Shown here in pieces: positions 1 through 64,000 of a stretch of DNA of 64,000 bases. Positions within the stretch are counted from its first letter, which is position 1, and each line of letters opens with the position of its first letter. This stretch comes from an uncultured Bacteroidota bacterium (GTDB lineage: Bacteria; Bacteroidota; Bacteroidia; JADZBD01). The DNA lies in contig CALEYQ010000071.1 of the NCBI GenBank assembly GCA_937924855.1, positions 10,507 to 74,506 of the forward strand, in the 5' to 3' direction. The translations under genes and the position numbers were made by a program. A model generated the notes under the pieces. That model searched no databases. It had not been told where the DNA came from and was given only the letters and a program-made list of their open reading frames with translations.

Positions 1-328
1 TCAGGTCGGAAAATTTTATGCAGGACTCCTGCACGAGGCCCAATTGCTGGATCCGGTAATGAGAGATATAGAAGCCTTCCTTATCTCAACCCAGGAAAAA
101 GTAAGTGGAAAAGTTTTTCTTGAACTTCATCCCTGGCGGTTTTTCCTTACCGGCATCTCCAGTCCCTTCGACCTTATGCAAACCCGGTTTGGTTCCTACG
201 GGGAAACTAACAAAGGATTTTCCGGCGAAGATGTGAAAGGTTTTACCGCCATTCTCGGAAATCAAATCCGGATGGCATGTAGCCTGAATAATTCAATCAA
301 TGAAAAAAAGGAAGTCTATGAAGCATAA
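1..328 (+). CDS. argG: argininosuccinate synthase, C-terminal fragment (5' end outside window)
   Basis: Open frame from position 2 to the TAA at 326-328, translating QVGKFYAGLLHEAQLL...EKKEVYEA. Its position directly upstream of argC in an arg operon and weak similarity to the ArgG C-terminus support the call. This is an inference from context. Confidence 0.55.
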   Translation, partial: QVGKFYAGLLHEAQLLDPVMRDIEAFLISTQEKVSGKVFLELHPWRFFLTGISSPFDLMQTRFGSYGETNKGFSGEDVKGFTAILGNQIRMACSLNNSINEKKEVYEA

Positions 329-1292
329 AATAAAAGCAGGCATCATCGGCGGCAGCGGATATACAGGAGGGGAATTAATCCGTCTCTTGCTTAGCCACCC
401 TTCCCTTGAAATTTCCTTTGTGGTCTCTCCCTCCCATGCCGGAAATCCGGTAGCCTCTCTGCACCCCGATCTGGAAGGTTCCTGCTTTCTGAATTTCAGC
501 GAATATCAGGAACAGCCTGCCGATGTAATTTTCCTTTGTCTCCCGCATGGGAAAGCCGGAGAATGGCTGCAACAAAACGCCCTTTCGCCGGAAACAAAAA
601 TTATTGACCTCAGCTCCGATTTCAGGTGGAAAGCTGAAAGACAGACAGCTTTTGTGTATGGCCTGCCCGAACTTCAGGGAAAGAAAATTGCGGACGCATC
701 TGCCATTGCTAATCCGGGTTGTTTTGCCACCGCCATTCAGCTTTGTCTGCTCCCGTTATGGAAAGCCGGATTTGGAACCGAAGAAATTTATTGTACGGGA
801 ATAACCGGAAGTACAGGAGCCGGAAAAGATCTGTCGGAGACGGGACATTATTCCTGGCGGACAAATAATATTTCTCCTTATAAAGTACTGGACCACCAGC
901 ATCTGGATGAAATAAAGGCAACGGGGGAAAATATTTTCGGTATCCGTCCCTCGATTCATTTTGTGCCCTGGCGGGGTAATTTTTCAAGAGGCATTTTTGT
1001 TTCCTGCACCCTTTCCTTTCCGGGCGGAAAACAGGAAGCGGAGGCTTTGTTCCGTTCTTTTTATGCAGAAGCACCTTTCGTGAAAATTTCCCAGTCTATC
1101 GTTTGTCTGAAACAAGCGGTTAACACCAACAATGCTTTTCTTTCTTTCGATGTATCCGGGGGAAAGCTGGTGGCGCATGCCGCTATCGACAATCTGCTGA
1201 AAGGTGCATCCGGACAAGCGGTTCAGAACATGAACCTGATGTTCGGCCTTCCGGAAGAATGCGGCCTGGTTCTGAAAGCAATGGCCTATTAA
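318..1292 (+). CDS. argC: N-acetyl-gamma-glutamyl-phosphate reductase
   Basis: MKHKIKAGIIGGSGYTGGELIRLL NAD-binding N-terminus, and a catalytic-Cys region ANPGCFATA typical of ArgC. The track start at 300 is possible; the ATG at 318 gives a smaller overlap with argG. Confidence 0.9.
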   Translation: MKHKIKAGIIGGSGYTGGELIRLLLSHPSLEISFVVSPSHAGNPVASLHPDLEGSCFLNFSEYQEQPADVIFLCLPHGKAGEWLQQNALSPETKIIDLSSDFRWKAERQTAFVYGLPELQGKKIADASAIANPGCFATAIQLCLLPLWKAGFGTEEIYCTGITGSTGAGKDLSETGHYSWRTNNISPYKVLDHQHLDEIKATGENIFGIRPSIHFVPWRGNFSRGIFVSCTLSFPGGKQEAEALFRSFYAEAPFVKISQSIVCLKQAVNTNNAFLSFDVSGGKLVAHAAIDNLLKGASGQAVQNMNLMFGLPEECGLVLKAMAY

Positions 1293-1307
1293 ATAAAAAT
1301 CAAACGC

Positions 1308-2483
1308 ATGAAACTATTCGATGTTTACACAAGATTAAACCTGGAGCTTGAAAGTGCAAGAGGTTCTTATGTTTATGATACCCATAACAAACCTTACCTG
1401 GACCTTTACGGAGGTCATGCCGTTATCAGCATAGGTCATAACCATCCGCATTGGGTGAACCGTCTGCTGTCCCAGATGGGAAAAATCTCGTACTACTCCA
1501 ATTCGGTACGCTTGAAAATTCAGGATGAGCTGGCCCAAAAACTCGGACGGGTTGCAGGACGGGATACCTTTCAGTTGTTTCTTTGCAACAGCGGAGCCGA
1601 GGCCAATGAAAATGCCCTCAAACTGGCATCTTTTCATACGGGAAAATCGAAAGTGGTTTCCTTTTCCTCATCCTTTCATGGGCGCACTTCACTGGCACTT
1701 GCCGCCGGCGATTGCGAAGCCTATACAGCCCCCGTAAATAAATCGGATCGGATAATACGCCTCCCTTTTAATGATACCGACGCATTGGCGCGCTGTTTTT
1801 CTGATTCGGGAAAAGACATTGCAGCTGTAATCATTGAGCCCATTCAGGGCGTTGGTGGGATCCGGGTTGCGGAACCGGAATTTCTTTCCACCATCCGGAA
1901 TTTGTGTGATGAATACGGATCTGTTTTTATTTCCGACGAAGTGCAATGCGGATTTGGAAGAAGCGGGAAGTTTTTTGCCCTTGACCATGCCGGGGTGGAC
2001 GCAGATATTTATTCCATGGCCAAAGGAATGGGCAATGGGTTTCCCGTGGGTGGCTTGCTTATTTCACCTCAGATAAAACCGGTAATGAATCAGTTGGGAA
2101 CCACATTCGGAGGAAACCCCATGGCCTGTGCGGCTTCATTGGCGGTTTTGGAAGTAATGGAAGCCGAAAATCTGATGGATAATGCCCGGCAAAAGGGAGA
2201 TTACCTGATGGATGCGCTCAGACAAATGCCTGAGCTGGAGAATGTGCGGGGGAAGGGGCTCATGATAGGATTTGATCTTCCTTCTGAAGTGCCGGGAATA
2301 AAAAAGGACCTCAGGGAGAAATACAGGGTTCTTACCGGAGAAGCCGGGAATAATGTAATCCGGATTCTGCCCCCACTGAACCTGGAACAAAAGGATGCCG
2401 AGAAATTTTTAATCGGACTTCGGTCTGCGCTGTCAGAAAATAAATTCTTTAAAAAAACAGTAAAACAGAAAGCCCATGCATAG
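1308..2483 (+). CDS. argD: acetylornithine aminotransferase (class III PLP aminotransferase)
   Basis: Class-III aminotransferase motifs (LCNSGAEANENALKLA, DEVQCGFGRSGKFFA), sited between argC and argF'. Confidence 0.88.
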   Translation: MKLFDVYTRLNLELESARGSYVYDTHNKPYLDLYGGHAVISIGHNHPHWVNRLLSQMGKISYYSNSVRLKIQDELAQKLGRVAGRDTFQLFLCNSGAEANENALKLASFHTGKSKVVSFSSSFHGRTSLALAAGDCEAYTAPVNKSDRIIRLPFNDTDALARCFSDSGKDIAAVIIEPIQGVGGIRVAEPEFLSTIRNLCDEYGSVFISDEVQCGFGRSGKFFALDHAGVDADIYSMAKGMGNGFPVGGLLISPQIKPVMNQLGTTFGGNPMACAASLAVLEVMEAENLMDNARQKGDYLMDALRQMPELENVRGKGLMIGFDLPSEVPGIKKDLREKYRVLTGEAGNNVIRILPPLNLEQKDAEKFLIGLRSALSENKFFKKTVKQKAHA

Positions 2484-3429
2484 TTTTTTCTCGGCGGAAG
2501 ATGCCGAACCGGTTTCGGATTTATTGGCAGAAGCACTTGCGCTTAAATCCGGCAAAAAGAAAACTCTTCCCAAAAAAGGGAAAAGAATGGGATTGATTTT
2601 TTTGAATCCTAGTCTTAGAACCCGACTCAGTACGCAATTGGCTGCCAGAGATCTGGGGATGGAGGTTTTTTGTTTTGAACCCGGTAAAGATGGATGGTCT
2701 CTTGAATATGAAGACGAAGTAATCATGAATGGAATTACTTCCGAGCATATCCGTGAAGCGGCCGGAGTGCTGGGTAAGTACTTCGATTGCCTGGGTATAC
2801 GGGCATTTCCCGGTTTGAAAAACAAAGCGGAGGATCAATCCGAGAAAATTTTCCGGGCCTTTGAGAAATATGCCGGGGTTCCCATAGTAAATCTTGAATC
2901 AGCAACACTGCATCCTTTGCAAAGCTTTGCCGACCTGATAACGATTTCAGAAACCTGGAAAGCCAAAAGCGGCAAAGGGAAACCCAAAGTGGTGCTTACC
3001 TGGGCACCGCATTGCAAAGCACTTCCACATTGTGTTGCCCATAGCTTTTCGCAGTGGATGTTAAAATGGGAGGCTTGTGATTTTGTTATTACACACCCGG
3101 AAGGCATGGAGCTGGACGCTTCATTTACGGGAAATGCGCCCTTGGAATATGATCGCAAAAAGGCCCTGGAAGGGGCTGATTTTATCTATGTGAAAAACTG
3201 GTCATCTTTTAAGGATTATGGAAATGTCTTTGAAGGCGGAAAGGACTGGATGTTGAAGAACAGCGACCTAGGGAAAGCGGGCCTCGGATATGTTATGCAT
3301 TGCCTGCCGGTTCGGAGGAATCTGGAATTGTCAGGAGAAATTCTCGATGGAGAAAGAAGTCTGGTTCTTGCCCAGGCCGAAAACAGAATTTGGTCGGCAA
3401 AAACCATTTTAAATAAAATGAACTTTTAA
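2476..3429 (+). CDS. argF: N-acetyl- or N-succinyl-ornithine carbamoyltransferase (ArgF'-type transcarbamylase)
   Basis: MGLIFLNPSLRTRLS carbamoyl-phosphate binding STRTR-like motif and the HCLP motif (VMHCLPVRR). The Bacteroidota-type arg operon context suggests the acyl-ornithine transcarbamylase subfamily. Confidence 0.82.
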   Translation: MHSFFSAEDAEPVSDLLAEALALKSGKKKTLPKKGKRMGLIFLNPSLRTRLSTQLAARDLGMEVFCFEPGKDGWSLEYEDEVIMNGITSEHIREAAGVLGKYFDCLGIRAFPGLKNKAEDQSEKIFRAFEKYAGVPIVNLESATLHPLQSFADLITISETWKAKSGKGKPKVVLTWAPHCKALPHCVAHSFSQWMLKWEACDFVITHPEGMELDASFTGNAPLEYDRKKALEGADFIYVKNWSSFKDYGNVFEGGKDWMLKNSDLGKAGLGYVMHCLPVRRNLELSGEILDGERSLVLAQAENRIWSAKTILNKMNF

Positions 3430-3431
3430 TC

Positions 3432-4244
3432 ATGGAAACTTTATACATCATAAAAGCCGGAGCTGAAATGCTGGATCATCAGGAAAATAGAAAATCCATT
3501 CTTGCTGATTTTTCCAAAATTCCGGGGCTGAAGATTTTTGTGCACGGAGGAGGGAAGGTGGCCACAGAGATCGGGAAAATAATGGGCATTGAATCCGTTT
3601 ATGAAGGCGGAAGAAGAATTACCGGCAAAAAAGACTTAGATCTTGTGGTGCAGGTATATGCCGGCCTGATTAACAAAAACATTGTGGCAGATTTGCAGTT
3701 TCTTTCCTGTAATGCCTTTGGCTTTTCAGGGGCAGACGGCGGTTTGATACCATCCCAGCGGAGAAGTCCCGGGGCTGGTCCTGAGAATTTTGCGGGTGAT
3801 ATTTTGCCGGAAATGATTCCGGTTTCCTCCTGGAAAAAATTTCTCGAGAGCGAATGGGTGCCCGTAGTGGCTCCCATTACCTTTGATCCTGAATTTGGCC
3901 TGCTCAATAGCAATGCCGATGGCGTGGCTTCTGCGCTGGCTCTCGCGCTTTCGCGGTTGTATCGGGTAAAATTGATTTATCTTTTTGATAAGCCGGGAGT
4001 TTTGGATGTGAGCAAAGAAACCGAAACTGTTTTCCCGGTACTTGAGACCGATGAACTGAGTTTTTTGAAAGAGAAAGGAATTATTTCCGGAGGCATGCTG
4101 CCCAAGCTTCATTACGCATTTCAGGCCCTGGAGGGTGGGGTGGGTGAGGTTTGTCTGGGAGGTGCTGAAAATTTTCAGGAAATGTTAAGATCCGCAGGCG
4201 GAACCCGACTGGTTCTGAAAAAGGAGGTGGGTTATGAATCCTGA
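3432..4244 (+). CDS. argB: acetylglutamate kinase
   Basis: Amino-acid kinase fold with VHGGG motif (KIFVHGGGKVATEIG), in the arg operon. Confidence 0.85.
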   Translation: METLYIIKAGAEMLDHQENRKSILADFSKIPGLKIFVHGGGKVATEIGKIMGIESVYEGGRRITGKKDLDLVVQVYAGLINKNIVADLQFLSCNAFGFSGADGGLIPSQRRSPGAGPENFAGDILPEMIPVSSWKKFLESEWVPVVAPITFDPEFGLLNSNADGVASALALALSRLYRVKLIYLFDKPGVLDVSKETETVFPVLETDELSFLKEKGIISGGMLPKLHYAFQALEGGVGEVCLGGAENFQEMLRSAGGTRLVLKKEVGYES

Positions 4245-5346
4245 GAGTTTTTTGATGAAACTATTGAGCATTCCCTCCTTCAGCGGAAGTGAAGAAAACA
4301 GGGCCCTGTTTCTCGAAACATTTTTTCGGGAAAGGGAAATTTTTTGCGAGCGGATTGGAAATAATGTGATTGCCCAGAGTACAAATTTTGATTCCGGACT
4401 GCCTTCCCTGCTTTTATGTTCTCATATCGATACCGTGCAGCCCGGTGAAAACTGGAGCAGCAATCCCTTTGAACCGGTAATGGATACCGAAAAAATTTCC
4501 GGATTGGGAAGTAACGATGCCGGGGCATCCATGACAGCCCTATTATTTACATTCCTGAAATATTACGACCGCAGGGATTTGCCTTGTAATCTTATTCTGG
4601 CTGCCGTAGCGGAGGAGGAAAACGGCGGAGAAAATGGAATTCCGAAAATTATTTCCCGGCTGGAAAATTTATGCGGCGCTGTGGTGGGTGAGCCTACCCT
4701 GGGGAAGATGGTGGTTTCGGAAAAATCATTGCTGGTGATAGATGCCTTTGTTAAAGGCAGTACCGGACATGCAGCCCATGAAAACGGAATCAATGCTGTG
4801 GAGTTGGCAGCCCAGGACATTGCCCGGCTGCCTGAAATTGAGTTCAACAGGGTTTGTCCCTATAACGGGAAGGTAAAGATATCAGTAACCGGGATTTATT
4901 CACCCAACAAACTGCATAATGTTATTCCTGATTCATGTGAATACACCCTCGACATCCGTTTCCCTGAATTGTATGAACCGGAGGAAATTCTGGAGGTTTT
5001 AAGCCGGCGTTTAACAGCCCGCCTCCAAGCCCGGAAAATCAGACCTCTGCCTCCGGCGGTTTCAGATACTAATCCCCTTCTTCAGGCAGGATTAATGTCG
5101 GGTCTGGAAACAGCGGGTTCAACCACCCTGAGTGATAAATGCAGAATTCCGGTTCCCACCCTGAAAATGGGCCCCGGCGATTCTTTGAGAAGCCACCGGC
5201 CCGATGAATATATTTTGAGGACCGAGCTCCGGGACGGAATTTCCACCTATGAGCTCTGGCTGGAGAATTACTTTTTATTAATGAAACAAAACAAAAAAAC
5301 CGACCATGAAACTCTGGCAAAAGACCAACACTGTTCTGCATCCTGA
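4234..5346 (+). CDS. argE: M20-family metallohydrolase (acetylornithine deacetylase / acyl-ornithine deacylase)
   Basis: M20 peptidase motifs (LLCSHIDTVQPG, GSNDAGASM, EEENGGENG), in the arg operon. Confidence 0.8.
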   Translation: MNPESFLMKLLSIPSFSGSEENRALFLETFFREREIFCERIGNNVIAQSTNFDSGLPSLLLCSHIDTVQPGENWSSNPFEPVMDTEKISGLGSNDAGASMTALLFTFLKYYDRRDLPCNLILAAVAEEENGGENGIPKIISRLENLCGAVVGEPTLGKMVVSEKSLLVIDAFVKGSTGHAAHENGINAVELAAQDIARLPEIEFNRVCPYNGKVKISVTGIYSPNKLHNVIPDSCEYTLDIRFPELYEPEEILEVLSRRLTARLQARKIRPLPPAVSDTNPLLQAGLMSGLETAGSTTLSDKCRIPVPTLKMGPGDSLRSHRPDEYILRTELRDGISTYELWLENYFLLMKQNKKTDHETLAKDQHCSAS

Positions 5347-6616
5347 AGTTGAAAAATTTACCGTAGGCAAGGACAGGTACTTTGACAAATATCTTGTATT
5401 GTATGATCTGGAAGCCGGCAGGGCACATGCAAACATGTTGTGTTCCTGTGGATTTTTGACGACCACGGAACGGGAAAAAATAATTTCCTTACTTGAAAGG
5501 CTAAAGGAAAAATCCTCCTTGCAGGGTTTTGAAATTCCGGAAGCGTTTGAAGACATGCATTCCTGGATCGAAGCGGAATTAATTTCTGAGCTGGGTGATA
5601 CAGGAAAGAAAATTCATACGGCAAGAAGCCGGAACGATCAGGTATTAACTGCCCTCAAACTATATTACCGGGCTCAATTACTTGAAATTTCCGACAAGGC
5701 AGAGCAGTGGTGCTGCTTGCTGTTGGAGAAATCAGTAACCCATGCAGATGTTTTCATGCCGGGCTTTACGCATTGCCGGCCCGGAATGCCTTCCTCGGCC
5801 GGACTATGGCTTTCTTCCTTTGCTGAAGCTTTGTGTGACGACCTGGAGATGGTAGCAGGAGCCATGGCGATATGCGATAAAAATCCATTAGGAAGCGGTG
5901 CCGGTTATGGAAGTTCATTTCCCATAAGCAGAAAGGAGACAACGGAATACCTGGGTTTTTCTACTTATAATAAAAATTCCCTGCACGCTCAGATGTCCCG
6001 GCAAAAGGTGGAATCGGCTATTGCCTTTGCATTGGCATCGATGGGGCAAACGCTGTCGCGGTTTTCAAGCGACTGCATTCTTTTTTCTGCTCCTGAGTAC
6101 AATATACTTCAGATACCACCCGACTTTTGTACAGGAAGCAGCCTGATGCCAAACAAAAAAAATCCGGATGTTGCGGAACTGATACGGGGTCATAGCAGCC
6201 GGTTGCAATCTCTTCCTCAGGAAATAATTTCACTGTATCATAATCTTCCTTCAGGCTATCACCGGGATTTTCAATTGTCGAAGGAAATAATGATTCCGGC
6301 GCTAAACCGGATTAATCATTGCCTCGACATGGCTTTTCTTTTAACCGGAGGACTGAAGTTTTCTGAAAATATTCTCGAACGGGAAATATATAATCAGGTT
6401 TTTGCGGTGGAAGCCATTTCCGGAAAAGTACAGGGAGGCATGAGTTTCAGGGATGCTTACCGGGAAACCGGTGATGCTATTGAAGAGGGAAAATTTTTAT
6501 TCAAAGGCTCGCCCGTAAAGGCGACTCACGAGGGCAGCACGGGAAATTTATGCCTGCCCGAGCTGAAAGAAGATTTGAAAAGAGTAATGGATAAAATCAG
6601 CAGGAAAAATCAGTAA
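5306..6616 (+). CDS. argH: argininosuccinate lyase
   Basis: MKLWQK N-terminus and fumarate-lyase signature (GSSLMPNKKNPDVAELIRG). It overlaps argE by 41 nt. Confidence 0.9.
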   Translation: MKLWQKTNTVLHPEVEKFTVGKDRYFDKYLVLYDLEAGRAHANMLCSCGFLTTTEREKIISLLERLKEKSSLQGFEIPEAFEDMHSWIEAELISELGDTGKKIHTARSRNDQVLTALKLYYRAQLLEISDKAEQWCCLLLEKSVTHADVFMPGFTHCRPGMPSSAGLWLSSFAEALCDDLEMVAGAMAICDKNPLGSGAGYGSSFPISRKETTEYLGFSTYNKNSLHAQMSRQKVESAIAFALASMGQTLSRFSSDCILFSAPEYNILQIPPDFCTGSSLMPNKKNPDVAELIRGHSSRLQSLPQEIISLYHNLPSGYHRDFQLSKEIMIPALNRINHCLDMAFLLTGGLKFSENILEREIYNQVFAVEAISGKVQGGMSFRDAYRETGDAIEEGKFLFKGSPVKATHEGSTGNLCLPELKEDLKRVMDKISRKNQ

Positions 6617-8511
6617 GCCCGAACATTTTTTCCTTCCATGAAATTAATGAAGGCCCGGTTGGCAACCCGGTTTCCTCCGGGGGTGGGATAGTTTCCGGTA
6701 AAGTACCAGTCGCCCTTATGGTTCGGACAGGAATGGTGGAGTCCTTCAATGCTTTGGTAAATTACCTGTACCTCGGCCGAAATAAACTCCGATTTTAATA
6801 ACTGAGCCACCATGGATGAAACAGCATCGGCGGAGAAAGGCTTATATATTTCTTTTACTACGTTGATGGCCCGGTCGGGATGTTTTTCGTTTTGTTCGCG
6901 GGCCTTTTCAAGAACCTCATCGAGCAGCTCATCCATATTGTTTTGCCGGATCAGCTCAATGGCAGCCTGGAATGCCACAAAATCACCCATCTTGGCCATA
7001 TCTATGCCGTAGCAATCGGGGTATCGTATTTGCGGAGCCGAGGAAACAATTACTATTTTTTTCGGTCCGAGCCGGTCGAGAATGCGGAGAATACTTTGCT
7101 TTAAGGTTGTGCCACGTACAATGCTGTCGTCAATCACCACCAGATTATCAACCCCGGGCTTAACAATTCCGTAAGTGGTATCGTAAACGTGGGCTACCAG
7201 ATCATCCCGGTGCGAATCGTCGGTAATAAAAGTTCTCAGCTTGGCATCCTTGATGGCAATCTTTTCGATGCGTGGGCGCATAGCCAGGATGCGCATCATG
7301 TTATCGTCAACTTTCTGAGATCCCAGTTTCAGAATTTCGTGCTTCTGAATAACATTGAGGTGAGAATATAAACCTTCAATGAGTCCGTTGAAAGCTACTT
7401 CAGCCGTATTGGGTATGAAAGAAAACACAGTGTTCTCAAGGTCGTAATCGATAGATTTTAGTACCGCCGGGGTAAGGTATCGACCCAGATTTTTTCTTTC
7501 CCGGTAAATATCGCTGTCGTTGCCACGACTGAAATAAATCCGTTCGAAGCTGCATGATTTTTTTTCGCCGGGAGTATTGATCATTTCCTCACTTACCTTT
7601 CCGTTTTTCCTGATAATAAGCGCATGGCCCGGAGTAATTTCTTTAATATCGTTAAGCTGGACGTTGAAACAGGTTTGAATGGCAGGTCTTTCAGAAGTAA
7701 CCACAACCACTTCATCGTCGGCATAATAAAAAGCAGGTCTGATGCCATTGGGATCGCGAAGTACAAAAGCATCTCCATGTCCTATCATTCCGGCCATGGC
7801 ATATCCCCCGTCGAACTTGCGGGAGGCATTTTTTAAAATTTCGGGAATGTTGAGGTTATCGCCGATAAGACCGGAAATTTCCTGATTGGAAAAATTTTTA
7901 TCCTTGAACTGACGGAATAATTTTTCGTTTTCTTCATCCAGAAAATGCCCGATTTTTTCCATTACGGTTACCGTATCGGTTTTTTCTCTTGGGTATTGGC
8001 CGAGCTCTACGAGTTTGTCGAAGAGTTCTTCTACATTGGTAAGGTTAAAATTCCCTGCCACGGCCAGGTTCCGGGTTTTCCAGTTGTTCTGGCGAAGGAA
8101 AGGATGACAGGCTTCCATGGTGTTTTTTCCATAGGTGCCGTAGCGGAGATGTCCGAGCAAAAGTTCACCCACAAAGGGTGCATGTTTTTTCAGCCATTCC
8201 GGCTGCCGGGATTTTTCGGGTTTGTTTTTTCTCAGTTCTTCAAACTTCCCGTTTATTTTGGAAAAAATTTCGTGGATGGCATTGGCACCCACGGCACGAT
8301 GCCGGTGAATATAACGTGTGCCGGGTTTCAGATCGAGTTTAATCGTGGCAACTCCTGCACCATCCTGGCCACGGTTATGTTGCTTCTCCATCAGGAGATA
8401 CAATTTTTTAAGGCCGTAATAGGGAGTGCCGTATTTATCGGCGTAATAAGAAACGGGTTTAAGAAGCCTGATAAGGGCTATACCGCATTCATGTTTAATA
8501 GCATCACTCAT
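6610..8511 (-). CDS. purF: amidophosphoribosyltransferase (class II glutamine amidotransferase)
   Basis: MSDAIKHECGIALIR, with the N-terminal Cys nucleophile after Met removal, and a PRTase motif (LVVIDDSIVRGTTL). The stop overlaps the argH stop by 7 nt, convergent. Confidence 0.9.
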   Translation of the reverse strand: MSDAIKHECGIALIRLLKPVSYYADKYGTPYYGLKKLYLLMEKQHNRGQDGAGVATIKLDLKPGTRYIHRHRAVGANAIHEIFSKINGKFEELRKNKPEKSRQPEWLKKHAPFVGELLLGHLRYGTYGKNTMEACHPFLRQNNWKTRNLAVAGNFNLTNVEELFDKLVELGQYPREKTDTVTVMEKIGHFLDEENEKLFRQFKDKNFSNQEISGLIGDNLNIPEILKNASRKFDGGYAMAGMIGHGDAFVLRDPNGIRPAFYYADDEVVVVTSERPAIQTCFNVQLNDIKEITPGHALIIRKNGKVSEEMINTPGEKKSCSFERIYFSRGNDSDIYRERKNLGRYLTPAVLKSIDYDLENTVFSFIPNTAEVAFNGLIEGLYSHLNVIQKHEILKLGSQKVDDNMMRILAMRPRIEKIAIKDAKLRTFITDDSHRDDLVAHVYDTTYGIVKPGVDNLVVIDDSIVRGTTLKQSILRILDRLGPKKIVIVSSAPQIRYPDCYGIDMAKMGDFVAFQAAIELIRQNNMDELLDEVLEKAREQNEKHPDRAINVVKEIYKPFSADAVSSMVAQLLKSEFISAEVQVIYQSIEGLHHSCPNHKGDWYFTGNYPTPGGNRVANRAFINFMEGKNVRAY

Positions 8512-8575
8512 TGATTGCTCCGAAGCGGGGTAAAGTTACGGATTTTTGAGCCCGGGGAAAAGGAGTTATCCAATT

Positions 8576-9760
8576 TTATTCACCCCTCTTTGAGAGGTAA
8601 ACATGGACAAATGCCTTATTTTTATCTTTGAGGAGCGCTTTTTTATCGTTGAGCATATCAGGCGCCTTAAGAAGGTCCATTTTTTGATCATCGGCTTGAA
8701 AGGAAAACCACTGAAAACCGGTTTCAGGCCGTTGGGCAAGTTCGTTTTTAGCCTGGATAGAAAAGATCTCCACCTCTGAAAAACCTGTTTTTTTACGGAT
8801 AATCAATCCGGTCAAGTCATCAAAAATCGAATGTTTCGATTCCTGGTAGGAGGCTTTTAAAAGAGATTCCAGATTGGTTTTTTTAAGGTTCAGCAATCCT
8901 TTTAAGGCATGCAGGGAGCCGCCTATTCCCTCCTGGGTGCTTTGCAGGATTATGAGGTAATTCCAATCTTGAATTTTTTCCAGGGAAAGGGCCATCGGAA
9001 TAATTCCCTCCGGGATAAAAAGATCTAATGTTATCTCCGGAATTTGATGATTTAATTTTTCAGCCGAAGGAAAATAAGATTGTTGAATCAAGCCTGCATA
9101 AACAATACTTTCCTGAAGCTGGTTGTTTTTATTTTCTACAATATGTTGCTGTCGGGTTAGTTCGTGACTTTGATTTTTTAGGATCGTGTTTGTTTTTTTT
9201 CGATGTAGAAAAGTCTTTATCCCAACCAGTACAATTCCTATGCTTAGGCAAAGGGCCAGCAACAGACTGGCAGACACCCACCTTTTTTTTCGGATATTAT
9301 CTTCATTTATGGAGGAGTTAAAGGCTAAAATATTTTTTTCTTTTTCCAACAGCAGTATGTCCTGTTTTTTCTTTTCCAATTCAAGATTTTTCCTGAGTTT
9401 TTCAATTAGCACTCTGTTTTTTTGTTGCTCTAACGAATCCTGATCTTCCCTGGCTTTTTCACCGAAATAAATATACATGGCAAATTGTTTATCCATCAGG
9501 TAAATTTGGGAAAGGAGGAGGCAGGATTTGATTTTTAATTCCCTGTTACCTAATGAATCGGCCAGGTTAAAAGCCTTGTTTCCAACCGCAAGAGCTTTTT
9601 CTGTTTCTTTGCCATTGGCAAAATTTTGTGCCTGTGTAAGCCATGCCGCAATGTCGACGGAGTCCTTACTATCCGATGGCCCCTGTAGGGTGTTCGCCGA
9701 CACAACCGGTTGAGGAAGGAAACTAAGGAGAATAAAAAACCAATTCCTTATGGTCTTCAT
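8576..9760 (-). CDS. membrane protein, degenerate SpoIIE/PP2C-like paralog (predicted pseudophosphatase): signal peptide, TPR-like region, coiled coil, TM helix, C-terminal PP2C-like domain lacking catalytic Asp motifs
   Basis: Signal peptide MKTIRNWFFILLSFLPQPVVSA, a coiled-coil K/E region and TM helix ASLLLALCLSIGIVLVGI. The C-terminus aligns with the neighbouring PP2C domains (IQQSYFPS vs LQKSFLPD), but GDFY is replaced by PEGIIP and DCTGHG by QSTQEG. It overlaps the upstream paralog by 4 nt. Confidence 0.6.
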   Translation of the reverse strand: MKTIRNWFFILLSFLPQPVVSANTLQGPSDSKDSVDIAAWLTQAQNFANGKETEKALAVGNKAFNLADSLGNRELKIKSCLLLSQIYLMDKQFAMYIYFGEKAREDQDSLEQQKNRVLIEKLRKNLELEKKKQDILLLEKEKNILAFNSSINEDNIRKKRWVSASLLLALCLSIGIVLVGIKTFLHRKKTNTILKNQSHELTRQQHIVENKNNQLQESIVYAGLIQQSYFPSAEKLNHQIPEITLDLFIPEGIIPMALSLEKIQDWNYLIILQSTQEGIGGSLHALKGLLNLKKTNLESLLKASYQESKHSIFDDLTGLIIRKKTGFSEVEIFSIQAKNELAQRPETGFQWFSFQADDQKMDLLKAPDMLNDKKALLKDKNKAFVHVYLSKRGE

Positions 9761-11997
9761 ACCGATAAGCCTAAAAATGTAATATCATCTGTCTGTTCCG
9801 TTTCTCCCATCCAGGAAAGCAATAATTCGCGGAGATCGTTTTCCTGTTGTTGGAATCGAAGTCCCGATTTTGAAAGAGTTTTCATTATTTTTTCTTGTGA
9901 AATTTTCTTTTTAGTAGCCTCCCCTTTTTGATCGGCGAATCCATCGGAGAATAAATAATATTGATCGCCCGGGGCCTTAGAAAAAGTAATTTCCCTGAAA
10001 GTGGTTTCCCCGGAAAGTCCCAGAATTTTCTTTTCTGTTTTAAGGGAAGATAGTTTATCCGGATTATCCTGTTTTCTTATCCAAAGGGGTTGTCTGCAAG
10101 CGGCATAGGTCCCGGTCCCATTTTCTTCGGGTAAATTAATTATGGAAATGTCCATCCCCAACACATCATTGCCATACAGGCTATGTTTCTCAAAAAGGAT
10201 TTGGTTTAATCGGGTTAACAATGCCTCGGGCCGGTGATTTTCCTGAAGCCGGGTTAACTGCTCCAGCATTTCATAGGCTAAAAAAGACATATAAGCCCCG
10301 GGAACACCATGGCCCGTGCAATCAACCACGGCCAGGAGTGTATAGCCCGTAAATTCCTTTACATAATAAAAATCTCCACCAATTTTTTCCTTCGGTTTAT
10401 ACAGAAGAAAGGATTTCCGAACCGGATTTTTAAGTTTTGTCAGATCCGGCAAAAATGATTTTTGAAGTTCATAGCCGAATTGTAACTGACGGATGAGATT
10501 GCCATGAATTTTCTCGGCTTGATTTTTTTTTGATTCTATTTGATGGTTTAACGAGGCAAGTTTGGCTTGTTGCTTCTTTTTTTCGTTAATGGAATAGTAG
10601 AGCAAAAAGCCAAAGCCCGTTACCAGAATGATTAATGCGGCAGAGGAAGCAAGAAACAGATTTTGTTTTTTAATCGCTGATTTTTGATTTTCGATGGACA
10701 GCAGATGCAAGGCATTTTCTTTTTCGAGCAATTCAATTTTATTTTCTTTTTTTTCCGCCTCAAAGGCGGTTTGCATTTCATTCATTTCTTTGCTTCCTCC
10801 GGAACGAAGCAAGCTGTCTTTCAGCCGGGTGTATGCACCAAAATATTCTGCAGCCAGGGCTTGTTTATTGGTGCTCAGGCACAAGCCGTAAAGTTGTTTC
10901 AGGCAATTTGATTTTTGTTCTCTGAGTCCAACCTTTTCGGAAATGGACAAAATTTCCAACAGCAGGTTTTGTTCTTTTTCATAGTTTTTTAATTGGTGGT
11001 AAATTTCCGATTGAACCGTAAGAACTTCGGCCAGGCTGTGCATTTCATTTTTTACTCTGAAATATTGTTCGGCACTTTTAGAATACCGAAGGGCCTCGCC
11101 AAACTCTTCGGTTTCAAGGTAAGCCCGGGCCAAATTGTTGGAAATGGTAGCCAGCCCCTGAAGGTTGTTTATTTTTTTGGAAGCTTGGAACCCTTCTTTG
11201 AAAAAATGAAGTGCCTGGCCGGGTTGTTTCAGTTCCAGATATTGAACGCCCAGGTTTGTATAAAACACTGATAAAATATATAAGTCATTTTCTTTTGAAG
11301 CCAGTTCAATGCCTTCAAGATAAGTTTCGATGGCCAGATCACGGTTTCCGTTTATCCCATACATGAGGGCCATGTTATTGAGGGCAAAAAGAGCTCCACT
11401 GCCATTCCCTGATTTTTTATAATACCGGTAGGCCTGGGTAAAATATTCCAGCGCTTTTTCATGTCGGCCCTGGTAACGGTAAACACTGGCTAAATTGTTA
11501 TAGGTGTTGGCCAATCCGGCCGTATCTTTTTTTTGCAGTTGGAATTTTTTTGCCTGCTCATGTTTTCGAAGGGCCTGGTCATAGTCGCCCATAATAAAAT
11601 GAATGATTCCCATATTGGAAATAACAGAGGCCATGGAAGCGGTATCGTTCAGAACTTTGCGACAGGCAAGTGCCTTTTCATAATAAAATAAAGCGCTGTC
11701 ATATCCACCCTGGAAATGAAAGGATATTCCAATGAGATTCAGGGCAAGTGATTTTCCCCTTAAAAAATTTATTTTTTCACTTAGGAGAAGGGCCTGTTGT
11801 CCATATTTTCGGGCAGAATCTCCGTTGCTTCTTTTATATTCTAAACCCAGGTTTGACAGGGAAATGGCTCTGGTAGTATCGGGAATTTTTTTCCTTAATT
11901 CCTGGCGGATTGAATCTTCTCTTTCCTTATGGGAAGAAAAAACAAAGATTCCGAGGAATGCGATTACCCCAAAAATGTACCTGCTTCGTAAAATCAA
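9757..11997 (-). CDS. transmembrane TPR-repeat protein with C-terminal SpoIIE/RsbU-type PP2C serine phosphatase domain
   Basis: N-terminal TM/signal, about 430 aa of TPR repeats, a second TM (LFLASSAALIILVTGFGFLLYY), a coiled coil, then GGDFYYV and VVDCTGHGVPGA PP2C metal-binding motifs. Confidence 0.85.
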   Translation of the reverse strand: MILRSRYIFGVIAFLGIFVFSSHKEREDSIRQELRKKIPDTTRAISLSNLGLEYKRSNGDSARKYGQQALLLSEKINFLRGKSLALNLIGISFHFQGGYDSALFYYEKALACRKVLNDTASMASVISNMGIIHFIMGDYDQALRKHEQAKKFQLQKKDTAGLANTYNNLASVYRYQGRHEKALEYFTQAYRYYKKSGNGSGALFALNNMALMYGINGNRDLAIETYLEGIELASKENDLYILSVFYTNLGVQYLELKQPGQALHFFKEGFQASKKINNLQGLATISNNLARAYLETEEFGEALRYSKSAEQYFRVKNEMHSLAEVLTVQSEIYHQLKNYEKEQNLLLEILSISEKVGLREQKSNCLKQLYGLCLSTNKQALAAEYFGAYTRLKDSLLRSGGSKEMNEMQTAFEAEKKENKIELLEKENALHLLSIENQKSAIKKQNLFLASSAALIILVTGFGFLLYYSINEKKKQQAKLASLNHQIESKKNQAEKIHGNLIRQLQFGYELQKSFLPDLTKLKNPVRKSFLLYKPKEKIGGDFYYVKEFTGYTLLAVVDCTGHGVPGAYMSFLAYEMLEQLTRLQENHRPEALLTRLNQILFEKHSLYGNDVLGMDISIINLPEENGTGTYAACRQPLWIRKQDNPDKLSSLKTEKKILGLSGETTFREITFSKAPGDQYYLFSDGFADQKGEATKKKISQEKIMKTLSKSGLRFQQQENDLRELLLSWMGETEQTDDITFLGLSV

Positions 11998-12016
11998 TAA
12001 AAAGAAATTATGGTTG

Positions 12017-13033
12017 TCACAGGAAATCTTCCTTGTTTAATTTGAGCCAGTTTAAAGCTGAGCCTGCCAACAACATTTCCATGGTGCCAGAATCTAAACC
12101 CATGGTTTTTATTAGCTGGCCCGGATTATTTTCTCCCAAGGGAAAAGGGTAATCGGATCCGAGAGCAATTTTATCTGCTCCGAATTTTTCAATCAGCACC
12201 TTTAGCATCACCGGGTCGTGAACCAGGCTGTCGAGCCAGAATTTACCGAGGTAGTTTTTGGGCGGAACCGGATTGTCAACCGCCGTAAGGTCCGGACGGC
12301 AATCGAAGCCATGCTGGATTCTTCCGATAGTAGCGGGAAACGAACCACCTCCGTGAGCAAAGGCAATTCTCAATTGAGGAAGGTTTTCCAAAACGCCGGA
12401 AAAAATCAAACTGCAGATGGCTCTTGATGTTTCCGCGGGCATACCTACCAGCCAGGGGAGCCAGTATTTCTGCATATACTCTTCACCCATCATTTCCCAG
12501 GGATGCACCATCACAGCCATAGAAAGTTTTTCGCAGGCCTGAAAAAATTCAAAAAATTCAGGATCACCCAGATTTTTTTGATTGACATTAGAGCCGATCT
12601 GAACGCCCGCGAGTCCAAGCAGTTTGCACCGTTCAAGTTCCTGAATGGCGAATTTAGGATTTTGCAGGGGAACCGTTCCCAATCCTATGAACCGTTTCGG
12701 ATACCGGTCGATAACCGAAGCCATGTGGTCGTTCAGGAATTGAGCAACGCTCAATCCGTGTTCGGGCTTAATCCAATAATTGAACATAACCGGAACAGTA
12801 CTTAAAACCTGAACATGTACCCCTTGATGATTGCAATCCTTAATTCGGGCTTCGGGTTCCCAACAATTTTCTTCAATTTCCCGGAAAAATTTCCCGTCGT
12901 CGCGCATCATTTTTGCACAACAGGGCTTGTGATGTTCCAGATAAATAAACCCGCCGTAGCCGAATTTCTCCTTCCATTTCGGAAGTTCTTTCGGCAAAAT
13001 GTGGGTATGTATGTCGATGGTGAGTAAACTCAT
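12017..13033 (-). CDS. 2-amino-3-carboxymuconate-6-semialdehyde decarboxylase (ACMSD; amidohydrolase-2 family)
   Basis: Near full-length colinear similarity to metazoan/bacterial ACMSD: IDIHTHILPKE, FGYGG, ENCWEPEARI, LSTVPVMF, KYWLPWLVGMPAET, AFAHGGGSFP, LGSDYPFPLGE. Confidence 0.9.
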   Translation of the reverse strand: MSLLTIDIHTHILPKELPKWKEKFGYGGFIYLEHHKPCCAKMMRDDGKFFREIEENCWEPEARIKDCNHQGVHVQVLSTVPVMFNYWIKPEHGLSVAQFLNDHMASVIDRYPKRFIGLGTVPLQNPKFAIQELERCKLLGLAGVQIGSNVNQKNLGDPEFFEFFQACEKLSMAVMVHPWEMMGEEYMQKYWLPWLVGMPAETSRAICSLIFSGVLENLPQLRIAFAHGGGSFPATIGRIQHGFDCRPDLTAVDNPVPPKNYLGKFWLDSLVHDPVMLKVLIEKFGADKIALGSDYPFPLGENNPGQLIKTMGLDSGTMEMLLAGSALNWLKLNKEDFL

Positions 13034-15021
13034 TTTCCTTTTTTTGCGGCTTCCACCTGATTGAATTTGGTAAACCAGGGTTGGGCTTCTTCATTTCTGC
13101 CCATGTTCTGATAGGTGGCGGCAATAAATTTATAGGCCAGGGCGTAATTTTTGTCTACTTCTATGGTTTTCTTGAAATAGTAAATTGCTTTTTCGAATTC
13201 TTTGTTGGCCTCCTCAACCTTCCCCTGAGCCTTCAGGTTCTCACCTACAGTACCGTAAACCGATCCCAAATTGCAGAGGGCATCGTTATATTCGGGATTG
13301 AGTTCAATGGCTTTCTTGAAATAAAATTCCGATTCCACAATTTTTCCTGTGGAGAACAAACAGGTTCCGTAGTTATTGTAATAGGTGGCATTGTTGGCAT
13401 TTAATTCCATGGCTCTTTTATAGGCCACGGCCGCCATTTCGTAATTTTTTATCTCGAAATAAATTTTTCCTACCTGGTTGTGGGCATCCGGAAATTGTTC
13501 CCAGATGGAAAGTGCTTTGGTTAATTCATCAAGGGCCAGTTTTAAGGTGGCTTCCTTTGTTTGAGGGTTCATTACAGCCAGACTGTCTTTGTTGGTTATC
13601 ATATTGGCATGATAAAACAACATATGGGCTGAGTTAGGAACGATTTTGATGTCATTATTAAAGAGGGTCTTTACGGTTTCCCAGTCCTGATTCCTCGACC
13701 ATGTTTTCGCAAAAAAGGGCAGACAAAGGAGTCCGACAACACCGGCAATTTTTGAATTTTGCTGAAAAAAATCACTGATGCCGGAGTAATAGGAATTGTC
13801 TTCCGTTTTAAAGAGGCGACTTAACAAGACAACCACGGCCAGAGCAAAGCCCAAAGAGGGGGCATACAATAAACGGTCGGCCATATTGGTTCCAATTATG
13901 GTAAACAAATTGGAGGCAATAGACATGGTGATGAAGTAAAACAAGATGCAAAAGCTGAGCAGGCTTTTTTCTTTGAATTTTTTAAGGGCAAAAATCAGGA
14001 GGAATAGGTGAACCCCGAGGGAAAGCAGGAACCAGGGGTTGCCAAAAGAAGTTATTATAGGAATGGTATTGTAGGAATAATCGCAGGATAGGGGATGGGG
14101 GAAAATCAGGAGCTTTAAATACAAGCCCAGAATATAAATGGCGGTGGCTTTTTGGTGGGCGACATTATCGGTGGCCATCAGGGAATTATCCACCACCGGA
14201 ACCCTGCCCAGGGATGGACTAAATCCTCCTACCACAGAATAGTGGATAATCAGGTAAAGGGCGGTTACTCCTGCCATGATGATCGAAATCCGGATGAGTT
14301 TTTTCTTAGGGTCTTTGAAAAAGAACCAGATGGCCAGTGGAAAAACAGCGAGATATGTAATGGACGACTCCTTACTAAGCAAACTCAGGAAAAAGCAGAG
14401 GCCGGAAAGCAGGGCAAATTTCATGTCCTCGCTCTTCATATAGCGGTAGATACACCATAATGCTCCGAGCAAAAAGAGGAAGCTCAGAATTTCGTCGCGA
14501 CTTTTGATATTCGCAACTACCTCGGTATGGATGGGATGTACGGCGAAAATCAGGGTGGTTAAAAAAGGGATGATGAGGTTTCCTTTCAGAAATTTATGAA
14601 GCACGAGAAACAGGAGCCAGGCGGTAAAGGCATAGAGCAAAACATTAACCCAATGGCTCAGGGCGGGATTGTCTTCGGAAATGTCCCACTCAATGGCAAA
14701 CATGATCTTGGAAAGAGGTCGGTAGAGTCCGCTTTCGTCATTTCCCGTTCCTGCCCGGTAGGTTGATGTCAGAATTTCGGGAATGGCAGAAACACCCTTT
14801 TGGGTCATTGTATTTTCCTTAATTACCGAAAAGTCGTCGAGAACATATTTGTGGTTAAGGGTATTTGAATAAACAAGGAATGCGATGAAAACCAGGATGA
14901 GGCCGGCGGTTTTTAAGATTTTAGGGCTCCCGGCAGTAGTTGTTTTGGGCTGGGGTGGCTTTGGGGAATTGCTTGCCTCGGAAACCGAGAACTTTTTTTT
15001 CTTTTTGGCCATGGCTCTCAA
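13030..15021 (-). CDS. TMTC-like membrane protein: N-terminal multi-TM GT-C/DUF1736-type domain plus C-terminal TPR repeats (putative protein O-glycosyl/mannosyl-transferase)
   Basis: About 10 predicted TM helices followed by a TPR-rich C-terminus (YKRAMELNANNATYYNNYGTCL...). It is a paralog of 21596-23227, and its stop overlaps the ACMSD start by 4 nt. Confidence 0.75.
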   Translation of the reverse strand: MRAMAKKKKKFSVSEASNSPKPPQPKTTTAGSPKILKTAGLILVFIAFLVYSNTLNHKYVLDDFSVIKENTMTQKGVSAIPEILTSTYRAGTGNDESGLYRPLSKIMFAIEWDISEDNPALSHWVNVLLYAFTAWLLFLVLHKFLKGNLIIPFLTTLIFAVHPIHTEVVANIKSRDEILSFLFLLGALWCIYRYMKSEDMKFALLSGLCFFLSLLSKESSITYLAVFPLAIWFFFKDPKKKLIRISIIMAGVTALYLIIHYSVVGGFSPSLGRVPVVDNSLMATDNVAHQKATAIYILGLYLKLLIFPHPLSCDYSYNTIPIITSFGNPWFLLSLGVHLFLLIFALKKFKEKSLLSFCILFYFITMSIASNLFTIIGTNMADRLLYAPSLGFALAVVVLLSRLFKTEDNSYYSGISDFFQQNSKIAGVVGLLCLPFFAKTWSRNQDWETVKTLFNNDIKIVPNSAHMLFYHANMITNKDSLAVMNPQTKEATLKLALDELTKALSIWEQFPDAHNQVGKIYFEIKNYEMAAVAYKRAMELNANNATYYNNYGTCLFSTGKIVESEFYFKKAIELNPEYNDALCNLGSVYGTVGENLKAQGKVEEANKEFEKAIYYFKKTIEVDKNYALAYKFIAATYQNMGRNEEAQPWFTKFNQVEAAKKGK

Positions 15022-15075
15022 AAGTAAGAAATCGGACCGGATTTAAAAGCGGAAAAGAAAGCAATAAATCTGTTT

Positions 15076-17064
15076 TTGCACTACCGGCATAAACCTATAT
15101 TTGCAGGAACGGCCCCTGGCAGTTTAAGGGGATCTTCAGTAATATTACATCCGGCCAAAGTACTTGTTTCCATGAGCATCATAATCGAAAAATTCGAAAC
15201 CGAATTCAGTAAGTTACAGAGTCCGGAAGAACAGGTAGATGCTATACTGGCTTTTTCGCTCAATTACCTGGAATCGAAAAGAGAATATTGCCTGGAAAGG
15301 GCGAAAGCGGCTATGGAAATTTCCCTCAAAAGCAACTACAGGGATGGCATAGTGCTTTCAAAATTTCTGAACGCCTTTCTGCTTAACGAATACCATGAAT
15401 ATGCCAAAGCCGAATCGGAGCTCAGAGATGCGATTTCAGGTTTTGATTCCTTGAAATCGATACGCGCAAAGGTTATTGCTTCTAATTTTCTGAGTTATTT
15501 TTTATGGTATATGGGTCGGTTTGATGAAGCCCTCTCTGTTATTTACAAAGCCCTTGAAATTACCGCCGATGTGGAAGATCCTCAGCCTGTTGGATGGGTA
15601 CATTATGCACTGGGAACCTTTCATCACGACCTAAATGATTTTTCACAAAGCCGGACCTATTTTGAAAAGGCTCTTGCCTTTTTTGAGAAAGCCAAATACC
15701 CCTATGGAATGGGCAGGAGTAAGAACGGGCTTGCCTCTCTCTTGATCCGGGAGGGAAAATACACTGAAGCCCGTGCTATACTTGAGGAATTGCTGGTTCT
15801 TTACCGTAACCTTGAAATGTCGGCTGCGGAAGGACGAACCCTCAGCGACCTTGGCGACATAGAATTTCGGGAAGGCCGGTTTGAGGACGCATATTCCCTT
15901 TTCCGGGAAGCTCTTGATCTCAGGCGGAGAATAAATCACAAACAAGGCAAAACTACCTCCCTCATTCAGGTAGCCCAATGCCTTTTTGAACTTGGAAAAA
16001 CCGATGAGGCTGAAAAAATAATTGCCGAAGGCCTTGAGATGGCCCGCGAAACGAATACCCGTGTCAAGCAAGCCCAATGCCTTCATCTTTTATACCGGAT
16101 TCATAAATCTAAGGGACAACCCGGCGAGGCCCTGACCTATATGGAAAAATTTTATGAGATTCGCTCTCAGGTTTATGGTGACCAGTCCGCAAACAGAATA
16201 AAACAGATTCAAGCGGCTCATGCCTCTGCCTCGGCCCGGAAAGATGCGGAAATTGAACGCCTGAAAAACGTTGAACTAAAACAAGCCCACGATCAAATCC
16301 GGGAAAAAAACAAGGAGATTCTCGATAGCATTACCTATGCCCGCCGCCTCCAGGATGTGATACTTCCTGCCGAGACGGAAATTGAAAAATCATTTAAAGA
16401 GGCTTTTGTTTTGTATCAGCCCAAAGATATCGTTGCGGGCGATTTCTATTGGTTTCACCGGCAAAACGACTTTGTTTATTTTGCACTGGCCGACTGTACC
16501 GGACACGGGGTTCCGGGTGCTTTGGTAAGCCTCATTTGTCACAACGCCCTGAACCGGGCCCTGCTGGAATATAAAATGGAAAGTCCGGGTGCTATTTTGG
16601 ATAAAACCCGGGAGGTGGTTACCGGTTTTTTTGGTAAAGGAAATCAGCATGTCAGAGACGGTATGGACATAGGGTTGTTTCGATATCATCCTCCTTCCCG
16701 TGAACTTGTAATTTCTTCGGCCAATATTTCATTCTGGATTTTTAATTCGCCCAATAATCTTCCTGAGAAAATTTCCGGACAAAAACAACCGGTTGCTTTT
16801 TTTGAGAACCCAAAACCCTTTTCAGAGCTCCGGATTAAAACCGGACAAGGCACAAGGATTTATGTTTCCTCGGATGGTTATTTCGATCAGTTCGGAGGAC
16901 CGGCAGGGAAAAAACTGAAATCCGGGAATTTTTCAAAGATTTTGGGAGGTATACAGGGGCAGTCCCTGGACCGGCAAAGGGAAGAACTCCGGCAGAAATT
17001 TTTGGAATGGAAGGGAAGCCTTGAGCAGATAGATGATGTTTGTGTTGCGGGATTCACCTTTTAA
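15076..17064 (+). CDS. cytoplasmic TPR-repeat protein with C-terminal SpoIIE/RsbU-type PP2C phosphatase domain
   Basis: TPR repeats, a coiled coil, AGDFYWF and ALADCTGHGVPGA motifs, and no TM segment. The true start may be the internal ATG at 15172 (MSIIIEKF). Confidence 0.85.
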   Translation: MHYRHKPIFAGTAPGSLRGSSVILHPAKVLVSMSIIIEKFETEFSKLQSPEEQVDAILAFSLNYLESKREYCLERAKAAMEISLKSNYRDGIVLSKFLNAFLLNEYHEYAKAESELRDAISGFDSLKSIRAKVIASNFLSYFLWYMGRFDEALSVIYKALEITADVEDPQPVGWVHYALGTFHHDLNDFSQSRTYFEKALAFFEKAKYPYGMGRSKNGLASLLIREGKYTEARAILEELLVLYRNLEMSAAEGRTLSDLGDIEFREGRFEDAYSLFREALDLRRRINHKQGKTTSLIQVAQCLFELGKTDEAEKIIAEGLEMARETNTRVKQAQCLHLLYRIHKSKGQPGEALTYMEKFYEIRSQVYGDQSANRIKQIQAAHASASARKDAEIERLKNVELKQAHDQIREKNKEILDSITYARRLQDVILPAETEIEKSFKEAFVLYQPKDIVAGDFYWFHRQNDFVYFALADCTGHGVPGALVSLICHNALNRALLEYKMESPGAILDKTREVVTGFFGKGNQHVRDGMDIGLFRYHPPSRELVISSANISFWIFNSPNNLPEKISGQKQPVAFFENPKPFSELRIKTGQGTRIYVSSDGYFDQFGGPAGKKLKSGNFSKILGGIQGQSLDRQREELRQKFLEWKGSLEQIDDVCVAGFTF

Positions 17065-17082
17065 ATTATCCGACATTCTCCT

Positions 17083-19230
17083 TTGATTTGTACCTTAGTA
17101 TCCGGTATGCGGATATTCCTGGTATTGTTTTTTATTCTCCCCTTTTTTTCCAATCAGGCATTGCGCTCACAAACGCGGAAAATTGATAGCTTGAAAATTG
17201 CTTTTGAAAATCAACCCGACGATACCAACAAAATAAGAACCGGCAACACTCTGATTTGGGACTTAAAAGATTTTGACCCGTCCAAAGGTATTGAGATTGG
17301 AGAAAGGGTAATGGAGCTTGCAAAAAAGCTGAACCACAAAAGGGGCCTTGCATTTTGTTATAACAATCTGGCGGTAATATATCTCGATAAGGGAGATTAT
17401 CAGCAATCGCTGAAATATAATACCTGGTCGCTGGAAATTAAAAAGGAATTGAAACTGAAGGATAAAATTCCGGGTAGCCTCAACAATATAGGATTGGTAT
17501 ATAAAAACATAGGCGAGTACGACAAAGCCTTGTCGTTTTATTTTGAAGCCCTTAAAGTAAACGAAGAACTCAGGAATAAGAAATGGATTGCCACAAACCT
17601 TTCCAATATTGCCATTGTATATAAGGAAATGAAAAACTTTGAAAAGGCAGATGAGTATTACAAGCAAGCTTTAAAGGTTATTGATCCAAAGGAAGAGCCT
17701 GCCCAGTTTATGAATATTAATACCGGGCTGGGTAATTTATTCCTTCAAAAAAAGGAATATAAAAAGGCTATGGAGCACTATAGGAAAATTGAGGATTTTC
17801 TTGAGGAGAATCCCAATCCCAGGAGTGAAGCCATTAATTATTCAAACATGGGCCTGGTTTATAACGGGGAAAGGAATCATGAAAAGGCGCTTGAATATTT
17901 TCATAAGGCCCTGAGTATTTCCGAACGGCTCGGGGAAAAGACCAAGGTGGCTCTGCTTTCTGCAAACCTGGCCTCGGTTTATCTGGGCAAAAGGAAGTAC
18001 CACGAAGCAAAAAAGTACGCTCAAAATTCTTTGGATTTAGCGCGGGCACTTTATGCCAGAAAGGAAATTTCTCTTGCCCTGGAGTATCTGGCCAAAGCCC
18101 AATACGGATTGGGAGCATATAAAGAAGCCTATGAAAATATGGAAGAATTCGCCTTGTATAATGACTCACTCCAAAAAACCGACAGGGAAAGCCGTTTTGC
18201 TGAGGTAGAGGCTCGTTACAAAATAAAAAACAGGGAACTGGAAATTGAAAATCTCCAAAAAGAGAATTTGCTGAAGGAATCTGAATTGCGATTTAAAGAA
18301 GATTCACTCCGCAAACAAAACATTTTAGTGCTCACCTTCGCCCTCGGGTTTATTATTACCGGTGTAATGGCCTGGTTTATTTTCCGGGGTTATAAAGCCA
18401 AAACGGAAGCTCATAAAATTATCAGTCGCCAAAAGGAAATTGTTGATCAGAAAAACAACGAAATTCTGGATTCCCTGACCTATGCCAAGCGACTGCAGGA
18501 TGCTATTTTGCCTACACCTAACGAGATTAACCGGTTTTTCCCTGGTCATCAGTTGTTTTACCTCCCCAAAGATGTGGTGGCCGGCGATTTTTTCTGGGTG
18601 GATGAAAAAAACGATAATGGTGGGAACCCGGTATATTATTTTGCCGTAGCCGATTGTACGGGCCACGGTGTTCCCGGTGCCCTCGTAAGCGTGGTGTGTT
18701 CCAATGCCCTGCACCGCTCCCTGCATGAATTCAAAAAAATAAAGCCTGATGAATTGCTGGAAAAATGCCGGGATCTGGTTATTGAAACCTTCGAAAATTC
18801 CGAATCCCAGGTTCATGATGGAATGGATATTTCCGTGCTTGCTTTTAATTCTGCCACCCGCGAGATTCAATGGGCCGGAGCCAACCGTCCTTTATGGGTT
18901 TCCTTGAAAAAGGAAAACGGGAAAATAAAATCCTTTGCCCCCGATAAACAATCTGTTTCTTCCGGTGAAATGCGTAATCCTTTCACCCTTCACACTTTTT
19001 CTCCGGATCAGGGCGACCGTATTTTTTTGTTCACCGATGGTTTCGCCGATCAGTTCGGTGGACCTGAAGGAAAAAAGTATAAAACCAAAAACCTGAAACG
19101 CTTTCTGGAGAATTCCTTCAACAATCCCTTTACAGTAATGGGAAAAAGAATAAATGAAGAATTTTCAGGATGGAAAGGAAAATACGACCAGGTTGATGAT
19201 GTTTGTGTGTTCTGTTTTGAAATATCCTGA
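17083..19230 (+). CDS. transmembrane TPR-repeat protein with C-terminal SpoIIE/RsbU-type PP2C phosphatase domain
   Basis: Signal/TM N-terminus, TPRs, a second TM (ILVLTFALGFIITGVMAWFIF), AGDFFWV and AVADCTGHGVPGA motifs. Same architecture as 9757-11997. Confidence 0.85.
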   Translation: MICTLVSGMRIFLVLFFILPFFSNQALRSQTRKIDSLKIAFENQPDDTNKIRTGNTLIWDLKDFDPSKGIEIGERVMELAKKLNHKRGLAFCYNNLAVIYLDKGDYQQSLKYNTWSLEIKKELKLKDKIPGSLNNIGLVYKNIGEYDKALSFYFEALKVNEELRNKKWIATNLSNIAIVYKEMKNFEKADEYYKQALKVIDPKEEPAQFMNINTGLGNLFLQKKEYKKAMEHYRKIEDFLEENPNPRSEAINYSNMGLVYNGERNHEKALEYFHKALSISERLGEKTKVALLSANLASVYLGKRKYHEAKKYAQNSLDLARALYARKEISLALEYLAKAQYGLGAYKEAYENMEEFALYNDSLQKTDRESRFAEVEARYKIKNRELEIENLQKENLLKESELRFKEDSLRKQNILVLTFALGFIITGVMAWFIFRGYKAKTEAHKIISRQKEIVDQKNNEILDSLTYAKRLQDAILPTPNEINRFFPGHQLFYLPKDVVAGDFFWVDEKNDNGGNPVYYFAVADCTGHGVPGALVSVVCSNALHRSLHEFKKIKPDELLEKCRDLVIETFENSESQVHDGMDISVLAFNSATREIQWAGANRPLWVSLKKENGKIKSFAPDKQSVSSGEMRNPFTLHTFSPDQGDRIFLFTDGFADQFGGPEGKKYKTKNLKRFLENSFNNPFTVMGKRINEEFSGWKGKYDQVDDVCVFCFEIS

Positions 19231-19232
19231 AT

Positions 19233-20177
19233 ATGCGGCAGCTATTTGTTTGCTTTTATAGTGTTTTGTTTTTCGCAGCCTGCGGACCTCCCAAATCCAA
19301 CCGCCTTCCGGTTCCCACCCAACCCTTTATTACCGTGCTGGGTATTGCACAGGATGCCGGATATCCACAGGCAGGCTGTAATAAAACCTGTTGTGCCGCC
19401 TACTGGTCAGGCATCAGGCCCAAAGCTATGGTGGCATCGCTGGGTATTGTTGATCCTGTCAGCGGACAAAAATGGCTGATTGATTGCACGCCTTCGTTTC
19501 CGGAACAATGGTATCGCATGGAGATGCTTCTCCCCGAAAAGACCTGGAGCGGTATTTTTTTAACCCATGCCCACATGGGACATTATGCCGGCCTCCTGCA
19601 CCTGGGTCGTGAAGCCATGAACGCGCAGAAGATGCCCGTATTTTGCGATTCTGTTTTTGCCCGCTTCCTTGAAACGAATGGGCCTTTTTCGCAGTTGGTA
19701 AAACTGGAAAACATCGTTCTGCATCCCATTATGCCGGATCAAACCCTTACCCTGAACGAAAGGATTTCCATAACCCCATTTACCGTACCTCACCGGGATG
19801 AATTTTCCCCCACTTTCGGTTACCGGATTTCTTCCGCAGGAAAAAAAATTATTTTTATTCCTGATATCGATAAATGGGAAAAATGGGATTCGGATATTGT
19901 TCAATGGGTTAAAGAGAACGACCTTCTTTTTTTAGACGGCACCTTTTTCCGGGAAGGTGAAATTCCGGGCCGAAACATGTCTGAAATTCCGCATCCTTTT
20001 GTTTCTGAAACCATGCAGCTAATGGCAAAACTTCCCCCTGAAGAAAAGCAAAAAATCCATTTCATCCATTTTAATCATACCAACCCACTGATTTTTCCCG
20101 ACAGCCCCGAAACGGAAGAAATAAAAAAAGCGGGCTTTAATTGTGCCCGCGAAGGAATGATGTTCGAACTGAATTAA
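19233..20177 (+). CDS. MBL-fold metallo-hydrolase (PqqB-like), predicted lipoprotein
   Basis: Lipobox FFAACG and a metallo-beta-lactamase motif THAHMGHYAG. Its stop shares a TTAA with the convergent downstream gene. Confidence 0.7.
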   Translation: MRQLFVCFYSVLFFAACGPPKSNRLPVPTQPFITVLGIAQDAGYPQAGCNKTCCAAYWSGIRPKAMVASLGIVDPVSGQKWLIDCTPSFPEQWYRMEMLLPEKTWSGIFLTHAHMGHYAGLLHLGREAMNAQKMPVFCDSVFARFLETNGPFSQLVKLENIVLHPIMPDQTLTLNERISITPFTVPHRDEFSPTFGYRISSAGKKIIFIPDIDKWEKWDSDIVQWVKENDLLFLDGTFFREGEIPGRNMSEIPHPFVSETMQLMAKLPPEEKQKIHFIHFNHTNPLIFPDSPETEEIKKAGFNCAREGMMFELN

Positions 20178-20698
20178 ACCGGTTTGGATGGGGGCTCCAT
20201 AACATGCCCGCACTTTTTACAGGTTCTAAGTTCCTCAGAACCATAAAACTCGGCAAAGGTTTCCTGAAACTGGGTCATGATATTGGTAAGCTGGAACTTT
20301 TTCTCGTAAAGTTTTTCATTGCATTTTTCACAAAACCACATCAGTCCGTCTTTTTCTCCCTCCCGGCGTTTGCGCTCCATTACCAGGCCAATGGTATTGG
20401 CACCGCGTTTGGGATTGTGGGGTACTTTGGGAGGCAATAAGAAAATATCCCCCTCTTTAATGGTTACCTCAACGGCTTTCCCGTTTTCCTGTAATCCCAC
20501 ATTTATATCACCCTCCAGCTGATAAAAAAACTCCTCACTTTCGTTGTAATGGTAGTCCTTTCTGGAGTTTGGTCCTCCCACCACCATTACAATAAACTCG
20601 GTGTCTTCATAAACAACTTTGTTGCCAACGGGGGGCTTAAGCAAATGACGGTTTTCGTCGATCCACTTTTTGAAATTAAATGGTCTTTGTATGGGCAT
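20174..20698 (-). CDS. 3-hydroxyanthranilate 3,4-dioxygenase
   Basis: Colinear similarity to HAAO/NbaC: GGPNSRKDYH, EEFFYQLEGD, GDIFLLPPKVPHNPKR, ANTIGLVMERKR, and a C-terminal CxxC...CxxC rubredoxin-like site. Confidence 0.9.
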   Translation of the reverse strand: MPIQRPFNFKKWIDENRHLLKPPVGNKVVYEDTEFIVMVVGGPNSRKDYHYNESEEFFYQLEGDINVGLQENGKAVEVTIKEGDIFLLPPKVPHNPKRGANTIGLVMERKRREGEKDGLMWFCEKCNEKLYEKKFQLTNIMTQFQETFAEFYGSEELRTCKKCGHVMEPPSKPV

Positions 20699-20815
20699 TT
20701 TATGTTTACTTTAAATACCAAGATACTTACTTTGAGGCGTATTTAAAAATATTGGAATCATTTTTTAAATGGCGATTGGTTTATACAAGGGAGTAATATT
20801 TCCTAACTTAGTGGG

Positions 20816-21601
20816 ATGGATTTGAATTTAAAAGGTAAAACGGCCCTTGTCTGCGGAAGCACCCAGGGAATCGGTAAGGCCTGTGCCCTGGAACTGGCCG
20901 GCCTGGGCGCAAGGGTTATTCTGATGGCCCGCAACACGGAAGCCCTGGAGGAAGTTCTGAAAGAACTGGATACCATTTCACGGCAAATTCACGGGTTTCT
21001 TGTTGCTGATTTTTCAAACCCCGGCCAGGTTAAAGATGCCATTCAGTCTTTTGTCAAGGGAAACCCGGTTCATATTCTGGTAAATAATACCGGAGGTCCT
21101 CCGGGCGGCCCTGCTGAATCCGCACCCGCCGAGGAATTTACCAAAGCCTTTTCCGCCCATCTGCTTTGCAACCATCACCTGATGCAGGCGGTTGTTCCCG
21201 GAATGAAGAGCAAACAATACGGCCGTATTATTAATATTATTTCTACTTCCGTAAAACAGCCCCTTAAAGGATTGGGTGTTTCAAACACCGTTAGAGGCGC
21301 AGTTGCCAACTGGAGTAAAACCCTTGCAGGAGAACTTGGCAGGTATGGTATTACCGTGAATAATGTGCTTCCCGGAGCCACCCTCACCGGTCGCCTTTCT
21401 TCCATCATTGAAACCCGTGCCGGAAAGGAAGGTCTTTCCAAAGATGAAATATCCCGTCACTTTTTAGAGGAAATTCCTATGGGAAGGTTTGGAAATCCGG
21501 AAGAGATTGCGGCTGCTGTAGCTTTTCTTGCTTCACCCGCTGCGGCCTATATCAACGGAATAAATCTTCCGGTTGACGGGGGACGAACCGGTTGCTTATA
21601 A
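20816..21601 (+). CDS. SDR-family oxidoreductase
   Basis: TALVCGSTQGIGKA Rossmann motif, NNTGG, and the short-chain dehydrogenase fold. Confidence 0.8.
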   Translation: MDLNLKGKTALVCGSTQGIGKACALELAGLGARVILMARNTEALEEVLKELDTISRQIHGFLVADFSNPGQVKDAIQSFVKGNPVHILVNNTGGPPGGPAESAPAEEFTKAFSAHLLCNHHLMQAVVPGMKSKQYGRIINIISTSVKQPLKGLGVSNTVRGAVANWSKTLAGELGRYGITVNNVLPGATLTGRLSSIIETRAGKEGLSKDEISRHFLEEIPMGRFGNPEEIAAAVAFLASPAAAYINGINLPVDGGRTGCL

Positions 21602-23227
21602 TCCGGCCTTCTTTTTTGCAACTTCTTCTTTCAGCACCCTGATAAATTCAGGATCTACCGGATATCCCAGTTCCTGTGCCTTCAATGCATCGGACAACGC
21701 AGCTTCATAATTTCCTGCCGTAAACCAGGTGCCTGCCCTGTTATGCCAGGCTTGTTTTAAATTCGGATTCAGTTTAATTGCCGTGGAATAGTCTTCAATG
21801 GCTTCATTCAGTTTTCCCTGATAATAATGAGCCAGTCCCCGGTTATAATACGCATCGGGGTAATCCGGTTTCAGGGCAATGGCTTTGTTGAGGTAAAAAA
21901 TTCCCTGATCGTAATTTTTTTCAAGATTGTACGCATCGCCGAAATTATTGTAAATCTTAGGCGAACGCTGGTCTTTTTTCTCGGCATCGGTCCATAAAGT
22001 AATGCTGTCTTTCCAGATTTTTATGCGTTCGCCGGTAAGCCATGTTAGAAGTGCAAGAAAAAAACAGGCCAGCACCACCGGAACTTTATTGCCGGGCATT
22101 TTTTTATCACGCCAGGTAACCAATAACGAGAAAATGGCAAACCCAAGTCCAATATGCGGAAGGTAACTGTAACGGTCGGCCATTACGGCGCCACCCACGG
22201 GTAATAGTTGCAAAACAAGAATGGCCGTAATCAGGAAAAACCCCCCACCAAAAACCAAATCCCGGTTCCCACGGTACTTAAAAACGAGAAATGTTAGGCC
22301 CGCAACAACCACAGGGGCTAAATAGTAAAGGGGTCCCATTTCACCTTTCACAGGAAAGGAATAAAAGCAGGACAGGTTTACGGGCGCAAAAAATTTTGCC
22401 ACATACATCATCACGCCGTAACAGGCAAACAAAATGCGTTCTCCTAGATGATACATGTCGTTGCCCTGAATGGCTTCAAATTCTTTTTGAGCTTCAATGG
22501 CCCGTAGTCCGAAATATACCGAAAGGGCAAAAAGAGGAATTTTTTCCAAAAACATCTTTTTATAATCCCGTCTTCCCATATACCAGTCGCAAAGTAATAA
22601 TGCTAATGGAAGGGTAACGGTAACGGCTTTCGAGAACAGGCCCCCGAGAAAAAGCGTTGCGGTAAGCACCCAGGCCACAAGATCTTTGCCTTGTTTTCTG
22701 AAATACACCCAGCTTACCAATGCGCCCAGATAAAATAAAGAGTAAAGCACATCTTTTCTTTCTGCCGCCCAGGCAACGCTCTCTACATGCATGGGATGCA
22801 GGGCAAAGGCGGCTGCCGTGAGGGTAGCGACCAGATTATTGCCCGACAAAAAATAAAGGAACAGATAAACAAGCAGGGCGTTGAAAATATGCAACCACAT
22901 ATTGGTCCGGTGAAAAGGAAGAGGATCTGTTTCGCCCGTAACGGGATCAAACGCCGATTGATAATTCCAGGCCAGGGTAAGCATGGTTAAGGGATGAAAG
23001 TTTCCCATAACATGAGGTTTTTCCACAAAATGTTTTTTAAAGGAAGCGTCCGCCAGATCCTTATTGTAAGTAATGTATTCCTGATCGTCCCAATTGGTGA
23101 GTTTGTTTTTCAGAGAGGGTTGATAGATCAGCCAGGTAGCGGCAAGGACTAATAAAATCCCCAGCCAGGCTTGCTTTCCGGGCAGGCTTTTCTTTTCAGT
23201 TTTTTTAAGGGGCGTTTTTTTTCCCAT
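21596..23227 (-). CDS. TMTC-like membrane protein with C-terminal TPR repeats (paralog of 13030-15021)
   Basis: Multi-TM N-terminal domain plus C-terminal TPRs (YNRGLAHYYQGKLNEAIEDYSTAIKLNPN). Confidence 0.75.
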   Translation of the reverse strand: MGKKTPLKKTEKKSLPGKQAWLGILLVLAATWLIYQPSLKNKLTNWDDQEYITYNKDLADASFKKHFVEKPHVMGNFHPLTMLTLAWNYQSAFDPVTGETDPLPFHRTNMWLHIFNALLVYLFLYFLSGNNLVATLTAAAFALHPMHVESVAWAAERKDVLYSLFYLGALVSWVYFRKQGKDLVAWVLTATLFLGGLFSKAVTVTLPLALLLCDWYMGRRDYKKMFLEKIPLFALSVYFGLRAIEAQKEFEAIQGNDMYHLGERILFACYGVMMYVAKFFAPVNLSCFYSFPVKGEMGPLYYLAPVVVAGLTFLVFKYRGNRDLVFGGGFFLITAILVLQLLPVGGAVMADRYSYLPHIGLGFAIFSLLVTWRDKKMPGNKVPVVLACFFLALLTWLTGERIKIWKDSITLWTDAEKKDQRSPKIYNNFGDAYNLEKNYDQGIFYLNKAIALKPDYPDAYYNRGLAHYYQGKLNEAIEDYSTAIKLNPNLKQAWHNRAGTWFTAGNYEAALSDALKAQELGYPVDPEFIRVLKEEVAKKKAGL

Positions 23228-23282
23228 CCGGGAATATTTATTTTTCCGAAAGATAAGAATTGCCTACATTAGAGAAAAAAGC

Positions 23283-24242
23283 ATGAAAACTATTTTGTTT
23301 TTAGTCCAGTTTGGCTCATTTACGGCTTTCTCTCAGCCTTATTTTTATATGCCTGCCCTGGGCACCTATCAAGCCCTTTCCGGGGAAACGGTTTTTTCTT
23401 CAACCACTCCCTGGTCGCCCTTTCAAACTTTCATTGTTCCCCTGGGTTTTACCTTTCAGTATATGGGAACAAATTATACCTCCATTCGGGTGGAAGGAAG
23501 TGGTTTTACTTATTTCGATGCAAACTATTACCATTTGTTAAATCCCTTTACGGTTCAGTTGCGTGACCGGGGAACTTCTACGCCAACTTCACTAAGTCCC
23601 CTTTCATATAAAATGGAAGGAAGCGCTCCTAACCGCATTGGAAAAATTCAATGGGCCAACTGTTCTTTTGCAGGTGATACGGCTTCAAATGTGAATTTTC
23701 AACTCTGGCTGTTTGAAGGCAGCAATCATGTGGAAGTACATATGGGGCCCTCAACCATTGTAAATCCCTCCGCAGCCTATTCAGGAAACGGAAGCCCGGG
23801 ACCACTCATTGGCTTGTTTAAATATACTTCGGCATCTAATTGTTCCTATAGTCTTTCGCTTTATGGACCGGCCTCCAATCCTCTGGACACCAACCGGACC
23901 GGAAACATTAATTTTTTTGGGCTCACCCTTAATGGTACTCCGTCATCCGGTAGTATTTTTAAATTTTTTCCGGGATCACTGGGGATGGATGATTTGTCCG
24001 AAGAAAAAATCTTCTTTTTTCCTAATCCTTCCACGGGAACAATACAATTTAACTCAGGAAGCGCAGAGCCGGTGGTAATCCGCATTTATTCAGGCACAGG
24101 ACAAAAGCGGTATGAAGGAGTGATAAATCTCTCAGAGAATTTTAGAATTCCTGAAGATATAGGTTCGGGAATTTATTTTTTGGAGGCGGTGGGAACCGAT
24201 GCGGTGTGGCTCCGTAAAAAGCTGATTCTGGTCCGGGAGTAA
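23283..24242 (+). CDS. secreted hypothetical protein with T9SS C-terminal sorting domain
   Basis: Signal peptide and a C-terminal ~80-aa Por/T9SS CTD (FFFPNPSTGTIQF...GIYFLEAVG). Confidence 0.7.
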   Translation: MKTILFLVQFGSFTAFSQPYFYMPALGTYQALSGETVFSSTTPWSPFQTFIVPLGFTFQYMGTNYTSIRVEGSGFTYFDANYYHLLNPFTVQLRDRGTSTPTSLSPLSYKMEGSAPNRIGKIQWANCSFAGDTASNVNFQLWLFEGSNHVEVHMGPSTIVNPSAAYSGNGSPGPLIGLFKYTSASNCSYSLSLYGPASNPLDTNRTGNINFFGLTLNGTPSSGSIFKFFPGSLGMDDLSEEKIFFFPNPSTGTIQFNSGSAEPVVIRIYSGTGQKRYEGVINLSENFRIPEDIGSGIYFLEAVGTDAVWLRKKLILVRE

Positions 24243-24953
24243 CTACAGGTTTTTATTTACCAGAAGACGAAAACCTTTTCCGTGAATGTTTAATATTTCA
24301 ACACGGGGATCGTCTTTCAGGTATTTCCGGAGTTTGGTAATATAAACATCCATGCTTCGGGCATTGAAGTAGGAGTCATCGTTCCAGAGTTTTTTCAGGG
24401 CATAATTGCGATCCAATCCTTCGGTGCGGTGCAGGCAAAGCAATTTCAGAAGATCGCTTTCCCGGGTAGTAAGTTTTTTTGATTGCCCTTTCAGGCTCAG
24501 CTGATGGGTGTCGGAATCGAAAGTAAAATTACCGATTTCAAATTGTGTTTCCTGTTCTTCCTTATTGGGGTTCCCACCCGAACGCCGCAAAATGGCCTCT
24601 ATCCGCAGGAGTAATTCCTCCATGCTGAAGGGTTTGGTTACATAATCATCGGCCCCGGCGCGAAATCCTTCAATGGCATCTTCTCTCAGGGCCCTTGCGG
24701 TGAGAAAAACAAGGGGAATTTCGGCATTTGTTTTTCTGATTTCTTTGGCCAGGGTAAACCCGTCCATTACCGGCATCATTACATCCAGAATACAAATGTT
24801 GAAAGCTTCGCTATTAAATGCCCGAAAGGCATCTTTTCCGTTTTCGGCCAGGTGAACACGATAATCTTTCGCTTCCAGATAATCTTTCAGCAGGCTGCCC
24901 AGGTTGGGATCGTCTTCCGCCAGGAGAATATGGGCTTTGGTGCCTGAACTCAT
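24243..24953 (-). CDS. OmpR-family response regulator transcription factor
   Basis: Receiver domain (ILLAEDDPNLGSLL, D...K) plus a winged-helix C-terminus (DVYITKLRKYL). Confidence 0.88.
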   Translation of the reverse strand: MSSGTKAHILLAEDDPNLGSLLKDYLEAKDYRVHLAENGKDAFRAFNSEAFNICILDVMMPVMDGFTLAKEIRKTNAEIPLVFLTARALREDAIEGFRAGADDYVTKPFSMEELLLRIEAILRRSGGNPNKEEQETQFEIGNFTFDSDTHQLSLKGQSKKLTTRESDLLKLLCLHRTEGLDRNYALKKLWNDDSYFNARSMDVYITKLRKYLKDDPRVEILNIHGKGFRLLVNKNL

Positions 24954-26470
24954 GCTTTGGGTAAATATAGGCTAAAGATACTTCCTTTGCCGGGTTCACT
25001 TTCAACACTCACCTTTCCTCCGTGCATCTCCATAACTGTTTTTACGTAGCTTAATCCAAGTCCGAACCCTTTTACATTGTGTATGTTTCCGGTGGGAACC
25101 CGAAATAGTTTATCGAAAACGCGCTTTTGGTTCTCACGGGTAATACCGATCCCGTTGTCTTTAACTGAAATTAAAATTCCGCCGGAATCATTGCGGGTAG
25201 ACAGGATGATTTCAGGATTCGCCTCATTATATTTTATGGCATTATCCAACAGATTGTAAATCACATTCGAAAAATGAGTTTTGTCAACCGCAAATTCCGG
25301 ATCGGTGGCTGAAAGTTGCAACTCCATTTTGCCCCCAGCTTTTTCTACCTGCAGGGAAATATTTCCGGCCGCTTTTTGAATTAATTGATGCAGATCGGCC
25401 GGTTCCGTGTTGAGGCGAAGTTCACCTTTCTCCATGATGGAGGTTTGGAGGATGTTTTCAACGAGATTTCCCAGGCGTTTGTTTTCATCCTGAATAACCC
25501 GCACATACTTATCCATTTTTTTTTTTTTTTTTTTTTTGGTTTGATCACCCAATACCTCGCAGGCAAGATTAATTGTTGAGATGGGAGTTTTAAACTCGTG
25601 GGTCATGTTATTGATGAAATCATTTTTCATGACCGACAATTTCTTTTGCTGCAGTATGGTTCGTACAAAATAGTAGAAGGCAGAAACCAAAACCGTAACC
25701 AGCATGAAGGAGGCCAGGATCATCAGCCAGGCGCCCCGGAAAAGTCCCGATTCTTTGCCGGGAAAATTAACGGCAAGAAAACGGGGGGGAGCAAAAATAT
25801 TATCGGGAAACAGAGCTACTTTATAGCGGGAGCGGGTAAATTCTTCGGGAAGGTCGTTGCGGCCGGGTTCAAGAACAGAGTATTGATACTCCTGATTAAT
25901 GCCCCTTTGCCGGAACTCCTTTTTAAGGAGACTGTCGAGTAACACTTCCTGGTTTTTTTCACCCGGGTGATTAAAAGGGGAATTCATTTCCACCAGAATT
26001 TTTTCGAACAACTCCGATTTTTGTCTTACCCAGTCGTTCTGGTTATTGGCCTGCATATTTCCCGACATCATCCGGGAGAAGGTGTTGGGGGCGGGGCAAA
26101 CAACCTCGCAGCCGGGTTCGCAGCAGGACTTTCCGGAAGAAGAAATAAGCAAATTGTGAGAGCTGTCGGTGATTACTTCAAATTTTATTTCCCGGTGATT
26201 TGAGCATTTTTTTTCGTGGTGAAAATTATGGCGGGGACCGGGCATGGAGGTGAAGCCTCTGTAAAGCGAAGAATTCCCTCTCATTTTTCGGGCCATGGTA
26301 TGTTTTTCCAGTTTAAAGGCCACGCGGTTAAGAGCCTCCGAAACCAGCTGGTCGAAGCGCTGTTCACGGATGGAAATGGCGGCACGCATCCAGTAAACCT
26401 GAATAAATAACAATCCGGCAATGGAAATTCCGGCAAACACCGAATACCAAATCAGATTCTTTTTTATCAT
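24950..26470 (-). CDS. sensor histidine kinase (two TM helices, HisKA H-box, HATPase_c); contains an in-frame K7 run encoded by a 22-nt homopolymer
   Basis: H-box HEFKTPISTI, N/G boxes (NLLDNAIKY, DNGIGI, GFGLGLS), and a 4-nt overlap with the response-regulator gene. Confidence 0.88.
   Translation of the reverse strand: MIKKNLIWYSVFAGISIAGLLFIQVYWMRAAISIREQRFDQLVSEALNRVAFKLEKHTMARKMRGNSSLYRGFTSMPGPRHNFHHEKKCSNHREIKFEVITDSSHNLLISSSGKSCCEPGCEVVCPAPNTFSRMMSGNMQANNQNDWVRQKSELFEKILVEMNSPFNHPGEKNQEVLLDSLLKKEFRQRGINQEYQYSVLEPGRNDLPEEFTRSRYKVALFPDNIFAPPRFLAVNFPGKESGLFRGAWLMILASFMLVTVLVSAFYYFVRTILQQKKLSVMKNDFINNMTHEFKTPISTINLACEVLGDQTKKKKKKKMDKYVRVIQDENKRLGNLVENILQTSIMEKGELRLNTEPADLHQLIQKAAGNISLQVEKAGGKMELQLSATDPEFAVDKTHFSNVIYNLLDNAIKYNEANPEIILSTRNDSGGILISVKDNGIGITRENQKRVFDKLFRVPTGNIHNVKGFGLGLSYVKTVMEMHGGKVSVESEPGKGSIFSLYLPKA
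25516..25537. repeat. 22-nt poly(T)/poly(A) homopolymer inside the histidine-kinase CDS (encodes KKKKKKK)
   Basis: A direct count of the sequence gives 22 T. All three overlapping track ORFs (K7, K7, F7) are consistent with n=22. Confidence 0.9.
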
Positions 26471-26597
26471 ACTGCAAAATTAGGTAATAATAGGGCTTTC
26501 TTCCGGGCTTAACATTATTTAACAATCATTAATAAATTGAGGGTAGCATGAAAAATAAGACCTAAGTAACTTTGACCTAAACCTCAAAACAACCGCT

Positions 26598-27386
26598 ATG
26601 AAATTCATTCTTAACGCCTTCTTTGCCTTCGCTTTTTTCCCAATGGCATTTGCCCAGGAAAGCGACAAAGTAAAAATCAAAACCATTACCATTATTAACG
26701 GAGATACCACGATTACCGAAAAGGTTATAGATAAGAAGGAAATGGAAATGAAGAAAGAAATGCACAAAGAGCATGAAATGAAAATGAAGGGAGAGGGGCA
26801 TTATCATCATAAGAAAGTAGAAAAGGAAGAAATAATTATTAAGGAGAAGGGTGGAAAAGAAACCCGGAAAACCATGATCATGATTCATGAAGATGGAGAC
26901 GGTGATACGGAGTTCAAGAACATTGAAATACACAAGAACGATAAGGGAGAAATAAAAATTTTAAAAGACGGAAAGGAGATTAAGCAGGGAGATGATGGGG
27001 TGATGATAATCAACAAGGAGGTGCATGTTGACAAAGGTGATGGCGACAAGCATAAAAAGACTATGGTAAAAGTGATGATTACCGAAGAAGGTGAAAACAA
27101 GGGATCAAAAAAGGGGAAAACACCTGAGGGTGGAAGTAAAGAAAACCTGAAGGTTTATCCTAACCCATCAAAAGGGGAGATGAATTTTGAGTTTGATTTA
27201 GAGGGAAAGGAAAAGGCCCTGGTTACGGTTACGGATGTAAACGGAAAAGAAATTTTCAGGGAGGAGATAAAAGATAAAGGGCATTTCAAGCGTACGGTAC
27301 AGTTAGGTGAGAACGCAAAAGGAGTTTACATTTTAACCATTACCGAAGGAAAGAAAAAATCAACAGCCAAATTGGTTTTCGAGTAG
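26598..27386 (+). CDS. secreted low-complexity K/E/H-rich protein with T9SS C-terminal sorting domain
   Basis: Signal peptide MKFILNAFFAFAFFPMAFA, a charged low-complexity region (EMEMKKEMHKEHEMKMKGEGHYHHKK), and a CTD (VYPNPSKGEMNFEF...GVYILTITEG). Confidence 0.7.
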   Translation: MKFILNAFFAFAFFPMAFAQESDKVKIKTITIINGDTTITEKVIDKKEMEMKKEMHKEHEMKMKGEGHYHHKKVEKEEIIIKEKGGKETRKTMIMIHEDGDGDTEFKNIEIHKNDKGEIKILKDGKEIKQGDDGVMIINKEVHVDKGDGDKHKKTMVKVMITEEGENKGSKKGKTPEGGSKENLKVYPNPSKGEMNFEFDLEGKEKALVTVTDVNGKEIFREEIKDKGHFKRTVQLGENAKGVYILTITEGKKKSTAKLVFE

Positions 27387-27403
27387 GTTGATTTTGGTTT
27401 AGG

Positions 27404-27434
27404 CGAAGAGTCCCTGCAAGGGGGCTCTTTTTTT
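27404..27434 (+). terminator. Rho-independent terminator
   Basis: GAAGAGTCCC-tgcaa-GGGGCTCTT hairpin with one G-U pair, followed by a T8 run immediately after the 26598-27386 stop. Confidence 0.6.
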
Positions 27435-27735
27435 TGCATTTAAAAATGGTTTGCGCCGGTTTGGTCGCTGACTCGGTTTTTGGGTTGGGAATGGTCACTG
27501 ATCCCTCCTTCGGCGGGTAGCCTCGACTCCGCTCGGCTACCGAACTCGAACCGCTCGGCTACCAAATTTCGAACTGCTTGGGTGGGTCGTTGAGCCTGTC
27601 GAAACGACCAGTGGGTGGGAGCAAGAGCTGTCCCTTCGACAAGCTCAGGGACCACACTTCGACAAGCTCAGCGACCCATTTGTTCCTTCTCCGTCATATT
27701 TGATTAAGCGACAAGAAAAAAATTAAATTTCTCTT
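27435..27735. repeat. repeat-rich non-coding gap between convergent genes (two pairs of ~20-23-nt direct repeats plus an inverted repeat)
   Basis: CCGCTCGGCTACC(G/A)AA..TCGAAC occurs twice in tandem (27529-27574). CTTCGACAAGCTCAG(G/C)GACC occurs twice (27634-27653 and 27657-27676). A GGTCGTT/AACGACC inverted repeat is flanked by TGGGTGGG. Confidence 0.5.
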
Positions 27736-28029
27736 TCACTCCTTATTCCCTTCCCGCTGCCGCTTCAACTTCTCAAACTCACGCTCTTCAAGATTTCCCT
27801 TGTCGTGATAGGCGGAAAAATAATTCATCGCCAGACCAATGCCCCATCCTAAACTTACCCAGGCCGGCCAGGGCAAATGCCATCCCCCCTCCCAGTTCAT
27901 ATGCCCGCCTTTGGTAAATAACCAAACCAGCCACAAGAAAATGTTTACAATGACATAGGTTATGGCATGACGCTTAAAATCGGCCCGCTTCTTAGCTAAT
28001 CGCCACAATTTTTTATCTTCTTTTTCCAT
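27736..28029 (-). CDS. 2TM domain-containing small membrane protein
   Basis: Two TM helices (ITYVIVNIFLWLVWLF, WVSLGWGIGLAMNYF) and a basic N-terminus, typical of the 2TM family. Confidence 0.65.
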   Translation of the reverse strand: MEKEDKKLWRLAKKRADFKRHAITYVIVNIFLWLVWLFTKGGHMNWEGGWHLPWPAWVSLGWGIGLAMNYFSAYHDKGNLEEREFEKLKRQREGNKE

Positions 28030-28034
28030 GGTTT

Positions 28035-28325
28035 CTATTTTTTTTGGTGAATGTATTGTTTGATGTTGTTTACATATGCCTCAAAGGCTTTTATTCCCTT
28101 TTTGGTTATTTTGCATTCGGTAAGCGGATAATTATCCCGAAAGGATTTTTTTATCTCTATGTATCCCGCCTCGGCTAATTTATTCAATTGCACCGATAAA
28201 TTCCCCGCCGTGGATCCCGTTTTCTCCCGAAGCCAGGTAAATTCCGCCGCCCGCACCGATACCAATAACGAAACTACCGATAATCGCAACTGAGAATGCA
28301 AAACGGGATCAAGCGGTGCGAACAT
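28035..28325 (-). CDS. winged-helix (HTH_34/PadR-like) transcriptional regulator
   Basis: A 96-aa protein with an HTH region (FTWLREKTGSTAGNLSVQLNKLAEAGYIEIKK), commonly found with small membrane proteins. Confidence 0.65.
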   Translation of the reverse strand: MFAPLDPVLHSQLRLSVVSLLVSVRAAEFTWLREKTGSTAGNLSVQLNKLAEAGYIEIKKSFRDNYPLTECKITKKGIKAFEAYVNNIKQYIHQKK

Positions 28326-28905
28326 TTTTTTTGTATTGCATGTTCAACAAATGACCGGGTATTATATATCCAATCAAAACCGCAGCCGCTAACAGGATCA
28401 GCTGGTATTCAAAAGTCTGATAAAAGGCCAAAATCCCGAAAAACCAGTTTATTACCCCGCCGGCAATCAGCGGACGAAACCGCAACATGCCACCGCTGCA
28501 AAAAAGCCAGATGCCATACATCACTAAAACCAAAGGGTAGGTATTTTGCCGCAATAAGGGCATCATAAATAACACAATGAGCAGGGAAACGAGAAAAGCA
28601 ACCAACACATACATCATGTTTTTTTCAATGTAAGTTTTAGCGCCCTGCTTTTTGTCCATCTTCATACCGTATATCATGCTAACAATTCCTCCCGCAGGCA
28701 TCAAAACGGCCCAGGATAACCAGGGGTAGGGGTAGTTCAACATATACTGAAGAACATAATGGGTGGCCGCCGCCGCCAGTACCAGATATCCCCACAGCAA
28801 ATAGAAAAAACCGTTATCCTGTATGCCCTGACGGGCGTTCTCTATCATGCGGCCTATGATCTCAAGGCTCTGCTTCTCATCGCGAATGTCGTCGTTGATT
28901 TCCAT
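28309..28905 (-). CDS. hypothetical integral membrane protein (4-5 TM helices)
   Basis: Hydrophobic helices throughout. The start is set at the internal ATG (MEINDDIRDEKQ), because the longer track ORF would overlap the leuS stop. Confidence 0.55.
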   Translation of the reverse strand: MEINDDIRDEKQSLEIIGRMIENARQGIQDNGFFYLLWGYLVLAAAATHYVLQYMLNYPYPWLSWAVLMPAGGIVSMIYGMKMDKKQGAKTYIEKNMMYVLVAFLVSLLIVLFMMPLLRQNTYPLVLVMYGIWLFCSGGMLRFRPLIAGGVINWFFGILAFYQTFEYQLILLAAAVLIGYIIPGHLLNMQYKKNVRTA

Positions 28906-28999
28906 GACTGTTTGCTTTAAATTTATTGTAAAGATAGAGTAGTTTATAATATAAACCAAATATTCGGGACAAATTTTTTTAAAACCCTGAAACCGAGGG

Positions 29000-31969
29000 T
29001 TAAACAACTACATTCACGATCTTTCCGGGGACTACAATTACCTTTTTGGGAGATTTGCCATCCAGGTATTTGCCCGAAGCCTCGGCTTCCAAAACGGCTT
29101 TTTCAATTTCCTCTTTGCTCAATCCCGAAGGCAGTTCCATATTAAAGCGCATTTTTCCGTTAAACTGAATGGGGTAGGTAACGGTATCGTCTTTCAACCA
29201 GGTTTCATCCACCACCGGCCAGTCTACCATGGTAATGGATTGCAAATGCCCCATCATTTTCCAGACCTCCTCGGCAATGTGAGGTGCAAAGGGACTAATC
29301 ATTACGGCCAGGGGTTCAAGGATGGCCCGTTTGTTACATTTTAAATCGGTCAGCTCATTTACCGCAATCATAAAAGCACTTACACAGGTGTTGAAGCTTA
29401 GCTTCTCCATATCGCCGGTAATTTTATGCAGGGTTTTGTGCAGTACCTTTAATTCCTTCTCTGCCGCCTTTTCTTCAGAAACGCCGGCGGCATACAGCTT
29501 CCAGAATTTCTTCAGAAAATTATGCACCCCCGTTATGCCATTGGTGTTCCAGGGTTTACTCAGTTCCAAAGGACCCAAAAACATTTCGTACATGCGGAAG
29601 GTGTCGGCACCGTATTGGGTTAAAATTCCTGGCTGTTCAACTTTAGAAAACTCGATTAGAGCGCCATCAACTTCCTTGCTTCCCTTTGTTACCAAGTCAT
29701 CAGGAGAAACAACATTCAATTTGGATTTGGAAATTTTTTCAATTAGTCGAAAACAGGTTATTTTATTGTCCTCTTCGCCCAAATAATATGACTCTCCGCC
29801 CTCGTAAATAGATCCTTTAAATTTTAAAAGATCAAGTTGATCGGCAGGATTTACCATCCAAACCGGAACATATTTTTTGGCATAGAAAGTGTCAGGTGCT
29901 TTTTTAAATTTAATTTCTAAGGCATCAAAGGAGATTCCTTTGTTATGCTTTTTGTAAACATCAATTACCTCAGAAAAATCCCCAGTACGCTCAATTTTTT
30001 CGATAATTGATTTTGAGGCAAAAATTTGGGGATATGCAATTGGAGTACTCGCCCCTTTTTCCGGAGGAAGAATCCAGGCAATTTGCGCACTCTCTCCCTG
30101 AATCATCCCCTGGTTTACCAGCTTTTTTGCAGGTTCGTCTATCTCAAGATAACCCAGGTCTTTCAAAAACTTGGTCCAGAACCGCACATACAGCAAATGC
30201 CCCGTGGCATGCTCGCTGCCACCAATGTATAAATCAATATTGCCCCAGAATTGTAAGGCCTCTGCGCCTGCAAAGGCTTCTTCATTACCGGCATCCATAT
30301 ACCTCAGGTAATACCAGCTCGATCCGGCCCAACCCGGCATGGTGGTTTTTTCGTATTCGTATTTTCCTTTGTACTTCCAGCCTTTGGCACGTGCCAGGGG
30401 AGGCTCTCCGGTTTCGGTAGGCAGGTACTTATCTATTTCAGGTAATTCAAGTGGCAATTCATTTTCTGAAAGTGCTTTCGGTATTCCATTTTCATAAAAC
30501 ACCGGAATGGGCTCGCCCCAATAACGCTGCCTGCCAAAGATGGCATCGCGCAAACGGTAATTTACTTTTCCCTTCCCCAGTTCCCGCGATTCTATTTCTC
30601 CTATTATTTTCTTTATGGCATCGGGTACTTTCAAACCGTTCAGAAAAGCTGAATTTATGATTTCACCTTCCTTGCTGTCGTAACTTTCCTGCTGTATGTC
30701 AAGCCCCTCAGGTGCTTTTACCACTTCCACAATATCCAAACCGAAATGCCTGGCAAAAGCATGGTCGCGGCTGTCGTGCCCCGGAACGGCCATCACAGCT
30801 CCGGTGCCGTATCCTGCCAATACATAATCTCCGGTCCAGATGGGGATGGTTTTTCCGGTGAAGGGATGTTTTGCATAAGCCCCCGTAAACTCCCCGGTAA
30901 TTTTTTTCACCTCCATCATCCTTTCTCTTTCACTCCGGGCGGCGGCTTTTTTACAATAGGCTCCAAGGGCTGCTTTGCGGTCGGCGGTACAAATTTCCTG
31001 AAGCAATTCATGTTCAGGTGCCAATACCATAAATGTGGCCCCGAAAATGGTATCGGGCCGTGTGGTAAATACCTCAATAAATTTTTCGCTGCCTTCTACC
31101 TGAAATTTTACTGAAGCTCCCTCGCTTTTTCCTATCCAGTTGCGCTGGGAATCTTTTATGCTTTCGCTCCATTGAATTTCTTCCAGTCCCTGCAACAGGC
31201 GATCGGCATAGGCGGTAATCCGTAAACTCCATTGGGGCATCAGTTTTCGTTCCACGGGATATCCACCGCGTTCAGAAACCCCGTCTTTTACTTCTTCATT
31301 GGCCAGCACGGTTCCCAGTTGCGGACACCAGTTCACAAAAGTCTCGCTCAGGTAGGCCAGGCGGTACTGCATCAGCACATCAGATTTTTCTTTTTCGGAA
31401 AAGTTTTTCCATTGCAGCGCGCTGAAAACAGGATTTTCGGAACCACCGGCCTTTACCTCTGCACTGCCATCTTTCTCAAAACGTGCAATTAAACTTTCCA
31501 GGGGCTCAGCCCGCTTGCTTTCGGTATTGTACCAGCTGTTGAACAGTTTTAAAAAGATCCATTGGGTCCAGCGGTAGTATTTCGGATCGGAAGTTTTTAC
31601 CTCCCGGCTCCAGTCGTAGGAAAATCCCATAAGGTCGAGCTGTTCCCGGTACCTTTTAATATTTTCTTCAGTGGTTTTTGCGGGATGTTGTCCGGTTTGA
31701 ATGGCATATTGCTCGGCGGGCAATCCAAAGGAATCGTAACCCATGGGATGTAATACTTTGCAGCCCTGATGCCGTTTGAATCGAGCCACAATGTCGCCCG
31801 CAATATAACCCAGGGGATGGCCCACATGTAAGCCTGCACCCGAGGGGTAAGGAAACATCTCGAGCACATAATACCGGGGTTTGCTGCCTCCGTTTTCAAT
31901 CCGGTAGGTATTGTTTTTCCGCCAGTATTCCTGCCAATCTTTTTCTATACGTCTGAAGTCGTAATCCAT
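29000..31969 (-). CDS. leuS: leucine--tRNA ligase
   Basis: HIGH motif (PYPSGAGLHVGHPLGY), a KMSKS-like motif (VPVWMVNPADQL region), the CP1 editing domain and overall length. The start is taken at MDYDFRRIEKDWQ. Confidence 0.92.
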   Translation of the reverse strand: MDYDFRRIEKDWQEYWRKNNTYRIENGGSKPRYYVLEMFPYPSGAGLHVGHPLGYIAGDIVARFKRHQGCKVLHPMGYDSFGLPAEQYAIQTGQHPAKTTEENIKRYREQLDLMGFSYDWSREVKTSDPKYYRWTQWIFLKLFNSWYNTESKRAEPLESLIARFEKDGSAEVKAGGSENPVFSALQWKNFSEKEKSDVLMQYRLAYLSETFVNWCPQLGTVLANEEVKDGVSERGGYPVERKLMPQWSLRITAYADRLLQGLEEIQWSESIKDSQRNWIGKSEGASVKFQVEGSEKFIEVFTTRPDTIFGATFMVLAPEHELLQEICTADRKAALGAYCKKAAARSERERMMEVKKITGEFTGAYAKHPFTGKTIPIWTGDYVLAGYGTGAVMAVPGHDSRDHAFARHFGLDIVEVVKAPEGLDIQQESYDSKEGEIINSAFLNGLKVPDAIKKIIGEIESRELGKGKVNYRLRDAIFGRQRYWGEPIPVFYENGIPKALSENELPLELPEIDKYLPTETGEPPLARAKGWKYKGKYEYEKTTMPGWAGSSWYYLRYMDAGNEEAFAGAEALQFWGNIDLYIGGSEHATGHLLYVRFWTKFLKDLGYLEIDEPAKKLVNQGMIQGESAQIAWILPPEKGASTPIAYPQIFASKSIIEKIERTGDFSEVIDVYKKHNKGISFDALEIKFKKAPDTFYAKKYVPVWMVNPADQLDLLKFKGSIYEGGESYYLGEEDNKITCFRLIEKISKSKLNVVSPDDLVTKGSKEVDGALIEFSKVEQPGILTQYGADTFRMYEMFLGPLELSKPWNTNGITGVHNFLKKFWKLYAAGVSEEKAAEKELKVLHKTLHKITGDMEKLSFNTCVSAFMIAVNELTDLKCNKRAILEPLAVMISPFAPHIAEEVWKMMGHLQSITMVDWPVVDETWLKDDTVTYPIQFNGKMRFNMELPSGLSKEEIEKAVLEAEASGKYLDGKSPKKVIVVPGKIVNVVV

Positions 31970-32130
31970 GCTTCGTTCTCCCGGCGAATTTAACATTTTT
32001 CATGGGTAATAATGAGGGTAATTTGATCCCTGTATTTCTCTTTTCAACATTTTGCCGTTCAAACAAATTACCCTCCATTCCTCCTTTTTGAAGGGCAGGG
32101 TGGGGGGTTATTTTGTAATTTCGCTTTCAC

Positions 32131-33000
32131 ATGGCCGATAAATACAACCGTCGACGTACCCGCTCTGCATCGGTAACTACCGTGATCAGTCTTTCCCTGG
32201 TGCTTTTTATGCTGGGAATGCTGGGCTTTCTGGTGCTTTCGGCCAAAAAAGTGAGCGATTACTTTAAGGAAAATATCCCCTTTCAGTGTTACATCCGAGA
32301 GGATGCCTCCGAGGCGGATATCCGGAAATTTCAGAAAACCCTCGAAGCCAGCCGCTATGTGAAGTCCGCCGCATATATTTCCCGGGAAGACGCCCTGGAA
32401 ATTTATAAAAAGGATGTGGGTGAAGATTTCCTCCCGCTATTGGGAAAAAATATTCTTCCCGCCAGCCTCGACCTTCATCTGGTTGCGGCCTACGCCCATG
32501 CCGACAGCATTGCCTGGATAAAAAAAGACATTATGGAAAGCGGCCTGGTAAGTGAGTTCCGCTATGTGGAAAGTCTGGTCACCAAAATAAACGACAATCT
32601 GGGCAAGGTATCACTGGTTTTTTTGCTGATCATAGGAGTTCTTTCCATCATTGCCATTGCCTTGATAAATAATACCATTCGCCTGGCCATCTATTCCAAG
32701 CGGTTTATCATAAAAACCATGCAATTGGTGGGAGCCACAGCAGGATTTATTTCCCGACCCTTCCTGCTTCAGGGAGTTCTCCAGGGAATTTACGGCGCCC
32801 TCCTGGCGATGATTTTTCTGGCCGGATCGGTTTATTTTCTGAAACGGGGAATACCCGATTTACTTCAGGTGCTCGACGAGCGCCTCTTCCTCGGGCTGTT
32901 TGGCCTCATACTCGTTTCGGGAATACTCATATCTTTGGCATCCACTTTTTTTGCCGTCAGGAAATACCTGCGCCTGCGACGCGATGATTTGTATAATTAA
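32131..33000 (+). CDS. ftsX: cell division protein FtsX-like permease
   Basis: N-terminal TM, a periplasmic domain, and three C-terminal TM helices with the FtsX fold. Confidence 0.8.
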   Translation: MADKYNRRRTRSASVTTVISLSLVLFMLGMLGFLVLSAKKVSDYFKENIPFQCYIREDASEADIRKFQKTLEASRYVKSAAYISREDALEIYKKDVGEDFLPLLGKNILPASLDLHLVAAYAHADSIAWIKKDIMESGLVSEFRYVESLVTKINDNLGKVSLVFLLIIGVLSIIAIALINNTIRLAIYSKRFIIKTMQLVGATAGFISRPFLLQGVLQGIYGALLAMIFLAGSVYFLKRGIPDLLQVLDERLFLGLFGLILVSGILISLASTFFAVRKYLRLRRDDLYN

Positions 33001-33010
33001 ATTTTGAACC

Positions 33011-33247
33011 ATGAACGATTTCAGAAAACCCGGTTTTGCCTTCGGAAAAGAAAATTACCTGATTATGATTGCAGGTGTGGTTTTAGTGGCCATAGGCATG
33101 TTGCTCATGATGGGAGGCGGCAGCGATGACCCCAATGTGTTCAGCGAGGAAATTTTCAGCACCCGACGCATTACCATTGCCCCCCTGGTAATCCTGGCCG
33201 GATTTGGCGTTGTGCTTTATTCCATCGTTAAGAAACCCAAGGCCTAA
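33011..33247 (+). CDS. DUF3098-family small membrane protein
   Basis: A 78-aa, 2-TM protein immediately downstream of ftsX, a pairing conserved in Bacteroidota. Confidence 0.65.
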   Translation: MNDFRKPGFAFGKENYLIMIAGVVLVAIGMLLMMGGGSDDPNVFSEEIFSTRRITIAPLVILAGFGVVLYSIVKKPKA

Positions 33248-33260
33248 TTAATCCAGTTCT

Positions 33261-34064
33261 ATGAGCTTTGCGGAAGCGGTGGTGCTTGCCATCATTGAAG
33301 GTCTTTCCGAATTCCTGCCCATATCTTCCACCGGACACATGATTATCGGGTCGACCCTGATGGGCATTGCCTCTGATGATTTTGTGAAATTATTTACCGT
33401 TGCCATTCAGTTTGGAGCCATCCTCTCGGTTATTGCACTCTATTACAAACGCTTTTTCCGCTCCTTTGATTTTTATTTTCGCCTGGGTGTTGGTTTTATC
33501 CCCGCAGCCATTGCCGGCCTGCTCCTGAAAAAACACATCGATGCCCTGCTTGAAAATGTTTTGGTGGTGGGGATTGCTCTTTTTGCAGGGGGGATAATTT
33601 TTCTGTTTATCGACAAATGGTTTCCCGGTAAGGATGACAAGGAAGAGCCCGAAACGGAAGTGCCCTACAGTTCGGCATTTATCATTGGTTGTTTTCAGGT
33701 GATTGCCATGATTCCCGGGGTGTCGCGATCGGCCGCTACCATCATTGGAGGATTAACGAGAGGACTGAGCCGGAAAAGAGCCGCTGAATTTTCATTCTTT
33801 CTAGCGGTTCCCACCATGTTTGCAGCTACCTGTAAATCCTTGTACGATTATATCAAAGACGGCGGCAGTTTTACCTCCGAACACCTGAATCTATTTCTGG
33901 TTGGAAATGCCGTTGCCTTTATTGTGGCTGCCATTGCCATTAAATCGTTTATTGCCTTTCTGAATAACCACGGATTTAAAGCCTTTGGCTATTACCGCCT
34001 GGTGGTGGGCGGTTTAATTATTGCCCTTTTCTATATGGGTGTGAACCTTCGTATCATTGACTGA
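33261..34064 (+). CDS. uppP: undecaprenyl-diphosphatase
   Basis: [16 protein letters not shown] motif and a BacA-family membrane topology. Confidence 0.88.
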
Positions 34065-34785
34065 TATTCCCTTTATACAGCCCGATCAGGGGGCATTAAT
34101 TCTGGTTAATAAGCCTCTTACATGGACTTCTTTTGATGTGGTTCAGAAAATAAAGTGGACCCTTAAATTTTTTTACGGCAAGGATATTAAAGTAGGTCAT
34201 GCCGGAACCCTCGACCCGCTGGCCAGCGGACTATTGGTAATTTGCACCGGTAAAATGACACGGCAGATTGATCAGTTCCAGGCCGGCGAAAAGGAATATA
34301 CCGGAACTTTTTACATGGGTGCCACAACGCCATCGCTTGACCACGAAACCCCAATTGAAAAGGAATTTCCTGCAGCCCACCTGAATCTTACATTGCTTCA
34401 GGAAGCAGCCGGTAAATTTCTGGGCGAACAGGATCAAATCCCCCCTCTGCATTCCGCCAAATGGATTGACGGAAAAAGAGCCTATAAAATTGCCCGTGCC
34501 GGCAAAGAAGCCGATGTGCCTCCGGCCCGGGTAACTATTCATGAGTTTGAAATAACTGCCTTCGAACCCCCGCTCGTTCATTTTAGGGTAGTGTGCAGTA
34601 AGGGAACCTACATCCGTTCCCTGGCGCGCGATTTTGGCCTGGCATGTAACTCAGCGGCTTTTTTGAATTCGCTGGTGAGAACCCGGAGCGGATCCTTTTC
34701 ACTGAAGGACGCCTATGAAGTGGAGGAATTTTGCGCTCTTTTTCCTGCACAGTTTTCACGCGAGGAAGTAAAAAGAAAGAAATAA
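34057..34785 (+). CDS. truB: tRNA pseudouridine(55) synthase
   Basis: [23 protein letters not shown] catalytic Asp motif. Confidence 0.88.
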
Positions 34786-34800
34786 ATCAAAGCCTTATCT

Positions 34801-36081
34801 TTGACTCCTATGAATTTTGAGTATTCGGAAGATTTTGCGAAAAAACAGGATGCTGCTGATGAACTGAAAAGCTTCAGGGAAAAATTTTACTTTCCCCAGC
34901 TGGAAGGGAAAGATGTGGTTTATTTCACCGGGAACTCATTGGGACTTCAGCCCAAAACGGTTCAGGATTATGTGTTGAATGAATTGGAAGACTGGGCCGG
35001 ATTCGGTGTTGAAGGTCACCTTCATGCCCGTAAACCCTGGCTTCCCTATCACGAACAATTCAGTCCCCTCCTGGCGAAAATTACGGGGGCTTTGCCTGAA
35101 GAAGTGGTGGCCATGAACCAGCTAACCGTGAACCTTCACCTGCTCATGGTTTCTTTTTACCGGCCTTCCGGCAGAAGGAATAAAATTCTCTGCGAAAACC
35201 GGCCCTTCTCTTCCGACCAATATGCACTCGAAAGTCAGGCCCGCTTTCATAACCTGAATCCCGGTGAAACGGTTATTGAAATGAGTCCCCGCAAGGGAGA
35301 GTATTGTTTGCGAACCGAAGATATTCTTTCCAAAATAGAAGAGCTTGGCGAAGAGCTTGCGCTCGTGATGTTCGGTGGTGTTAATTATTTTACGGGTCAG
35401 AAGTTCAACATGGAAAAAATCACGGCAGCGGCTCACAAGGTGGGTGCCATCGCCGGTTTCGACCTGGCTCATGCCGCCGGAAATGTGGAGCTCAGACTTC
35501 ACGACTGGAATGTGGATTTTGCCTGCTGGTGCTCTTACAAATATTTGAACTCAGGACCCGGTAGTGTAGCCGGTGCATTCGTGCATAAAAACCATCATGG
35601 AAAAAATCTTCCCATGTTTGCCGGCTGGTGGGGTCACGATAAAGACAGCCGGTTCAAAATGGAAAAAGGGTTTAAGCCCATTCCCACCGCAGAGGCCTGG
35701 CAGCTGAGCAATGCTCCGGTTTTATCCATGGCCGCTCATAAAGCCTCGCTCGATATTTTTGAGGAAGCCGGAATGAGCCGCCTGCTCAAAAAGCAAAAAG
35801 CCCTGACGGCTTATCTTGAATTCGTTTTGCGGGAAGTAGCTAAACGAAAAAACAAAAATCTTGAAATTATTACGCCTGCCGCCGAAGATGAAAGAGGTTG
35901 CCAGATTAGTGTGGTTGCTCATGGAATGGGAAAGGAGTTATTCGCAAGCCTGATTTCGCAGGGGGTAATTTCAGATTGGCGCGAACCCAATGTAATCCGG
36001 ATGGCTCCGGTTCCGCTTTATAATTCTTTCGAAGATGTTTTCCGTTTCGGAAAAATTCTGGAGCACTGCCTGAGCAGCTGA
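34801..36081 (+). CDS. kynU: kynureninase
   Basis: Class-V PLP fold with conserved kynureninase blocks (YFTGNSLGLQPK, FDLAHAAGNVEL, WCSYKYLNSGPG). Confidence 0.88.
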   Translation: MTPMNFEYSEDFAKKQDAADELKSFREKFYFPQLEGKDVVYFTGNSLGLQPKTVQDYVLNELEDWAGFGVEGHLHARKPWLPYHEQFSPLLAKITGALPEEVVAMNQLTVNLHLLMVSFYRPSGRRNKILCENRPFSSDQYALESQARFHNLNPGETVIEMSPRKGEYCLRTEDILSKIEELGEELALVMFGGVNYFTGQKFNMEKITAAAHKVGAIAGFDLAHAAGNVELRLHDWNVDFACWCSYKYLNSGPGSVAGAFVHKNHHGKNLPMFAGWWGHDKDSRFKMEKGFKPIPTAEAWQLSNAPVLSMAAHKASLDIFEEAGMSRLLKKQKALTAYLEFVLREVAKRKNKNLEIITPAAEDERGCQISVVAHGMGKELFASLISQGVISDWREPNVIRMAPVPLYNSFEDVFRFGKILEHCLSS

Positions 36082-36084
36082 GGA

Positions 36085-37308
36085 TTATACTTTTTCCGCT
36101 GCTTTTTTTCCTGTCTTCCGTCCCGGATACACTTTTAAAGCTTCATCCAGGCATTCCATGGCTTTTTTCAAATCATCGAGATTAAGAACATAAGCAATGC
36201 GTACTTCATCTTTTCCGGCACCCGGAGTGGAATAAAATCCGGTGGCGGGAGCAAACATCACCGTGTTCCCATCGTGAGAAAACGATTCAAGAAGCCATTG
36301 GCAAAACACATCCGCATCGTCGATGGGAAGCCGGGCAATACAATAAAAAGCGCCCCTTGGGTTCGGACAGAAAACCCCGGGCATTTTAGACAGGGCTTCA
36401 ATTACAAAATTTCTGCGCAGGGTATATTCTTTATTTACTTCTTCAAAATAGGAGGGAGGGGTGGAAAGGGCGGCTTCGGCACCAATTTGTCCGAAGGTAG
36501 GCGGACTCAACCTTGCCTGGGCAAATTTCATGGCCCCCTTCATCACTTCTTTGTTGTGCGAAACCATAGCTCCAATCCTTGCTCCACAGGCTGAATAGCG
36601 CTTGGAAATAGAATCAACCAGCACCACATTTTGCTGAACGCCTTCCAGATGCAAAACGGAAATGTATTTGCTTCCATCGTAGGTAAACTCACGATACACT
36701 TCATCACTGATTAAAAAGAGGTCGTGTTTGAGAATTAGATTTTTCAGTTTTTCCAATTCTTCACGGGTGTACAGATAGCCGGTTGGATTCCCCGGATTGC
36801 AAATCATTATGCCCCGGGTTTTGGGCGTAATCAGATGTTCAAATTCTTCAATCGGAGGAAGCGCAAAACCGGTTTCGATATAGGATCGGATGGGTTTTAC
36901 AATAATATCGGCTGCGGTTGAAAACCCGTTGTAGTTGGCATAAAAGGGTTCGGGAATAATTATTTCATCGCCGGGGTTGAAGCAGGTCATCAATGCAAAG
37001 GAAATGGCTTCCGATCCGCCGTTGGTAATGATGATTTCTTCAGGACCTACATGAATACCGTGGGAACCGTAATACTTCGCAAGTGCAATACGGTAAGATT
37101 CATTGCCTGCCGAATGGGAATACTCCAGCACTTTTAAATCTGAATTCTTTATGGCATCGAGATAAACGGGCGGAGTTTCAATGTCGGGTTGCCCGATGTT
37201 TAAATGGAAAATATGAACTCCCTTTTTTTTGGCGGCCTCGGCATACGGAACCAGTTTCCGGATGGGAGAGGGGGGCATGGCCTGTGCTTTTTTCGAAATT
37301 CCCGGCAT
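36085..37308 (-). CDS. class I/II PLP-dependent aminotransferase (aspartate/alanine aminotransferase-like)
   Basis: MPPSPIRKL N-terminal region and a PLP-Lys region (SKRYSACGARIG). Confidence 0.8.
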   Translation of the reverse strand: MPGISKKAQAMPPSPIRKLVPYAEAAKKKGVHIFHLNIGQPDIETPPVYLDAIKNSDLKVLEYSHSAGNESYRIALAKYYGSHGIHVGPEEIIITNGGSEAISFALMTCFNPGDEIIIPEPFYANYNGFSTAADIIVKPIRSYIETGFALPPIEEFEHLITPKTRGIMICNPGNPTGYLYTREELEKLKNLILKHDLFLISDEVYREFTYDGSKYISVLHLEGVQQNVVLVDSISKRYSACGARIGAMVSHNKEVMKGAMKFAQARLSPPTFGQIGAEAALSTPPSYFEEVNKEYTLRRNFVIEALSKMPGVFCPNPRGAFYCIARLPIDDADVFCQWLLESFSHDGNTVMFAPATGFYSTPGAGKDEVRIAYVLNLDDLKKAMECLDEALKVYPGRKTGKKAAEKV

Positions 37309-37414
37309 TATCTGTCAGTTTTGGGCCTTAAAGATAGGGTTTTACCCCTTTTTTTTCGTCCAAATTTTAGGGAATTTGATGCCCGAACCTTACCTTTAAT
37401 ACTCATTTTTCGCC

Positions 37415-39019
37415 ATGAAACCCCTTTTTATTTTACTCCTTGTTTCGGGATTAATGCAAGGTCAGGTAAATTTTACTTCTTCTAACCTGCCCATTGTGGT
37501 TATTAATACCAACAGCCAGACAATCCAGGACACGGTTCGCATCATTGCCAACATGGGCATTATCTATAACGGCCCCGGCAACCGGAATTATATGACCGAC
37601 CCCTTTAATCATTACAACGGAAAAATTTCCATTGAAATCAGGGGAAGTACTTCACAGCAATATCCCAAAAAATCATACGGTCTGGAAACCCAGGATAATT
37701 TTGGAAACAACCTCGATACTGCGCTGCTGGGAATGCCCCGGGAAAACGACTGGATTCTTTACGGAGCCTACCCCGATAAAACGCTTATGCGTAATGAAAT
37801 TTGCTACGACCTGTTCCGGGACATGGGAAGGTATTGTGCCCGATACCATTTTGTGGAACTGGTAATCAATGGGCAGTACCGGGGCGTTTATTCCTTTATG
37901 GAAAAGCTTAAGCGGGACAAAAACCGGATTGATGTTTCAAAAGTCACCCCCGCTGATACAAGCGGAGATCAGCTTACCGGCGGCTACATCATGAAGGTGG
38001 ATAAACTTACCGGCTCCTCGAATACCATAATCCAGTCGCCCTATAATGTTAAGGTAAAATACCTTTACCACGATCCTGAGGATACCGAGTTGCTGACGGT
38101 GCAGCAGAACTATATAAAAAACTACATTCTCAACTTTGAAAATGTAATGTGGGGTTCCAACTTTGCCAACCCCACCACCGGATACCCTTCACTTATTGAG
38201 CCCAATTCTTTTATTGATTTCATGTTGATGCAGGAACTGGGAAGAACCGTGGATGGTTATCGCTCCAGCTCCTTTTTGTACAAAAAGAAAGATTCCAAGG
38301 GCGGTCTCCTGCATGCGGGTCCTATGTGGGATTTTAATCTTTCCTATGGGAACGCCAACTACTGCGATGCATTCGACACCACAGGATGGCGATGGAATTT
38401 CAATACGGTTTGTCCGAATTTTTCTTCCGCCATTCCTTTCTGGTGGAATAAATTTTTGCAGGACACCTCTTACACCCACCTGCTTCGTTGCCGCTGGGAG
38501 TGGCTGAGGCTAACGGTACTCCATACCGATTCCATGAATGCCCGCATCGATTCTCTCGCCGCCAAATTAAATGAGTCGCGGGTAAGAAATTTTCAGCAAT
38601 GGCCAATTTTGGGTGTCTATGTTAACTGGAATCACTTTGTGGGCAATACCTGGCAGGAAGAACTCGACTACCTGAAATGGTGGTTTAAAGCCCGCAGCGA
38701 ATGGATGGATCAGAATGTACCCGGATATTGCTGGAACCTCTCGGTTCCCACGACCCAACAACCTGTTTCCGGTATTATTACCCAGCCTAACCCTGCTGCC
38801 GGATATTTCTATCTCAATTGGAAGGGAAACAATATTTTAACCGGAGGCTCGGTTCAGATTATGGATGTTCAGGGAAAAACCATTTACAGCAAGTCCGGTA
38901 TAACAGAATCTCCACTGCTTATTGAGACCGAAACCTGGTCGCCGGGACTTTATTTTATACGGGTTCAGGGCAATGACGGGAAATCATATTCCGTACGCCT
39001 GGTTTCTGTTCCAAGATAA
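37415..39019 (+). CDS. CotH-family atypical protein kinase with T9SS C-terminal sorting domain
   Basis: Signal peptide, a CotH kinase-like core (YRGVYSFMEKL...PMWDFNLSYGN), and a CTD (PNPAAGYFYLNW...GLYFIRVQGN). Confidence 0.7.
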   Translation: MKPLFILLLVSGLMQGQVNFTSSNLPIVVINTNSQTIQDTVRIIANMGIIYNGPGNRNYMTDPFNHYNGKISIEIRGSTSQQYPKKSYGLETQDNFGNNLDTALLGMPRENDWILYGAYPDKTLMRNEICYDLFRDMGRYCARYHFVELVINGQYRGVYSFMEKLKRDKNRIDVSKVTPADTSGDQLTGGYIMKVDKLTGSSNTIIQSPYNVKVKYLYHDPEDTELLTVQQNYIKNYILNFENVMWGSNFANPTTGYPSLIEPNSFIDFMLMQELGRTVDGYRSSSFLYKKKDSKGGLLHAGPMWDFNLSYGNANYCDAFDTTGWRWNFNTVCPNFSSAIPFWWNKFLQDTSYTHLLRCRWEWLRLTVLHTDSMNARIDSLAAKLNESRVRNFQQWPILGVYVNWNHFVGNTWQEELDYLKWWFKARSEWMDQNVPGYCWNLSVPTTQQPVSGIITQPNPAAGYFYLNWKGNNILTGGSVQIMDVQGKTIYSKSGITESPLLIETETWSPGLYFIRVQGNDGKSYSVRLVSVPR

Positions 39020-39023
39020 AATT

Positions 39024-39944
39024 CTATTCGAGAATCAGTTCGGTTTGTCCTATTACCGCTTTGTCGGTTACAACCTCTATCAGATATTTTCCGGGTAAAA
39101 AGGGAACATCTGTTTTGGCCGTATAAAGGGCCACAAAGGTGTCGGAGTTATTGTAGGAAACGGTAGTCTTGGCTGCAAAAAAGCCCTTGCTGTTATTGAA
39201 AGTAAACATATTGCTTTCATCGGTGCTTTTGGCAAGTTCTTTTCCGTCGGGGGTTACTATTCGGGCATAAACAATGCGTTCACCCGATTTGGCAATCCGG
39301 TTCTCACCGAGAGAAAGGGTAATCTTTATTTTTTCAACCCGCTTGGCACTTTTTGTTTCCAATTCTTTTTTGCCCCCGCTCCGATATCTGACTCCGGTTG
39401 CCCTCAGGTTGTTTGCTTTCAGAACCATACCCAGGCTAACGGTATTTTGAAGGTCTTCCTTTTCAGCCGTCAGCTGCTTGGTTTTTCCTTTTTCCTCGTC
39501 GAGTTTGTTTTGAACCTGATTTTTTTCAGCAATAATTTCTTTGTTCAGCCTTCCCAGCGAATCTATTTGCTGAACGAAATGTTTCATGATCCTCCTCAGG
39601 GTTTCGGTTTCTTTGGTCAGTTTGTGAATCATATAAGCATCGCCCTCGTGCTTTTTGGCGAGCACCATGAGGCTGTCGATCATTTTTATTTTCTGGTCGA
39701 GTTCGGCTTGCAAACGGGCATCGGATGTTTTTAGCATTTCGTATTCGCCCTTGAGCTTATCCAGGTCGGTTTGCAGCGATTCTGCTCTTTCCACAAAAAT
39801 CAGCTTTTCTTTTTCCACGGTCTCAATCCGGGTTTTCTGGGTAAAGAACAAAATGGAGAGTAAAATGATCAAAAGGGTTTCTACACCGATAATGATCAGG
39901 TAAATGCGGGGGGTTTTGTTTTCTTCTTGCTGATTTTGACTCAT
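39024..39944 (-). CDS. hypothetical membrane-anchored coiled-coil protein
   Basis: N-terminal TM (IYLIIIGVETLLIILLSILFF), a long coiled coil, and a beta-rich C-terminal domain. Confidence 0.5.
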   Translation of the reverse strand: MSQNQQEENKTPRIYLIIIGVETLLIILLSILFFTQKTRIETVEKEKLIFVERAESLQTDLDKLKGEYEMLKTSDARLQAELDQKIKMIDSLMVLAKKHEGDAYMIHKLTKETETLRRIMKHFVQQIDSLGRLNKEIIAEKNQVQNKLDEEKGKTKQLTAEKEDLQNTVSLGMVLKANNLRATGVRYRSGGKKELETKSAKRVEKIKITLSLGENRIAKSGERIVYARIVTPDGKELAKSTDESNMFTFNNSKGFFAAKTTVSYNNSDTFVALYTAKTDVPFLPGKYLIEVVTDKAVIGQTELILE

Positions 39945-40024
39945 GAATAATTTAAAACCTTTTGGTTATCGCAAAGTTACGGAAATTAGACCCGGCATTG
40001 GATAATGCCCCTTAAGTTTTCAAC

Positions 40025-40726
40025 ATGTCCCGTTCGAATATCTGGACCCAAATGCTGGATTTGCTATGGCCTCCCGTTTGCCGGATCTGCGGCGGACCTG
40101 AGGGCGGGATGAAGATCAGCGTTTGCAACTATTGCCTGGCGGGACTTCCCAAAACCTTATACCACTACTGGCCCGAAAATCCTGTTTCGAGAGTTTTTTA
40201 CGGTCGTTTGCCCCTTGTGGCTGCAACGGCCTTTTTAAATTATAATAAAAATGGAGCAACACGCAAACTGATTCACGAAATAAAATACAATAACGGCCTT
40301 TGTTTGGGCGAAACCCTGGGTATGATGCTGGGAAATGAAATTTCAAGCCTCCCTTTTTTCCGGGAAGTGGAAATGGTGGTTCCGGTTCCTCTGGCTCCCA
40401 AAAAACTAAAAATAAGGGGCTATAACCAGTGCGAATATATTGCCTCCGGAATTGCCAAAGCGGCAGGATACAATACTGCGTTTAATGCTTTGATAAGAAA
40501 CAATTACCGCGGTTCCCAAACTAAAAGAAACCGGATTAAGCGCTGGGAAAATGTAAAAGGCTCTTTTGAAGTGGCGGAACCCGGCAGCTTATACGGAAAA
40601 CACATTCTTCTGGTGGATGATGTTATTACCACCGGAGCTACCCTGGAAGCATGCGCCTCGGAAATTTTAAAGGTTGAAAAAACTAAAATCAGCATTGCCA
40701 CCCTGGCCTATACCAAAGACCGGTAA
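40025..40726 (+). CDS. comF: ComF-family protein (double zinc-ribbon plus phosphoribosyltransferase domain)
   Basis: CxxC...CxxC N-terminus and a PRTase motif ILLVDDVITTGATL. Confidence 0.8.
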   Translation: MSRSNIWTQMLDLLWPPVCRICGGPEGGMKISVCNYCLAGLPKTLYHYWPENPVSRVFYGRLPLVAATAFLNYNKNGATRKLIHEIKYNNGLCLGETLGMMLGNEISSLPFFREVEMVVPVPLAPKKLKIRGYNQCEYIASGIAKAAGYNTAFNALIRNNYRGSQTKRNRIKRWENVKGSFEVAEPGSLYGKHILLVDDVITTGATLEACASEILKVEKTKISIATLAYTKDR

Positions 40727-40727
40727 G

Positions 40728-41348
40728 CTATTTAAAGGATCGTACGCCCATGGAAGCTCCGGAAAAAAAACCAAAGCGACCATCATCGTAATAGGCTTTT
40801 GCACCACCAAAAACGGAAAAGAAAAACTCATTCCTGATTTTGAAAAAAGCCTGTACACCCGATTCGCCGAAATCCCTTATATATAGCCGCTCCCTCATGG
40901 GAAGATTAACGGTTTCGGAACAAATGGGATTGATAAAGGGCAACAATTCAACTTTTTTCCCCACCGGAATTTTAAAACCAACTCCCTCGGGAAGCAAAAT
41001 GGTAAGGAAAAGAAGAAAACGGGCAGTATTATCCAGAAAATTATCAGTCCCCGGCTCAATTTCCCCAAAGCCCCTTATGCCATGTGCCATGCCCCAAGGG
41101 GTTCGGAATCCAAAATTTCCGGGATGTTCCTTGCCCATGCCAAAGCGATAGTTAAGATACCACCGGGGTTCTTTCCCAAGGGGAATCTGGAGTGAAAGTC
41201 CGTAATAAACGGAGCCGGGATCGGCAAAAGTTTTTTCACCAAACAGCCCAAGACGGATGCTGTTTTTGTCTTTTGAGGTAGTGTCGCTTTGTCCCTGAAT
41301 GGAAAGACTCAGGGTTAAAACAAGCAACAGGGATAAAAGTAGGCGCAT
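40728..41348 (-). CDS. hypothetical secreted/outer-membrane protein
   Basis: Signal peptide MRLLLSLLLVLTLSLSIQG, and a Gly/aromatic-rich beta-type sequence. Confidence 0.5.
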   Translation of the reverse strand: MRLLLSLLLVLTLSLSIQGQSDTTSKDKNSIRLGLFGEKTFADPGSVYYGLSLQIPLGKEPRWYLNYRFGMGKEHPGNFGFRTPWGMAHGIRGFGEIEPGTDNFLDNTARFLLFLTILLPEGVGFKIPVGKKVELLPFINPICSETVNLPMRERLYIRDFGESGVQAFFKIRNEFFFSVFGGAKAYYDDGRFGFFSGASMGVRSFK

Positions 41349-41397
41349 ATTGAATTTCCGGCACAAAAGATAGGCCAATTTTTATCATATTTGTTCT

Positions 41398-41880
41398 ATG
41401 GCCGATAGCATTTTTGCAACCGGGACTACCCGGGCCGAAAAATACGCCTCCCTGCTGCCCCAAATGCAATCGCTGATGGAAGGGGAAACAGACCCCATTG
41501 CGAACATGGCCAATTTTTCATCGGTTATTCATGAGGTTTTCGGATTCCTTTGGGTTGGTTTTTACCGGGTGGTGGGAAATGACCTGGTGCTGGGTCCTTT
41601 TCAGGGCCCCCTGGCATGTACCCGAATACCCTTCGGAAAGGGGGTTTGCGGTAAATCACTGGAAACAGGGAATCCGGTGGTTGTTCCTGATGTGAACCTC
41701 TTTTCAGGGCATATTGCCTGCTCACCCCTTTCCCGGTCTGAAATAGTTATTCCGCTCAAAGGACCTGATGAAAAGGTTTGGGCCGTTTTAGATATCGACT
41801 CCTCACGCCTCAACGACTTTTCGGAAATCGATGTGAAATACCTTACCGAAATGCTCAGTCATATCCGGAATAGTGTATGA
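41398..41880 (+). CDS. GAF domain protein (free methionine-(R)-sulfoxide reductase-like)
   Basis: A ~160-aa GAF fold with the conserved CGKS region (IPFGKGVCGKS) typical of fRMsr/YebR. Confidence 0.75.
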   Translation: MADSIFATGTTRAEKYASLLPQMQSLMEGETDPIANMANFSSVIHEVFGFLWVGFYRVVGNDLVLGPFQGPLACTRIPFGKGVCGKSLETGNPVVVPDVNLFSGHIACSPLSRSEIVIPLKGPDEKVWAVLDIDSSRLNDFSEIDVKYLTEMLSHIRNSV

Positions 41881-43523
41881 TGAATAGAAGTTTTTTTGGA
41901 GCCCTGATTCCGGTTATTGCTTTTGTACTCATCCTGGCAGGCTGTGCTCAAATGCAAATTCCGGGTGGAGGCCCCCGCGATAACAGTCCTCCCAAAGTTA
42001 TAAAATACCTGCCTGACAGTGGGGCCCGAAATTTTTCAGGAACCGGCTTTCGCATTCAGTTCGATGAATTTATTTCCCTTCGTGATGTAAGCGGAAACCT
42101 CATTGTTTCGCCTCCGCTGGAAAAGAATCCGGATGTGAAAATCCTGAAAGGGAAAACCCTTGCCGTAGATTTTAATTCCCCGCTCAAACCCAATACTACC
42201 TATTCCTTTTATTTCGGGAATGCCATTGCCGATATTCGTGAAGGAAATGTGCAGGAAAATTTCAGATTTGTTTTCTCCACCGGCAATTACCTCGATTCAA
42301 ATACCATCTCCGGACGGGTTTCCGATGCCCTTACCCAAGAGGCCGGCAAAGGATTTAAGGTGATGCTCTTTTCAAATCCACCCGATGCCGATTTTCAAAA
42401 TCTAAAACCCGACTACATGACTAAGTCGGGACCCGACGGTTCCTATTCTCTTAAACATACCCGACCCGGGAAATATTTCGTGCTCGCCCTGGAAGATAAA
42501 AACGATGATTTTAATTACCTGCCCGGATCTGAGCGGGTTGCTTTTTCTGATCAGCTTCCGGATACCGGTGTGAACCGGATTTTGAACCTCAGGTATTTTA
42601 CGGAATTACCCCGGAAAACTTTTGCTTCTTCCTCTGGCCTGGTTTCTTCGGGTCATTACCGATGGACTTTTTCCCGCCCACTGGGAAAGCCAGATTTTGT
42701 TTTTCCCGGAATAAAACCCTCCAAAGACACCTTTCTCCTCAATGCCGGGAGGGATACCCTGGATTATTTTTTTAAAACACCCGCTTCCGATTTTTTTAAT
42801 GTAATTATTAAAGAACCCACCGCCGACTACCTCGACACATTCCGTATTTTTTTCGAAAAGACAGCAGCCTCCAAAAAAGAGATTTCTTTTTCTCTTCAAC
42901 CCGTTTTTTCCTCACCGGATTTAAAACAGTCTTTTTTTTCACCCATTGTCCTGAAATCTCCGGCTCCCATTGCAGGCTGGCACTTCGACGGTGAAATTCC
43001 GGAAGTAATCTGGTCGGATAAAAGGGCTCTGCATGAAGATGCCCTTTCTTTTGAAATTGGGGTCAGGGAAATAAAACTCGGTCTTGAGAATGCAAAAGGT
43101 GGCTTTCCCTGGGAACCGGAAATAGACTACAACCTTACCCTCCTGCCCGGAATTTTTACCGATTTTTTCGGAAGGACTAACGATACCCTTCATCTGAAAT
43201 TCAGTACCGATGCACCTGAAAAATACGGCACCATGAAATGGACTCTGGAGCTGCCCACGGGAAAGAATTTTATTTTTCAAATTTTGGGACCTTCCGGGAA
43301 TGTTGTTCATTCAGGAAAGGCTGGGTCGGCATGGAAATCGGGCTACCTGAAACCCGGTTCTTACCGGGCAAGATTAATTGAAGATACTAATGACAACGGC
43401 GTGTGGGATCCCGGTGATGTCGTTTTGCGTAAACAACCTGAAAACACAATTTACTTTCCCGGAAAAATTCAGATCAGGGCCGATTGGGATCACGAAGAGA
43501 AATGGAAGCCATCCGGTTTTTAG
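41877..43523 (+). CDS. Ig-like domain-containing lipoprotein
   Basis: Lipobox LILAGCAQ and beta-sandwich repeats. Confidence 0.55.
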   Translation: MMNRSFFGALIPVIAFVLILAGCAQMQIPGGGPRDNSPPKVIKYLPDSGARNFSGTGFRIQFDEFISLRDVSGNLIVSPPLEKNPDVKILKGKTLAVDFNSPLKPNTTYSFYFGNAIADIREGNVQENFRFVFSTGNYLDSNTISGRVSDALTQEAGKGFKVMLFSNPPDADFQNLKPDYMTKSGPDGSYSLKHTRPGKYFVLALEDKNDDFNYLPGSERVAFSDQLPDTGVNRILNLRYFTELPRKTFASSSGLVSSGHYRWTFSRPLGKPDFVFPGIKPSKDTFLLNAGRDTLDYFFKTPASDFFNVIIKEPTADYLDTFRIFFEKTAASKKEISFSLQPVFSSPDLKQSFFSPIVLKSPAPIAGWHFDGEIPEVIWSDKRALHEDALSFEIGVREIKLGLENAKGGFPWEPEIDYNLTLLPGIFTDFFGRTNDTLHLKFSTDAPEKYGTMKWTLELPTGKNFIFQILGPSGNVVHSGKAGSAWKSGYLKPGSYRARLIEDTNDNGVWDPGDVVLRKQPENTIYFPGKIQIRADWDHEEKWKPSGF

Positions 43524-44416
43524 AAGCCCTCAATTATCCGGTAAAGATTAAAGCCTGAAGCATTCATTCCGGCTGCAATTTTTTCTTTCAGCAATTGACG
43601 GTTGACGGATGCCATTTTACGCCGGGCAATCAACTGCCAGGCTCTTTCGGCAAACAGATATTGCTTTCGGGCCGGACTTCGGGCCGCAAAATGCGAATCA
43701 CAGGCCCCGGCGAGTTCAGCGGTGCCTTTGCCTTCACTGGCCACACATTGAATAACCGGTGGTGTCCAACCCGACACATCGCGTTCGTGAATAACCATAC
43801 TCAGGTTTTTGGCAAAAGTATCCGCACCATCACGGTCCGATTTATTCACCACAAACACATCTCCGATCTCCATGATCCCGGCTTTTAATCCCTGAACCTC
43901 GTCGCCCGATTCGGGTACCAGAACCAACACCGTGGTGTCGGCCAGGCCTGCAATCTCAACCTCACTTTGTCCCACCCCTACCGTTTCTACTACGATTCGG
44001 TCGAAAGGGAAACTCCTGAGAAGATCGGTAATCTCAAGTGTTTTTGCCGACAAGCCCCCCAGAGATCCCCGTGTGGCCAGGGAACGGATAAATACCTTGG
44101 AACTCAGGAAATGTTCCGACATGCGCAGACGATCGCCTAAAAGACTACCGTGATGAAAGGGAGAGGTAGGATCTACGGCAACTACGGCAGTACGAAATCC
44201 CTTTTCGTTGAAATTTTTTAGCAGACTGTTGATGAGGGTGCTTTTCCCTGCCCCGGGAGGGCCGGTAATTCCAATAAGGGGAATATTATAATCGGGCTTT
44301 AATTGTTTCAATAAATGCTCGCTCTCTTCCCCTCCGTTTTCTACAAGGGTAATGGCCTTCGATAATTGCCGGTAGTCGCCCCGGTTAAAAGCTTCAAGCG
44401 AAAACTCCATAAACAA
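43520..44416 (-). CDS. meaB: methylmalonyl-CoA mutase-associated GTPase MeaB/ArgK
   Basis: P-loop GITGPPGAGKST and the G3E family fold. Confidence 0.85.
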   Translation of the reverse strand: MFMEFSLEAFNRGDYRQLSKAITLVENGGEESEHLLKQLKPDYNIPLIGITGPPGAGKSTLINSLLKNFNEKGFRTAVVAVDPTSPFHHGSLLGDRLRMSEHFLSSKVFIRSLATRGSLGGLSAKTLEITDLLRSFPFDRIVVETVGVGQSEVEIAGLADTTVLVLVPESGDEVQGLKAGIMEIGDVFVVNKSDRDGADTFAKNLSMVIHERDVSGWTPPVIQCVASEGKGTAELAGACDSHFAARSPARKQYLFAERAWQLIARRKMASVNRQLLKEKIAAGMNASGFNLYRIIEGF

Positions 44417-44456
44417 AGATAGAAATAATGCGGGCCTAAATTTCTAACTTTACCGG

Positions 44457-45239
44457 GTGAGTCAAAAAGGGAACACCCCCATTTCAGCCGTTATCATTAC
44501 CTATAACGAGGAAAAGAATATCCGGCGATGCCTTGAATCGCTGCAGGGAGTAGCCGACGAAATTGTAGTCCTGGATTCCTTTTCTACCGATAAAACCGAA
44601 GAAATCTGTAAGGAATTTGGAGTGAAATTTTTAACCCATGCTTTTGAGGGACATATCGAACAGAAAAACAAAGCCATAACTTATGCCGGTTATCCCCATG
44701 TTCTATCGCTGGATGCGGATGAGGCACTTGACGAAACCCTGAAATCCGCAATTCTGAAGGTAAAAAATGATTTCAAGGCCGATGGGTATTCCATGAACCG
44801 GCTTACCAATTATTGCGGGAAATGGATTTACCATTGCGGCTGGTATCCCGACAAAAAGTTGCGGCTTTGGGATTCAAGGAAAGGAAGCTGGACTGGCATT
44901 AATCCTCACGACCGCTACGAGATGAAACCGGGTTCGCGAATAGAACACCTTCCCGGGAACATTCTTCATTACAGTTATTATACCCTCGACGATCATTACC
45001 GGCAGGTGGAATATTTCACAACCATCAGCGCAAAGGCTTTTTTTGAAAAAGGAAAGAAAGCAAGTGCCTTGAAAATGTATCTGGGTCCGGTGGTAAAATT
45101 TTTGCGCGATTACATTATTAAATTAGGCTTCCTGGATGGGTCCGCAGGCTTCACCATTAGTCGAATTTCTGCCATGGCCACCTATTTGAAATATAAAAAA
45201 CTCCGTCACCATTGGAAAATGAAGGCTCATCAGGCATGA
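44457..45239 (+). CDS. family 2 glycosyltransferase
   Basis: ISAVIITYNEEKNI, with a DxD-type GT-A fold (VVLDSFSTD, LDADE). Confidence 0.82.
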   Translation: MSQKGNTPISAVIITYNEEKNIRRCLESLQGVADEIVVLDSFSTDKTEEICKEFGVKFLTHAFEGHIEQKNKAITYAGYPHVLSLDADEALDETLKSAILKVKNDFKADGYSMNRLTNYCGKWIYHCGWYPDKKLRLWDSRKGSWTGINPHDRYEMKPGSRIEHLPGNILHYSYYTLDDHYRQVEYFTTISAKAFFEKGKKASALKMYLGPVVKFLRDYIIKLGFLDGSAGFTISRISAMATYLKYKKLRHHWKMKAHQA

Positions 45240-46225
45240 ACAGAATTATTATTTCGCGAACCGATGCCATAGGTGATGTAATTCTTACCCTTCCTGTTGC
45301 ATTTGCCCTGAAAGGAAAATATCCAGGATGCGAAATAATATTTCTGGGAAGGAAATATACGCGCCCGGTTGTTGCTGCCTGTCCCTGGGTTAATACTTTT
45401 TTGGAGGTGGAAGAGCTGCTGGAAAAATCCCGTAAAGAGGGTGTGAGAATTTTGAAAGATCTGAAGGCAGACGCCATTGTTCATGTTTTTCCCAATAAAA
45501 AAGTGGCCGCCCTGGCAAAACAAGCCGGTATTCCGGTTCGTATTGGAACCAGCCACCGCATTTTTCATTGGCTAACCTGCAATAAACCGGTGAATTTTAC
45601 CCGTAAGAATTCCGATCTGCATGAAGCGCAATTGAATTTCAAATTATTAAAACCTCTGGGCGTTTTTCAGATTCCCTCCCTGGATTTTCTGAAATCACTC
45701 ACACCCCTTGTGCCTCAGGCTCCCTTGCCTGATTTTCTGAAAAATGAAATACCGGAAGGGAAACGGATAATCATTCTGCATCCTAAATCCAGGGGAAGTG
45801 CGAGGGAGTGGGGACTTGAAAATTTTTCTTCTCTGATATCCATGTTGCCTCCCGACAATTTCCACATTTTTATTACCGGAACTGCCGGGGAAGGGGAGCT
45901 GATGAAGGGTCGTTTCGATGCTTTTGCCCATGTTACAAACCTGTCTGGCCGTTTGAATTTAAGTGAGTTGATGACCTTTATTTCGAAAACCCATGCACTT
46001 ATAGCCGCAAGTACGGGACCGCTCCATATTGCGGCGGCACTTGGGATTAAAGCCATTGGTATTTTTGCCCCCATGCGTCCTATTCATCCCGGCAGATGGG
46101 CACCTCTCGGACCCGATGCCCATGCTCTGGTTTTGGAAAAGAAGTGCTCCGATTGCCGCAAGTCGGGAGTTTGTTTGTGTATTCAATCGGTTTCCCCTGC
46201 CGAAGTTCATTCATTACTTTCCTGA
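45236..46225 (+). CDS. family 9 glycosyltransferase (LPS heptosyltransferase-like)
   Basis: RIIISRTDAIGDVILTLP N-terminus typical of GT9. The start at MNRIII gives an ATGA overlap with the GT2 gene. Confidence 0.8.
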   Translation: MNRIIISRTDAIGDVILTLPVAFALKGKYPGCEIIFLGRKYTRPVVAACPWVNTFLEVEELLEKSRKEGVRILKDLKADAIVHVFPNKKVAALAKQAGIPVRIGTSHRIFHWLTCNKPVNFTRKNSDLHEAQLNFKLLKPLGVFQIPSLDFLKSLTPLVPQAPLPDFLKNEIPEGKRIIILHPKSRGSAREWGLENFSSLISMLPPDNFHIFITGTAGEGELMKGRFDAFAHVTNLSGRLNLSELMTFISKTHALIAASTGPLHIAAALGIKAIGIFAPMRPIHPGRWAPLGPDAHALVLEKKCSDCRKSGVCLCIQSVSPAEVHSLLS

Positions 46226-46230
46226 GGCGG

Positions 46231-47313
46231 ATGAAAAAAGTAGCCATAGAAGCAAGTGCATTAGCCGGACAAGCACAGGGGGGTATTTCCTTATATACCC
46301 GTCAGCTTATTCAAAACCTTTGCTTAAACAGAGAGGAATTCCGGTATTCCTTGTCGGGAAAAATATTTACCCAAAAAAGAATTTATTCAGAGCTCAAAAT
46401 GAGTAAATCAAAATTCCATCCCTGGATTTTTGATATTATCCTGAATCCCTCCTTCGACCTGATTCATTTTCCCGATGCCCGTTACCCCGCTGCAGGTAAA
46501 AAGCCATTCGTAATTACCATCCATGATTTGGCTCTATTTAAAAATGACCTTATGAAAATTCACGGGTATTCGAGCCCTGGATTCAAGTCTAAAATAGAGA
46601 AGCGTCTCAAGAAGGCATTATCCAATGCCGCAGGTGTGATATGCATCAGCCGGAATACATTGAACGATCTGCGAGAATTTTACCCGGGAAATCTTCCTCC
46701 ACATAAAGTAATATATCTGGGATGTGATCATTTGCCGCCGTCCCATCCCGGTATTGAAGATGAAATTCTTGAAAAATTTAAACTGGACCGGGAGAAATTT
46801 ATTTTCTTTTCGGGTCTTATCTCATGGAGGAAAAATATTCCGGCTCTTATAAAGGCATTTGCAGCACTTAATGCTAACAGAGAATTTTCTCTGGTTCTTT
46901 CCGGCGGTCCGGGACCCGGGTTTGAGGAGATAATCGACCTGCCGGGGAAATTGAGAATTAAGAACAAGGTAATTTTTACCGGTTTCGTATCAGAGCCGGA
47001 GTTATCTGCCCTTTATAATACGGCTACAGGGTTTGCTTTTCCTACTTTTTACGAGGGATTCGGATTGCCGATTCTGGAGGCTTTTTCATTTGGCCTTCCC
47101 GTTCTTATTTCAAACACCGGAAGCGCACCTGAAATAGCGGGCGGACATGCTTTGCTGGTTGACCCCCGGAATCAGGATTCTTTACAACAAGGGCTTTCCG
47201 AGCTAATTAAAGGTAGGCGCAATCCGGATAGGGCCAATTATGCCGGAAAATTTACCTGGAAAAAATGTGCTGAAGAAACAAAAGCCTTTTATTCCGAAAT
47301 ATTATCGAAGTAA
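46231..47313 (+). CDS. family 4 glycosyltransferase
   Basis: GT-B fold with an EX7E-like C-terminal region (FPTFYEGFGLPILEAFSFGLPVLIS). The start is taken at MKKVAIEAS. Confidence 0.8.
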   Translation: MKKVAIEASALAGQAQGGISLYTRQLIQNLCLNREEFRYSLSGKIFTQKRIYSELKMSKSKFHPWIFDIILNPSFDLIHFPDARYPAAGKKPFVITIHDLALFKNDLMKIHGYSSPGFKSKIEKRLKKALSNAAGVICISRNTLNDLREFYPGNLPPHKVIYLGCDHLPPSHPGIEDEILEKFKLDREKFIFFSGLISWRKNIPALIKAFAALNANREFSLVLSGGPGPGFEEIIDLPGKLRIKNKVIFTGFVSEPELSALYNTATGFAFPTFYEGFGLPILEAFSFGLPVLISNTGSAPEIAGGHALLVDPRNQDSLQQGLSELIKGRRNPDRANYAGKFTWKKCAEETKAFYSEILSK

Positions 47314-48863
47314 GAAGGTAGCATAAAAAACAGCCAGGCGCTAAAGAAAGCATAAAAAGTAACCCCTGCCTGGGTTTCCAAAGTATCCTCACTGAAAAAA
47401 GAGAAAAAGGCCAGGTAGAAAAAAATCAAATACAAAACGGAAAGGCCTTTGCCCTTCAGGAGAAAGGGGTAAATCAGGGAAGTCAGAAAAATCAACAATC
47501 CAAATATCCCCGTAGCTACAGCAACAGATAAAAATTGATTATGGGGCCGGAGCCTGAATTTTTCATCAAGCGGTGAATTTATCTCCACATAAGCAGCTTT
47601 AAGTTCCCTGTCGGTGTCGCCGGCTCCCACACCAAGCCAAAAGTTATTGCTCCAAACATGCCATCCTGCCCGCCAGAATTCCAGGCGCTGAATAATGCTG
47701 TGCCCGCTCGGGTTTCCCCGACGGTTCCTGTAATCCTCCAGTTCATACAGTACCTGATGAATACGCTGGGTTATCCGGTCTTCTTTAAGATAAACAACGT
47801 TGGCTATCCCTCTTTCGATGGCACTAATTTCTTCAGCACTTAGTTTACTCAGGCCGGCACTGTCGCGGGGTAGGTTTTTTGAAGCCAGAAAACGAAGTAA
47901 TGTATACATGAGGAAATTTCCCTTTTGGTCTTTTCCATGAATTTCCATGTTACTTCTTTCCGGCCATTCCTCTTCAAGTTCCTTCCAGCAGTTGTACAAA
48001 CCAACCCTTACCCCGTTTTCTACCATGGGGTTGAGGGTATCATGCAGGTAAGGGTTTCCCGATGGGGTGTGACTTATGTCCGGGTAGCTTGCGTCATTCT
48101 GTGGTGTGAAATAAGTATTGTGAACCCCGGTAATTTTCCATGCGGTAATTCCGGTTCCCAGAATTAAAAATCCTGAAATCAGACCCAGCCTCAAAAACTT
48201 TTTGTTGCGGATCGAAATAACAAAGAAGATTAGGAGGGGACAGGTAAAAAGACAAAACAAACCGGTAATTGATTTAAGGATAATAAAAAACCAAAGGAGA
48301 AACACAAAAAGCAACAGAAAGGCGGCCAGGATGCTTTTGTTTTTTCGGAAAATGAATAAGCCGCCGCTCGCGGCAAGGCATCCCATAAGAGCCAACCGGA
48401 TGGGCGAAATGTTGCGGGTGATATCTCTCACATCCGAAAATCCTTTTCCCCACCAACCGTAATAAGTTCCCAAGGCCAGGGAACATTTGAACAAAACCGC
48501 CAGGCTAAAAAGTAGCCAAAGAGGTTTTACCCAGGATTGCCTGAAATGGGAAGTTGTTGAAAATACAAGTGGGAGCAACATCAATGGGATTTTAACCCGG
48601 ATGGCATTGTACCAATCAATGGCAGATTCGGTATAGAATCCGGAAACAAGATGAACCAGAAAAACAGAAGAAAAAAGAAGGGCAGGCGTGTTGCGGAGGA
48701 AGTTTTTTATTTTGTTGAGCAGACTTCCCTCTAAAAGCCAATTCACAAAGAGGGCAATCATACCCACCGAGATAAGAAATTTTGACAAAGGCATACCCAC
48801 CAGAATCAGGGCCAGGCAGGTGGTGAAAATGGAAGCATGAATTCCGGGGCGGAACAAAGCCAT
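47289..48863 (-). CDS. O-antigen ligase (WaaL)-like polytopic membrane protein
   Basis: Twelve or more TM helices, with a periplasmic loop carrying conserved His/Arg of the Wzy_C domain. Confidence 0.65.
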   Translation of the reverse strand: MALFRPGIHASIFTTCLALILVGMPLSKFLISVGMIALFVNWLLEGSLLNKIKNFLRNTPALLFSSVFLVHLVSGFYTESAIDWYNAIRVKIPLMLLPLVFSTTSHFRQSWVKPLWLLFSLAVLFKCSLALGTYYGWWGKGFSDVRDITRNISPIRLALMGCLAASGGLFIFRKNKSILAAFLLLFVFLLWFFIILKSITGLFCLFTCPLLIFFVISIRNKKFLRLGLISGFLILGTGITAWKITGVHNTYFTPQNDASYPDISHTPSGNPYLHDTLNPMVENGVRVGLYNCWKELEEEWPERSNMEIHGKDQKGNFLMYTLLRFLASKNLPRDSAGLSKLSAEEISAIERGIANVVYLKEDRITQRIHQVLYELEDYRNRRGNPSGHSIIQRLEFWRAGWHVWSNNFWLGVGAGDTDRELKAAYVEINSPLDEKFRLRPHNQFLSVAVATGIFGLLIFLTSLIYPFLLKGKGLSVLYLIFFYLAFFSFFSEDTLETQAGVTFYAFFSAWLFFMLPSYFDNISE

Positions 48864-48900
48864 AGATCAGGATACAAACGGGAATACGGGGATAAAATTG

Positions 48901-48941
48901 CATAAAAAATCCCGTCTGCCAAGCGGACGGGATTTCTTTTT
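48901..48941 (-). terminator. Rho-independent terminator downstream of ctp
   Basis: A 10-bp stem AAATCCCGTC/GACGGGATTT with a 9-nt loop, and a T-run on the minus strand. Confidence 0.6.
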
Positions 48942-50751
48942 ATCCTTTTTTCTTTTTCCGGTCTTTTTCCTTTTCTTTTTCGTTTTTGGAACCCGGATTT
49001 TCATCTTTTTTGCCGGGATCATTGGAGGAAGAACCGGGCTTGTTTTTGTTGTCAAGGCCCGTTCCGGGTTTTCCTATGGTTTTATAATTGCCATCTCCTT
49101 TCAAAATAGAAGCGTAAAGAGATTTGTTTTGCAAAATCCGAATGGCTTCTTTCAATTCAGGGTCGGTTTTTTGAGTGGCTTTCAGACGGCCTTGTTGAAA
49201 ATAATAACGCGCAGCAATTTCAGCCTCCAGAAATTGGGATATTTCCGGCTTGAATTTCTGAAGATCGGCATCCTTGTCGTGGGATATTTTTTTCAAAAGG
49301 GCGTCGTATTCAGATTGTATTCCATCAAAATACTTTTCCTCTTCGGTGGTTTGTTTTAATTCTACCAGCAGCTTTTCGCTTTTGGTTGAATAATCAAAAT
49401 CTCTGGTTTTCATAAAGGTGAGAAACTCATTATACATTTCGTCACTGAAACGGAATTTTGATGCATCTGGAATGCCGGGATTCTTAATCCGGAAACCGGT
49501 GGCATAATCGAAAATGTGATTTTTGCTGACCAGCGTCGAGGTAATGGGACCAATCTTCCGGGGTTCCATAAAAATGTCGGGGTAAATGCCACTGCCGTCA
49601 TACACAAAGCGTCCTCCCTTTGTTTTATACTCCTGCATTAGGGAGTCAGGTACTTTTTCAACCTTTCCATCCGGATTTTTGTGAAAATAATCCAGGGCCT
49701 GAATGCAACGACCACTGGGGGTGTAGTATTTGGCAGTGGTTACCTTCATCTGGGTATTGTACACCAATTGGATGGTTTGCTGCACCAATCCCTTTCCAAA
49801 GGAACGCTGGCCTATGACAATACCACGGTCGAGATCCTGTATTGCACCTGAAACAATTTCAGATGCAGAGGCGGATCCTTTGTCTATCAATACCACAATG
49901 GGCATTTTTGCATCCACAGGGGCTTTGTCGGCAACATGCTCGCGGTTCATTTCCTTTATTTTTCCCTTTTGACTGACGATAAGAGAGCCCTTGTCAACAA
50001 AGAGATTTACAATTTCAACCGATTCACGCAATAAACCGCCTCCATTACCTCGTAAATCGAAAATCAAAAATTTCATTCCTTGTTTGTCGCGAAGGTTTAA
50101 AAAGGCATCTTTTACTTCTTTGGCCGCATTTTCGGTAAATCCGCTGAGCTTGATATAGCCAATACTATCTGTAACCATTCCGGAATAGGGTACATTTTTA
50201 ATTTTTATTTCTTCGCGGACCAGGGTTTTTTCAAATGGACTTGGCTCTCCCTCCCGTTTGATCAGAACCCTCACCGAGGTATTTGCCTGTCCTTTTAATA
50301 ATTTGCTAACATCGTTGGTGGTTTTTCCTTTTACGGAGGTTCCGTTTACTTCCAGAATAATATCACCCGCAATAAGACCTGCCTTCATCGCAGGAAATCC
50401 CTCATAAGGTTCAGAAATCATCACATAATCGCCCCGTTGTTGCACGAGTGCACCTATGCCTCCGTATTGCCCGGTGAGCATTACCTTGTAATCTTCTACC
50501 TCTGATTCAGGATAATATTCGGTGTAAGGGTCCAGCGACTCAAGCATCCCGTCAATGCCACGGGTCATCAATTCTCCGGGCTTTATCTCATCCACGTAAT
50601 AATTATTCAGCTCACGGACAACGGTGGCAAAAATGTCGAGGTTCTTGCTGATTTCGAAATATCCGTCTGCAAACGCAAGAGAAAAAACAGCAAAAATGCC
50701 GATGCCCCAAAGCATCAGTTTCTTTTTCATGGCTAAAATCTTCTTTTTCAT
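48940..50751 (-). CDS. ctp: S41-family C-terminal processing peptidase with K/E-rich low-complexity C-terminal tail
   Basis: PDZ domain plus an S41 catalytic region (LIDKGSASASEIVSGA, Ser-Lys dyad context), and a tail EKEKEKDRKKKKG. Confidence 0.85.
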   Translation of the reverse strand: MKKKILAMKKKLMLWGIGIFAVFSLAFADGYFEISKNLDIFATVVRELNNYYVDEIKPGELMTRGIDGMLESLDPYTEYYPESEVEDYKVMLTGQYGGIGALVQQRGDYVMISEPYEGFPAMKAGLIAGDIILEVNGTSVKGKTTNDVSKLLKGQANTSVRVLIKREGEPSPFEKTLVREEIKIKNVPYSGMVTDSIGYIKLSGFTENAAKEVKDAFLNLRDKQGMKFLIFDLRGNGGGLLRESVEIVNLFVDKGSLIVSQKGKIKEMNREHVADKAPVDAKMPIVVLIDKGSASASEIVSGAIQDLDRGIVIGQRSFGKGLVQQTIQLVYNTQMKVTTAKYYTPSGRCIQALDYFHKNPDGKVEKVPDSLMQEYKTKGGRFVYDGSGIYPDIFMEPRKIGPITSTLVSKNHIFDYATGFRIKNPGIPDASKFRFSDEMYNEFLTFMKTRDFDYSTKSEKLLVELKQTTEEEKYFDGIQSEYDALLKKISHDKDADLQKFKPEISQFLEAEIAARYYFQQGRLKATQKTDPELKEAIRILQNKSLYASILKGDGNYKTIGKPGTGLDNKNKPGSSSNDPGKKDENPGSKNEKEKEKDRKKKKG

Positions 50752-50762
50752 AGTTCCGTAAT

Positions 50763-50987
50763 TTAAGGTACCGGATCATGCCCGCTGCCGCCCCAGGGGT
50801 GACAGGAAAGTATTCTCCTTAAAGTTAAATATCCTCCGCGAAAAGCCCCGTGTTTTTTAATGGCATCCACACCGTATTGCGAACAGGTAGGGGTATACCG
50901 GCATGCAGGGCCGAGCAGGGGGGATAAGGTATATTGATACACACGAATCAATCCAACAAAAATCTTGCTAAAAACCAGGCTCAACAT
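50763..50987 (-). CDS. yidD: membrane protein insertion efficiency factor YidD
   Basis: Conserved YQ..LSP..GP.CRY.PTCSQY motif. Confidence 0.88.
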
Positions 50988-50988
50988 A

Positions 50989-51387
50989 CTATTTGATTTT
51001 TTTTTCCAGCATTTCCAGTCCTTTTTTCATTTCCACGGCAATTTCCAAATAGGAAACGGGTTGGGAACCATTAAATACAAAAGCCATTTTTATCGGCAGG
51101 TTTCGTGGATTTTCACCCAACACATGCCGGTGCTTTCTGTAGGCCTCGCGTAACCTCCGTTTCATGAGGTTCCGGTCTGTGGCCTTCTTTATTTTTCTTT
51201 TGGGAACCGAAAACATCACCTTCAGCCCACCCGGTTCCCGGTGCTTTGAATACTCCCATTTTATATGTAACGACCCCGATTTCAAAAGGTTTCCTTTTCG
51301 GAATATGTGGGAAATGGTTTTAATACTTTTTAACCTTTCCCGTGCAGGAAACTTTTCTGAAATCATGCTTAAAGTTACGGAAAACAA
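50989..51387 (-). CDS. rnpA: ribonuclease P protein component
   Basis: A basic ~130-aa protein with an RNR-like motif ([14 protein letters not shown]), positioned upstream of yidD. Confidence 0.82.
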
Positions 51388-51413
51388 AGGGGCAGGAAAA
51401 AAAACAGAGGGAC

Positions 51414-52181
51414 TTATTTTTTCCCGGATTTCTTTATGTACTGCTCAATAGCCATTGTCATGGAGGGCGTTTGCGCCTGGGGCGCAAAAATATCGAGACG
51501 AAGGCCCGCATCAATAACCGCTTTGCAGGTGGTTTGTCCGAAGGCGGCAATCAGGGTTTTGTTTTGTTTGAACTTCGGGAAATTTTTCAAAAGGCTGGTA
51601 ATTCCCGAAGGAGAAAAGAAAACCAGACAGTCATAGTTAACATTAGCCAGGTCCGACAAGTCGGAACAAACCGTTTTGTACATAACGGCCTTGGTGTGTT
51701 TTATTCCGTTTTGCTCCAGAATTTCGGGAATTTCATCTTTGAAAATATCGGCGCAGGGCAATAAAAAGTTATCTTCTTTATGTTTTTTAATGATGTCGAT
51801 CAGGTCGAAAAAGGTTTGTTTGCCGTGGAATATTTTTCGTTTCCGGTAAACTACATATTTCTGTAGGTAATAAGCTGTAGATTCAGAAATACAGAAATAT
51901 TTCATTGTTTCTGGAACTGTAATCCGTAACTCATTACATAGTCGAAAGTAGTGGTCAACGGCCATCCGGCTGGTAAGGATAACCGCTGAAAAATCAGAAA
52001 TATTAATTTTTTGGGTGCGAAAATCTTTGCTGCTTATACCTTCTACATGGATGAAGGAGCGGAAGTCTACTTTTATTCCAAATTTCTGGGCTAAATCAAA
52101 ATACGGCGATTTATCCCCCTCCGGTCTGGGTTGGGTAACCAGTATGCTCTTGATTTTGGACAGCTCAGGTTTTTTTGCCAT
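51414..52181 (-). CDS. hemD: uroporphyrinogen-III synthase
   Basis: HemD fold (ILVTQPR, VILTSRMAVDHYF). Confidence 0.78.
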   Translation of the reverse strand: MAKKPELSKIKSILVTQPRPEGDKSPYFDLAQKFGIKVDFRSFIHVEGISSKDFRTQKINISDFSAVILTSRMAVDHYFRLCNELRITVPETMKYFCISESTAYYLQKYVVYRKRKIFHGKQTFFDLIDIIKKHKEDNFLLPCADIFKDEIPEILEQNGIKHTKAVMYKTVCSDLSDLANVNYDCLVFFSPSGITSLLKNFPKFKQNKTLIAAFGQTTCKAVIDAGLRLDIFAPQAQTPSMTMAIEQYIKKSGKK

Positions 52182-52211
52182 CGGGCAGAAAGGTATGTAA
52201 TCCTTTTATTC

Positions 52212-53099
52212 CTAACCACTTACCACTTTCCAGGCCAACACCAGGGGCAGGAATTCAAGCGTGCAAAGATATAAAAATAAATAGTACAGCGATATCTTGG
52301 GATTGGCAAAAGCCTGGGTGGTTAAGCGGAAAACCCGCATCAGAAAAACCAAAACCGCCATTAGAGCGCCGCCCAGTAATAACACCCCGGAATCCCGCAG
52401 GTCTGAAAACTCCAGGAGGATTAAAAGGGGTAATAAAAACATGCCCAGGGCTTGGTTAAAAAGGAACATGCCAAAGATAACTTCGGAGGCGAGGCGTTGA
52501 AACTGGAATATAAATCCCAGGATTCGTAGCAAAACCACCTTGCCGGCAAAAATGCAGGCCACCAAGAGTGAAAGTACCCAGGAATCCAGATATGAAGCAC
52601 CATAAAACGGTATTTCCAAGCCATAAGCGGGCAGGAGATAACTGAGGAATAGCCCGATATTCAATAATGCAATCAGGGATAAGGCAATGTGAGTACGGTT
52701 TGTGAACAGATTTTCCTCCCGGATGATGATTCCTATAAACCGGTTAAAAAACAAGGCATTGAATAGGGTTTTTATCCTGGAGCGGTAATTATAAAAAACC
52801 AGGATGGCCAGGGTAATAGACAAAAAGATATAAGCCTGAACATAAAAATCGGGTGGGGCTACCTTTTTAAGCTGGGGATAGTCTTGGGCTTTGAGCTGAT
52901 GATTTGAGAGAAAGGAAGGGTGGTATTCTCCATTTACCATAAAGACCTTCTTACCCGGATAGGCAAGGGTTTTGGTATCGGAAACCGGAAACTTTTCACG
53001 GGCCTTGTTTCGGGCTTCGATACTGTCTTTTACAAAGTTTTGCCGTGCTATCTTAATGCAAAGTGCGGTATCGCCGGCTACGGGTCCTCTGAATTCCAA
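52212..53099 (-). CDS. DUF4271-family membrane protein
   Basis: Multi-TM protein, conserved downstream of hemD in Bacteroidota. Confidence 0.65.
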   Translation of the reverse strand: MEFRGPVAGDTALCIKIARQNFVKDSIEARNKAREKFPVSDTKTLAYPGKKVFMVNGEYHPSFLSNHQLKAQDYPQLKKVAPPDFYVQAYIFLSITLAILVFYNYRSRIKTLFNALFFNRFIGIIIREENLFTNRTHIALSLIALLNIGLFLSYLLPAYGLEIPFYGASYLDSWVLSLLVACIFAGKVVLLRILGFIFQFQRLASEVIFGMFLFNQALGMFLLPLLILLEFSDLRDSGVLLLGGALMAVLVFLMRVFRLTTQAFANPKISLYYLFLYLCTLEFLPLVLAWKVVSG

Positions 53100-53159
53100 T
53101 CCTGCTTTTTTACAAAAGTAAAAAAGCCATCCATTAAAATGGCAGCCAAGATATTTCCT

Positions 53160-54110
53160 TTACATTTTTGGCTTCACCACGGTAAATACCCTTGAAATGT
53201 TAAATCCAAATTTGAATCCACCCGCCAGCCAGTCGCTCTGGGTATAAGGCAAAAAATCATTTTCAATAATACCCGAAGAATTTGAAAAGTTAAGATGAAA
53301 GACATGGCCTCCGGTTTCAATTTCGATTCCTAAGGAAAGGGGAGCAAAAAAGTTGTCGTTGTTTTGGCGGTATTTACTGAACAGGTGGAAATAATCGAAA
53401 AGGATGCTGGAGCGTTTGGTTATTTTAATCCGGCCACCTATGCCCAAACTGGCAAAGCCGTTTTCGTCCGCTGCCTGGTTATTTGGGTTGTAATCCTCTT
53501 TTACAAAATTACGGTGGGTATACCCCGGAGTTAGCTGCAGTGACAACCAGGAGCTGAATTTTCTGGCAAGAAGAATTTGCGTTGTATAGGCCATCCGGTG
53601 AGCCGTTTTTCGTTCAAAAGTCGAATCTACCCCAAGGTATAGTTGCGACTCCCGCATGGGTGTAAATGTGGCCACACTGAACAGACTTAATGTAAAGGGA
53701 ATTTTATTGTCGGTTGTCTGATGAAGAATTTTCCATTTAAAATTCCCATCGAGGTTTTCTTTTCGTTTGCTCCGGCCTATGCCCAGGGCAAAATTTTCCG
53801 TTAGTCCATAATCAAATGAAATCCTGATGTCTGAAGCTTCATCAAGCCCGAAAAGGGTGTGGCCCCCTCCTGCACTTCCGGCTCCCACATTGCCAAACCT
53901 GTGGGTTACCCTGAAGTCAAGTGTTCCGGCTTTTACCTGTTCCACGGATTGGGAACTGATAATTCGGGAAGTTTTAAAGGTGGCGAAGACTTTGTTGAAC
54001 TGAGGGCCTGATTCTTCTTCCAGTAATTTCTCAAGATCGTTATCCTGAGCACGGGCCGGGTTTCCCGATACAAAAGCACCCAGAATCAGCAGGGGAAATA
54101 AAATACGCAT
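53160..54110 (-). CDS. predicted outer-membrane beta-barrel protein (DUF5777-like)
   Basis: Signal peptide, alternating amphipathic beta-strands, and a terminal aromatic residue. Confidence 0.5.
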   Translation of the reverse strand: MRILFPLLILGAFVSGNPARAQDNDLEKLLEEESGPQFNKVFATFKTSRIISSQSVEQVKAGTLDFRVTHRFGNVGAGSAGGGHTLFGLDEASDIRISFDYGLTENFALGIGRSKRKENLDGNFKWKILHQTTDNKIPFTLSLFSVATFTPMRESQLYLGVDSTFERKTAHRMAYTTQILLARKFSSWLSLQLTPGYTHRNFVKEDYNPNNQAADENGFASLGIGGRIKITKRSSILFDYFHLFSKYRQNNDNFFAPLSLGIEIETGGHVFHLNFSNSSGIIENDFLPYTQSDWLAGGFKFGFNISRVFTVVKPKM

Positions 54111-54113
54111 ATA

Positions 54114-54680
54114 TTATTTTTTCTTTGGCGAGTATGGAACAAGAGTTGCATTAAGAGTTACATCAACGGTTTCGGCAATTTTCTGAAAAACCAGTTCTGG
54201 AATGGTTATGTTGTGGTCCTTCAGGGTTATGGTAAATTTAGATTCAACAGTTATCTCGCCGCCCTTTATGGTGATTACAACGGGCAGGGTGCGATCCTTT
54301 TCAACACCATGAACGAGTAATTTACCGGCAATATTGAGTTTATAAGTTCCGTCTTTTTTCCAGTCTATGGGCTCTGTGATTTTTCCTTTAAAACTGGCAT
54401 CGGGATATTTTTCACTCTCCATATAGTTTTCATTAAAATGCTCCTGCATAAGGGCCTTTTCAAAAATGAATCCCTGAATGGGTACTTTAACTATAACATC
54501 ACCTGTGGCCGTATTCAGAATAGGCTTCGACACTTTGTTAATGGCCGTAATATCTTCCAGGGGAGCTTTTGAGAAAAAGGTAACGGACATGGATTTTCCG
54601 TTGTAGATTTGACCCATGCCGGAAGTTGCCAGCAAAATAGCCGGAAGAAAAATCAAAAATTTAAAGGGATTTGTTTTCAT
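54114..54680 (-). CDS. YceI-family periplasmic protein
   Basis: Signal peptide plus the YceI lipid-binding beta-barrel fold. Confidence 0.75.
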   Translation of the reverse strand: MKTNPFKFLIFLPAILLATSGMGQIYNGKSMSVTFFSKAPLEDITAINKVSKPILNTATGDVIVKVPIQGFIFEKALMQEHFNENYMESEKYPDASFKGKITEPIDWKKDGTYKLNIAGKLLVHGVEKDRTLPVVITIKGGEITVESKFTITLKDHNITIPELVFQKIAETVDVTLNATLVPYSPKKK

Positions 54681-54817
54681 AATGTGTTTTTTTTTGAAAA
54701 GCAGGCAAAAACCATTCCGTTTTTCCTTTTTTTAAAGATAGATAAAAATCAGAACCCGAAAAACCCCAGTCTTAAATTAATCGAATATCCGTACTTTTAG
54801 GCGCTAAATTTTTTACC

Positions 54818-55996
54818 ATGAGCAAAGATCAATATAAGCATCACGACTATTTCCAGATGGATGAGTTGTTAAGCGATGAACACAAAATGGTTCGTGATGC
54901 CGCCCGTGCCTGGGTTAAAAAAGAAGTTTCTCCCATTGTTGAGGAATATTGTCAGAAAGCTGAATTCCCTATGCAGTGGATCAAGGGACTTGCCGGGATT
55001 GGAGCTTTCGGCCCGTACATTCCGGCAGAATACGGCGGGGCAGGAATGGATCAGATTTCCTATGGGCTGATTATGCAGGAGCTTGAACGCGGCGATAGCG
55101 GCCTTCGCTCCACGGCATCCGTGCAAAGCTCGCTGGTTATGTATCCCATTTTTACCTACGGTTCGGAAGAACAAAGAAAAAAATATCTTCCAAAACTTGC
55201 CTCCGGGGAATGGATGGGATGCTTCGGCCTTACGGAGCCTGACTTCGGTTCCAACCCCAATGGAATGATTACAAATATCAAAGACAAAGGCGACCATTTT
55301 TTGTTGAACGGTGCCAAGATGTGGATTTCAAATGCTCCCTTCGCCGATATTGCGGTGGTTTGGGCAAAGGATGAAAACGGAGAAATCCGGGGACTCGTGG
55401 TTGAAAGGGGAATGGAAGGGTTTTCCACCCCCGAAACCCATAATAAATGGAGCTTGCGTGCCAGTGCAACCGGTGAACTTGTCTTCGATAATGTTAAGGT
55501 TCCCAAAGCAAATATTTTCCCAAATACCAAAGGACTGAAAGGCCCGCTGGGTTGCCTGAACTCGGCCCGCTACGGAATTGCCTGGGGTGCCATTGGAGCT
55601 GCACTCGATTGTTACGACAGCGCTTTGAGATATTCTCTGCAGCGCATTCAGTTTGATAAGCCTATCGGGGCATTTCAACTTACCCAGAAGAAACTGGCTG
55701 AAATGATTACTGAAATTACAAAAGCCCAAACCCTCACCTGGCGACTTGGAGTACTTAAAAACGAAGGACGGGCCACGCCCCAGCAAATTTCAATGGCCAA
55801 ACGCAATAATGTAAACATGGCGCTTCAGATTGCACGGGAAGCCCGGCAAATTCATGGTGCCATGGGAATCACGGGCGAATACCCCATTATGCGCCACATG
55901 ATGAACCTGGAGAGCGTGATCACCTATGAGGGAACACACGACATTCACCTCCTGATAACCGGTTATGATGTAACCGGAATCCCGGCCTTTGAATAA
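54818..55996 (+). CDS. gcdH: glutaryl-CoA dehydrogenase (acyl-CoA dehydrogenase family)
   Basis: ACAD fold with GCDH-type blocks (CFGLTEPDFGSNP, ARYGIAWGAIGAA, a catalytic Glu region). Confidence 0.85.
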   Translation: MSKDQYKHHDYFQMDELLSDEHKMVRDAARAWVKKEVSPIVEEYCQKAEFPMQWIKGLAGIGAFGPYIPAEYGGAGMDQISYGLIMQELERGDSGLRSTASVQSSLVMYPIFTYGSEEQRKKYLPKLASGEWMGCFGLTEPDFGSNPNGMITNIKDKGDHFLLNGAKMWISNAPFADIAVVWAKDENGEIRGLVVERGMEGFSTPETHNKWSLRASATGELVFDNVKVPKANIFPNTKGLKGPLGCLNSARYGIAWGAIGAALDCYDSALRYSLQRIQFDKPIGAFQLTQKKLAEMITEITKAQTLTWRLGVLKNEGRATPQQISMAKRNNVNMALQIAREARQIHGAMGITGEYPIMRHMMNLESVITYEGTHDIHLLITGYDVTGIPAFE

Positions 55997-56030
55997 AACA
56001 AAAAACCCCGTATGCGCGGGGTTTTATACA
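55997..56030. terminator. bidirectional Rho-independent terminator between gcdH and the convergent T9SS cargo gene
   Basis: AACCCCG-tatgcg-CGGGGTT hairpin, A-rich upstream and T-rich downstream. Confidence 0.6.
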
Positions 56031-56043
56031 GGTTGAATTTTCT

Positions 56044-56766
56044 TTAGTGTGAAACGGTGATTTTGCGGGTTGCAATAATTTTGTTGCCCGCTATCAGTGA
56101 ATAAAAGTAAATTCCGTTTTCAAGATCCGATACAGGAATAACAACGCTTCCCTTTCCTGGCGTTACTGGAATCAGGTTAACGGTGGCTCCCAGCATATTG
56201 AATACACGAATATGCCCGGCAACAGAACCGGTTAGTGTGTAGTTTACCGTAGTTTGGTTTTGTGCAGGATTTGGAAAAGCAGGAGAAACAAGACCTCCGG
56301 AAATATCCTTAATGCCGGCAGGTGTTGCATTCCAGCGAACGGTAAAATAGGCGGAATCATTCGGATTGGAATAATCATATACGATGTACTGAATGATAGT
56401 CATTCCAAGTTGTCCCTGGGGCATGTAATCAACAGAGCCAAGGGTGTAGTTGGACGAGCTATTTATGTTTACCCCGTTTGTAGAAGTGCCTACAAAAGGA
56501 GGGTAACACATATCCCAGCAAAAATAGTTTTGTGTGTTGGAAACAAGCTGGATCTCTCTCCGCTTCATGTAAGTGTTTTTCGCACTTCCGGAATTGTTGA
56601 TTACATCCAAGTGAACCGTTGCAGTTACCGTGGCTGTGTCAACCGTTTTATCAATGGTTTGATTGTTCAGCGTGTTGCCGTAATTATCCTTGATGGTAAA
56701 ACTCCCCTGTGCCGATACTGCGATCGCCAGAAAAAGAGGTAAGAAAAGGAGTATAGTTTTTTTCAT
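56044..56766 (-). CDS. secreted hypothetical protein with T9SS C-terminal sorting domain
   Basis: Signal peptide and CTD (AFPNPAQNQTTVNYTL...GIYFYSLIAG). Confidence 0.7.
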   Translation of the reverse strand: MKKTILLFLPLFLAIAVSAQGSFTIKDNYGNTLNNQTIDKTVDTATVTATVHLDVINNSGSAKNTYMKRREIQLVSNTQNYFCWDMCYPPFVGTSTNGVNINSSSNYTLGSVDYMPQGQLGMTIIQYIVYDYSNPNDSAYFTVRWNATPAGIKDISGGLVSPAFPNPAQNQTTVNYTLTGSVAGHIRVFNMLGATVNLIPVTPGKGSVVIPVSDLENGIYFYSLIAGNKIIATRKITVSH

Positions 56767-56821
56767 GCTAAATGGGTTTACTTAACAAAAATAGGGAATG
56801 ATTTTTTCAAATCCAACGGTA

Positions 56822-58249
56822 TTATTTAATAACTGAAAACCGGGTTGTCCAGGTATTCAGTCCTTCACTTAAGACCAGATTATACAAACCGGGTGCCAAA
56901 TCTAACTCATTGAAATCCAGCACATAATTTGCGTTTGTAGTCTTTAGAACGCGCTTAATCAAGTGCCCGGATCCATTGTAGATTTCGGCTTGAATTTTTA
57001 CGGGAGTTGAGGTATTTGGAAGGGAAACACTGAAGGAACCCGGGTTAGGGTTGGGCCAAAGGTGGGCTTTGCCCTGAATATTGCCCGGGTTTAAACCGGT
57101 GAGCAGTCCGGCCTGATCCACATGCAATAGGTAAAAATCGGAGGGAAGGGTGTCGGTATAATGACCGCAAATTAAAAAACCTCCATCCAGCGAGGGAACC
57201 ATGTCGTATCCAATATCAATTCCTGAACCGCCGTAGGATCGCACCCAGAAAATATTTCCGGTGGAATCTACTTTCCCTACCACAAGATCAAGGGGCCCTG
57301 TGTTATAGCTGTTGGAATAACCCGTAAAAGTGAAAGTTAAGTCAGGATTTTGAACTACCCCGAACATGGCATCAGCATTGACGCCTCCAAAAGTTCTTCT
57401 CCATTGGCTGTTGCCGTTCGTGTCGATCATTTCCAAAAAAAACTCAAAGGGGGAAAACATAAAAATTTCGGTTTCTCCAAACGACAGCAGCCTGCCGTCA
57501 GCAGTAATATTCAAACCCTGACACCCGTTCTGAAAAGCATCCCCGTAGTAGTAGTCCCAGATAATGTTTCCGCCGCTATCCATATGTGTCAGATTGATGT
57601 CATATCCTCCCGAACCAAAGCTTTTTGTATCTCCGGAGGTTGTAAGTGTTCCGTTGGGCATTACGCGGGTTGAAAATCCATAATCATTGTCGGTGCCACC
57701 AATGGTTTTGGTCCATTGGATATTGCCGGCACCATCCGTTTTAACAAGGTAAGTATCATTGGAACCGAAGGCATCATTGGTAAAACCCGTTAATATATAC
57801 CCACCGTCGGGCATTTGCTCAATATGCCTGATCGATTGGTTGGAAGCATCGCCATAGGTGCGTGTCCAGATTACATTTCCGTTGGTGTCAAGTTTGGTAA
57901 AAAAGTAGTCGAGGCCGTTTGTTGCGGTTTGAGTTTCTCCCACCATCATTATATAGCCGTCGGAGGAAAAAACAAACCAGTTTGCAAACTGGTCCAGACT
58001 ATCGCCATAGAATTTCGTCCATAAAACCGTTCCGGTTCTGGAGATTTTCGACAGGGCAATGTCTATGCCTCCCCAGGGTCCGTTTTCAGAAAATCCGGCC
58101 ACAAAAATACTCCCGGAAGCATTTTGTTTCAGGCAGCGGCTGTAATCGCCGGCCGGCGTTCCAAACGTAATTTCAAAAAAAACCGGTTGAGCTACCAGAA
58201 GGTGGGAACCCATCAGAAGAGCAGAGAAAAACGATATTAGATTTTTCAA
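56822..58249 (-). CDS. secreted beta-propeller-like repeat protein with T9SS C-terminal sorting domain
   Basis: Signal peptide, repeated G..G..D.Y/TGxT motifs, and CTD (WPNPNPGSFSV...GLYNLVLSEG). Confidence 0.65.
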   Translation of the reverse strand: MKNLISFFSALLMGSHLLVAQPVFFEITFGTPAGDYSRCLKQNASGSIFVAGFSENGPWGGIDIALSKISRTGTVLWTKFYGDSLDQFANWFVFSSDGYIMMVGETQTATNGLDYFFTKLDTNGNVIWTRTYGDASNQSIRHIEQMPDGGYILTGFTNDAFGSNDTYLVKTDGAGNIQWTKTIGGTDNDYGFSTRVMPNGTLTTSGDTKSFGSGGYDINLTHMDSGGNIIWDYYYGDAFQNGCQGLNITADGRLLSFGETEIFMFSPFEFFLEMIDTNGNSQWRRTFGGVNADAMFGVVQNPDLTFTFTGYSNSYNTGPLDLVVGKVDSTGNIFWVRSYGGSGIDIGYDMVPSLDGGFLICGHYTDTLPSDFYLLHVDQAGLLTGLNPGNIQGKAHLWPNPNPGSFSVSLPNTSTPVKIQAEIYNGSGHLIKRVLKTTNANYVLDFNELDLAPGLYNLVLSEGLNTWTTRFSVIK

Positions 58250-58258
58250 GACTCTAAA

Positions 58259-59773
58259 TTACTTGTTTTTTGTCAGTTCTGAAACCGTTATTCCTTTTCC
58301 TGATGCTTCCAGCCAGGAAATAAAATCGAAGTTGTCGAAATAGGGAAGGTTTATTTTCTGTTGTTTCAGTTTTTTAAAGGTGGGAAGCGCATTCGAGAAA
58401 AGCGGAGAAGCTTCTTTTTTTCTTCGGGAAGAAAGCGCGGAGATTAGTTTTATTAATTCCGTTTCCAGTGCGGTATAATCTTTTCTCTTTTTGAAGAATC
58501 TCCGCAGCGCTTTTATTTTGTAGGGAATGAGATCCAGGTTGCCCAGGTGGTAATGCAAAACAGCTTCATGCAACATGGAAAGTTCAAGAATTTCATCGGG
58601 AATTTCTTTCTCGTTATGATTTAACAGGGCATTGCGATGCTGCAGGGATTTGTGGTAATTGCCGCAATAAAAATGCAGGGTGGAAAGGGAGGAGAGGATT
58701 TCGAACCGGTATTTTCGGGAAATTTTTTCTTCATACCGTTTTAAAAAATCTTCCGTTTCAGAGGCATATTCCAAAGCCTGGTCGAATGCCCCCTTTTCCA
58801 TCAGCAAGTTCAACCGAAGTAAATTAACCCTTTCCGCCTTGTTCAGTTTCTGGTCGGCGGTATGCGAGGGAATTTCACTGATCATCTGAAGCGTATCTTC
58901 CGCCATGTCAAATTTCCGGCATTTTAACTGTGCCTGAAACAAATTGGTGTGGGAAAACAGGGCACCCTGGAAAATATCAGTTTTCCCGGCCAGACTTTCC
59001 GTTCTGAAAAACTCCACATATTTCTGGGCAATTTCAAGTGCTTTTTTATAGTCGTGGGTATAATCATAAAATTGCCGCCAGTAATTGAAATACATGATTT
59101 TTGCATCGGTCATTAAGGCCGATGCTTCCGTGCGAAGCAGGGGATGATTACTTTCTTCATACAATTTAACCCGGGTTTCATCCGACAACATTTCAAAAGG
59201 CTTTTCCATGATAACAATCAGGGAATTGAGCAAACGCCGCAATTCAATGAAATTGCGGATTTCTTCCTGGGCCTGTAACATTTCATAATAACCCTTCACC
59301 GAAAGCTCCCGGAACATTTCCGGACTGTGGCGTTTGATGGCTATGCGTTGTTCGAGCGTATAAAATTCGAGCAGCATCAGGGGCTTTTCCTTTTTCCGGG
59401 CAAGATCCTTTCCCTTTTCAACAAGTTTTAAGCACGAAGCGTACAGTGATTTCTTGTACAAAATTTCGGCATGAATAAGTATTTCACCCAGGGGGCCTTC
59501 TGAAGCGCTTCCCAGATGAGGCAGCGTCAGACTCTGGAGAATTAAATTGTACAGATAGTTTTTGGTAACATGAAGCTGCTTAAGAAAAACCGCATTCTTG
59601 TATTTTTCACGAATGAGATCCTCATCATACCGGTCCATCCGGTCGATGGTTTCAAACAATTTCAGGTAATTGTTCCCCTTATTCCTTAGATATTTTGAGG
59701 TGAACAGGTGAAATTGCCTTTTTTCTTCCGGCTGCAATGATTTTATCAGAAGAAACAATTGCTCTGAAGCCAT
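58259..59773 (-). CDS. hypothetical all-alpha (TPR-like) cytoplasmic protein
   Basis: A long ORF with no TM and helical repeat character. It is divergent from a T9SS cargo gene across a 197-bp AT-rich gap. Confidence 0.5.
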   Translation of the reverse strand: MASEQLFLLIKSLQPEEKRQFHLFTSKYLRNKGNNYLKLFETIDRMDRYDEDLIREKYKNAVFLKQLHVTKNYLYNLILQSLTLPHLGSASEGPLGEILIHAEILYKKSLYASCLKLVEKGKDLARKKEKPLMLLEFYTLEQRIAIKRHSPEMFRELSVKGYYEMLQAQEEIRNFIELRRLLNSLIVIMEKPFEMLSDETRVKLYEESNHPLLRTEASALMTDAKIMYFNYWRQFYDYTHDYKKALEIAQKYVEFFRTESLAGKTDIFQGALFSHTNLFQAQLKCRKFDMAEDTLQMISEIPSHTADQKLNKAERVNLLRLNLLMEKGAFDQALEYASETEDFLKRYEEKISRKYRFEILSSLSTLHFYCGNYHKSLQHRNALLNHNEKEIPDEILELSMLHEAVLHYHLGNLDLIPYKIKALRRFFKKRKDYTALETELIKLISALSSRRKKEASPLFSNALPTFKKLKQQKINLPYFDNFDFISWLEASGKGITVSELTKNK

Positions 59774-59970
59774 AGCATTTTGATTTTAAACAATTTATAA
59801 GCAATATTACGGATAATTAGTATTTGAATTTTTACGATTTACATAGATTTTGAGGTTGCAAAATTCTATATTCGGAAGCAATTTGCCGTTACATTCATGG
59901 TATTGGTCTAAATAAATTTGCCTTAACAGCCGGAATGAACTATTTTTAATGGTTTTTAAAATCTAATCAC

Positions 59971-61878
59971 ATGAAGAAAATTTACATGATTCTGAGCTCT
60001 GTTCTTTTTGCCGGAGCCGTTCTTGCCCAGTCGCAAAGATTGGTGCTTGTTGAAGAGTTCACACAGGCCTCCTGTGGCCCCTGTGCTTCACAGAATCCGG
60101 CCTTCAACGCCCTGCTGGCTGCTAACAGCAGTAAATTAACCTCCCTGAAATACCAGACCTCCTGGCCCGGAGTGGATCCCATGAATGCCCAAAACCCCAC
60201 CGATGCGGCTAACCGGGTTTCTTATTATAACATTACCGGGGTTCCGCACGGCCGTCTTGACGGACCTGCGATTGTAAATGATTGTAACGCGTATACCGGA
60301 GCTCCTTCCTGCCTTAGTGCTTCAGAAATCGATGCAAGGTATAATACACCTTCTCCCTTTTCGCTTCAGTTAACCCATACCATGTCAGTGGCTCACGATT
60401 CTGCCTATGTTACGGCCGTTATTACTGCCGCCCAGAATTTTACCGCCAATGGAACCCTCCGTTTTCGACTTGCATTGATTGAGGAAGAAATTCATTTTAC
60501 CACTCCTCCCGGTTCCAACGGTGAAAAGGATTTTTATAATGTAATGCGTAAAATGTATCCGAATGGCACAGGAACTGCGCTTGCCTCTACCTGGACCAAC
60601 GGACAAACTCAAACCCTGAATTTTGCCATCAAAATCCCAACCTACATTTACGACATTAATGAAGTTGCATTCGTGGCTTTTATCCAGTCGGATGGAAACA
60701 AAGTTGTTGAACAGGCAGGATTCAGCCCCCCCCAACCTATTCAAAATGATGCAGGAACTACCCTGGTCACCGGAATCCCCGGATTGAATTGCACCGGAAA
60801 CTTTACCCCATCAGTAACCATTAAAAATTATGGGGTTGCAAATCTTACTTCCTGCAATGTAAATTATCAGATTGATGCCAATACTCCTGCCGTTCAGCCC
60901 TGGACCGGCAACCTTGCCCCGGGTGCTACAACTACCGTAACACTTCCCCAGCTAAATGCAGGTGATGGTAACCATACTTTAACCGTTTGGACCTCCGATC
61001 CGAATGGACAACCCGATGGTTTACCCGGAAATAATACCACCACTACCAGCTTCATGATTACCATGCAAAGCATTGCTTCTCCCATTATAGAAGGTTTCCA
61101 AAATGCTAGTTTCCCGCCTACCCGGTGGTCGGTATATAATCCTGACGGAAGCTTTACCTGGGCAAGGAAAACCGGCGCAGGAGGATTTGGACAATCTCTT
61201 TATTCCGCCTGGCTTAATTTCTTCGATAGCCCCAATGGGCAGATTGATGAACTCTACCTTCCTTCGGTTGATTTGAGTGCTTCCGCTACGGCAGCCTCCA
61301 TGAGTTTTAATGTTGCACACTCTCAATACAGCACAGCTTCTGTAGACAGACTTCAGGTTCGTGTTTCTACCGATTGCGGGGCTAACTGGACAACTGTTTA
61401 CGACAAATCAGGTGCTCAATTGAAGACTAATTCAGGCCCCCAAACCTCTCCCTTTACTCCTTCGGGATCCATGTGGAGAAATGAGGCTATTGACCTCAGT
61501 CAGTTTGCCGGACAGAATAATGTTTACATCAAATTTGTGGGCATCTCTAATTCCGGAAACAATGTTTATGTAGACGACATTAATATTTCCAATACGGTAG
61601 GCATTAAGGAAAACACAAGCTTTGCTTCTCTGGATGTATATCCTAACCCTTTTTTAACCACAACAACTATTTCACTAAACCTCAACAAGGCTGAAAGAGT
61701 AACTGTCCGGGTGTTTGATGTGGTGGGTAATACCGTATATTCCATGGATGCCGGTTTGGTAAAACAGGGTGGAAGTACCCTCGAATTTGATGGCTCCCAG
61801 CTGCCTGCAGGAATTTATTTCCTGACATTGTATGCCGGAGATCAGAACATTACAAAAAAACTGACCATCAACCGCTAA
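59971..61878 (+). CDS. secreted Omp28/thioredoxin-fold-like protein with CGPC motif and T9SS C-terminal sorting domain
   Basis: Signal peptide, N-terminal LVEEFTQASCGPCAS, Ig-like/CARDB-like middle domains, and CTD (VYPNPFLTTTTISLNL...GIYFLTLYAG). Confidence 0.65.
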   Translation: MKKIYMILSSVLFAGAVLAQSQRLVLVEEFTQASCGPCASQNPAFNALLAANSSKLTSLKYQTSWPGVDPMNAQNPTDAANRVSYYNITGVPHGRLDGPAIVNDCNAYTGAPSCLSASEIDARYNTPSPFSLQLTHTMSVAHDSAYVTAVITAAQNFTANGTLRFRLALIEEEIHFTTPPGSNGEKDFYNVMRKMYPNGTGTALASTWTNGQTQTLNFAIKIPTYIYDINEVAFVAFIQSDGNKVVEQAGFSPPQPIQNDAGTTLVTGIPGLNCTGNFTPSVTIKNYGVANLTSCNVNYQIDANTPAVQPWTGNLAPGATTTVTLPQLNAGDGNHTLTVWTSDPNGQPDGLPGNNTTTTSFMITMQSIASPIIEGFQNASFPPTRWSVYNPDGSFTWARKTGAGGFGQSLYSAWLNFFDSPNGQIDELYLPSVDLSASATAASMSFNVAHSQYSTASVDRLQVRVSTDCGANWTTVYDKSGAQLKTNSGPQTSPFTPSGSMWRNEAIDLSQFAGQNNVYIKFVGISNSGNNVYVDDINISNTVGIKENTSFASLDVYPNPFLTTTTISLNLNKAERVTVRVFDVVGNTVYSMDAGLVKQGGSTLEFDGSQLPAGIYFLTLYAGDQNITKKLTINR

Positions 61879-61897
61879 TTTTGGCAAAGAATTTGCA

Positions 61898-61934
61898 TCA
61901 GTCCCAATAGTTCAAATATTGGGACTGATTTTTA
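61898..61934 (+). terminator. Rho-independent terminator
   Basis: An 11-bp stem TCAGTCCCAAT/ATTGGGACTGA with a T-run. Confidence 0.65.
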
Positions 61935-61944
61935 TAAACCTTCT

Positions 61945-62469
61945 ATGAAAAAAATTGCATTTAGTTTTTTAGGAGCTCTTGTTATTACAGGACTTGCTTC
62001 TTTTACAACCTTTCAAACTTCCGGCAAGAAAATTCCTTCGGTTGAAATTAAAACCATGACCGGACAGAAATTCAATACCGGCAAGATTTCCAACAATGGA
62101 AAGCCCATGATTATTGATTTTTGGGCAACCTGGTGTACACCTTGCAAAAAGGAGCTTAATGCCATTTCAGAAGTTTATTCCGACTGGCAAAAGGAAACGG
62201 GGGTAAAATTAATCGCCGTTTCTATCGATGATTCAAAAACCTCCGCCAAAGTAAAACCCTATGTAGACGGGAAAGGCTGGGAGTTTGATGTATTGGTGGA
62301 TGAAAACTCTGATTTCAAGCGAGCCATGAACGTAAACAATGTTCCTCACATTTTTGTGGTTAACGGAGCCGGAGAAATTGTTTGGGAAACCACTACCTAT
62401 ACCGATGGCGGCGAGGCAAAATTGCTCGAGGTTGTAAAAAAAGTGGCTGCCGGAGAAAAGCCGGAATAA
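61945..62469 (+). CDS. TlpA-family thiol-disulfide oxidoreductase (thioredoxin-like)
   Basis: Signal/TM N-terminus and a WATWCTPCKKE active site. Confidence 0.85.
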   Translation: MKKIAFSFLGALVITGLASFTTFQTSGKKIPSVEIKTMTGQKFNTGKISNNGKPMIIDFWATWCTPCKKELNAISEVYSDWQKETGVKLIAVSIDDSKTSAKVKPYVDGKGWEFDVLVDENSDFKRAMNVNNVPHIFVVNGAGEIVWETTTYTDGGEAKLLEVVKKVAAGEKPE

Positions 62470-62505
62470 TCAAAAAATTAATTTTGCAGGGCTAAACCCC
62501 GATAT

Positions 62506-64000
62506 TGTGATTTTAGTCCGTAACCCCTTTTTAATATTTCTTGGATTGCTTACCCTAACGGGTTTGCCATCATTTTCCCAAAATGCTGATCCGGGCCAGA
62601 TTCATGGCACTTTTGAATCCTATGGTCAGTATTATAATCCCGATTCCACCATTGGCGCACCACCCGTGCCGGAGAAATTTCTGTTTAACGGATACAGTAA
62701 CCTGAATTATATCCGGGGAAATTTTAAAGCCGGCCTTCGCTTCGAATCCTATCATAACGTATTACAGGGAATTGACCCCCGTTATAAAGGCAATGGAATT
62801 CCCTTTCGGTTTGCCACCTACACTGTGGATAATCTGGAAGTAACCGTAGGGAATTTTTATGAGCAGTTTGGCTCAGGTCTTGCTTTGCGATTGTTTGAAG
62901 AGAGAGGTTTGGGTATTGATAATTGCATGGATGGGGTAAGAGCCAGGTTCGAACCTTTCCGTGGCATTTACTTAAAAGGACTTATAGGAAAACAGCGTTT
63001 GTTCTTTAATACCGGGCCCGGAATTATCAGAGGGTTTGATGGAGAAATTAATTTCAACGAATTGATTCCTTCCTGGACCGAAAAGAAACTTCAGATCATT
63101 TTGGGAGGTAGTTTCGTAAGTAAATTTCAACCCGACGCAAATCCAAACCTGATTCTGCCCCAGAACGTTGGCCTTTCAGCCGGTCGCTTCCAACTAGGTT
63201 ATGGCGATTTTCAGGCCATGGGCGAATATGCCTATAAGATAAACGACCCCTCCTACGACAATAATTATATTTATAATCACGGTGAGGCCATTCTTCTGCA
63301 ACTTTCCTACTCCAAAAAAGGGATGGCATTCCTGCTGGGCGGAAAATATATCGACAATTTCAGTTACAAATCGGACCGCGACATGGCCGGTAATTTTCTT
63401 ACCATTAATTTCAACCCGGCTCTCGTTAAACCACATACCTACGGTTTAATGACTTTCTGGCCTTATGCCTCTCAGAACCCTGGTGAGATTGCCGGTCAAG
63501 CTGAATTTCTCTATAAATTCAAAAAGGAAACGCTCCTGGGCGGAAAGTATGGAACCGATCTTAACATTAATTACTCCCGCTCCCAGTCGCTCGATACAAC
63601 AGGAAGGCAGGCCAATGAAAATTTGATTGCTTATGATGTGGAATTTCTGAGCCCGGGCGACAATATTTTTTTCCAGGACCTTAACATTGAGATTTCTAAA
63701 AAGCTCAGCCCTAAATTCAAAGGCACATTAATGCTTTCCTATCAGCAATACGATATTGCCCAGATTCAGGGTAAAGCCGGCCAACCCGACCTGCATTCTT
63801 ACATCGCGGTGCTTGATCTTACCTATCGTTTTTCAGAACATTTTAATATTCGTACTGAGGCCCAGCATTTGTATCTGGAGCAAGACGAACGAAGCTGGGC
63901 CATGGGTCTTATAGAACTTAACTTCAATGAAAAATTCTATATCGCCGCCCTGGATCAATACAATTACGGGCATTATAATCCGGCCAAAAGATTGCATTAT
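62506..64000 (+). CDS. hypothetical outer-membrane beta-barrel protein, 3' end outside window (not in the ORF track because no stop is reached)
   Basis: An open frame from GTG 62506 with no stop to the window end. It has a signal peptide (FLIFLGLLTLTGLPSFSQNA) and an aromatic/Gly-rich beta-strand pattern. Confidence 0.55.

Follow-up and report, generated by a model that had tools for sequence, protein, structure and literature searches.

Four related genes at one locus

A central question raised by this locus is whether its four neighbouring genes are copies of one sensor phosphatase that multiplied in place, or genes of separate history and function. The window analysed here is a 64,000-nucleotide stretch of an uncultured Bacteroidota genome, in which the initial annotation described four paralogs that combine tetratricopeptide repeats (TPRs) with a SpoIIE/RsbU-type PP2C phosphatase domain. 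All four open reading frames (ORFs) are present and are referred to here as genes A to D. The description was largely right and is partly confirmed, with corrections: the combination holds for B, C and D, whereas A has no Pfam TPR or SpoIIE match and does not belong to PF07228. In profile searches, B, C and D each matched TPR_12 and scored above the PF07228 gathering score (25 bits).

Gene B (positions 9757–11997, minus strand) is predicted from Pfam, NCBIfam, hydropathy and motifs to encode a 746-residue transmembrane phosphatase. Hydropathy places a signal or anchor at residues 2–20 and a transmembrane helix (TM2) at residues 447–465 (nucleotides 10603–10659), preceded by a putative periplasmic coiled-coil stalk and followed by a helical linker. 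The TPR array spans approximately residues 43–362 (TPR_12, E = 5.5e-37) and the SiaA-like PP2C domain residues 551–745 (nucleotides 9763–10347; PF07228, 80.9 bits, E = 1.5e-22). Orthologs of 745–746 residues with 37–41% identity occur in three other Bacteroidia (L012, L013 and L033).

Gene D (17107–19230, plus strand) is predicted from Pfam, a database entry (P0001) and an AlphaFold2 (AF2) model to encode a 707-residue protein of the same transmembrane type. The mechanical ORF begins at TTG 17083; because P0001 is 707 residues long and 100% identical, the true start is likely to be ATG 17107. The signal or anchor helix lies at residues 2–20, eight modelled TPRs at 24–356 (nucleotides 17176–18174; TPR_12, E = 3.1e-38), a predicted periplasmic stalk helix at 364–400, TM2 at 406–424 (nucleotides 18322–18378; residues 414–432 if counted from TTG 17083) and the PP2C domain at 510–706 (nucleotides 18634–19224; PF07228, 66.0 bits).

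Gene C (15172–17064, plus strand) is predicted from Pfam, NCBIfam and hydropathy to encode a soluble phosphatase of 630 residues, in which a TPR array (approximately nucleotides 15373–16230; TPR_12, E = 3.9e-32) is joined directly by a helical linker to a SiaA-like PP2C domain (nucleotides 16474–17046; PF07228, 50.7 bits, E = 2.8e-13). Its family is conserved over the full length of about 630 residues at 34–40% identity. The mechanical ORF begins at TTG 15076, and the likely true start is ATG 15172, given the length of the homologs and a box at 15093–15100 on the plus strand in the divergent intergenic region upstream. This box, read from the sequence as TATATTTG, fits TAnnTTTG, which we take to be the Bacteroidota −7 promoter consensus; a sigma-70 promoter scan gave no enrichment over shuffles.

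Genes resembling TMTC proteins are interleaved with the cluster, as had been described. Both, at 13030–15021 and 21596–23227, carry PMT_2, TMTC_DUF1736 and TPR domains (Pfam). The first, a GT-C glycosyltransferase-like gene with TPRs, lies upstream of B on the same (minus) strand and overlaps by 4 nt an Amidohydro_2/ACMSD-like gene (12017–13033, minus strand, Pfam) that directly precedes B with a gap of 19 nt. This gene order is kept in L033, with identities of 58% for the TMTC-like protein and 70% for the Amidohydro_2 protein.

A SiaA-like catalytic domain

The motifs GDF[YF], DCTGHGVPGA, G[ML]DI, [ST]DG[FY].DQ and Q.DD[VI] are all intact in B, C and D, including the first two that had been reported, and they sit on columns that are invariant in an alignment of 92 family sequences. 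Their metal-binding aspartate motifs align with D474/C475, D534, D600 and D604 of SiaA (structure 6K4E), residues whose roles are described in PMC7647112. SiaA (PA0172), the phosphatase of the SiaABCD partner switch of Pseudomonas aeruginosa, is the nearest relative of these domains in both sequence and predicted structure. 6K4E is the sole PDB sequence match (E = 5e-22), and the D model adopts the PP2C β-sandwich, with 6K4E as its best Foldseek match (E = 4e-18, TM-score 0.91, r.m.s.d. 2.1 Å). Weaker PP2C matches to RsbX, Rv1364c, RssB and SpoIIE follow at E values of about 1e-8 to 1e-9, together with tPphA. NCBIfam SiaA matches are strong for B (E = 5e-35, 121.1 bits), C (E = 2e-49, 168.7 bits) and D (E = 3e-34, 118.5 bits). 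The four proteins (15.6–168.7 bits) remain far below the 700-bit cut-off of the SiaA equivalog NF038263, and B, C and D match only model positions of about 390–658.

The kinship with SiaA extends to the motifs YA..Q.AILP, GDFY, DC.GHGVPGAL and TDGF.DQ.GG, and to a membrane-anchored sensor whose N-terminal helix runs into the PP2C domain; in SiaA-PP2C, that helix and the next two hold together a tight dimer (PMC7647112). The SiaA sensor (positions 1 to about 390 of the model) is unmatched; the proteins of this locus instead carry arrayed TPRs and a simple helical stalk, and Pfam detects no HAMP domain in B or D. The siaB, siaC and siaD genes that flank siaA have no counterpart among the scanned window ORFs or in homologous Bacteroidota loci. 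With RsbU, RsbP and SpoIIE, the domains share PF07228 and a helical linker into the phosphatase; however, those enzymes are cytoplasmic or carry other sensors (RsbT-binding, PAS, REC, GAF or HAMP), and they resemble these domains less closely than SiaA does, in sequence as well as in structure. The label SpoIIE/RsbU-type stands only at the level of the Pfam family; the catalytic domain is SiaA-like rather than RsbU- or SpoIIE-like, its sequence and predicted fold both being nearest to SiaA. By these two measures, the PP2C domains of B, C and D belong to a SiaA-like branch of the SpoIIE/PPM family.

The initial annotation had reported no STAS or anti-sigma HATPase gene nearby. Our scan covered 59 non-overlapping window ORFs of at least 70 residues, chosen greedily so that overlap with any longer ORF did not exceed 60 nt. 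Among these 59 we found no STAS, SiaC/DUF1987, HATPase_c_2, RsbW/SiaB-like kinase, Hanks kinase (Pkinase) or sigma-factor gene; PF09345, PF19788, HATPase_c_2 and GGDEF had zero matches both here and in homologous Bacteroidota loci, of which about 26, searched with 6–10 kb flanks, yielded no STAS or STAS-like phosphoprotein and no other substrate, kinase or output gene. The screen picked up a PP2C–DUF6272 (SiaB-like)–SiaC (PF09345) operon in Sulfurospirillum (L029), indicating that it works.

These results bear on whether B, C and D, rather than being SiaA-like regulators, initiate a sigma-factor partner-switching cascade in the manner of RsbU. Membership of PF07228, the JGI product name 'serine phosphatase RsbU (regulator of sigma subunit)' and the usual action of the family on STAS proteins, as described in PMC11418112, would fit such a role. 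We consider it unlikely, as the catalytic domain is far nearer to SiaA than to RsbU, RsbX, SpoIIE or Rv1364c, the RsbT-binding N-terminal domain of RsbU is absent, neither the scanned ORFs nor the homologous loci contain an RsbV/RsbW-like gene or a sigma factor, and the one related locus that does encode partners, that of Sulfurospirillum, has SiaB-like DUF6272 and SiaC.

A putative TPR sensor joined to the phosphatase by a predicted helical stalk

Topology was assessed using hydropathy and charge heuristics. In B and D, the TPRs lie between a hydrophobic segment at the N terminus and a single internal transmembrane helix, and C has zero hydrophobic segments, in line with the earlier description of two transmembrane proteins and one soluble one. 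The arrangement of a signal-like N terminus and one transmembrane helix is common to 95 of 120 homologs. In the homologs, the residues following TM2 carry more net positive charge (K+R 4.6, D+E 0.7) than those preceding it (K+R 4.1, D+E 2.8); in B and D themselves, K/R counts on either side of TM2 are similar. A periplasmic TPR array and a cytoplasmic PP2C domain, as previously proposed, are most likely for both proteins.

The same input layout, with a first transmembrane helix or signal, periplasmic TPRs, TM2 and a cytoplasmic output, is found in FimS, a histidine kinase of Porphyromonas gingivalis, and in SusR-family regulators of Bacteroides. FimS has a periplasmic domain of eight TPRs between two transmembrane helices (PMC11053733). 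B and D share this multi-TPR layout and differ in the output, which is a PP2C domain here, a histidine kinase in FimS and an HTH domain in SusR; C lacks the transmembrane layout. FimS profiles (NCBIfam) match the TPR regions of B, C and D with 52–99 bits (E = 4e-24, 3e-14 and 2e-28, respectively) and SusR matches, confined to B and C, are weaker (20–33 bits), in each case far below the equivalog cut-offs of 600 and 480. Precomputed matches to PF28559 (TPR_SusR) exist for homologs, and by Foldseek the TPR part of D resembles LGN/Pins.

In AF2 models, a single helix leads from TM2 into the PP2C region in both D (residues 408–467; overall pLDDT 88.6) and A (residues 93–229). In D it continues TM2 as the linker, and the periplasmic stalk before it is modelled only at low confidence (pLDDT 55–68), with a break at residues 401–407. 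Stalk lengths across 253 homologs cluster at 87, 93, 100, 106–107, 113–114, 121 and 127 residues, which are roughly one heptad apart, as expected if the helix transmits a signal. The spacing is exactly 113 residues in 4 of 4 A proteins and 4 of 4 B proteins. A spacing of 113 is common (31 of the 253 homologs), and the identical value in A and B could be plain inheritance from a B-like ancestor.

A large and widespread family

The locus had been interpreted as a dense expansion of paralogs of an uncharacterised module. The TPR–PP2C family is very large, with more than 1,731 matches in one search and 7,989 of 8,000 scored candidates passing in another; the architecture has thousands of members in Bacteroidota, among which B, C and D are ordinary and widespread. 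Databases already label it as 'tetratricopeptide repeat protein', 'SpoIIE family protein phosphatase' or 'serine phosphatase RsbU'. We found no experimental study of any TPR–PP2C member in the literature. Local expansion is rejected. Identity among B, C and D is only 24–28%; C matches proteins from other genomes better (40%) than it matches D, and D likewise (36%) better than it matches C; and in one syntenic relative B and A are present without C and D. Bacteroidota often carry two to four such genes in tandem. By sequence comparison, B, C and D represent distinct, old subfamilies.

A conserved, degenerate gene that overlaps B

Gene A (8576–9760, minus strand) encodes a 394-residue, membrane-anchored protein that BLASTP, motif loss and an AF2 model identify as a putative pseudophosphatase remnant. 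BLASTP alignments with D (E = 1e-11) and B (E = 3e-8) show genuine paralogy and extend over the coiled coil, transmembrane helix, linker and beginning of the PP2C domain. A predicted signal peptide (residues 1–22, VSA|N) is followed by about 1.5 TPR-like repeats (32–89), a reduced form of the periplasmic TPR layout, and by the single long helix, which contains a transmembrane segment at residues 163–181 (nucleotides 9218–9274). The linker and PP2C remnant (nucleotides 8837–9193) include a degenerate N-terminal piece of the fold, comprising a β-hairpin (256–274), α1 (278–294) and α2 (297–308), and the tail (309–394) is low-confidence or disordered in the model (overall pLDDT 75.9).

In A, GDF is replaced by IPMAL and DCTGHG by QSTQEG, and the C-terminal half with TDG..DQ and DD is gone, such that A retains at most one of the five acidic catalytic motifs and cannot be counted as a catalytic member. 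What remains is a short TPR stub, the stalk, the transmembrane helix, the linker and α1–α2. The NCBIfam SiaA profile matches only at model positions 390–479 (E = 0.004, 15.6 bits), and Foldseek returned no PDB structural match at E ≤ 1e-3 for the AF2 model and no PP2C match. The closest relatives of A among 1.84 billion representatives show the same truncation and a replacement motif, QS..[HE]G.[SG]GSLH[AS]L; orthologs with this degenerate motif include P0242, P0243, P0244 and P0249. Conservation within the clade peaks in the coiled coil, transmembrane helix, linker and α1. Ortholog lengths vary (328, 332, 394 and 550 residues), and A evolves faster than B (29–32% versus 37–41% identity). Judged by these features, A is not a phosphatase but a truncated derivative that has lost catalysis and yet been conserved.

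The stop codon of B and the start codon of A overlap in an ATGA (9757–9760, minus strand), as read from the junction sequence. In L012, L013 and L033, B and A likewise share 4 nt at their stop and start codons (ATGA or GTGA), and such an overlap suggests translational coupling of A to B. In all four genomes, on whose four pairs these comparisons rest, A is an intact ORF located between B and a housekeeping GATase gene. As dS between A orthologs and between B orthologs is saturated, we used the adjacent GATase gene as a proxy; its dS is 1.69, compared with a dN of 0.39–0.49 for A in the same genome pair. A could be a pseudophosphatase partner that regulates B.

We weighed two other explanations for A. 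One is that it works alone, without B, as a membrane-anchored scaffold or substrate decoy, its PP2C remnant or disordered tail binding, for example, the phosphorylated substrate or some other protein. In favour, A shows conservation and constraint, and adaptor-type PPM pseudophosphatases are known in bacteria: the C-terminal domain of Escherichia coli RssB is, like A, PPM-derived, noncatalytic and kept for regulatory protein binding (PMC6546054 and PMC10755785). However, RssB is cytoplasmic and fused to a receiver domain, and it has a complete PP2C fold, whereas A is membrane-anchored, encoded right after an active paralog and reduced to the N-terminal third of the fold. With only β1-β2-α1-α2 left and no Foldseek PP2C match, most of the substrate-binding face of the sandwich is missing. 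Conservation in A is highest in the stalk, transmembrane helix and linker rather than in the tail, and the obligate coupling to B in 4 of 4 genomes argues for a shared function; independent action is quite improbable.

The least probable explanation is that A is a decaying pseudogene fragment without function and the locus a set of three ordinary phosphatase genes: the lack of any Pfam domain match, the loss of at least four of five acidic motifs and of the C-terminal half of the fold, predicted disorder in the last 85 residues, the wide range of ortholog lengths (328–550 residues) and the faster evolution than that of B would all suit decay, but the intact ORF, 4-nt overlap and position between B and GATase are kept in four genomes despite the neighbour's dS of 1.69, dN is far below that value, the replacement motif, coiled coil, transmembrane helix and linker are conserved in the clade, and the 113-residue stalk spacing is invariant.

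A proposed mechanism

The joint reading that we prefer, and regard as moderately probable, is that B, C and D are active, SiaA-like phosphatases controlled by TPRs and that A is a catalytically dead partner of B. B, C and D would be metal-dependent Ser/Thr phosphatases, each controlled by roughly eight TPRs arrayed at the N terminus. The arrays of B and D would be exported by means of the N-terminal signal or anchor and the single transmembrane helix, as in FimS and SusR, and one continuous helical stalk, consisting of a periplasmic coiled coil, the transmembrane helix and a cytoplasmic linker (α0), would join each to its PP2C domain. A bound ligand, which the LGN-like superhelix suggests is probably a peptide or protein, may alter the packing or register of a dimeric stalk and thereby act on the α0/α1/α2 switch that governs metal binding and activity in this family. 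A coiled-coil linker mechanism with an α1–α2 switch is described for RsbU-type PPMs in PMC12143880, the main text of which makes no mention of transmembrane or TPR architectures. The phosphatase would then dephosphorylate a phospho-Ser/Thr regulator whose gene lies elsewhere; a partner-switch protein of the STAS or SiaC type is the most plausible candidate. C may follow the same scheme, sensing through TPRs in the cytoplasm.

A, the translation of which is probably coupled to that of B, keeps the stalk, transmembrane helix, linker and α1–α2, which form the dimer interface in SiaA. We infer that it may pair with B, or compete with B–B pairing, and so set the activity of B. Of everything at this locus, this catalytically dead fourth gene, which the initial annotation missed, holds the greatest interest.

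Three predicted phosphatases and a degenerate paralog

The cluster consists of four paralogous ORFs, all present as the initial annotation had listed them: A (8576–9760, minus strand, 394 aa), B (9757–11997, minus strand, 746 aa) and, as mechanical ORFs, C (15076–17064, plus strand) and D (17083–19230, plus strand). All four had been described as TPR proteins built on a phosphatase domain. Pfam profiles agree for B, C and D, which match TPR_12 (E = 5.5e-37, 3.9e-32 and 3.1e-38, respectively), many further TPR families and SpoIIE (PF07228; 80.9, 50.7 and 66.0 bits against a gathering score of 25), but not for A, which matches neither TPR nor SpoIIE. C and D probably begin downstream of their mechanical starts: the database twin of D (P0001) is 707 aa long with ATG 17107 as its first codon, and the homologs of C are around 630 aa long, so that ATG 15172 fits as its start. 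Ahead of this ATG, at 15093–15100, lies TATATTTG, which we take to be a promoter box of the Bacteroidota TAnnTTTG type. Promoter and terminator scans of 6000–21000 were uninformative, as sites were no commoner than in shuffled sequence. A lipoprotein signal in A, B and D was ruled out, given that none of their N-terminal hydrophobic segments has a cysteine close to its end.

The catalytic motifs GDF[YF], DCTGHGVPGA, G[ML]DI, [ST]DG[FY].DQ and Q.DD[VI] are all intact in B, C and D, and they sit on invariant columns of a 92-sequence alignment (D and 91 other family members, B among them). The SpoIIE/RsbU-type label originally given to these domains needs revision, because their nearest known relative by sequence and predicted fold is SiaA rather than RsbU or SpoIIE. 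The structure of the PP2C domain of Pseudomonas aeruginosa SiaA (6K4E) is the sole PDB sequence match for the C-terminal 281 residues of D (E = 5e-22) and the best fold match for its AlphaFold2 model (pLDDT 88.6; E = 4e-18, TM 0.91, rmsd 2.1 Å); RsbX, Rv1364c, RssB, SpoIIE and tPphA follow with E values of about 1e-8 to 1e-9. The NCBIfam SiaA model matches B (E = 5e-35), C (2e-49) and D (3e-34), in each case over model positions ~390–658 only and with scores far under the equivalog cut-off. This proximity in sequence and predicted structure identifies the three domains as bona fide PF07228 members of a SiaA-like branch. Aspartates of D align in the 6K4E sequence alignment with D474/C475, D534, D600 and D604, the metal ligands of SiaA (PMC7647112). 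By sequence, all three proteins are predicted to be active phosphatases of the SiaA-like PP2C kind, each with a FimS/SusR-like TPR sensor that would control it.

Probable periplasmic sensors and a stalk stepped by about a heptad

Among NCBIfam models, that of FimS comes nearest to the N-terminal regions, through its periplasmic TPR domain (B, E = 4e-24; C, 3e-14; D, 2e-28); SusR-family matches are weaker and restricted to B and C, and precomputed matches to PF28559 ('TPR_SusR') occur on homologs. In FimS, a histidine kinase of Porphyromonas gingivalis, the kinase part is described as following TM1, an eight-TPR periplasmic domain and TM2 (PMC11053733). B and D likewise hold their TPR domain between an N-terminal hydrophobic segment and a TM helix, with a PP2C domain as output where FimS has a kinase. 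D is modelled with an eight-TPR superhelix built from 17 helices (aa 24–356); its best structural matches are the peptide-binding TPR domains of LGN/Pins.

Hydropathy profiles show an N-terminal hydrophobic segment and a single internal TM helix in B (447–465) and D (414–432), a signal-like N terminus and a TM helix (163–181) in A, and no hydrophobic or TM segment in C, the sensor of which is cytoplasmic. Both the N-terminal segment and the TM helix are carried by 95 of the 120 best D homologs, most of the remainder being N-terminally clipped gene calls that open at a conserved 'IDSL'; the net charge is clearly more positive past the TM helix than ahead of it. Our own hydropathy and charge heuristics, used in place of a dedicated predictor, together with the FimS/SusR analogy, thus support the earlier proposal that two of the phosphatases, B and D, have periplasmic TPRs and a cytoplasmic PP2C domain. 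For A as well as B and D, the TPR part is most likely periplasmic and the C-terminal part cytoplasmic.

AlphaFold2 models the TM segment and the cytoplasmic linker as a single unbroken helix that enters the PP2C domain, in D at 408–467 and in A at 93–229 (137 residues, pLDDT mostly >90); the periplasmic stalk helix of D (364–400) is modelled with lower confidence. The distance between the periplasmic DS[IL] motif and the cytoplasmic YA..IQ motif in 253 homologs peaks at 87, 93, 100, 106–107, 113–114, 121 and 127 residues, that is, in steps of about one heptad, which is the pattern expected if a coiled-coil helix carries the signal. In RsbU, a linker coiled coil dimerises the phosphatase domains through α0/α1/α2 and turns on metal binding, a mechanism proposed to be general for bacterial PPM phosphatases in a paper whose main text contains no transmembrane or TPR architectures (PMC12143880); SiaA-PP2C is a tight homodimer through its N-terminal helices (PMC7647112). 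The heptad-stepped stalk of the TPR–PP2C family fits both, and a helical stalk in dimeric form would most likely be the route by which the signal reaches the α0–α2 switch.

Abundance and history of the paralogs

The TPR–PP2C architecture is very common, and the cluster as initially described is ordinary for Bacteroidota, as are the three active genes taken alone. Searches returned more than 1,731 matches for D at E ≤ 1e-5 and at least 7,989 among 8,000 scored candidates for C. Essentially all of the best 120 for each combine TPR and SpoIIE, and the named sources are Bacteroidia, Flavobacteriales, Crocinitomicaceae and similar Bacteroidota. Annotation pipelines already recognise the architecture, labelling it 'tetratricopeptide repeat protein', 'SpoIIE family protein phosphatase' or 'serine phosphatase RsbU'; the literature searched yielded no experimental work on it. 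Tandem sets recur, with two genes within 10 kb in Parvicella tangerina, two adjacent genes on an ENA scaffold, four consecutive SpoIIE genes in Vicingus serpentipes and three or four consecutive genes in several MAGs.

The cluster had also been interpreted as a dense paralog expansion, a label that the relationships among its members make misleading. B, C and D share only 24–28% pairwise identity, C and D have closer relatives elsewhere (40% identity for C, which belongs to a conserved soluble subfamily of ~630 aa, and 36% for D), and a homologous locus, L033, has TMTC-like, Amidohydro_2, B and A genes with no C or D between its TMTC-like and metallo-β-lactamase-fold genes. We conclude that these are old paralogs that have become co-located, with no recent local burst. 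A recent tandem duplication giving C and D was rejected on the same grounds (28% identity, each with closer relatives elsewhere).

Partner genes and genomic surroundings

Pfam scans of all 59 window ORFs that are 70 aa or longer and do not overlap, with NCBIfam scans of the unannotated small ones in addition, found no STAS, SiaC/DUF1987, DUF6272, HATPase_c_2, Pkinase, GGDEF or sigma-factor domain. The same domains are absent from the Pfam-annotated neighbourhoods of eight homologous Bacteroidota places and, in a small-ORF screen, from 18 further Bacteroidota loci. The statement that no partner is encoded nearby is therefore correct and extends to the TPR–PP2C architecture in Bacteroidota generally. 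The screen does detect partners: at the sole non-Bacteroidota locus retrieved, from Sulfurospirillum cavolei, it recovered a PP2C–DUF6272–SiaC operon. There (L029:5455–7834, plus strand, NZ_BBQE01000001.1), a SiaA-like PP2C gene is followed by DUF6272 (PF19788, E = 4e-31), by position a possible SiaB-type kinase, and SiaC (PF09345, E = 2e-36); this Campylobacterota gene set resembles a siaABC operon. The substrate genes of B, C and D would be unlinked; by family analogy, our best guess for the substrate is a STAS or SiaC-type phosphoprotein. Plain RsbU-like sigma-factor control of the active enzymes is an unlikely alternative, given catalytic domains nearest to SiaA and no sigma-factor domain in the window ORFs and homologous Bacteroidota loci screened.

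The kynurenine branch of de novo NAD synthesis is represented by three genes scattered around the cluster: an Amidohydro_2/ACMSD-like gene directly upstream of B (12017–13033, minus strand), a link kept in L033; 3-hydroxyanthranilate 3,4-dioxygenase (3-HAO; 20174–20698, minus strand, E = 3e-60); and kynureninase (KYNU_C; 34801–36081, plus strand). Two TMTC-like genes (PMT_2/TMTC_DUF1736 GT-C fold with C-terminal TPRs) lie at 13030–15021 and 21596–23227, both on the minus strand; a 4-nt overlap joins the first to the ACMSD-like gene, and its synteny with B–A holds in L033 (58% identity). A near-complete arginine biosynthesis cluster occupies 44–6616 (plus strand), with the end of an argininosuccinate synthase gene and genes for a semialdehyde dehydrogenase (argC-like), class-III aminotransferase (argD-like), carbamoyltransferase, amino-acid kinase (argB-like), M20 peptidase (argE-like) and Lyase_1 (argH-like). 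The CotH kinase-domain protein at 37415–39019 (plus strand, E = 7e-56) has a T9SS C-terminal sorting domain, implying a secreted or surface-attached CotH-type kinase; further T9SS cargo is encoded at 23283–24242, 26598–27386, 56044–58249 and 59971–61878. The presence of such sorting domains in several of the encoded proteins assigns the organism to Bacteroidota. A two-component pair (HisKA/HATPase_c kinase and OmpR-type response regulator; 24243–26470, minus strand) lies 5 kb downstream of D, and another directly follows a TPR–PP2C gene in P. tangerina (L002, 12774–14697); this proximity may be coincidence.

A predicted pseudophosphatase encoded next to B

The fourth ORF does not stand as a TPR–PP2C protein, with its catalytic motifs lost and its fold truncated in addition to the missing Pfam matches. 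Its paralogy is evident from BLASTP (E = 1e-11 against D and 3e-8 against B) over the last TPR, coiled coil, TM helix, linker and beginning of the PP2C domain. A has IPMAL in place of GDF and QSTQEG in place of DCTGHG, and stops ahead of the TDG..DQ and DD motifs. In its AlphaFold2 model, a signal helix and three TPR-like helices precede the 137-residue helix, after which come a β-hairpin, α1, α2 and a stretch that is disordered or modelled with low confidence; Foldseek found no PDB match to it at E ≤ 1e-3, only weak ones to two TPRs. By its sequence, A is a catalytically dead, truncated pseudophosphatase.

Nor is A a one-off wreck. Against 1.84 billion representatives, a full HMMER search returned 1,802 matches at E ≤ 1e-3, and the best four other than A itself (P0242, 332 aa; P0243, 328 aa; P0244, 550 aa; P0249, 434 aa) share the truncation and have QS..[HE]G[VI].G[SA]L where others have DCTGHGVPGAL. 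Conservation in this clade peaks in the periplasmic coiled coil (E[TL]EKK.Q[ED]I.LL.K), the TM helix, the linker (ELE.Q..I.EQKN.L..SI.YA..IQQ..FP) and α1, and these best-kept elements correspond to the dimer and switch interface of SiaA and RsbU.

Three of these four relatives could be placed on contigs with DNA (L012, L013 and L033). In each, as in the window, the A ortholog follows a B ortholog of 745–746 aa with a 4-nt ATGA or GTGA stop/start overlap, and a GATase/amidophosphoribosyltransferase gene lies on its other side; Amidohydro_2 precedes B in both L013 and L033, the L012 contig ending just upstream of B. Identity to the window proteins is 37–41% (B), 29–32% (A), 74–76% (GATase) and 70% (Amidohydro_2). 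From DS to YA, the four A and the four B proteins all measure exactly 113 residues, a value found in 31 of 253 cases across the family. Within the three relatives, dN is 0.39–0.49 for A and 0.27–0.39 for B; dS is saturated, and NG86 leaves it undefined. With the dS of the adjacent GATase for the same genome pair (1.69) as a rough proxy, A is constrained (rough ω ~0.2), only slightly less than B. A contig profile search with the pseudophosphatase alignment returned at least 19 loci, almost all canonical phosphatases, with no new B–A pair among the matches listed. We regard the active/dead pair as a modest but real new observation.

At least 19 contigs, the longest of 289,779 nt, encode the exact A protein; they come from more than 10 metagenome samples at JGI and ENA. 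The ten retrieved (L034–L043) match the window at every nucleotide across A and as much as 1 kb to either side, leaving no polymorphism for analysis of population variation; this seems to be repeated sampling of one clonal population. A second, independent sort of phosphatase-less paralog is encoded in a TPR–PP2C tandem array of a Bacteroidia MAG (L016:7234–8538, plus strand, JALHPG010000046.1), where a 434-aa ORF has a signal peptide, TPRs, coiled coil, TM helix and linker helix without PP2C and ends ~30 residues past YAKRIQ. This sensor-and-stalk paralog hints that truncated partners may arise repeatedly.

Possible role of the active/dead pair

A keeps only the dimerisation and transmission module, and the two proteins would be produced jointly. 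On the most economical hypothesis, A would pair with B, or compete with B homodimerisation, and so tune its activity. A bolder proposal, which we consider possible but rather doubtful, has the two proteins form an obligate, asymmetric receptor spanning the membrane, in which A sets the activity or ligand response of B. B would then be the full-length, ligand-sensing, catalytically active subunit; A, sensor-poor and dead, would supply only the coiled-coil stalk, TM helix and α0–α2 dimerisation/switch surface, much as pseudokinase subunits govern receptor kinase heterodimers. It is less likely that A is an independent scaffold, given its coupling to B in all four genomes. That A is an inert remnant is likewise improbable; it accords with the truncation of A and sits poorly with its constraint.

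The assignment to SiaA and FimS sharpens what to test. The catalytic domain now stands beside SiaA, for which the structure, the type of substrate and the dimer interface are known; the sensor stands beside FimS and SusR; and the stalk appears to be stepped by roughly a heptad. These three starting points jointly support a testable model of a signal crossing the membrane. The active/dead pair offers a compact system in which to ask whether pseudophosphatase subunits regulate bacterial receptor phosphatases. If true, B would be the first bacterial PPM phosphatase under a dedicated pseudophosphatase paralog, and regulation of B by A would extend heteromeric control, known for eukaryotic pseudokinases, to bacterial PPM signalling.

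Follow-up and report, generated by a model that had tools for sequence, protein, structure and literature searches.

The window analysed here, a stretch of 64,000 nucleotides from an uncultured Bacteroidota bacterium, carries two genes, A and B, that each encode a multi-pass membrane protein with C-terminal TPRs, and the question raised by this locus is what the two proteins do and whether they act together with the TPR-PP2C phosphatases encoded nearby, as had been proposed in an initial annotation. Both open reading frames were found as annotated, at 13030-15021 (gene A) and 21596-23227 (gene B), and both genes, with all the features within them given below, lie on the minus strand. The mechanical reading frame of gene A opens at a TTG at 15021, and the ATG at 15012 (MAKKKKK...) is most likely the true start, because the database twin of the protein (P0001, about 100% identical) is 660 aa long; gene A is thus placed at 13030..15012 and encodes a predicted TMTC-like GT-C glycosyltransferase of 660 aa that ends in TPRs. 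Gene B (21596..23227) encodes a 543-aa protein, a divergent GT-C glycosyltransferase of the PMT clan that also ends in TPRs, to which P0121 is about 100% identical. The JGI annotation of both proteins is "protein O-mannosyl-transferase".

The AF2 models (pLDDT 91.2 and 94.6 for genes A and B, respectively) showed that each protein has a membrane domain of 11 TM helices and, at its C-terminus, TPRs. In gene A, the AF2 helix list places the membrane domain, with periplasmic loops EL1 to EL5, at aa 30-443 (13684..14925) and it is followed by a TPR domain of about 5-6 repeats at aa 447-659 (13036..13674). In gene B, the membrane domain by the same criterion spans aa 18-404 (22016..23176), and a TPR domain of about 3 repeats plus capping helices follows at aa 408-542 (21602..22006; Pfam TPR at aa 424-520, and AF2). 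The sidedness of the TPRs was assigned by the positive-inside rule, under which the Lys-rich N-termini would be cytoplasmic and the odd number of TM helices would put five loops and the TPR domain in the periplasm.

The two proteins were 24% identical over about 620 columns (BLASTP, E=2e-21), their membrane domains alone matched each other at E=2.4e-20 (phmmer), and comparison of the two family profiles with hhalign gave a probability of 100% with E=5e-70. Judged from these alignments, A and B are homologous well beyond chance, yet distant. Both families are very large, with more than 6,000 matches for A and more than 3,700 for B, and the superfamily comprises 53,098 representative clusters; the matches for which the source named an organism were Bacteroidota in both families. 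Other genomes carry arrays of paralogues, with up to 7 copies in one locus (L023). The presence of several paralogues per genome suggests, by analogy with TMTC1-4 and PMT1-7, that the individual copies may be specialised for different acceptors.

The family profiles separated the two genes. The protein of gene A matched PF08409 (TMTC_DUF1736) with 35.7 bits against a cut-off of 27, covering positions 11-74 of the 75 in the profile, as well as PMT_2 (PF13231) with 27.8 bits against a cut-off of 26.1, and these two families were matched by 65 and 33 of 73 A-family members, respectively. For gene B, no Pfam match was obtained in the membrane part; PF08409 did not match it even at E=0.01, was outside the 25 most-matched Pfam families of 76 B-family members, and was missing from the precomputed Pfam lists of 120 homologues, while PMT_2 was matched by 15 of the 76 members. 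Neither protein reached the threshold of PF02366 (PMT), which three homologues of gene B passed (P0142 with 45.5 bits, P0145 with 32.2 bits and P0122 with 23.9 bits, cut-off 22.7). The proposal that both proteins are of the DUF1736 type, to be checked with PF08409 and PMT_2, therefore stood for gene A and failed for gene B: on its sequence, A is a genuine TMTC/DUF1736-type protein, and the only one of the two.

The TMTC motifs M1 to M7 were scored as defined previously, and in that work the Lys of M4 is proposed as a phosphate ligand and its Glu as a metal ligand (PMC7801869). Invariance of residues was judged across 73 A-family and 76 B-family homologues. An acidic pair of the kind predicted for the first periplasmic loop was found in both proteins 7-8 residues past TM1, namely the putative catalytic Asp-Asp D59-D60 of gene A (M1, EL1; 14833..14838), invariant in 73 members, and W46-D47-D48 of gene B (EL1; 23084..23092), invariant in 76 members. 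M2 (SHKSYRP, EL1) is partial in both, being Y97-R98-P99 in gene A, where the His-Lys is not conserved, and N76-x-H78-P79 in gene B. M3 (RxD, EL2) corresponds to a shifted R172-D173-E174 in gene A and to R157-K158-D159 in gene B, and M6 (PxxP, TM9) is absent from both. In gene A, M4 (KE(T/Q)xxT, EL3) is present as K214-E215-S-S-I-T219 (14356..14373) with K214 and E215 invariant; the DUF1736 loop, EL4 between TM7 and TM8 (aa 275-338, 13999..14190, the PF08409 match), has D275-N276 and D311 invariant, with D311-Y312 as the counterpart of the TMTC "DW" of M5 in which Trp is replaced by Tyr; and M7 ((E/D)RxxY, EL5) is present as D379-R380-L-L-Y383 (13864..13878) with R380 invariant.

In gene B, the segment S199-K200-A201-V-T-V-T (22613..22633) is profile-aligned to the KES of gene A, with K200 invariant and A201 opposite E215, so that the Lys of M4 is retained and the Glu is replaced. 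EL4 is shorter in the B family than in gene A, and its segment P282-V-N-L-S-C-F288-Y-S-F-P292 (22352..22384) places F288-Y289 at the position of D311, the Phe being nearly invariant in the B family. M7 lies in the EL5 segment V344-G345...D351-R352-Y-S-Y355 (22163..22198), of which V344, G345, R352 and Y355 are invariant. The invariant set of the B family thus includes W-D-D, HPMHVESV, ERKD, K200, R352 and Y355 in 76 members down to 35% identity. From these alignments, the B family is a sister family in which both proposed metal ligands are replaced (Glu to Ala, Asp to Phe). The AF2 model helices place the invariant motif residues of both proteins in periplasmic loops.

With a multi-pass membrane domain that contains the conserved GT-C helical core and with conserved acidic residues in the first extracytoplasmic loop, both proteins share features of the GT-C superfamily, and the placing of 11 TM helices ahead of TPRs, which are predicted to be periplasmic, agrees with that of TMTCs. 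PDB sequences were searched by phmmer with the membrane region of A, and with a profile of B made from the TM parts of 11 sequences, and neither search gave a meaningful match; full-length queries of A and B returned only TPR proteins. The possibility that A and B are transporters, which the initial annotation had named as a way to overturn its assignment, was rejected: no profile or fold match of the membrane parts to a transporter family was found, and the GT-C loop residues are present.

Among known systems, the closest parallel is with the animal TMTC1-4 (CAZy GT105; Pfam TMTC_DUF1736 plus TPRs), which O-mannosylate cadherins and share with both proteins an 11-TM GT-C domain followed by non-cytoplasmic TPRs and with gene A also DUF1736, the DD of M1, the YRP of M2, KExxT (M4), the EL4 Asp (M5) and (D/E)RxxY (M7). 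In comparison to TMTC1-4, A and B are bacterial, have far fewer TPRs, lack M6 and do not conserve the His-Lys of M2; A has "DY" for "DW", neither the DUF1736 signature nor the Glu of M4 or Asp of M5 is present in B, and both would take their sugar from a bacterial polyprenyl phosphate instead of dolichyl-P-Man. The PMT family (GT39; yeast Pmt1/2/4 and Mycobacterium Rv1002c), also protein O-mannosyltransferases, has in common with A and B the acidic pair in loop 1, and some B-family members pass Pfam PMT as given above; A and B differ in having 11 TM helices, against about 12, and in carrying a C-terminal TPR domain in place of the MIR beta-trefoil. No Pfam match to MIR was found in A or B, whose AF2 models are all-helical except for a few strands or bridges of 2-3 residues and have no loop big enough for a beta-trefoil. 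ArnT (GT83), the undecaprenyl-phosphate-L-Ara4N:lipid A transferase, is a bacterial inner-membrane GT-C using an Und-P-monosaccharide, as proposed for A and B, and differs from them in having a lipid acceptor and no TPR domain; neither protein retrieved it in the PDB sequence searches. Full-length TMTC-like proteins of prokaryotes were noted by Eisenhaber et al. 2021, for example AMJ42_05695 of a deltaproteobacterium, which like A and B has a predicted sugar transferase followed by TPRs and is known from sequence only, whereas the named matches of the A and B families are Bacteroidota. The initial annotation was also correct that the bacterial members are uncharacterised, since no experimental characterisation of bacterial TMTC/DUF1736/GT105 proteins was found in the searchable literature.

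Gene A belongs to a recurrent kynurenine-gene block of HAO, A and ACMSD. The start of the ACMSD gene (2-amino-3-carboxymuconate-6-semialdehyde decarboxylase; 12017..13033, minus strand; human ACMSD 2wm1 with E=6e-129 and 434 bits) and the stop of gene A share 4 bp, suggesting that the two genes are probably co-transcribed, and the order of A then ACMSD was also found in the locus of one relative (L001), and 8 of 80 loci showed it. HAO (3-hydroxyanthranilate 3,4-dioxygenase; 20174..20698, minus strand; NCBIfam NF009763 with 273 bits, cut-off 220) is conserved next to the A-type genes of related genomes, on their upstream side. Both neighbours are context and not part of the enzyme of gene A. 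De novo clustering of the neighbours in 80 family-A loci identified only SDR, HAO, ACMSD and ALDH as recurring, all within a sub-clade, together with clade-specific fatty-acid genes; a glycosylation partner conserved across the loci, for instance a flippase or polyprenyl-P-sugar synthase, was not found. Scans of the 8-27 kb region gave 33 sigma-70 promoters in comparison to 31.4 in shuffled sequence, and 28 intrinsic terminators in comparison to 27.4, and were left out of the operon calls. The window also holds an LPS-core-like GT2/GT9/GT4 cluster and a Wzy_C gene.

Taking these results together, we consider it probable (about 0.6) that A and B are inner-membrane GT-C glycosyltransferases which use a polyprenyl-P-sugar donor and periplasmic protein acceptors, and their most likely role is O-glycosylation of periplasmic proteins, probably mannosylation, from a polyprenyl-phosphate sugar. 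We infer the polyprenyl-phosphate donor from the invariant Lys and Arg that occupy the places of the modelled phosphate ligands of TMTCs; the Lys after TM5 (K214 in A, K200 in B) and the Arg in the loop after TM9 (R380 in A, R352 in B) would grip the phosphate of a polyprenyl (undecaprenyl)-phosphate-monosaccharide. The Asp-Asp past TM1 would be the catalytic or acceptor-activating site, the TPR domain would recruit the acceptor, for which Ser/Thr residues in proteins of the periplasm or envelope are the likeliest choice, and the sugar, presumably mannose by analogy, would be transferred with inversion. In gene A, the E215/D311 pair could form a divalent-metal site as proposed for TMTCs, while gene B probably works without that site, or on another donor or acceptor. 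This reading has to be held against the absence of M6 and the only partial M2 in both proteins, the loss of the M4 Glu and M5 Asp in B, the lack of a solved structure detectable by sequence and of a glycosylation gene among the conserved neighbours, and the fact that biochemical evidence for bacterial members was not found in the searchable literature.

An alternative that we regard as unlikely is that A and B glycosylate a non-protein acceptor such as lipid A, LPS core or O-antigen, capsule or exopolysaccharide, in the way of ArnT, Gtr-type GT-Cs or Aft/Emb, and that the TPR domain merely docks the enzyme to envelope-assembly partners. Eisenhaber et al. found that, among solved structures, ArnT is the nearest to the membrane domains of TMTCs, which would be consistent with such an acceptor, and so would the polysaccharide genes of the window, but no polysaccharide gene was a conserved neighbour in the 80 loci, and the top Pfam families for the membrane parts were all protein O-mannosyltransferases (DUF1736/TMTC, PMT, PMT_2). 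In addition, among the GT-C families compared, the family that has the TPR fusion in common with A and B is TMTC, which modifies proteins, and the TPR-bearing eukaryotic OGT/SPY, which are not GT-C enzymes, likewise modify proteins.

It seems quite improbable that gene B is a catalytically impaired paralogue that pairs with or regulates an active enzyme (A, for instance), much as PMTs form obligate heterodimers, or that serves as a TPR chaperone or scaffold. The family-wide replacement of both proposed metal-binding acids is what would be expected of such a protein, as is the location of A and B within a few kb of each other in the window, L001/L003 and L015. These substitutions are, however, old and family-wide, and the remaining active-site set is invariant in the 76 members noted above, which indicates selection on catalysis; furthermore, PMT-type enzymes are not known to need a bound metal, and B-type genes were found without an adjacent A-type gene (L085-L087).

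As for the phosphatases, the two paralogues were said to flank their cluster, which is true only loosely: gene A is divergently adjacent to a TPR-PP2C pair at 15076-19230, gene B is three genes away from that pair, behind an MBL hydrolase, the 3-hydroxyanthranilate dioxygenase and an SDR, and a third TPR-PP2C at 9757-11997 lies outside the A-B interval. A and B might still be coupled to these proteins, for example with the periplasmic TPR sensor domains as glycosylation targets, given that two of the three are ordered signal/TM segment, TPRs, TM helix and PP2C, so that their TPRs would face the periplasm, that the 9757-11997 protein has 7 D(S/T)(A/I/L/V/M/T) motifs, 4 of them spaced by about one TPR unit (aa 60, 100, 118 and 158), that TPR proteins are frequently O-glycosylated in Bacteroidota (PMC10897501), and that a TPR-SpoIIE gene follows ACMSD in L001 and lies beside a B orthologue in L087. 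This coupling is very improbable and the functional link drawn initially is not conserved, because any PP2C within 10 kb was found in just 1 of 80 family-A loci, the nearest relative lacks the PP2C pair between A and HAO, with A abutting the MBL gene, distant B orthologues stand beside unrelated genes (IspG, a CpeT-like gene), and D(S/T)X motifs would be targets of the general glycosylation system regardless of neighbours; the adjacency is a lineage-specific gene order, a local accident.

The preferred reading of A and B as periplasmic protein O-glycosyltransferases bears on a wider problem. [quoted passage not shown] A 2025 review stated that the OTase, core flippase and ligase "remain undiscovered", noted that the core begins with a hexose (mannose), and advised seeking homologues of eukaryotic O-mannosylation enzymes (PMC12871550); we likewise found no identified Bacteroidota O-OTase in the searchable literature. 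Bacterial O-mannosyltransferase homologues with periplasmic protein-binding TPRs are obvious candidates for the missing enzyme. That A-type and/or B-type TPR-GT-C proteins are the initiating transferases of this phylum-wide system, passing mannose from Und-P-Man to the Ser/Thr of D(S/T)X in the periplasm as the reducing-end residue, would be compatible with the very large families with Bacteroidota as named matches, the predicted periplasm-facing TPRs and the conserved catalytic set; we consider it rather unlikely, as the paralogues and tandem arrays suit acceptor-specific enzymes better than one general enzyme. If A and B are only acceptor-specific modifiers, they would be an ordinary part of envelope biogenesis, and if they are the initiating transferases, the pathway would be mechanistically akin to eukaryotic O-mannosylation and not to en-bloc transfer of the PglL type. 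In either case, the locus contributes one bona fide TMTC-type gene with its ligand residues intact and one sister family with a remodelled active site, together with specific residues, and a contrasting pair of enzymes, that knock-outs and in-vitro assays can address.

Both minus-strand reading frames that the initial annotation had taken for paralogous TMTC-like proteins were present in the ORF listing. For gene A, at 13030-15012 (-), the ATG at 15012 (MAKKKKK...) is preferred to the TTG at 15021 with which the listing begins, and its database twin (P0001, 660 aa) is about 100% identical; gene B, at 21596-23227 (-), encodes 543 aa and also has a twin (P0121) that is about 100% identical. Pfam places C-terminal TPRs in both, and NCBIfam gave sub-threshold TPR matches only. 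Gene A matched TMTC_DUF1736 with 35.7 bits (cut-off 27, aa 275-338) and PMT_2 with 27.8 bits (cut-off 26.1), and no Pfam match was found in the first ~400 residues of gene B. By sequence comparison the two are distantly related: BLASTP gave E=2e-21 with 24% identity across about 620 columns (E=2.4e-20 for the membrane parts alone), and hhalign of the family profiles (73 and 76 sequences) gave E=5e-70 with a probability of 100% over 573 columns. No further A/B paralogue was found within the window.

The AF2 models built from the family alignments had a pLDDT of 91.2 and a pTM of 0.87 for gene A, and 94.6 and 0.93 for gene B. A full-length Foldseek query returned TPR matches only; the fold matches of gene B were ALG12 (15.5), Pmt4 (15.1), STT3B (14.7), PglB (14.5), Pmt2 (14.4), ArnT (14.3) and AftB (12.6). 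No transporter family occurred among the profile and fold matches to the membrane parts of either protein, by which a transporter identity was ruled out. Comparison of the model helix lists with the TMTC topology of Eisenhaber et al. (PMC7801869) gave 11 TM helices in both; the membrane-parallel helix of periplasmic loop EL4 corresponds to the hydrophobic one that follows TM7 (A 284-303, B 261-280). Since the N-termini are lysine-rich and the number of TM helices is odd, the TPR domains are probably periplasmic.

The seven TMTC motifs (M1-M7) defined by Eisenhaber et al. (PMC7801869) were read from the invariant columns of both family alignments and checked against window coordinates. M1 (DD, EL1) is invariant in both, as D59-D60 in A and W46-D47-D48 in B. 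For M2 (SHKSYRP) only Y97-R98-P99 is found in A and N76-x-H78-P79 in B; M3 (RxD, EL2) reads HPIHTEVVANIKSR172-D173-E174 in A and HPMHVESVAWxxER157-K158-D159 in B, and M4 (KE(T/Q)xxT) reads K214-E215-SSIT and K200-A201-VTVT. M5 (DW, EL4) is D311-Y312 in A and F288-Y289 in B, M6 (PxxP) is absent from both, and M7 (ERxxY, EL5) is D379-R380-LL-Y383 and D351-R352-YS-Y355. In gene A the putative catalytic Asp pair, the Lys and Arg that would bind phosphate and the two proposed metal ligands are all retained; gene B retains the Asp pair, Lys and Arg, with both proposed metal ligands replaced, a replacement fixed throughout the B family, in which F288 is nearly invariant. The GT-C catalytic-loop residues, whose absence had been held to speak against the assignment, are thus present in both as an invariant Asp pair. 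In its essentials the initial observation is right. The TMTC assignment stands for gene A, with its TMTC_DUF1736 match and kept motifs, while gene B can be placed at superfamily level only. What is shown for both proteins is the fold, the topology and the residue conservation.

Both genes belong to very common, unstudied families, with B as a divergent variant. The search with the A membrane part reached more than 6,273 proteins, a lower bound, typically of about 650 aa and nearly all with PF08409 and TPRs, and DUF1736 was matched in 65 of 73 sampled members. The B membrane part matched at least 3,753 proteins; in exhaustive phmmer it reached 53,098 representative clusters at E<=1e-3, of which 6,613 also passed E<=1e-30; PF08409 was found in 0 of the 120 B-family proteins listed, PMT_2 in 15 of 76 sampled and PMT in a few. 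An A-type gene occurs in at least 593 species-level genomes of the collection scanned, labelled Bacteroidota almost throughout (a few apparently mis-binned), the best among the matches listed being only 51% identical. JGI already labels both genes 'protein O-mannosyl-transferase', and many uncharacterised prokaryotes have full-length TMTC-like proteins according to Eisenhaber et al. Tandem A/B-type paralogues were seen at 6 of 80 A-type loci, all in other Bacteroidota genomes: L023 (1-13644), where as many as seven copies fill 13.6 kb, and L022, L029, L033, L057 and L071. Such arrays suggest that the genes diversify rapidly, possibly in the acceptors they recognise.

Along the A/B strand the window order is HK, RR, a T9SS-tail ORF on the other strand, B, SDR(-), 3-hydroxyanthranilate dioxygenase (HAO), MBL(-), two TPR-PP2C(-), A, 2-amino-3-carboxymuconate-6-semialdehyde decarboxylase (ACMSD), TPR-PP2C, orf394 and AsnB-like. 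In the nearest relative, whose A is 54% and whose B is 61% identical, the order reads HK, RR, B, ABC, orf, SDR(-), HAO, MBL(-), A, ACMSD and TPR-SpoIIE. The interleaving of A and B with TPR-PP2C genes is not kept there, the two PP2C genes between A and HAO being missing, and the functional link to the phosphatases drawn from it is not supported: only 1 of 80 A-type loci has any PP2C within 10 kb. Because of this scarcity and absence, the PP2C association is limited to this small clade. The embedding of A in kynurenine/3-HAA catabolic genes is older. The amidohydrolase downstream of A is ACMSD (12017-13033, E=6e-129 to the human enzyme), whose start overlaps the A stop by 4 bp; SDR(-)/HAO/A/ACMSD recurs at 8 of 80 A-type loci and in the nearest relative, and an aldehyde dehydrogenase frequently lies upstream on the other strand. 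The loci with this block (window 12017-15012 and 20174-21601) are L001, L012, L015, L016, L017, L019, L021, L027 and L032. In the eight syntenic loci identity to the window is 60-86% for the metabolic enzymes but only 40-44% for A. No glycosylation gene was a conserved neighbour of A-type genes at the 80 loci. HK-RR precedes the B orthologue in two relatives, in one of which TPR-SpoIIE adjoins B, and IspG precedes it in two more distant ones.

Several other genes were recorded in the window. The kynurenine genes ACMSD, HAO (20174-20698) and kynureninase (34801-36081) are scattered over 23 kb, and ACMSD scored 434 bits to the human versus 230 bits to the Pseudomonas enzyme. The PqqB-like MBL-fold hydrolase (19233-20177; TIGR02108 119 bits, cut-off 245) is convergent with HAO with a 4-bp overlap, and holds the same place in L001 and in 0 of 80 other A-type loci. 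A HisKA kinase and an OmpR-type response regulator lie 21-34 bp upstream of B orthologues on the same strand in L003 and L087; in the window (23283-26470) a 319-aa opposite-strand ORF with a T9SS C-terminal sorting domain stands between regulator and B. Three TPR-SpoIIE/PP2C paralogues lie within 10 kb (9757-11997, 15076-17064, 17083-19230), two with the order signal/TM segment, TPRs, TM helix and PP2C, which makes the TPRs of these two periplasmic sensors; no TM helix is seen in the 15076 ORF, whose start is uncertain. In the 9757 protein 7 motifs of the O-glycosylation type D(S/T)(A/I/L/V/M/T) occur, and the spacing of four of them (aa 60, 100, 118, 158) is close to one repeat unit. The 394-aa ORF at 8576-9760, with a signal-like N-terminus, one TM helix, no Pfam match and faint similarity to the PP2C paralogues only, shares 4 bp with the TPR-PP2C gene before it and is followed by the AsnB-like (GATase_7) gene; in L001 this position is taken by a 593-aa TPR protein. 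At 300-6616 lies an arginine-biosynthesis-like operon (argC/D/F/B/E/H-like: semialdehyde dehydrogenase, class-III aminotransferase, carbamoyltransferase, amino-acid kinase, M20 deacylase, lyase).

As for function, family resemblance points to the donor, sugar and acceptor: A and B would transfer the sugar with inversion, on the periplasmic side, from a polyprenyl-phosphate-sugar donor. Lys and Arg would engage the phosphate of the donor and the Asp-Asp pair the acceptor, proteins would be chosen as acceptors by the TPRs, and only A would have a metal site. A BacA/UppP undecaprenyl-diphosphate phosphatase (33261-34064, 256 bits), about 10 kb from B and adjoining FtsX and TruB, with the same genes near B in L003, recycles the lipid carrier on which such GT-C enzymes would depend. 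Within 44457-48863 a GT2/GT9/GT4 cluster resembling LPS-core genes adjoins an opposite-strand 524-aa Wzy_C gene (47289-48863) of the WaaL/PglL family (O-antigen ligase/PglL-type O-oligosaccharyltransferase), a rival candidate for transferring O-glycans to proteins in this organism.

Our literature search found no paper on a characterised bacterial TMTC/DUF1736/GT105 protein. The O-OTase of general O-glycosylation in Bacteroidota was called unknown by Veith et al. 2022, and a 2025 review (PMC12871550) states that OTase, core flippase and ligase 'remain undiscovered', gives the reducing-end sugar as a hexose (mannose) and advises seeking homologues of eukaryotic O-mannosylation. As the field is still without a transferase and the review points to such homologues, the A and B families are testable candidates for it; their many paralogues speak for enzymes that are each specific to certain acceptors. 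The A and B genes are ordinary in Bacteroidota, yet they bear on the open transferase question, and the contrast between them is experimentally useful.
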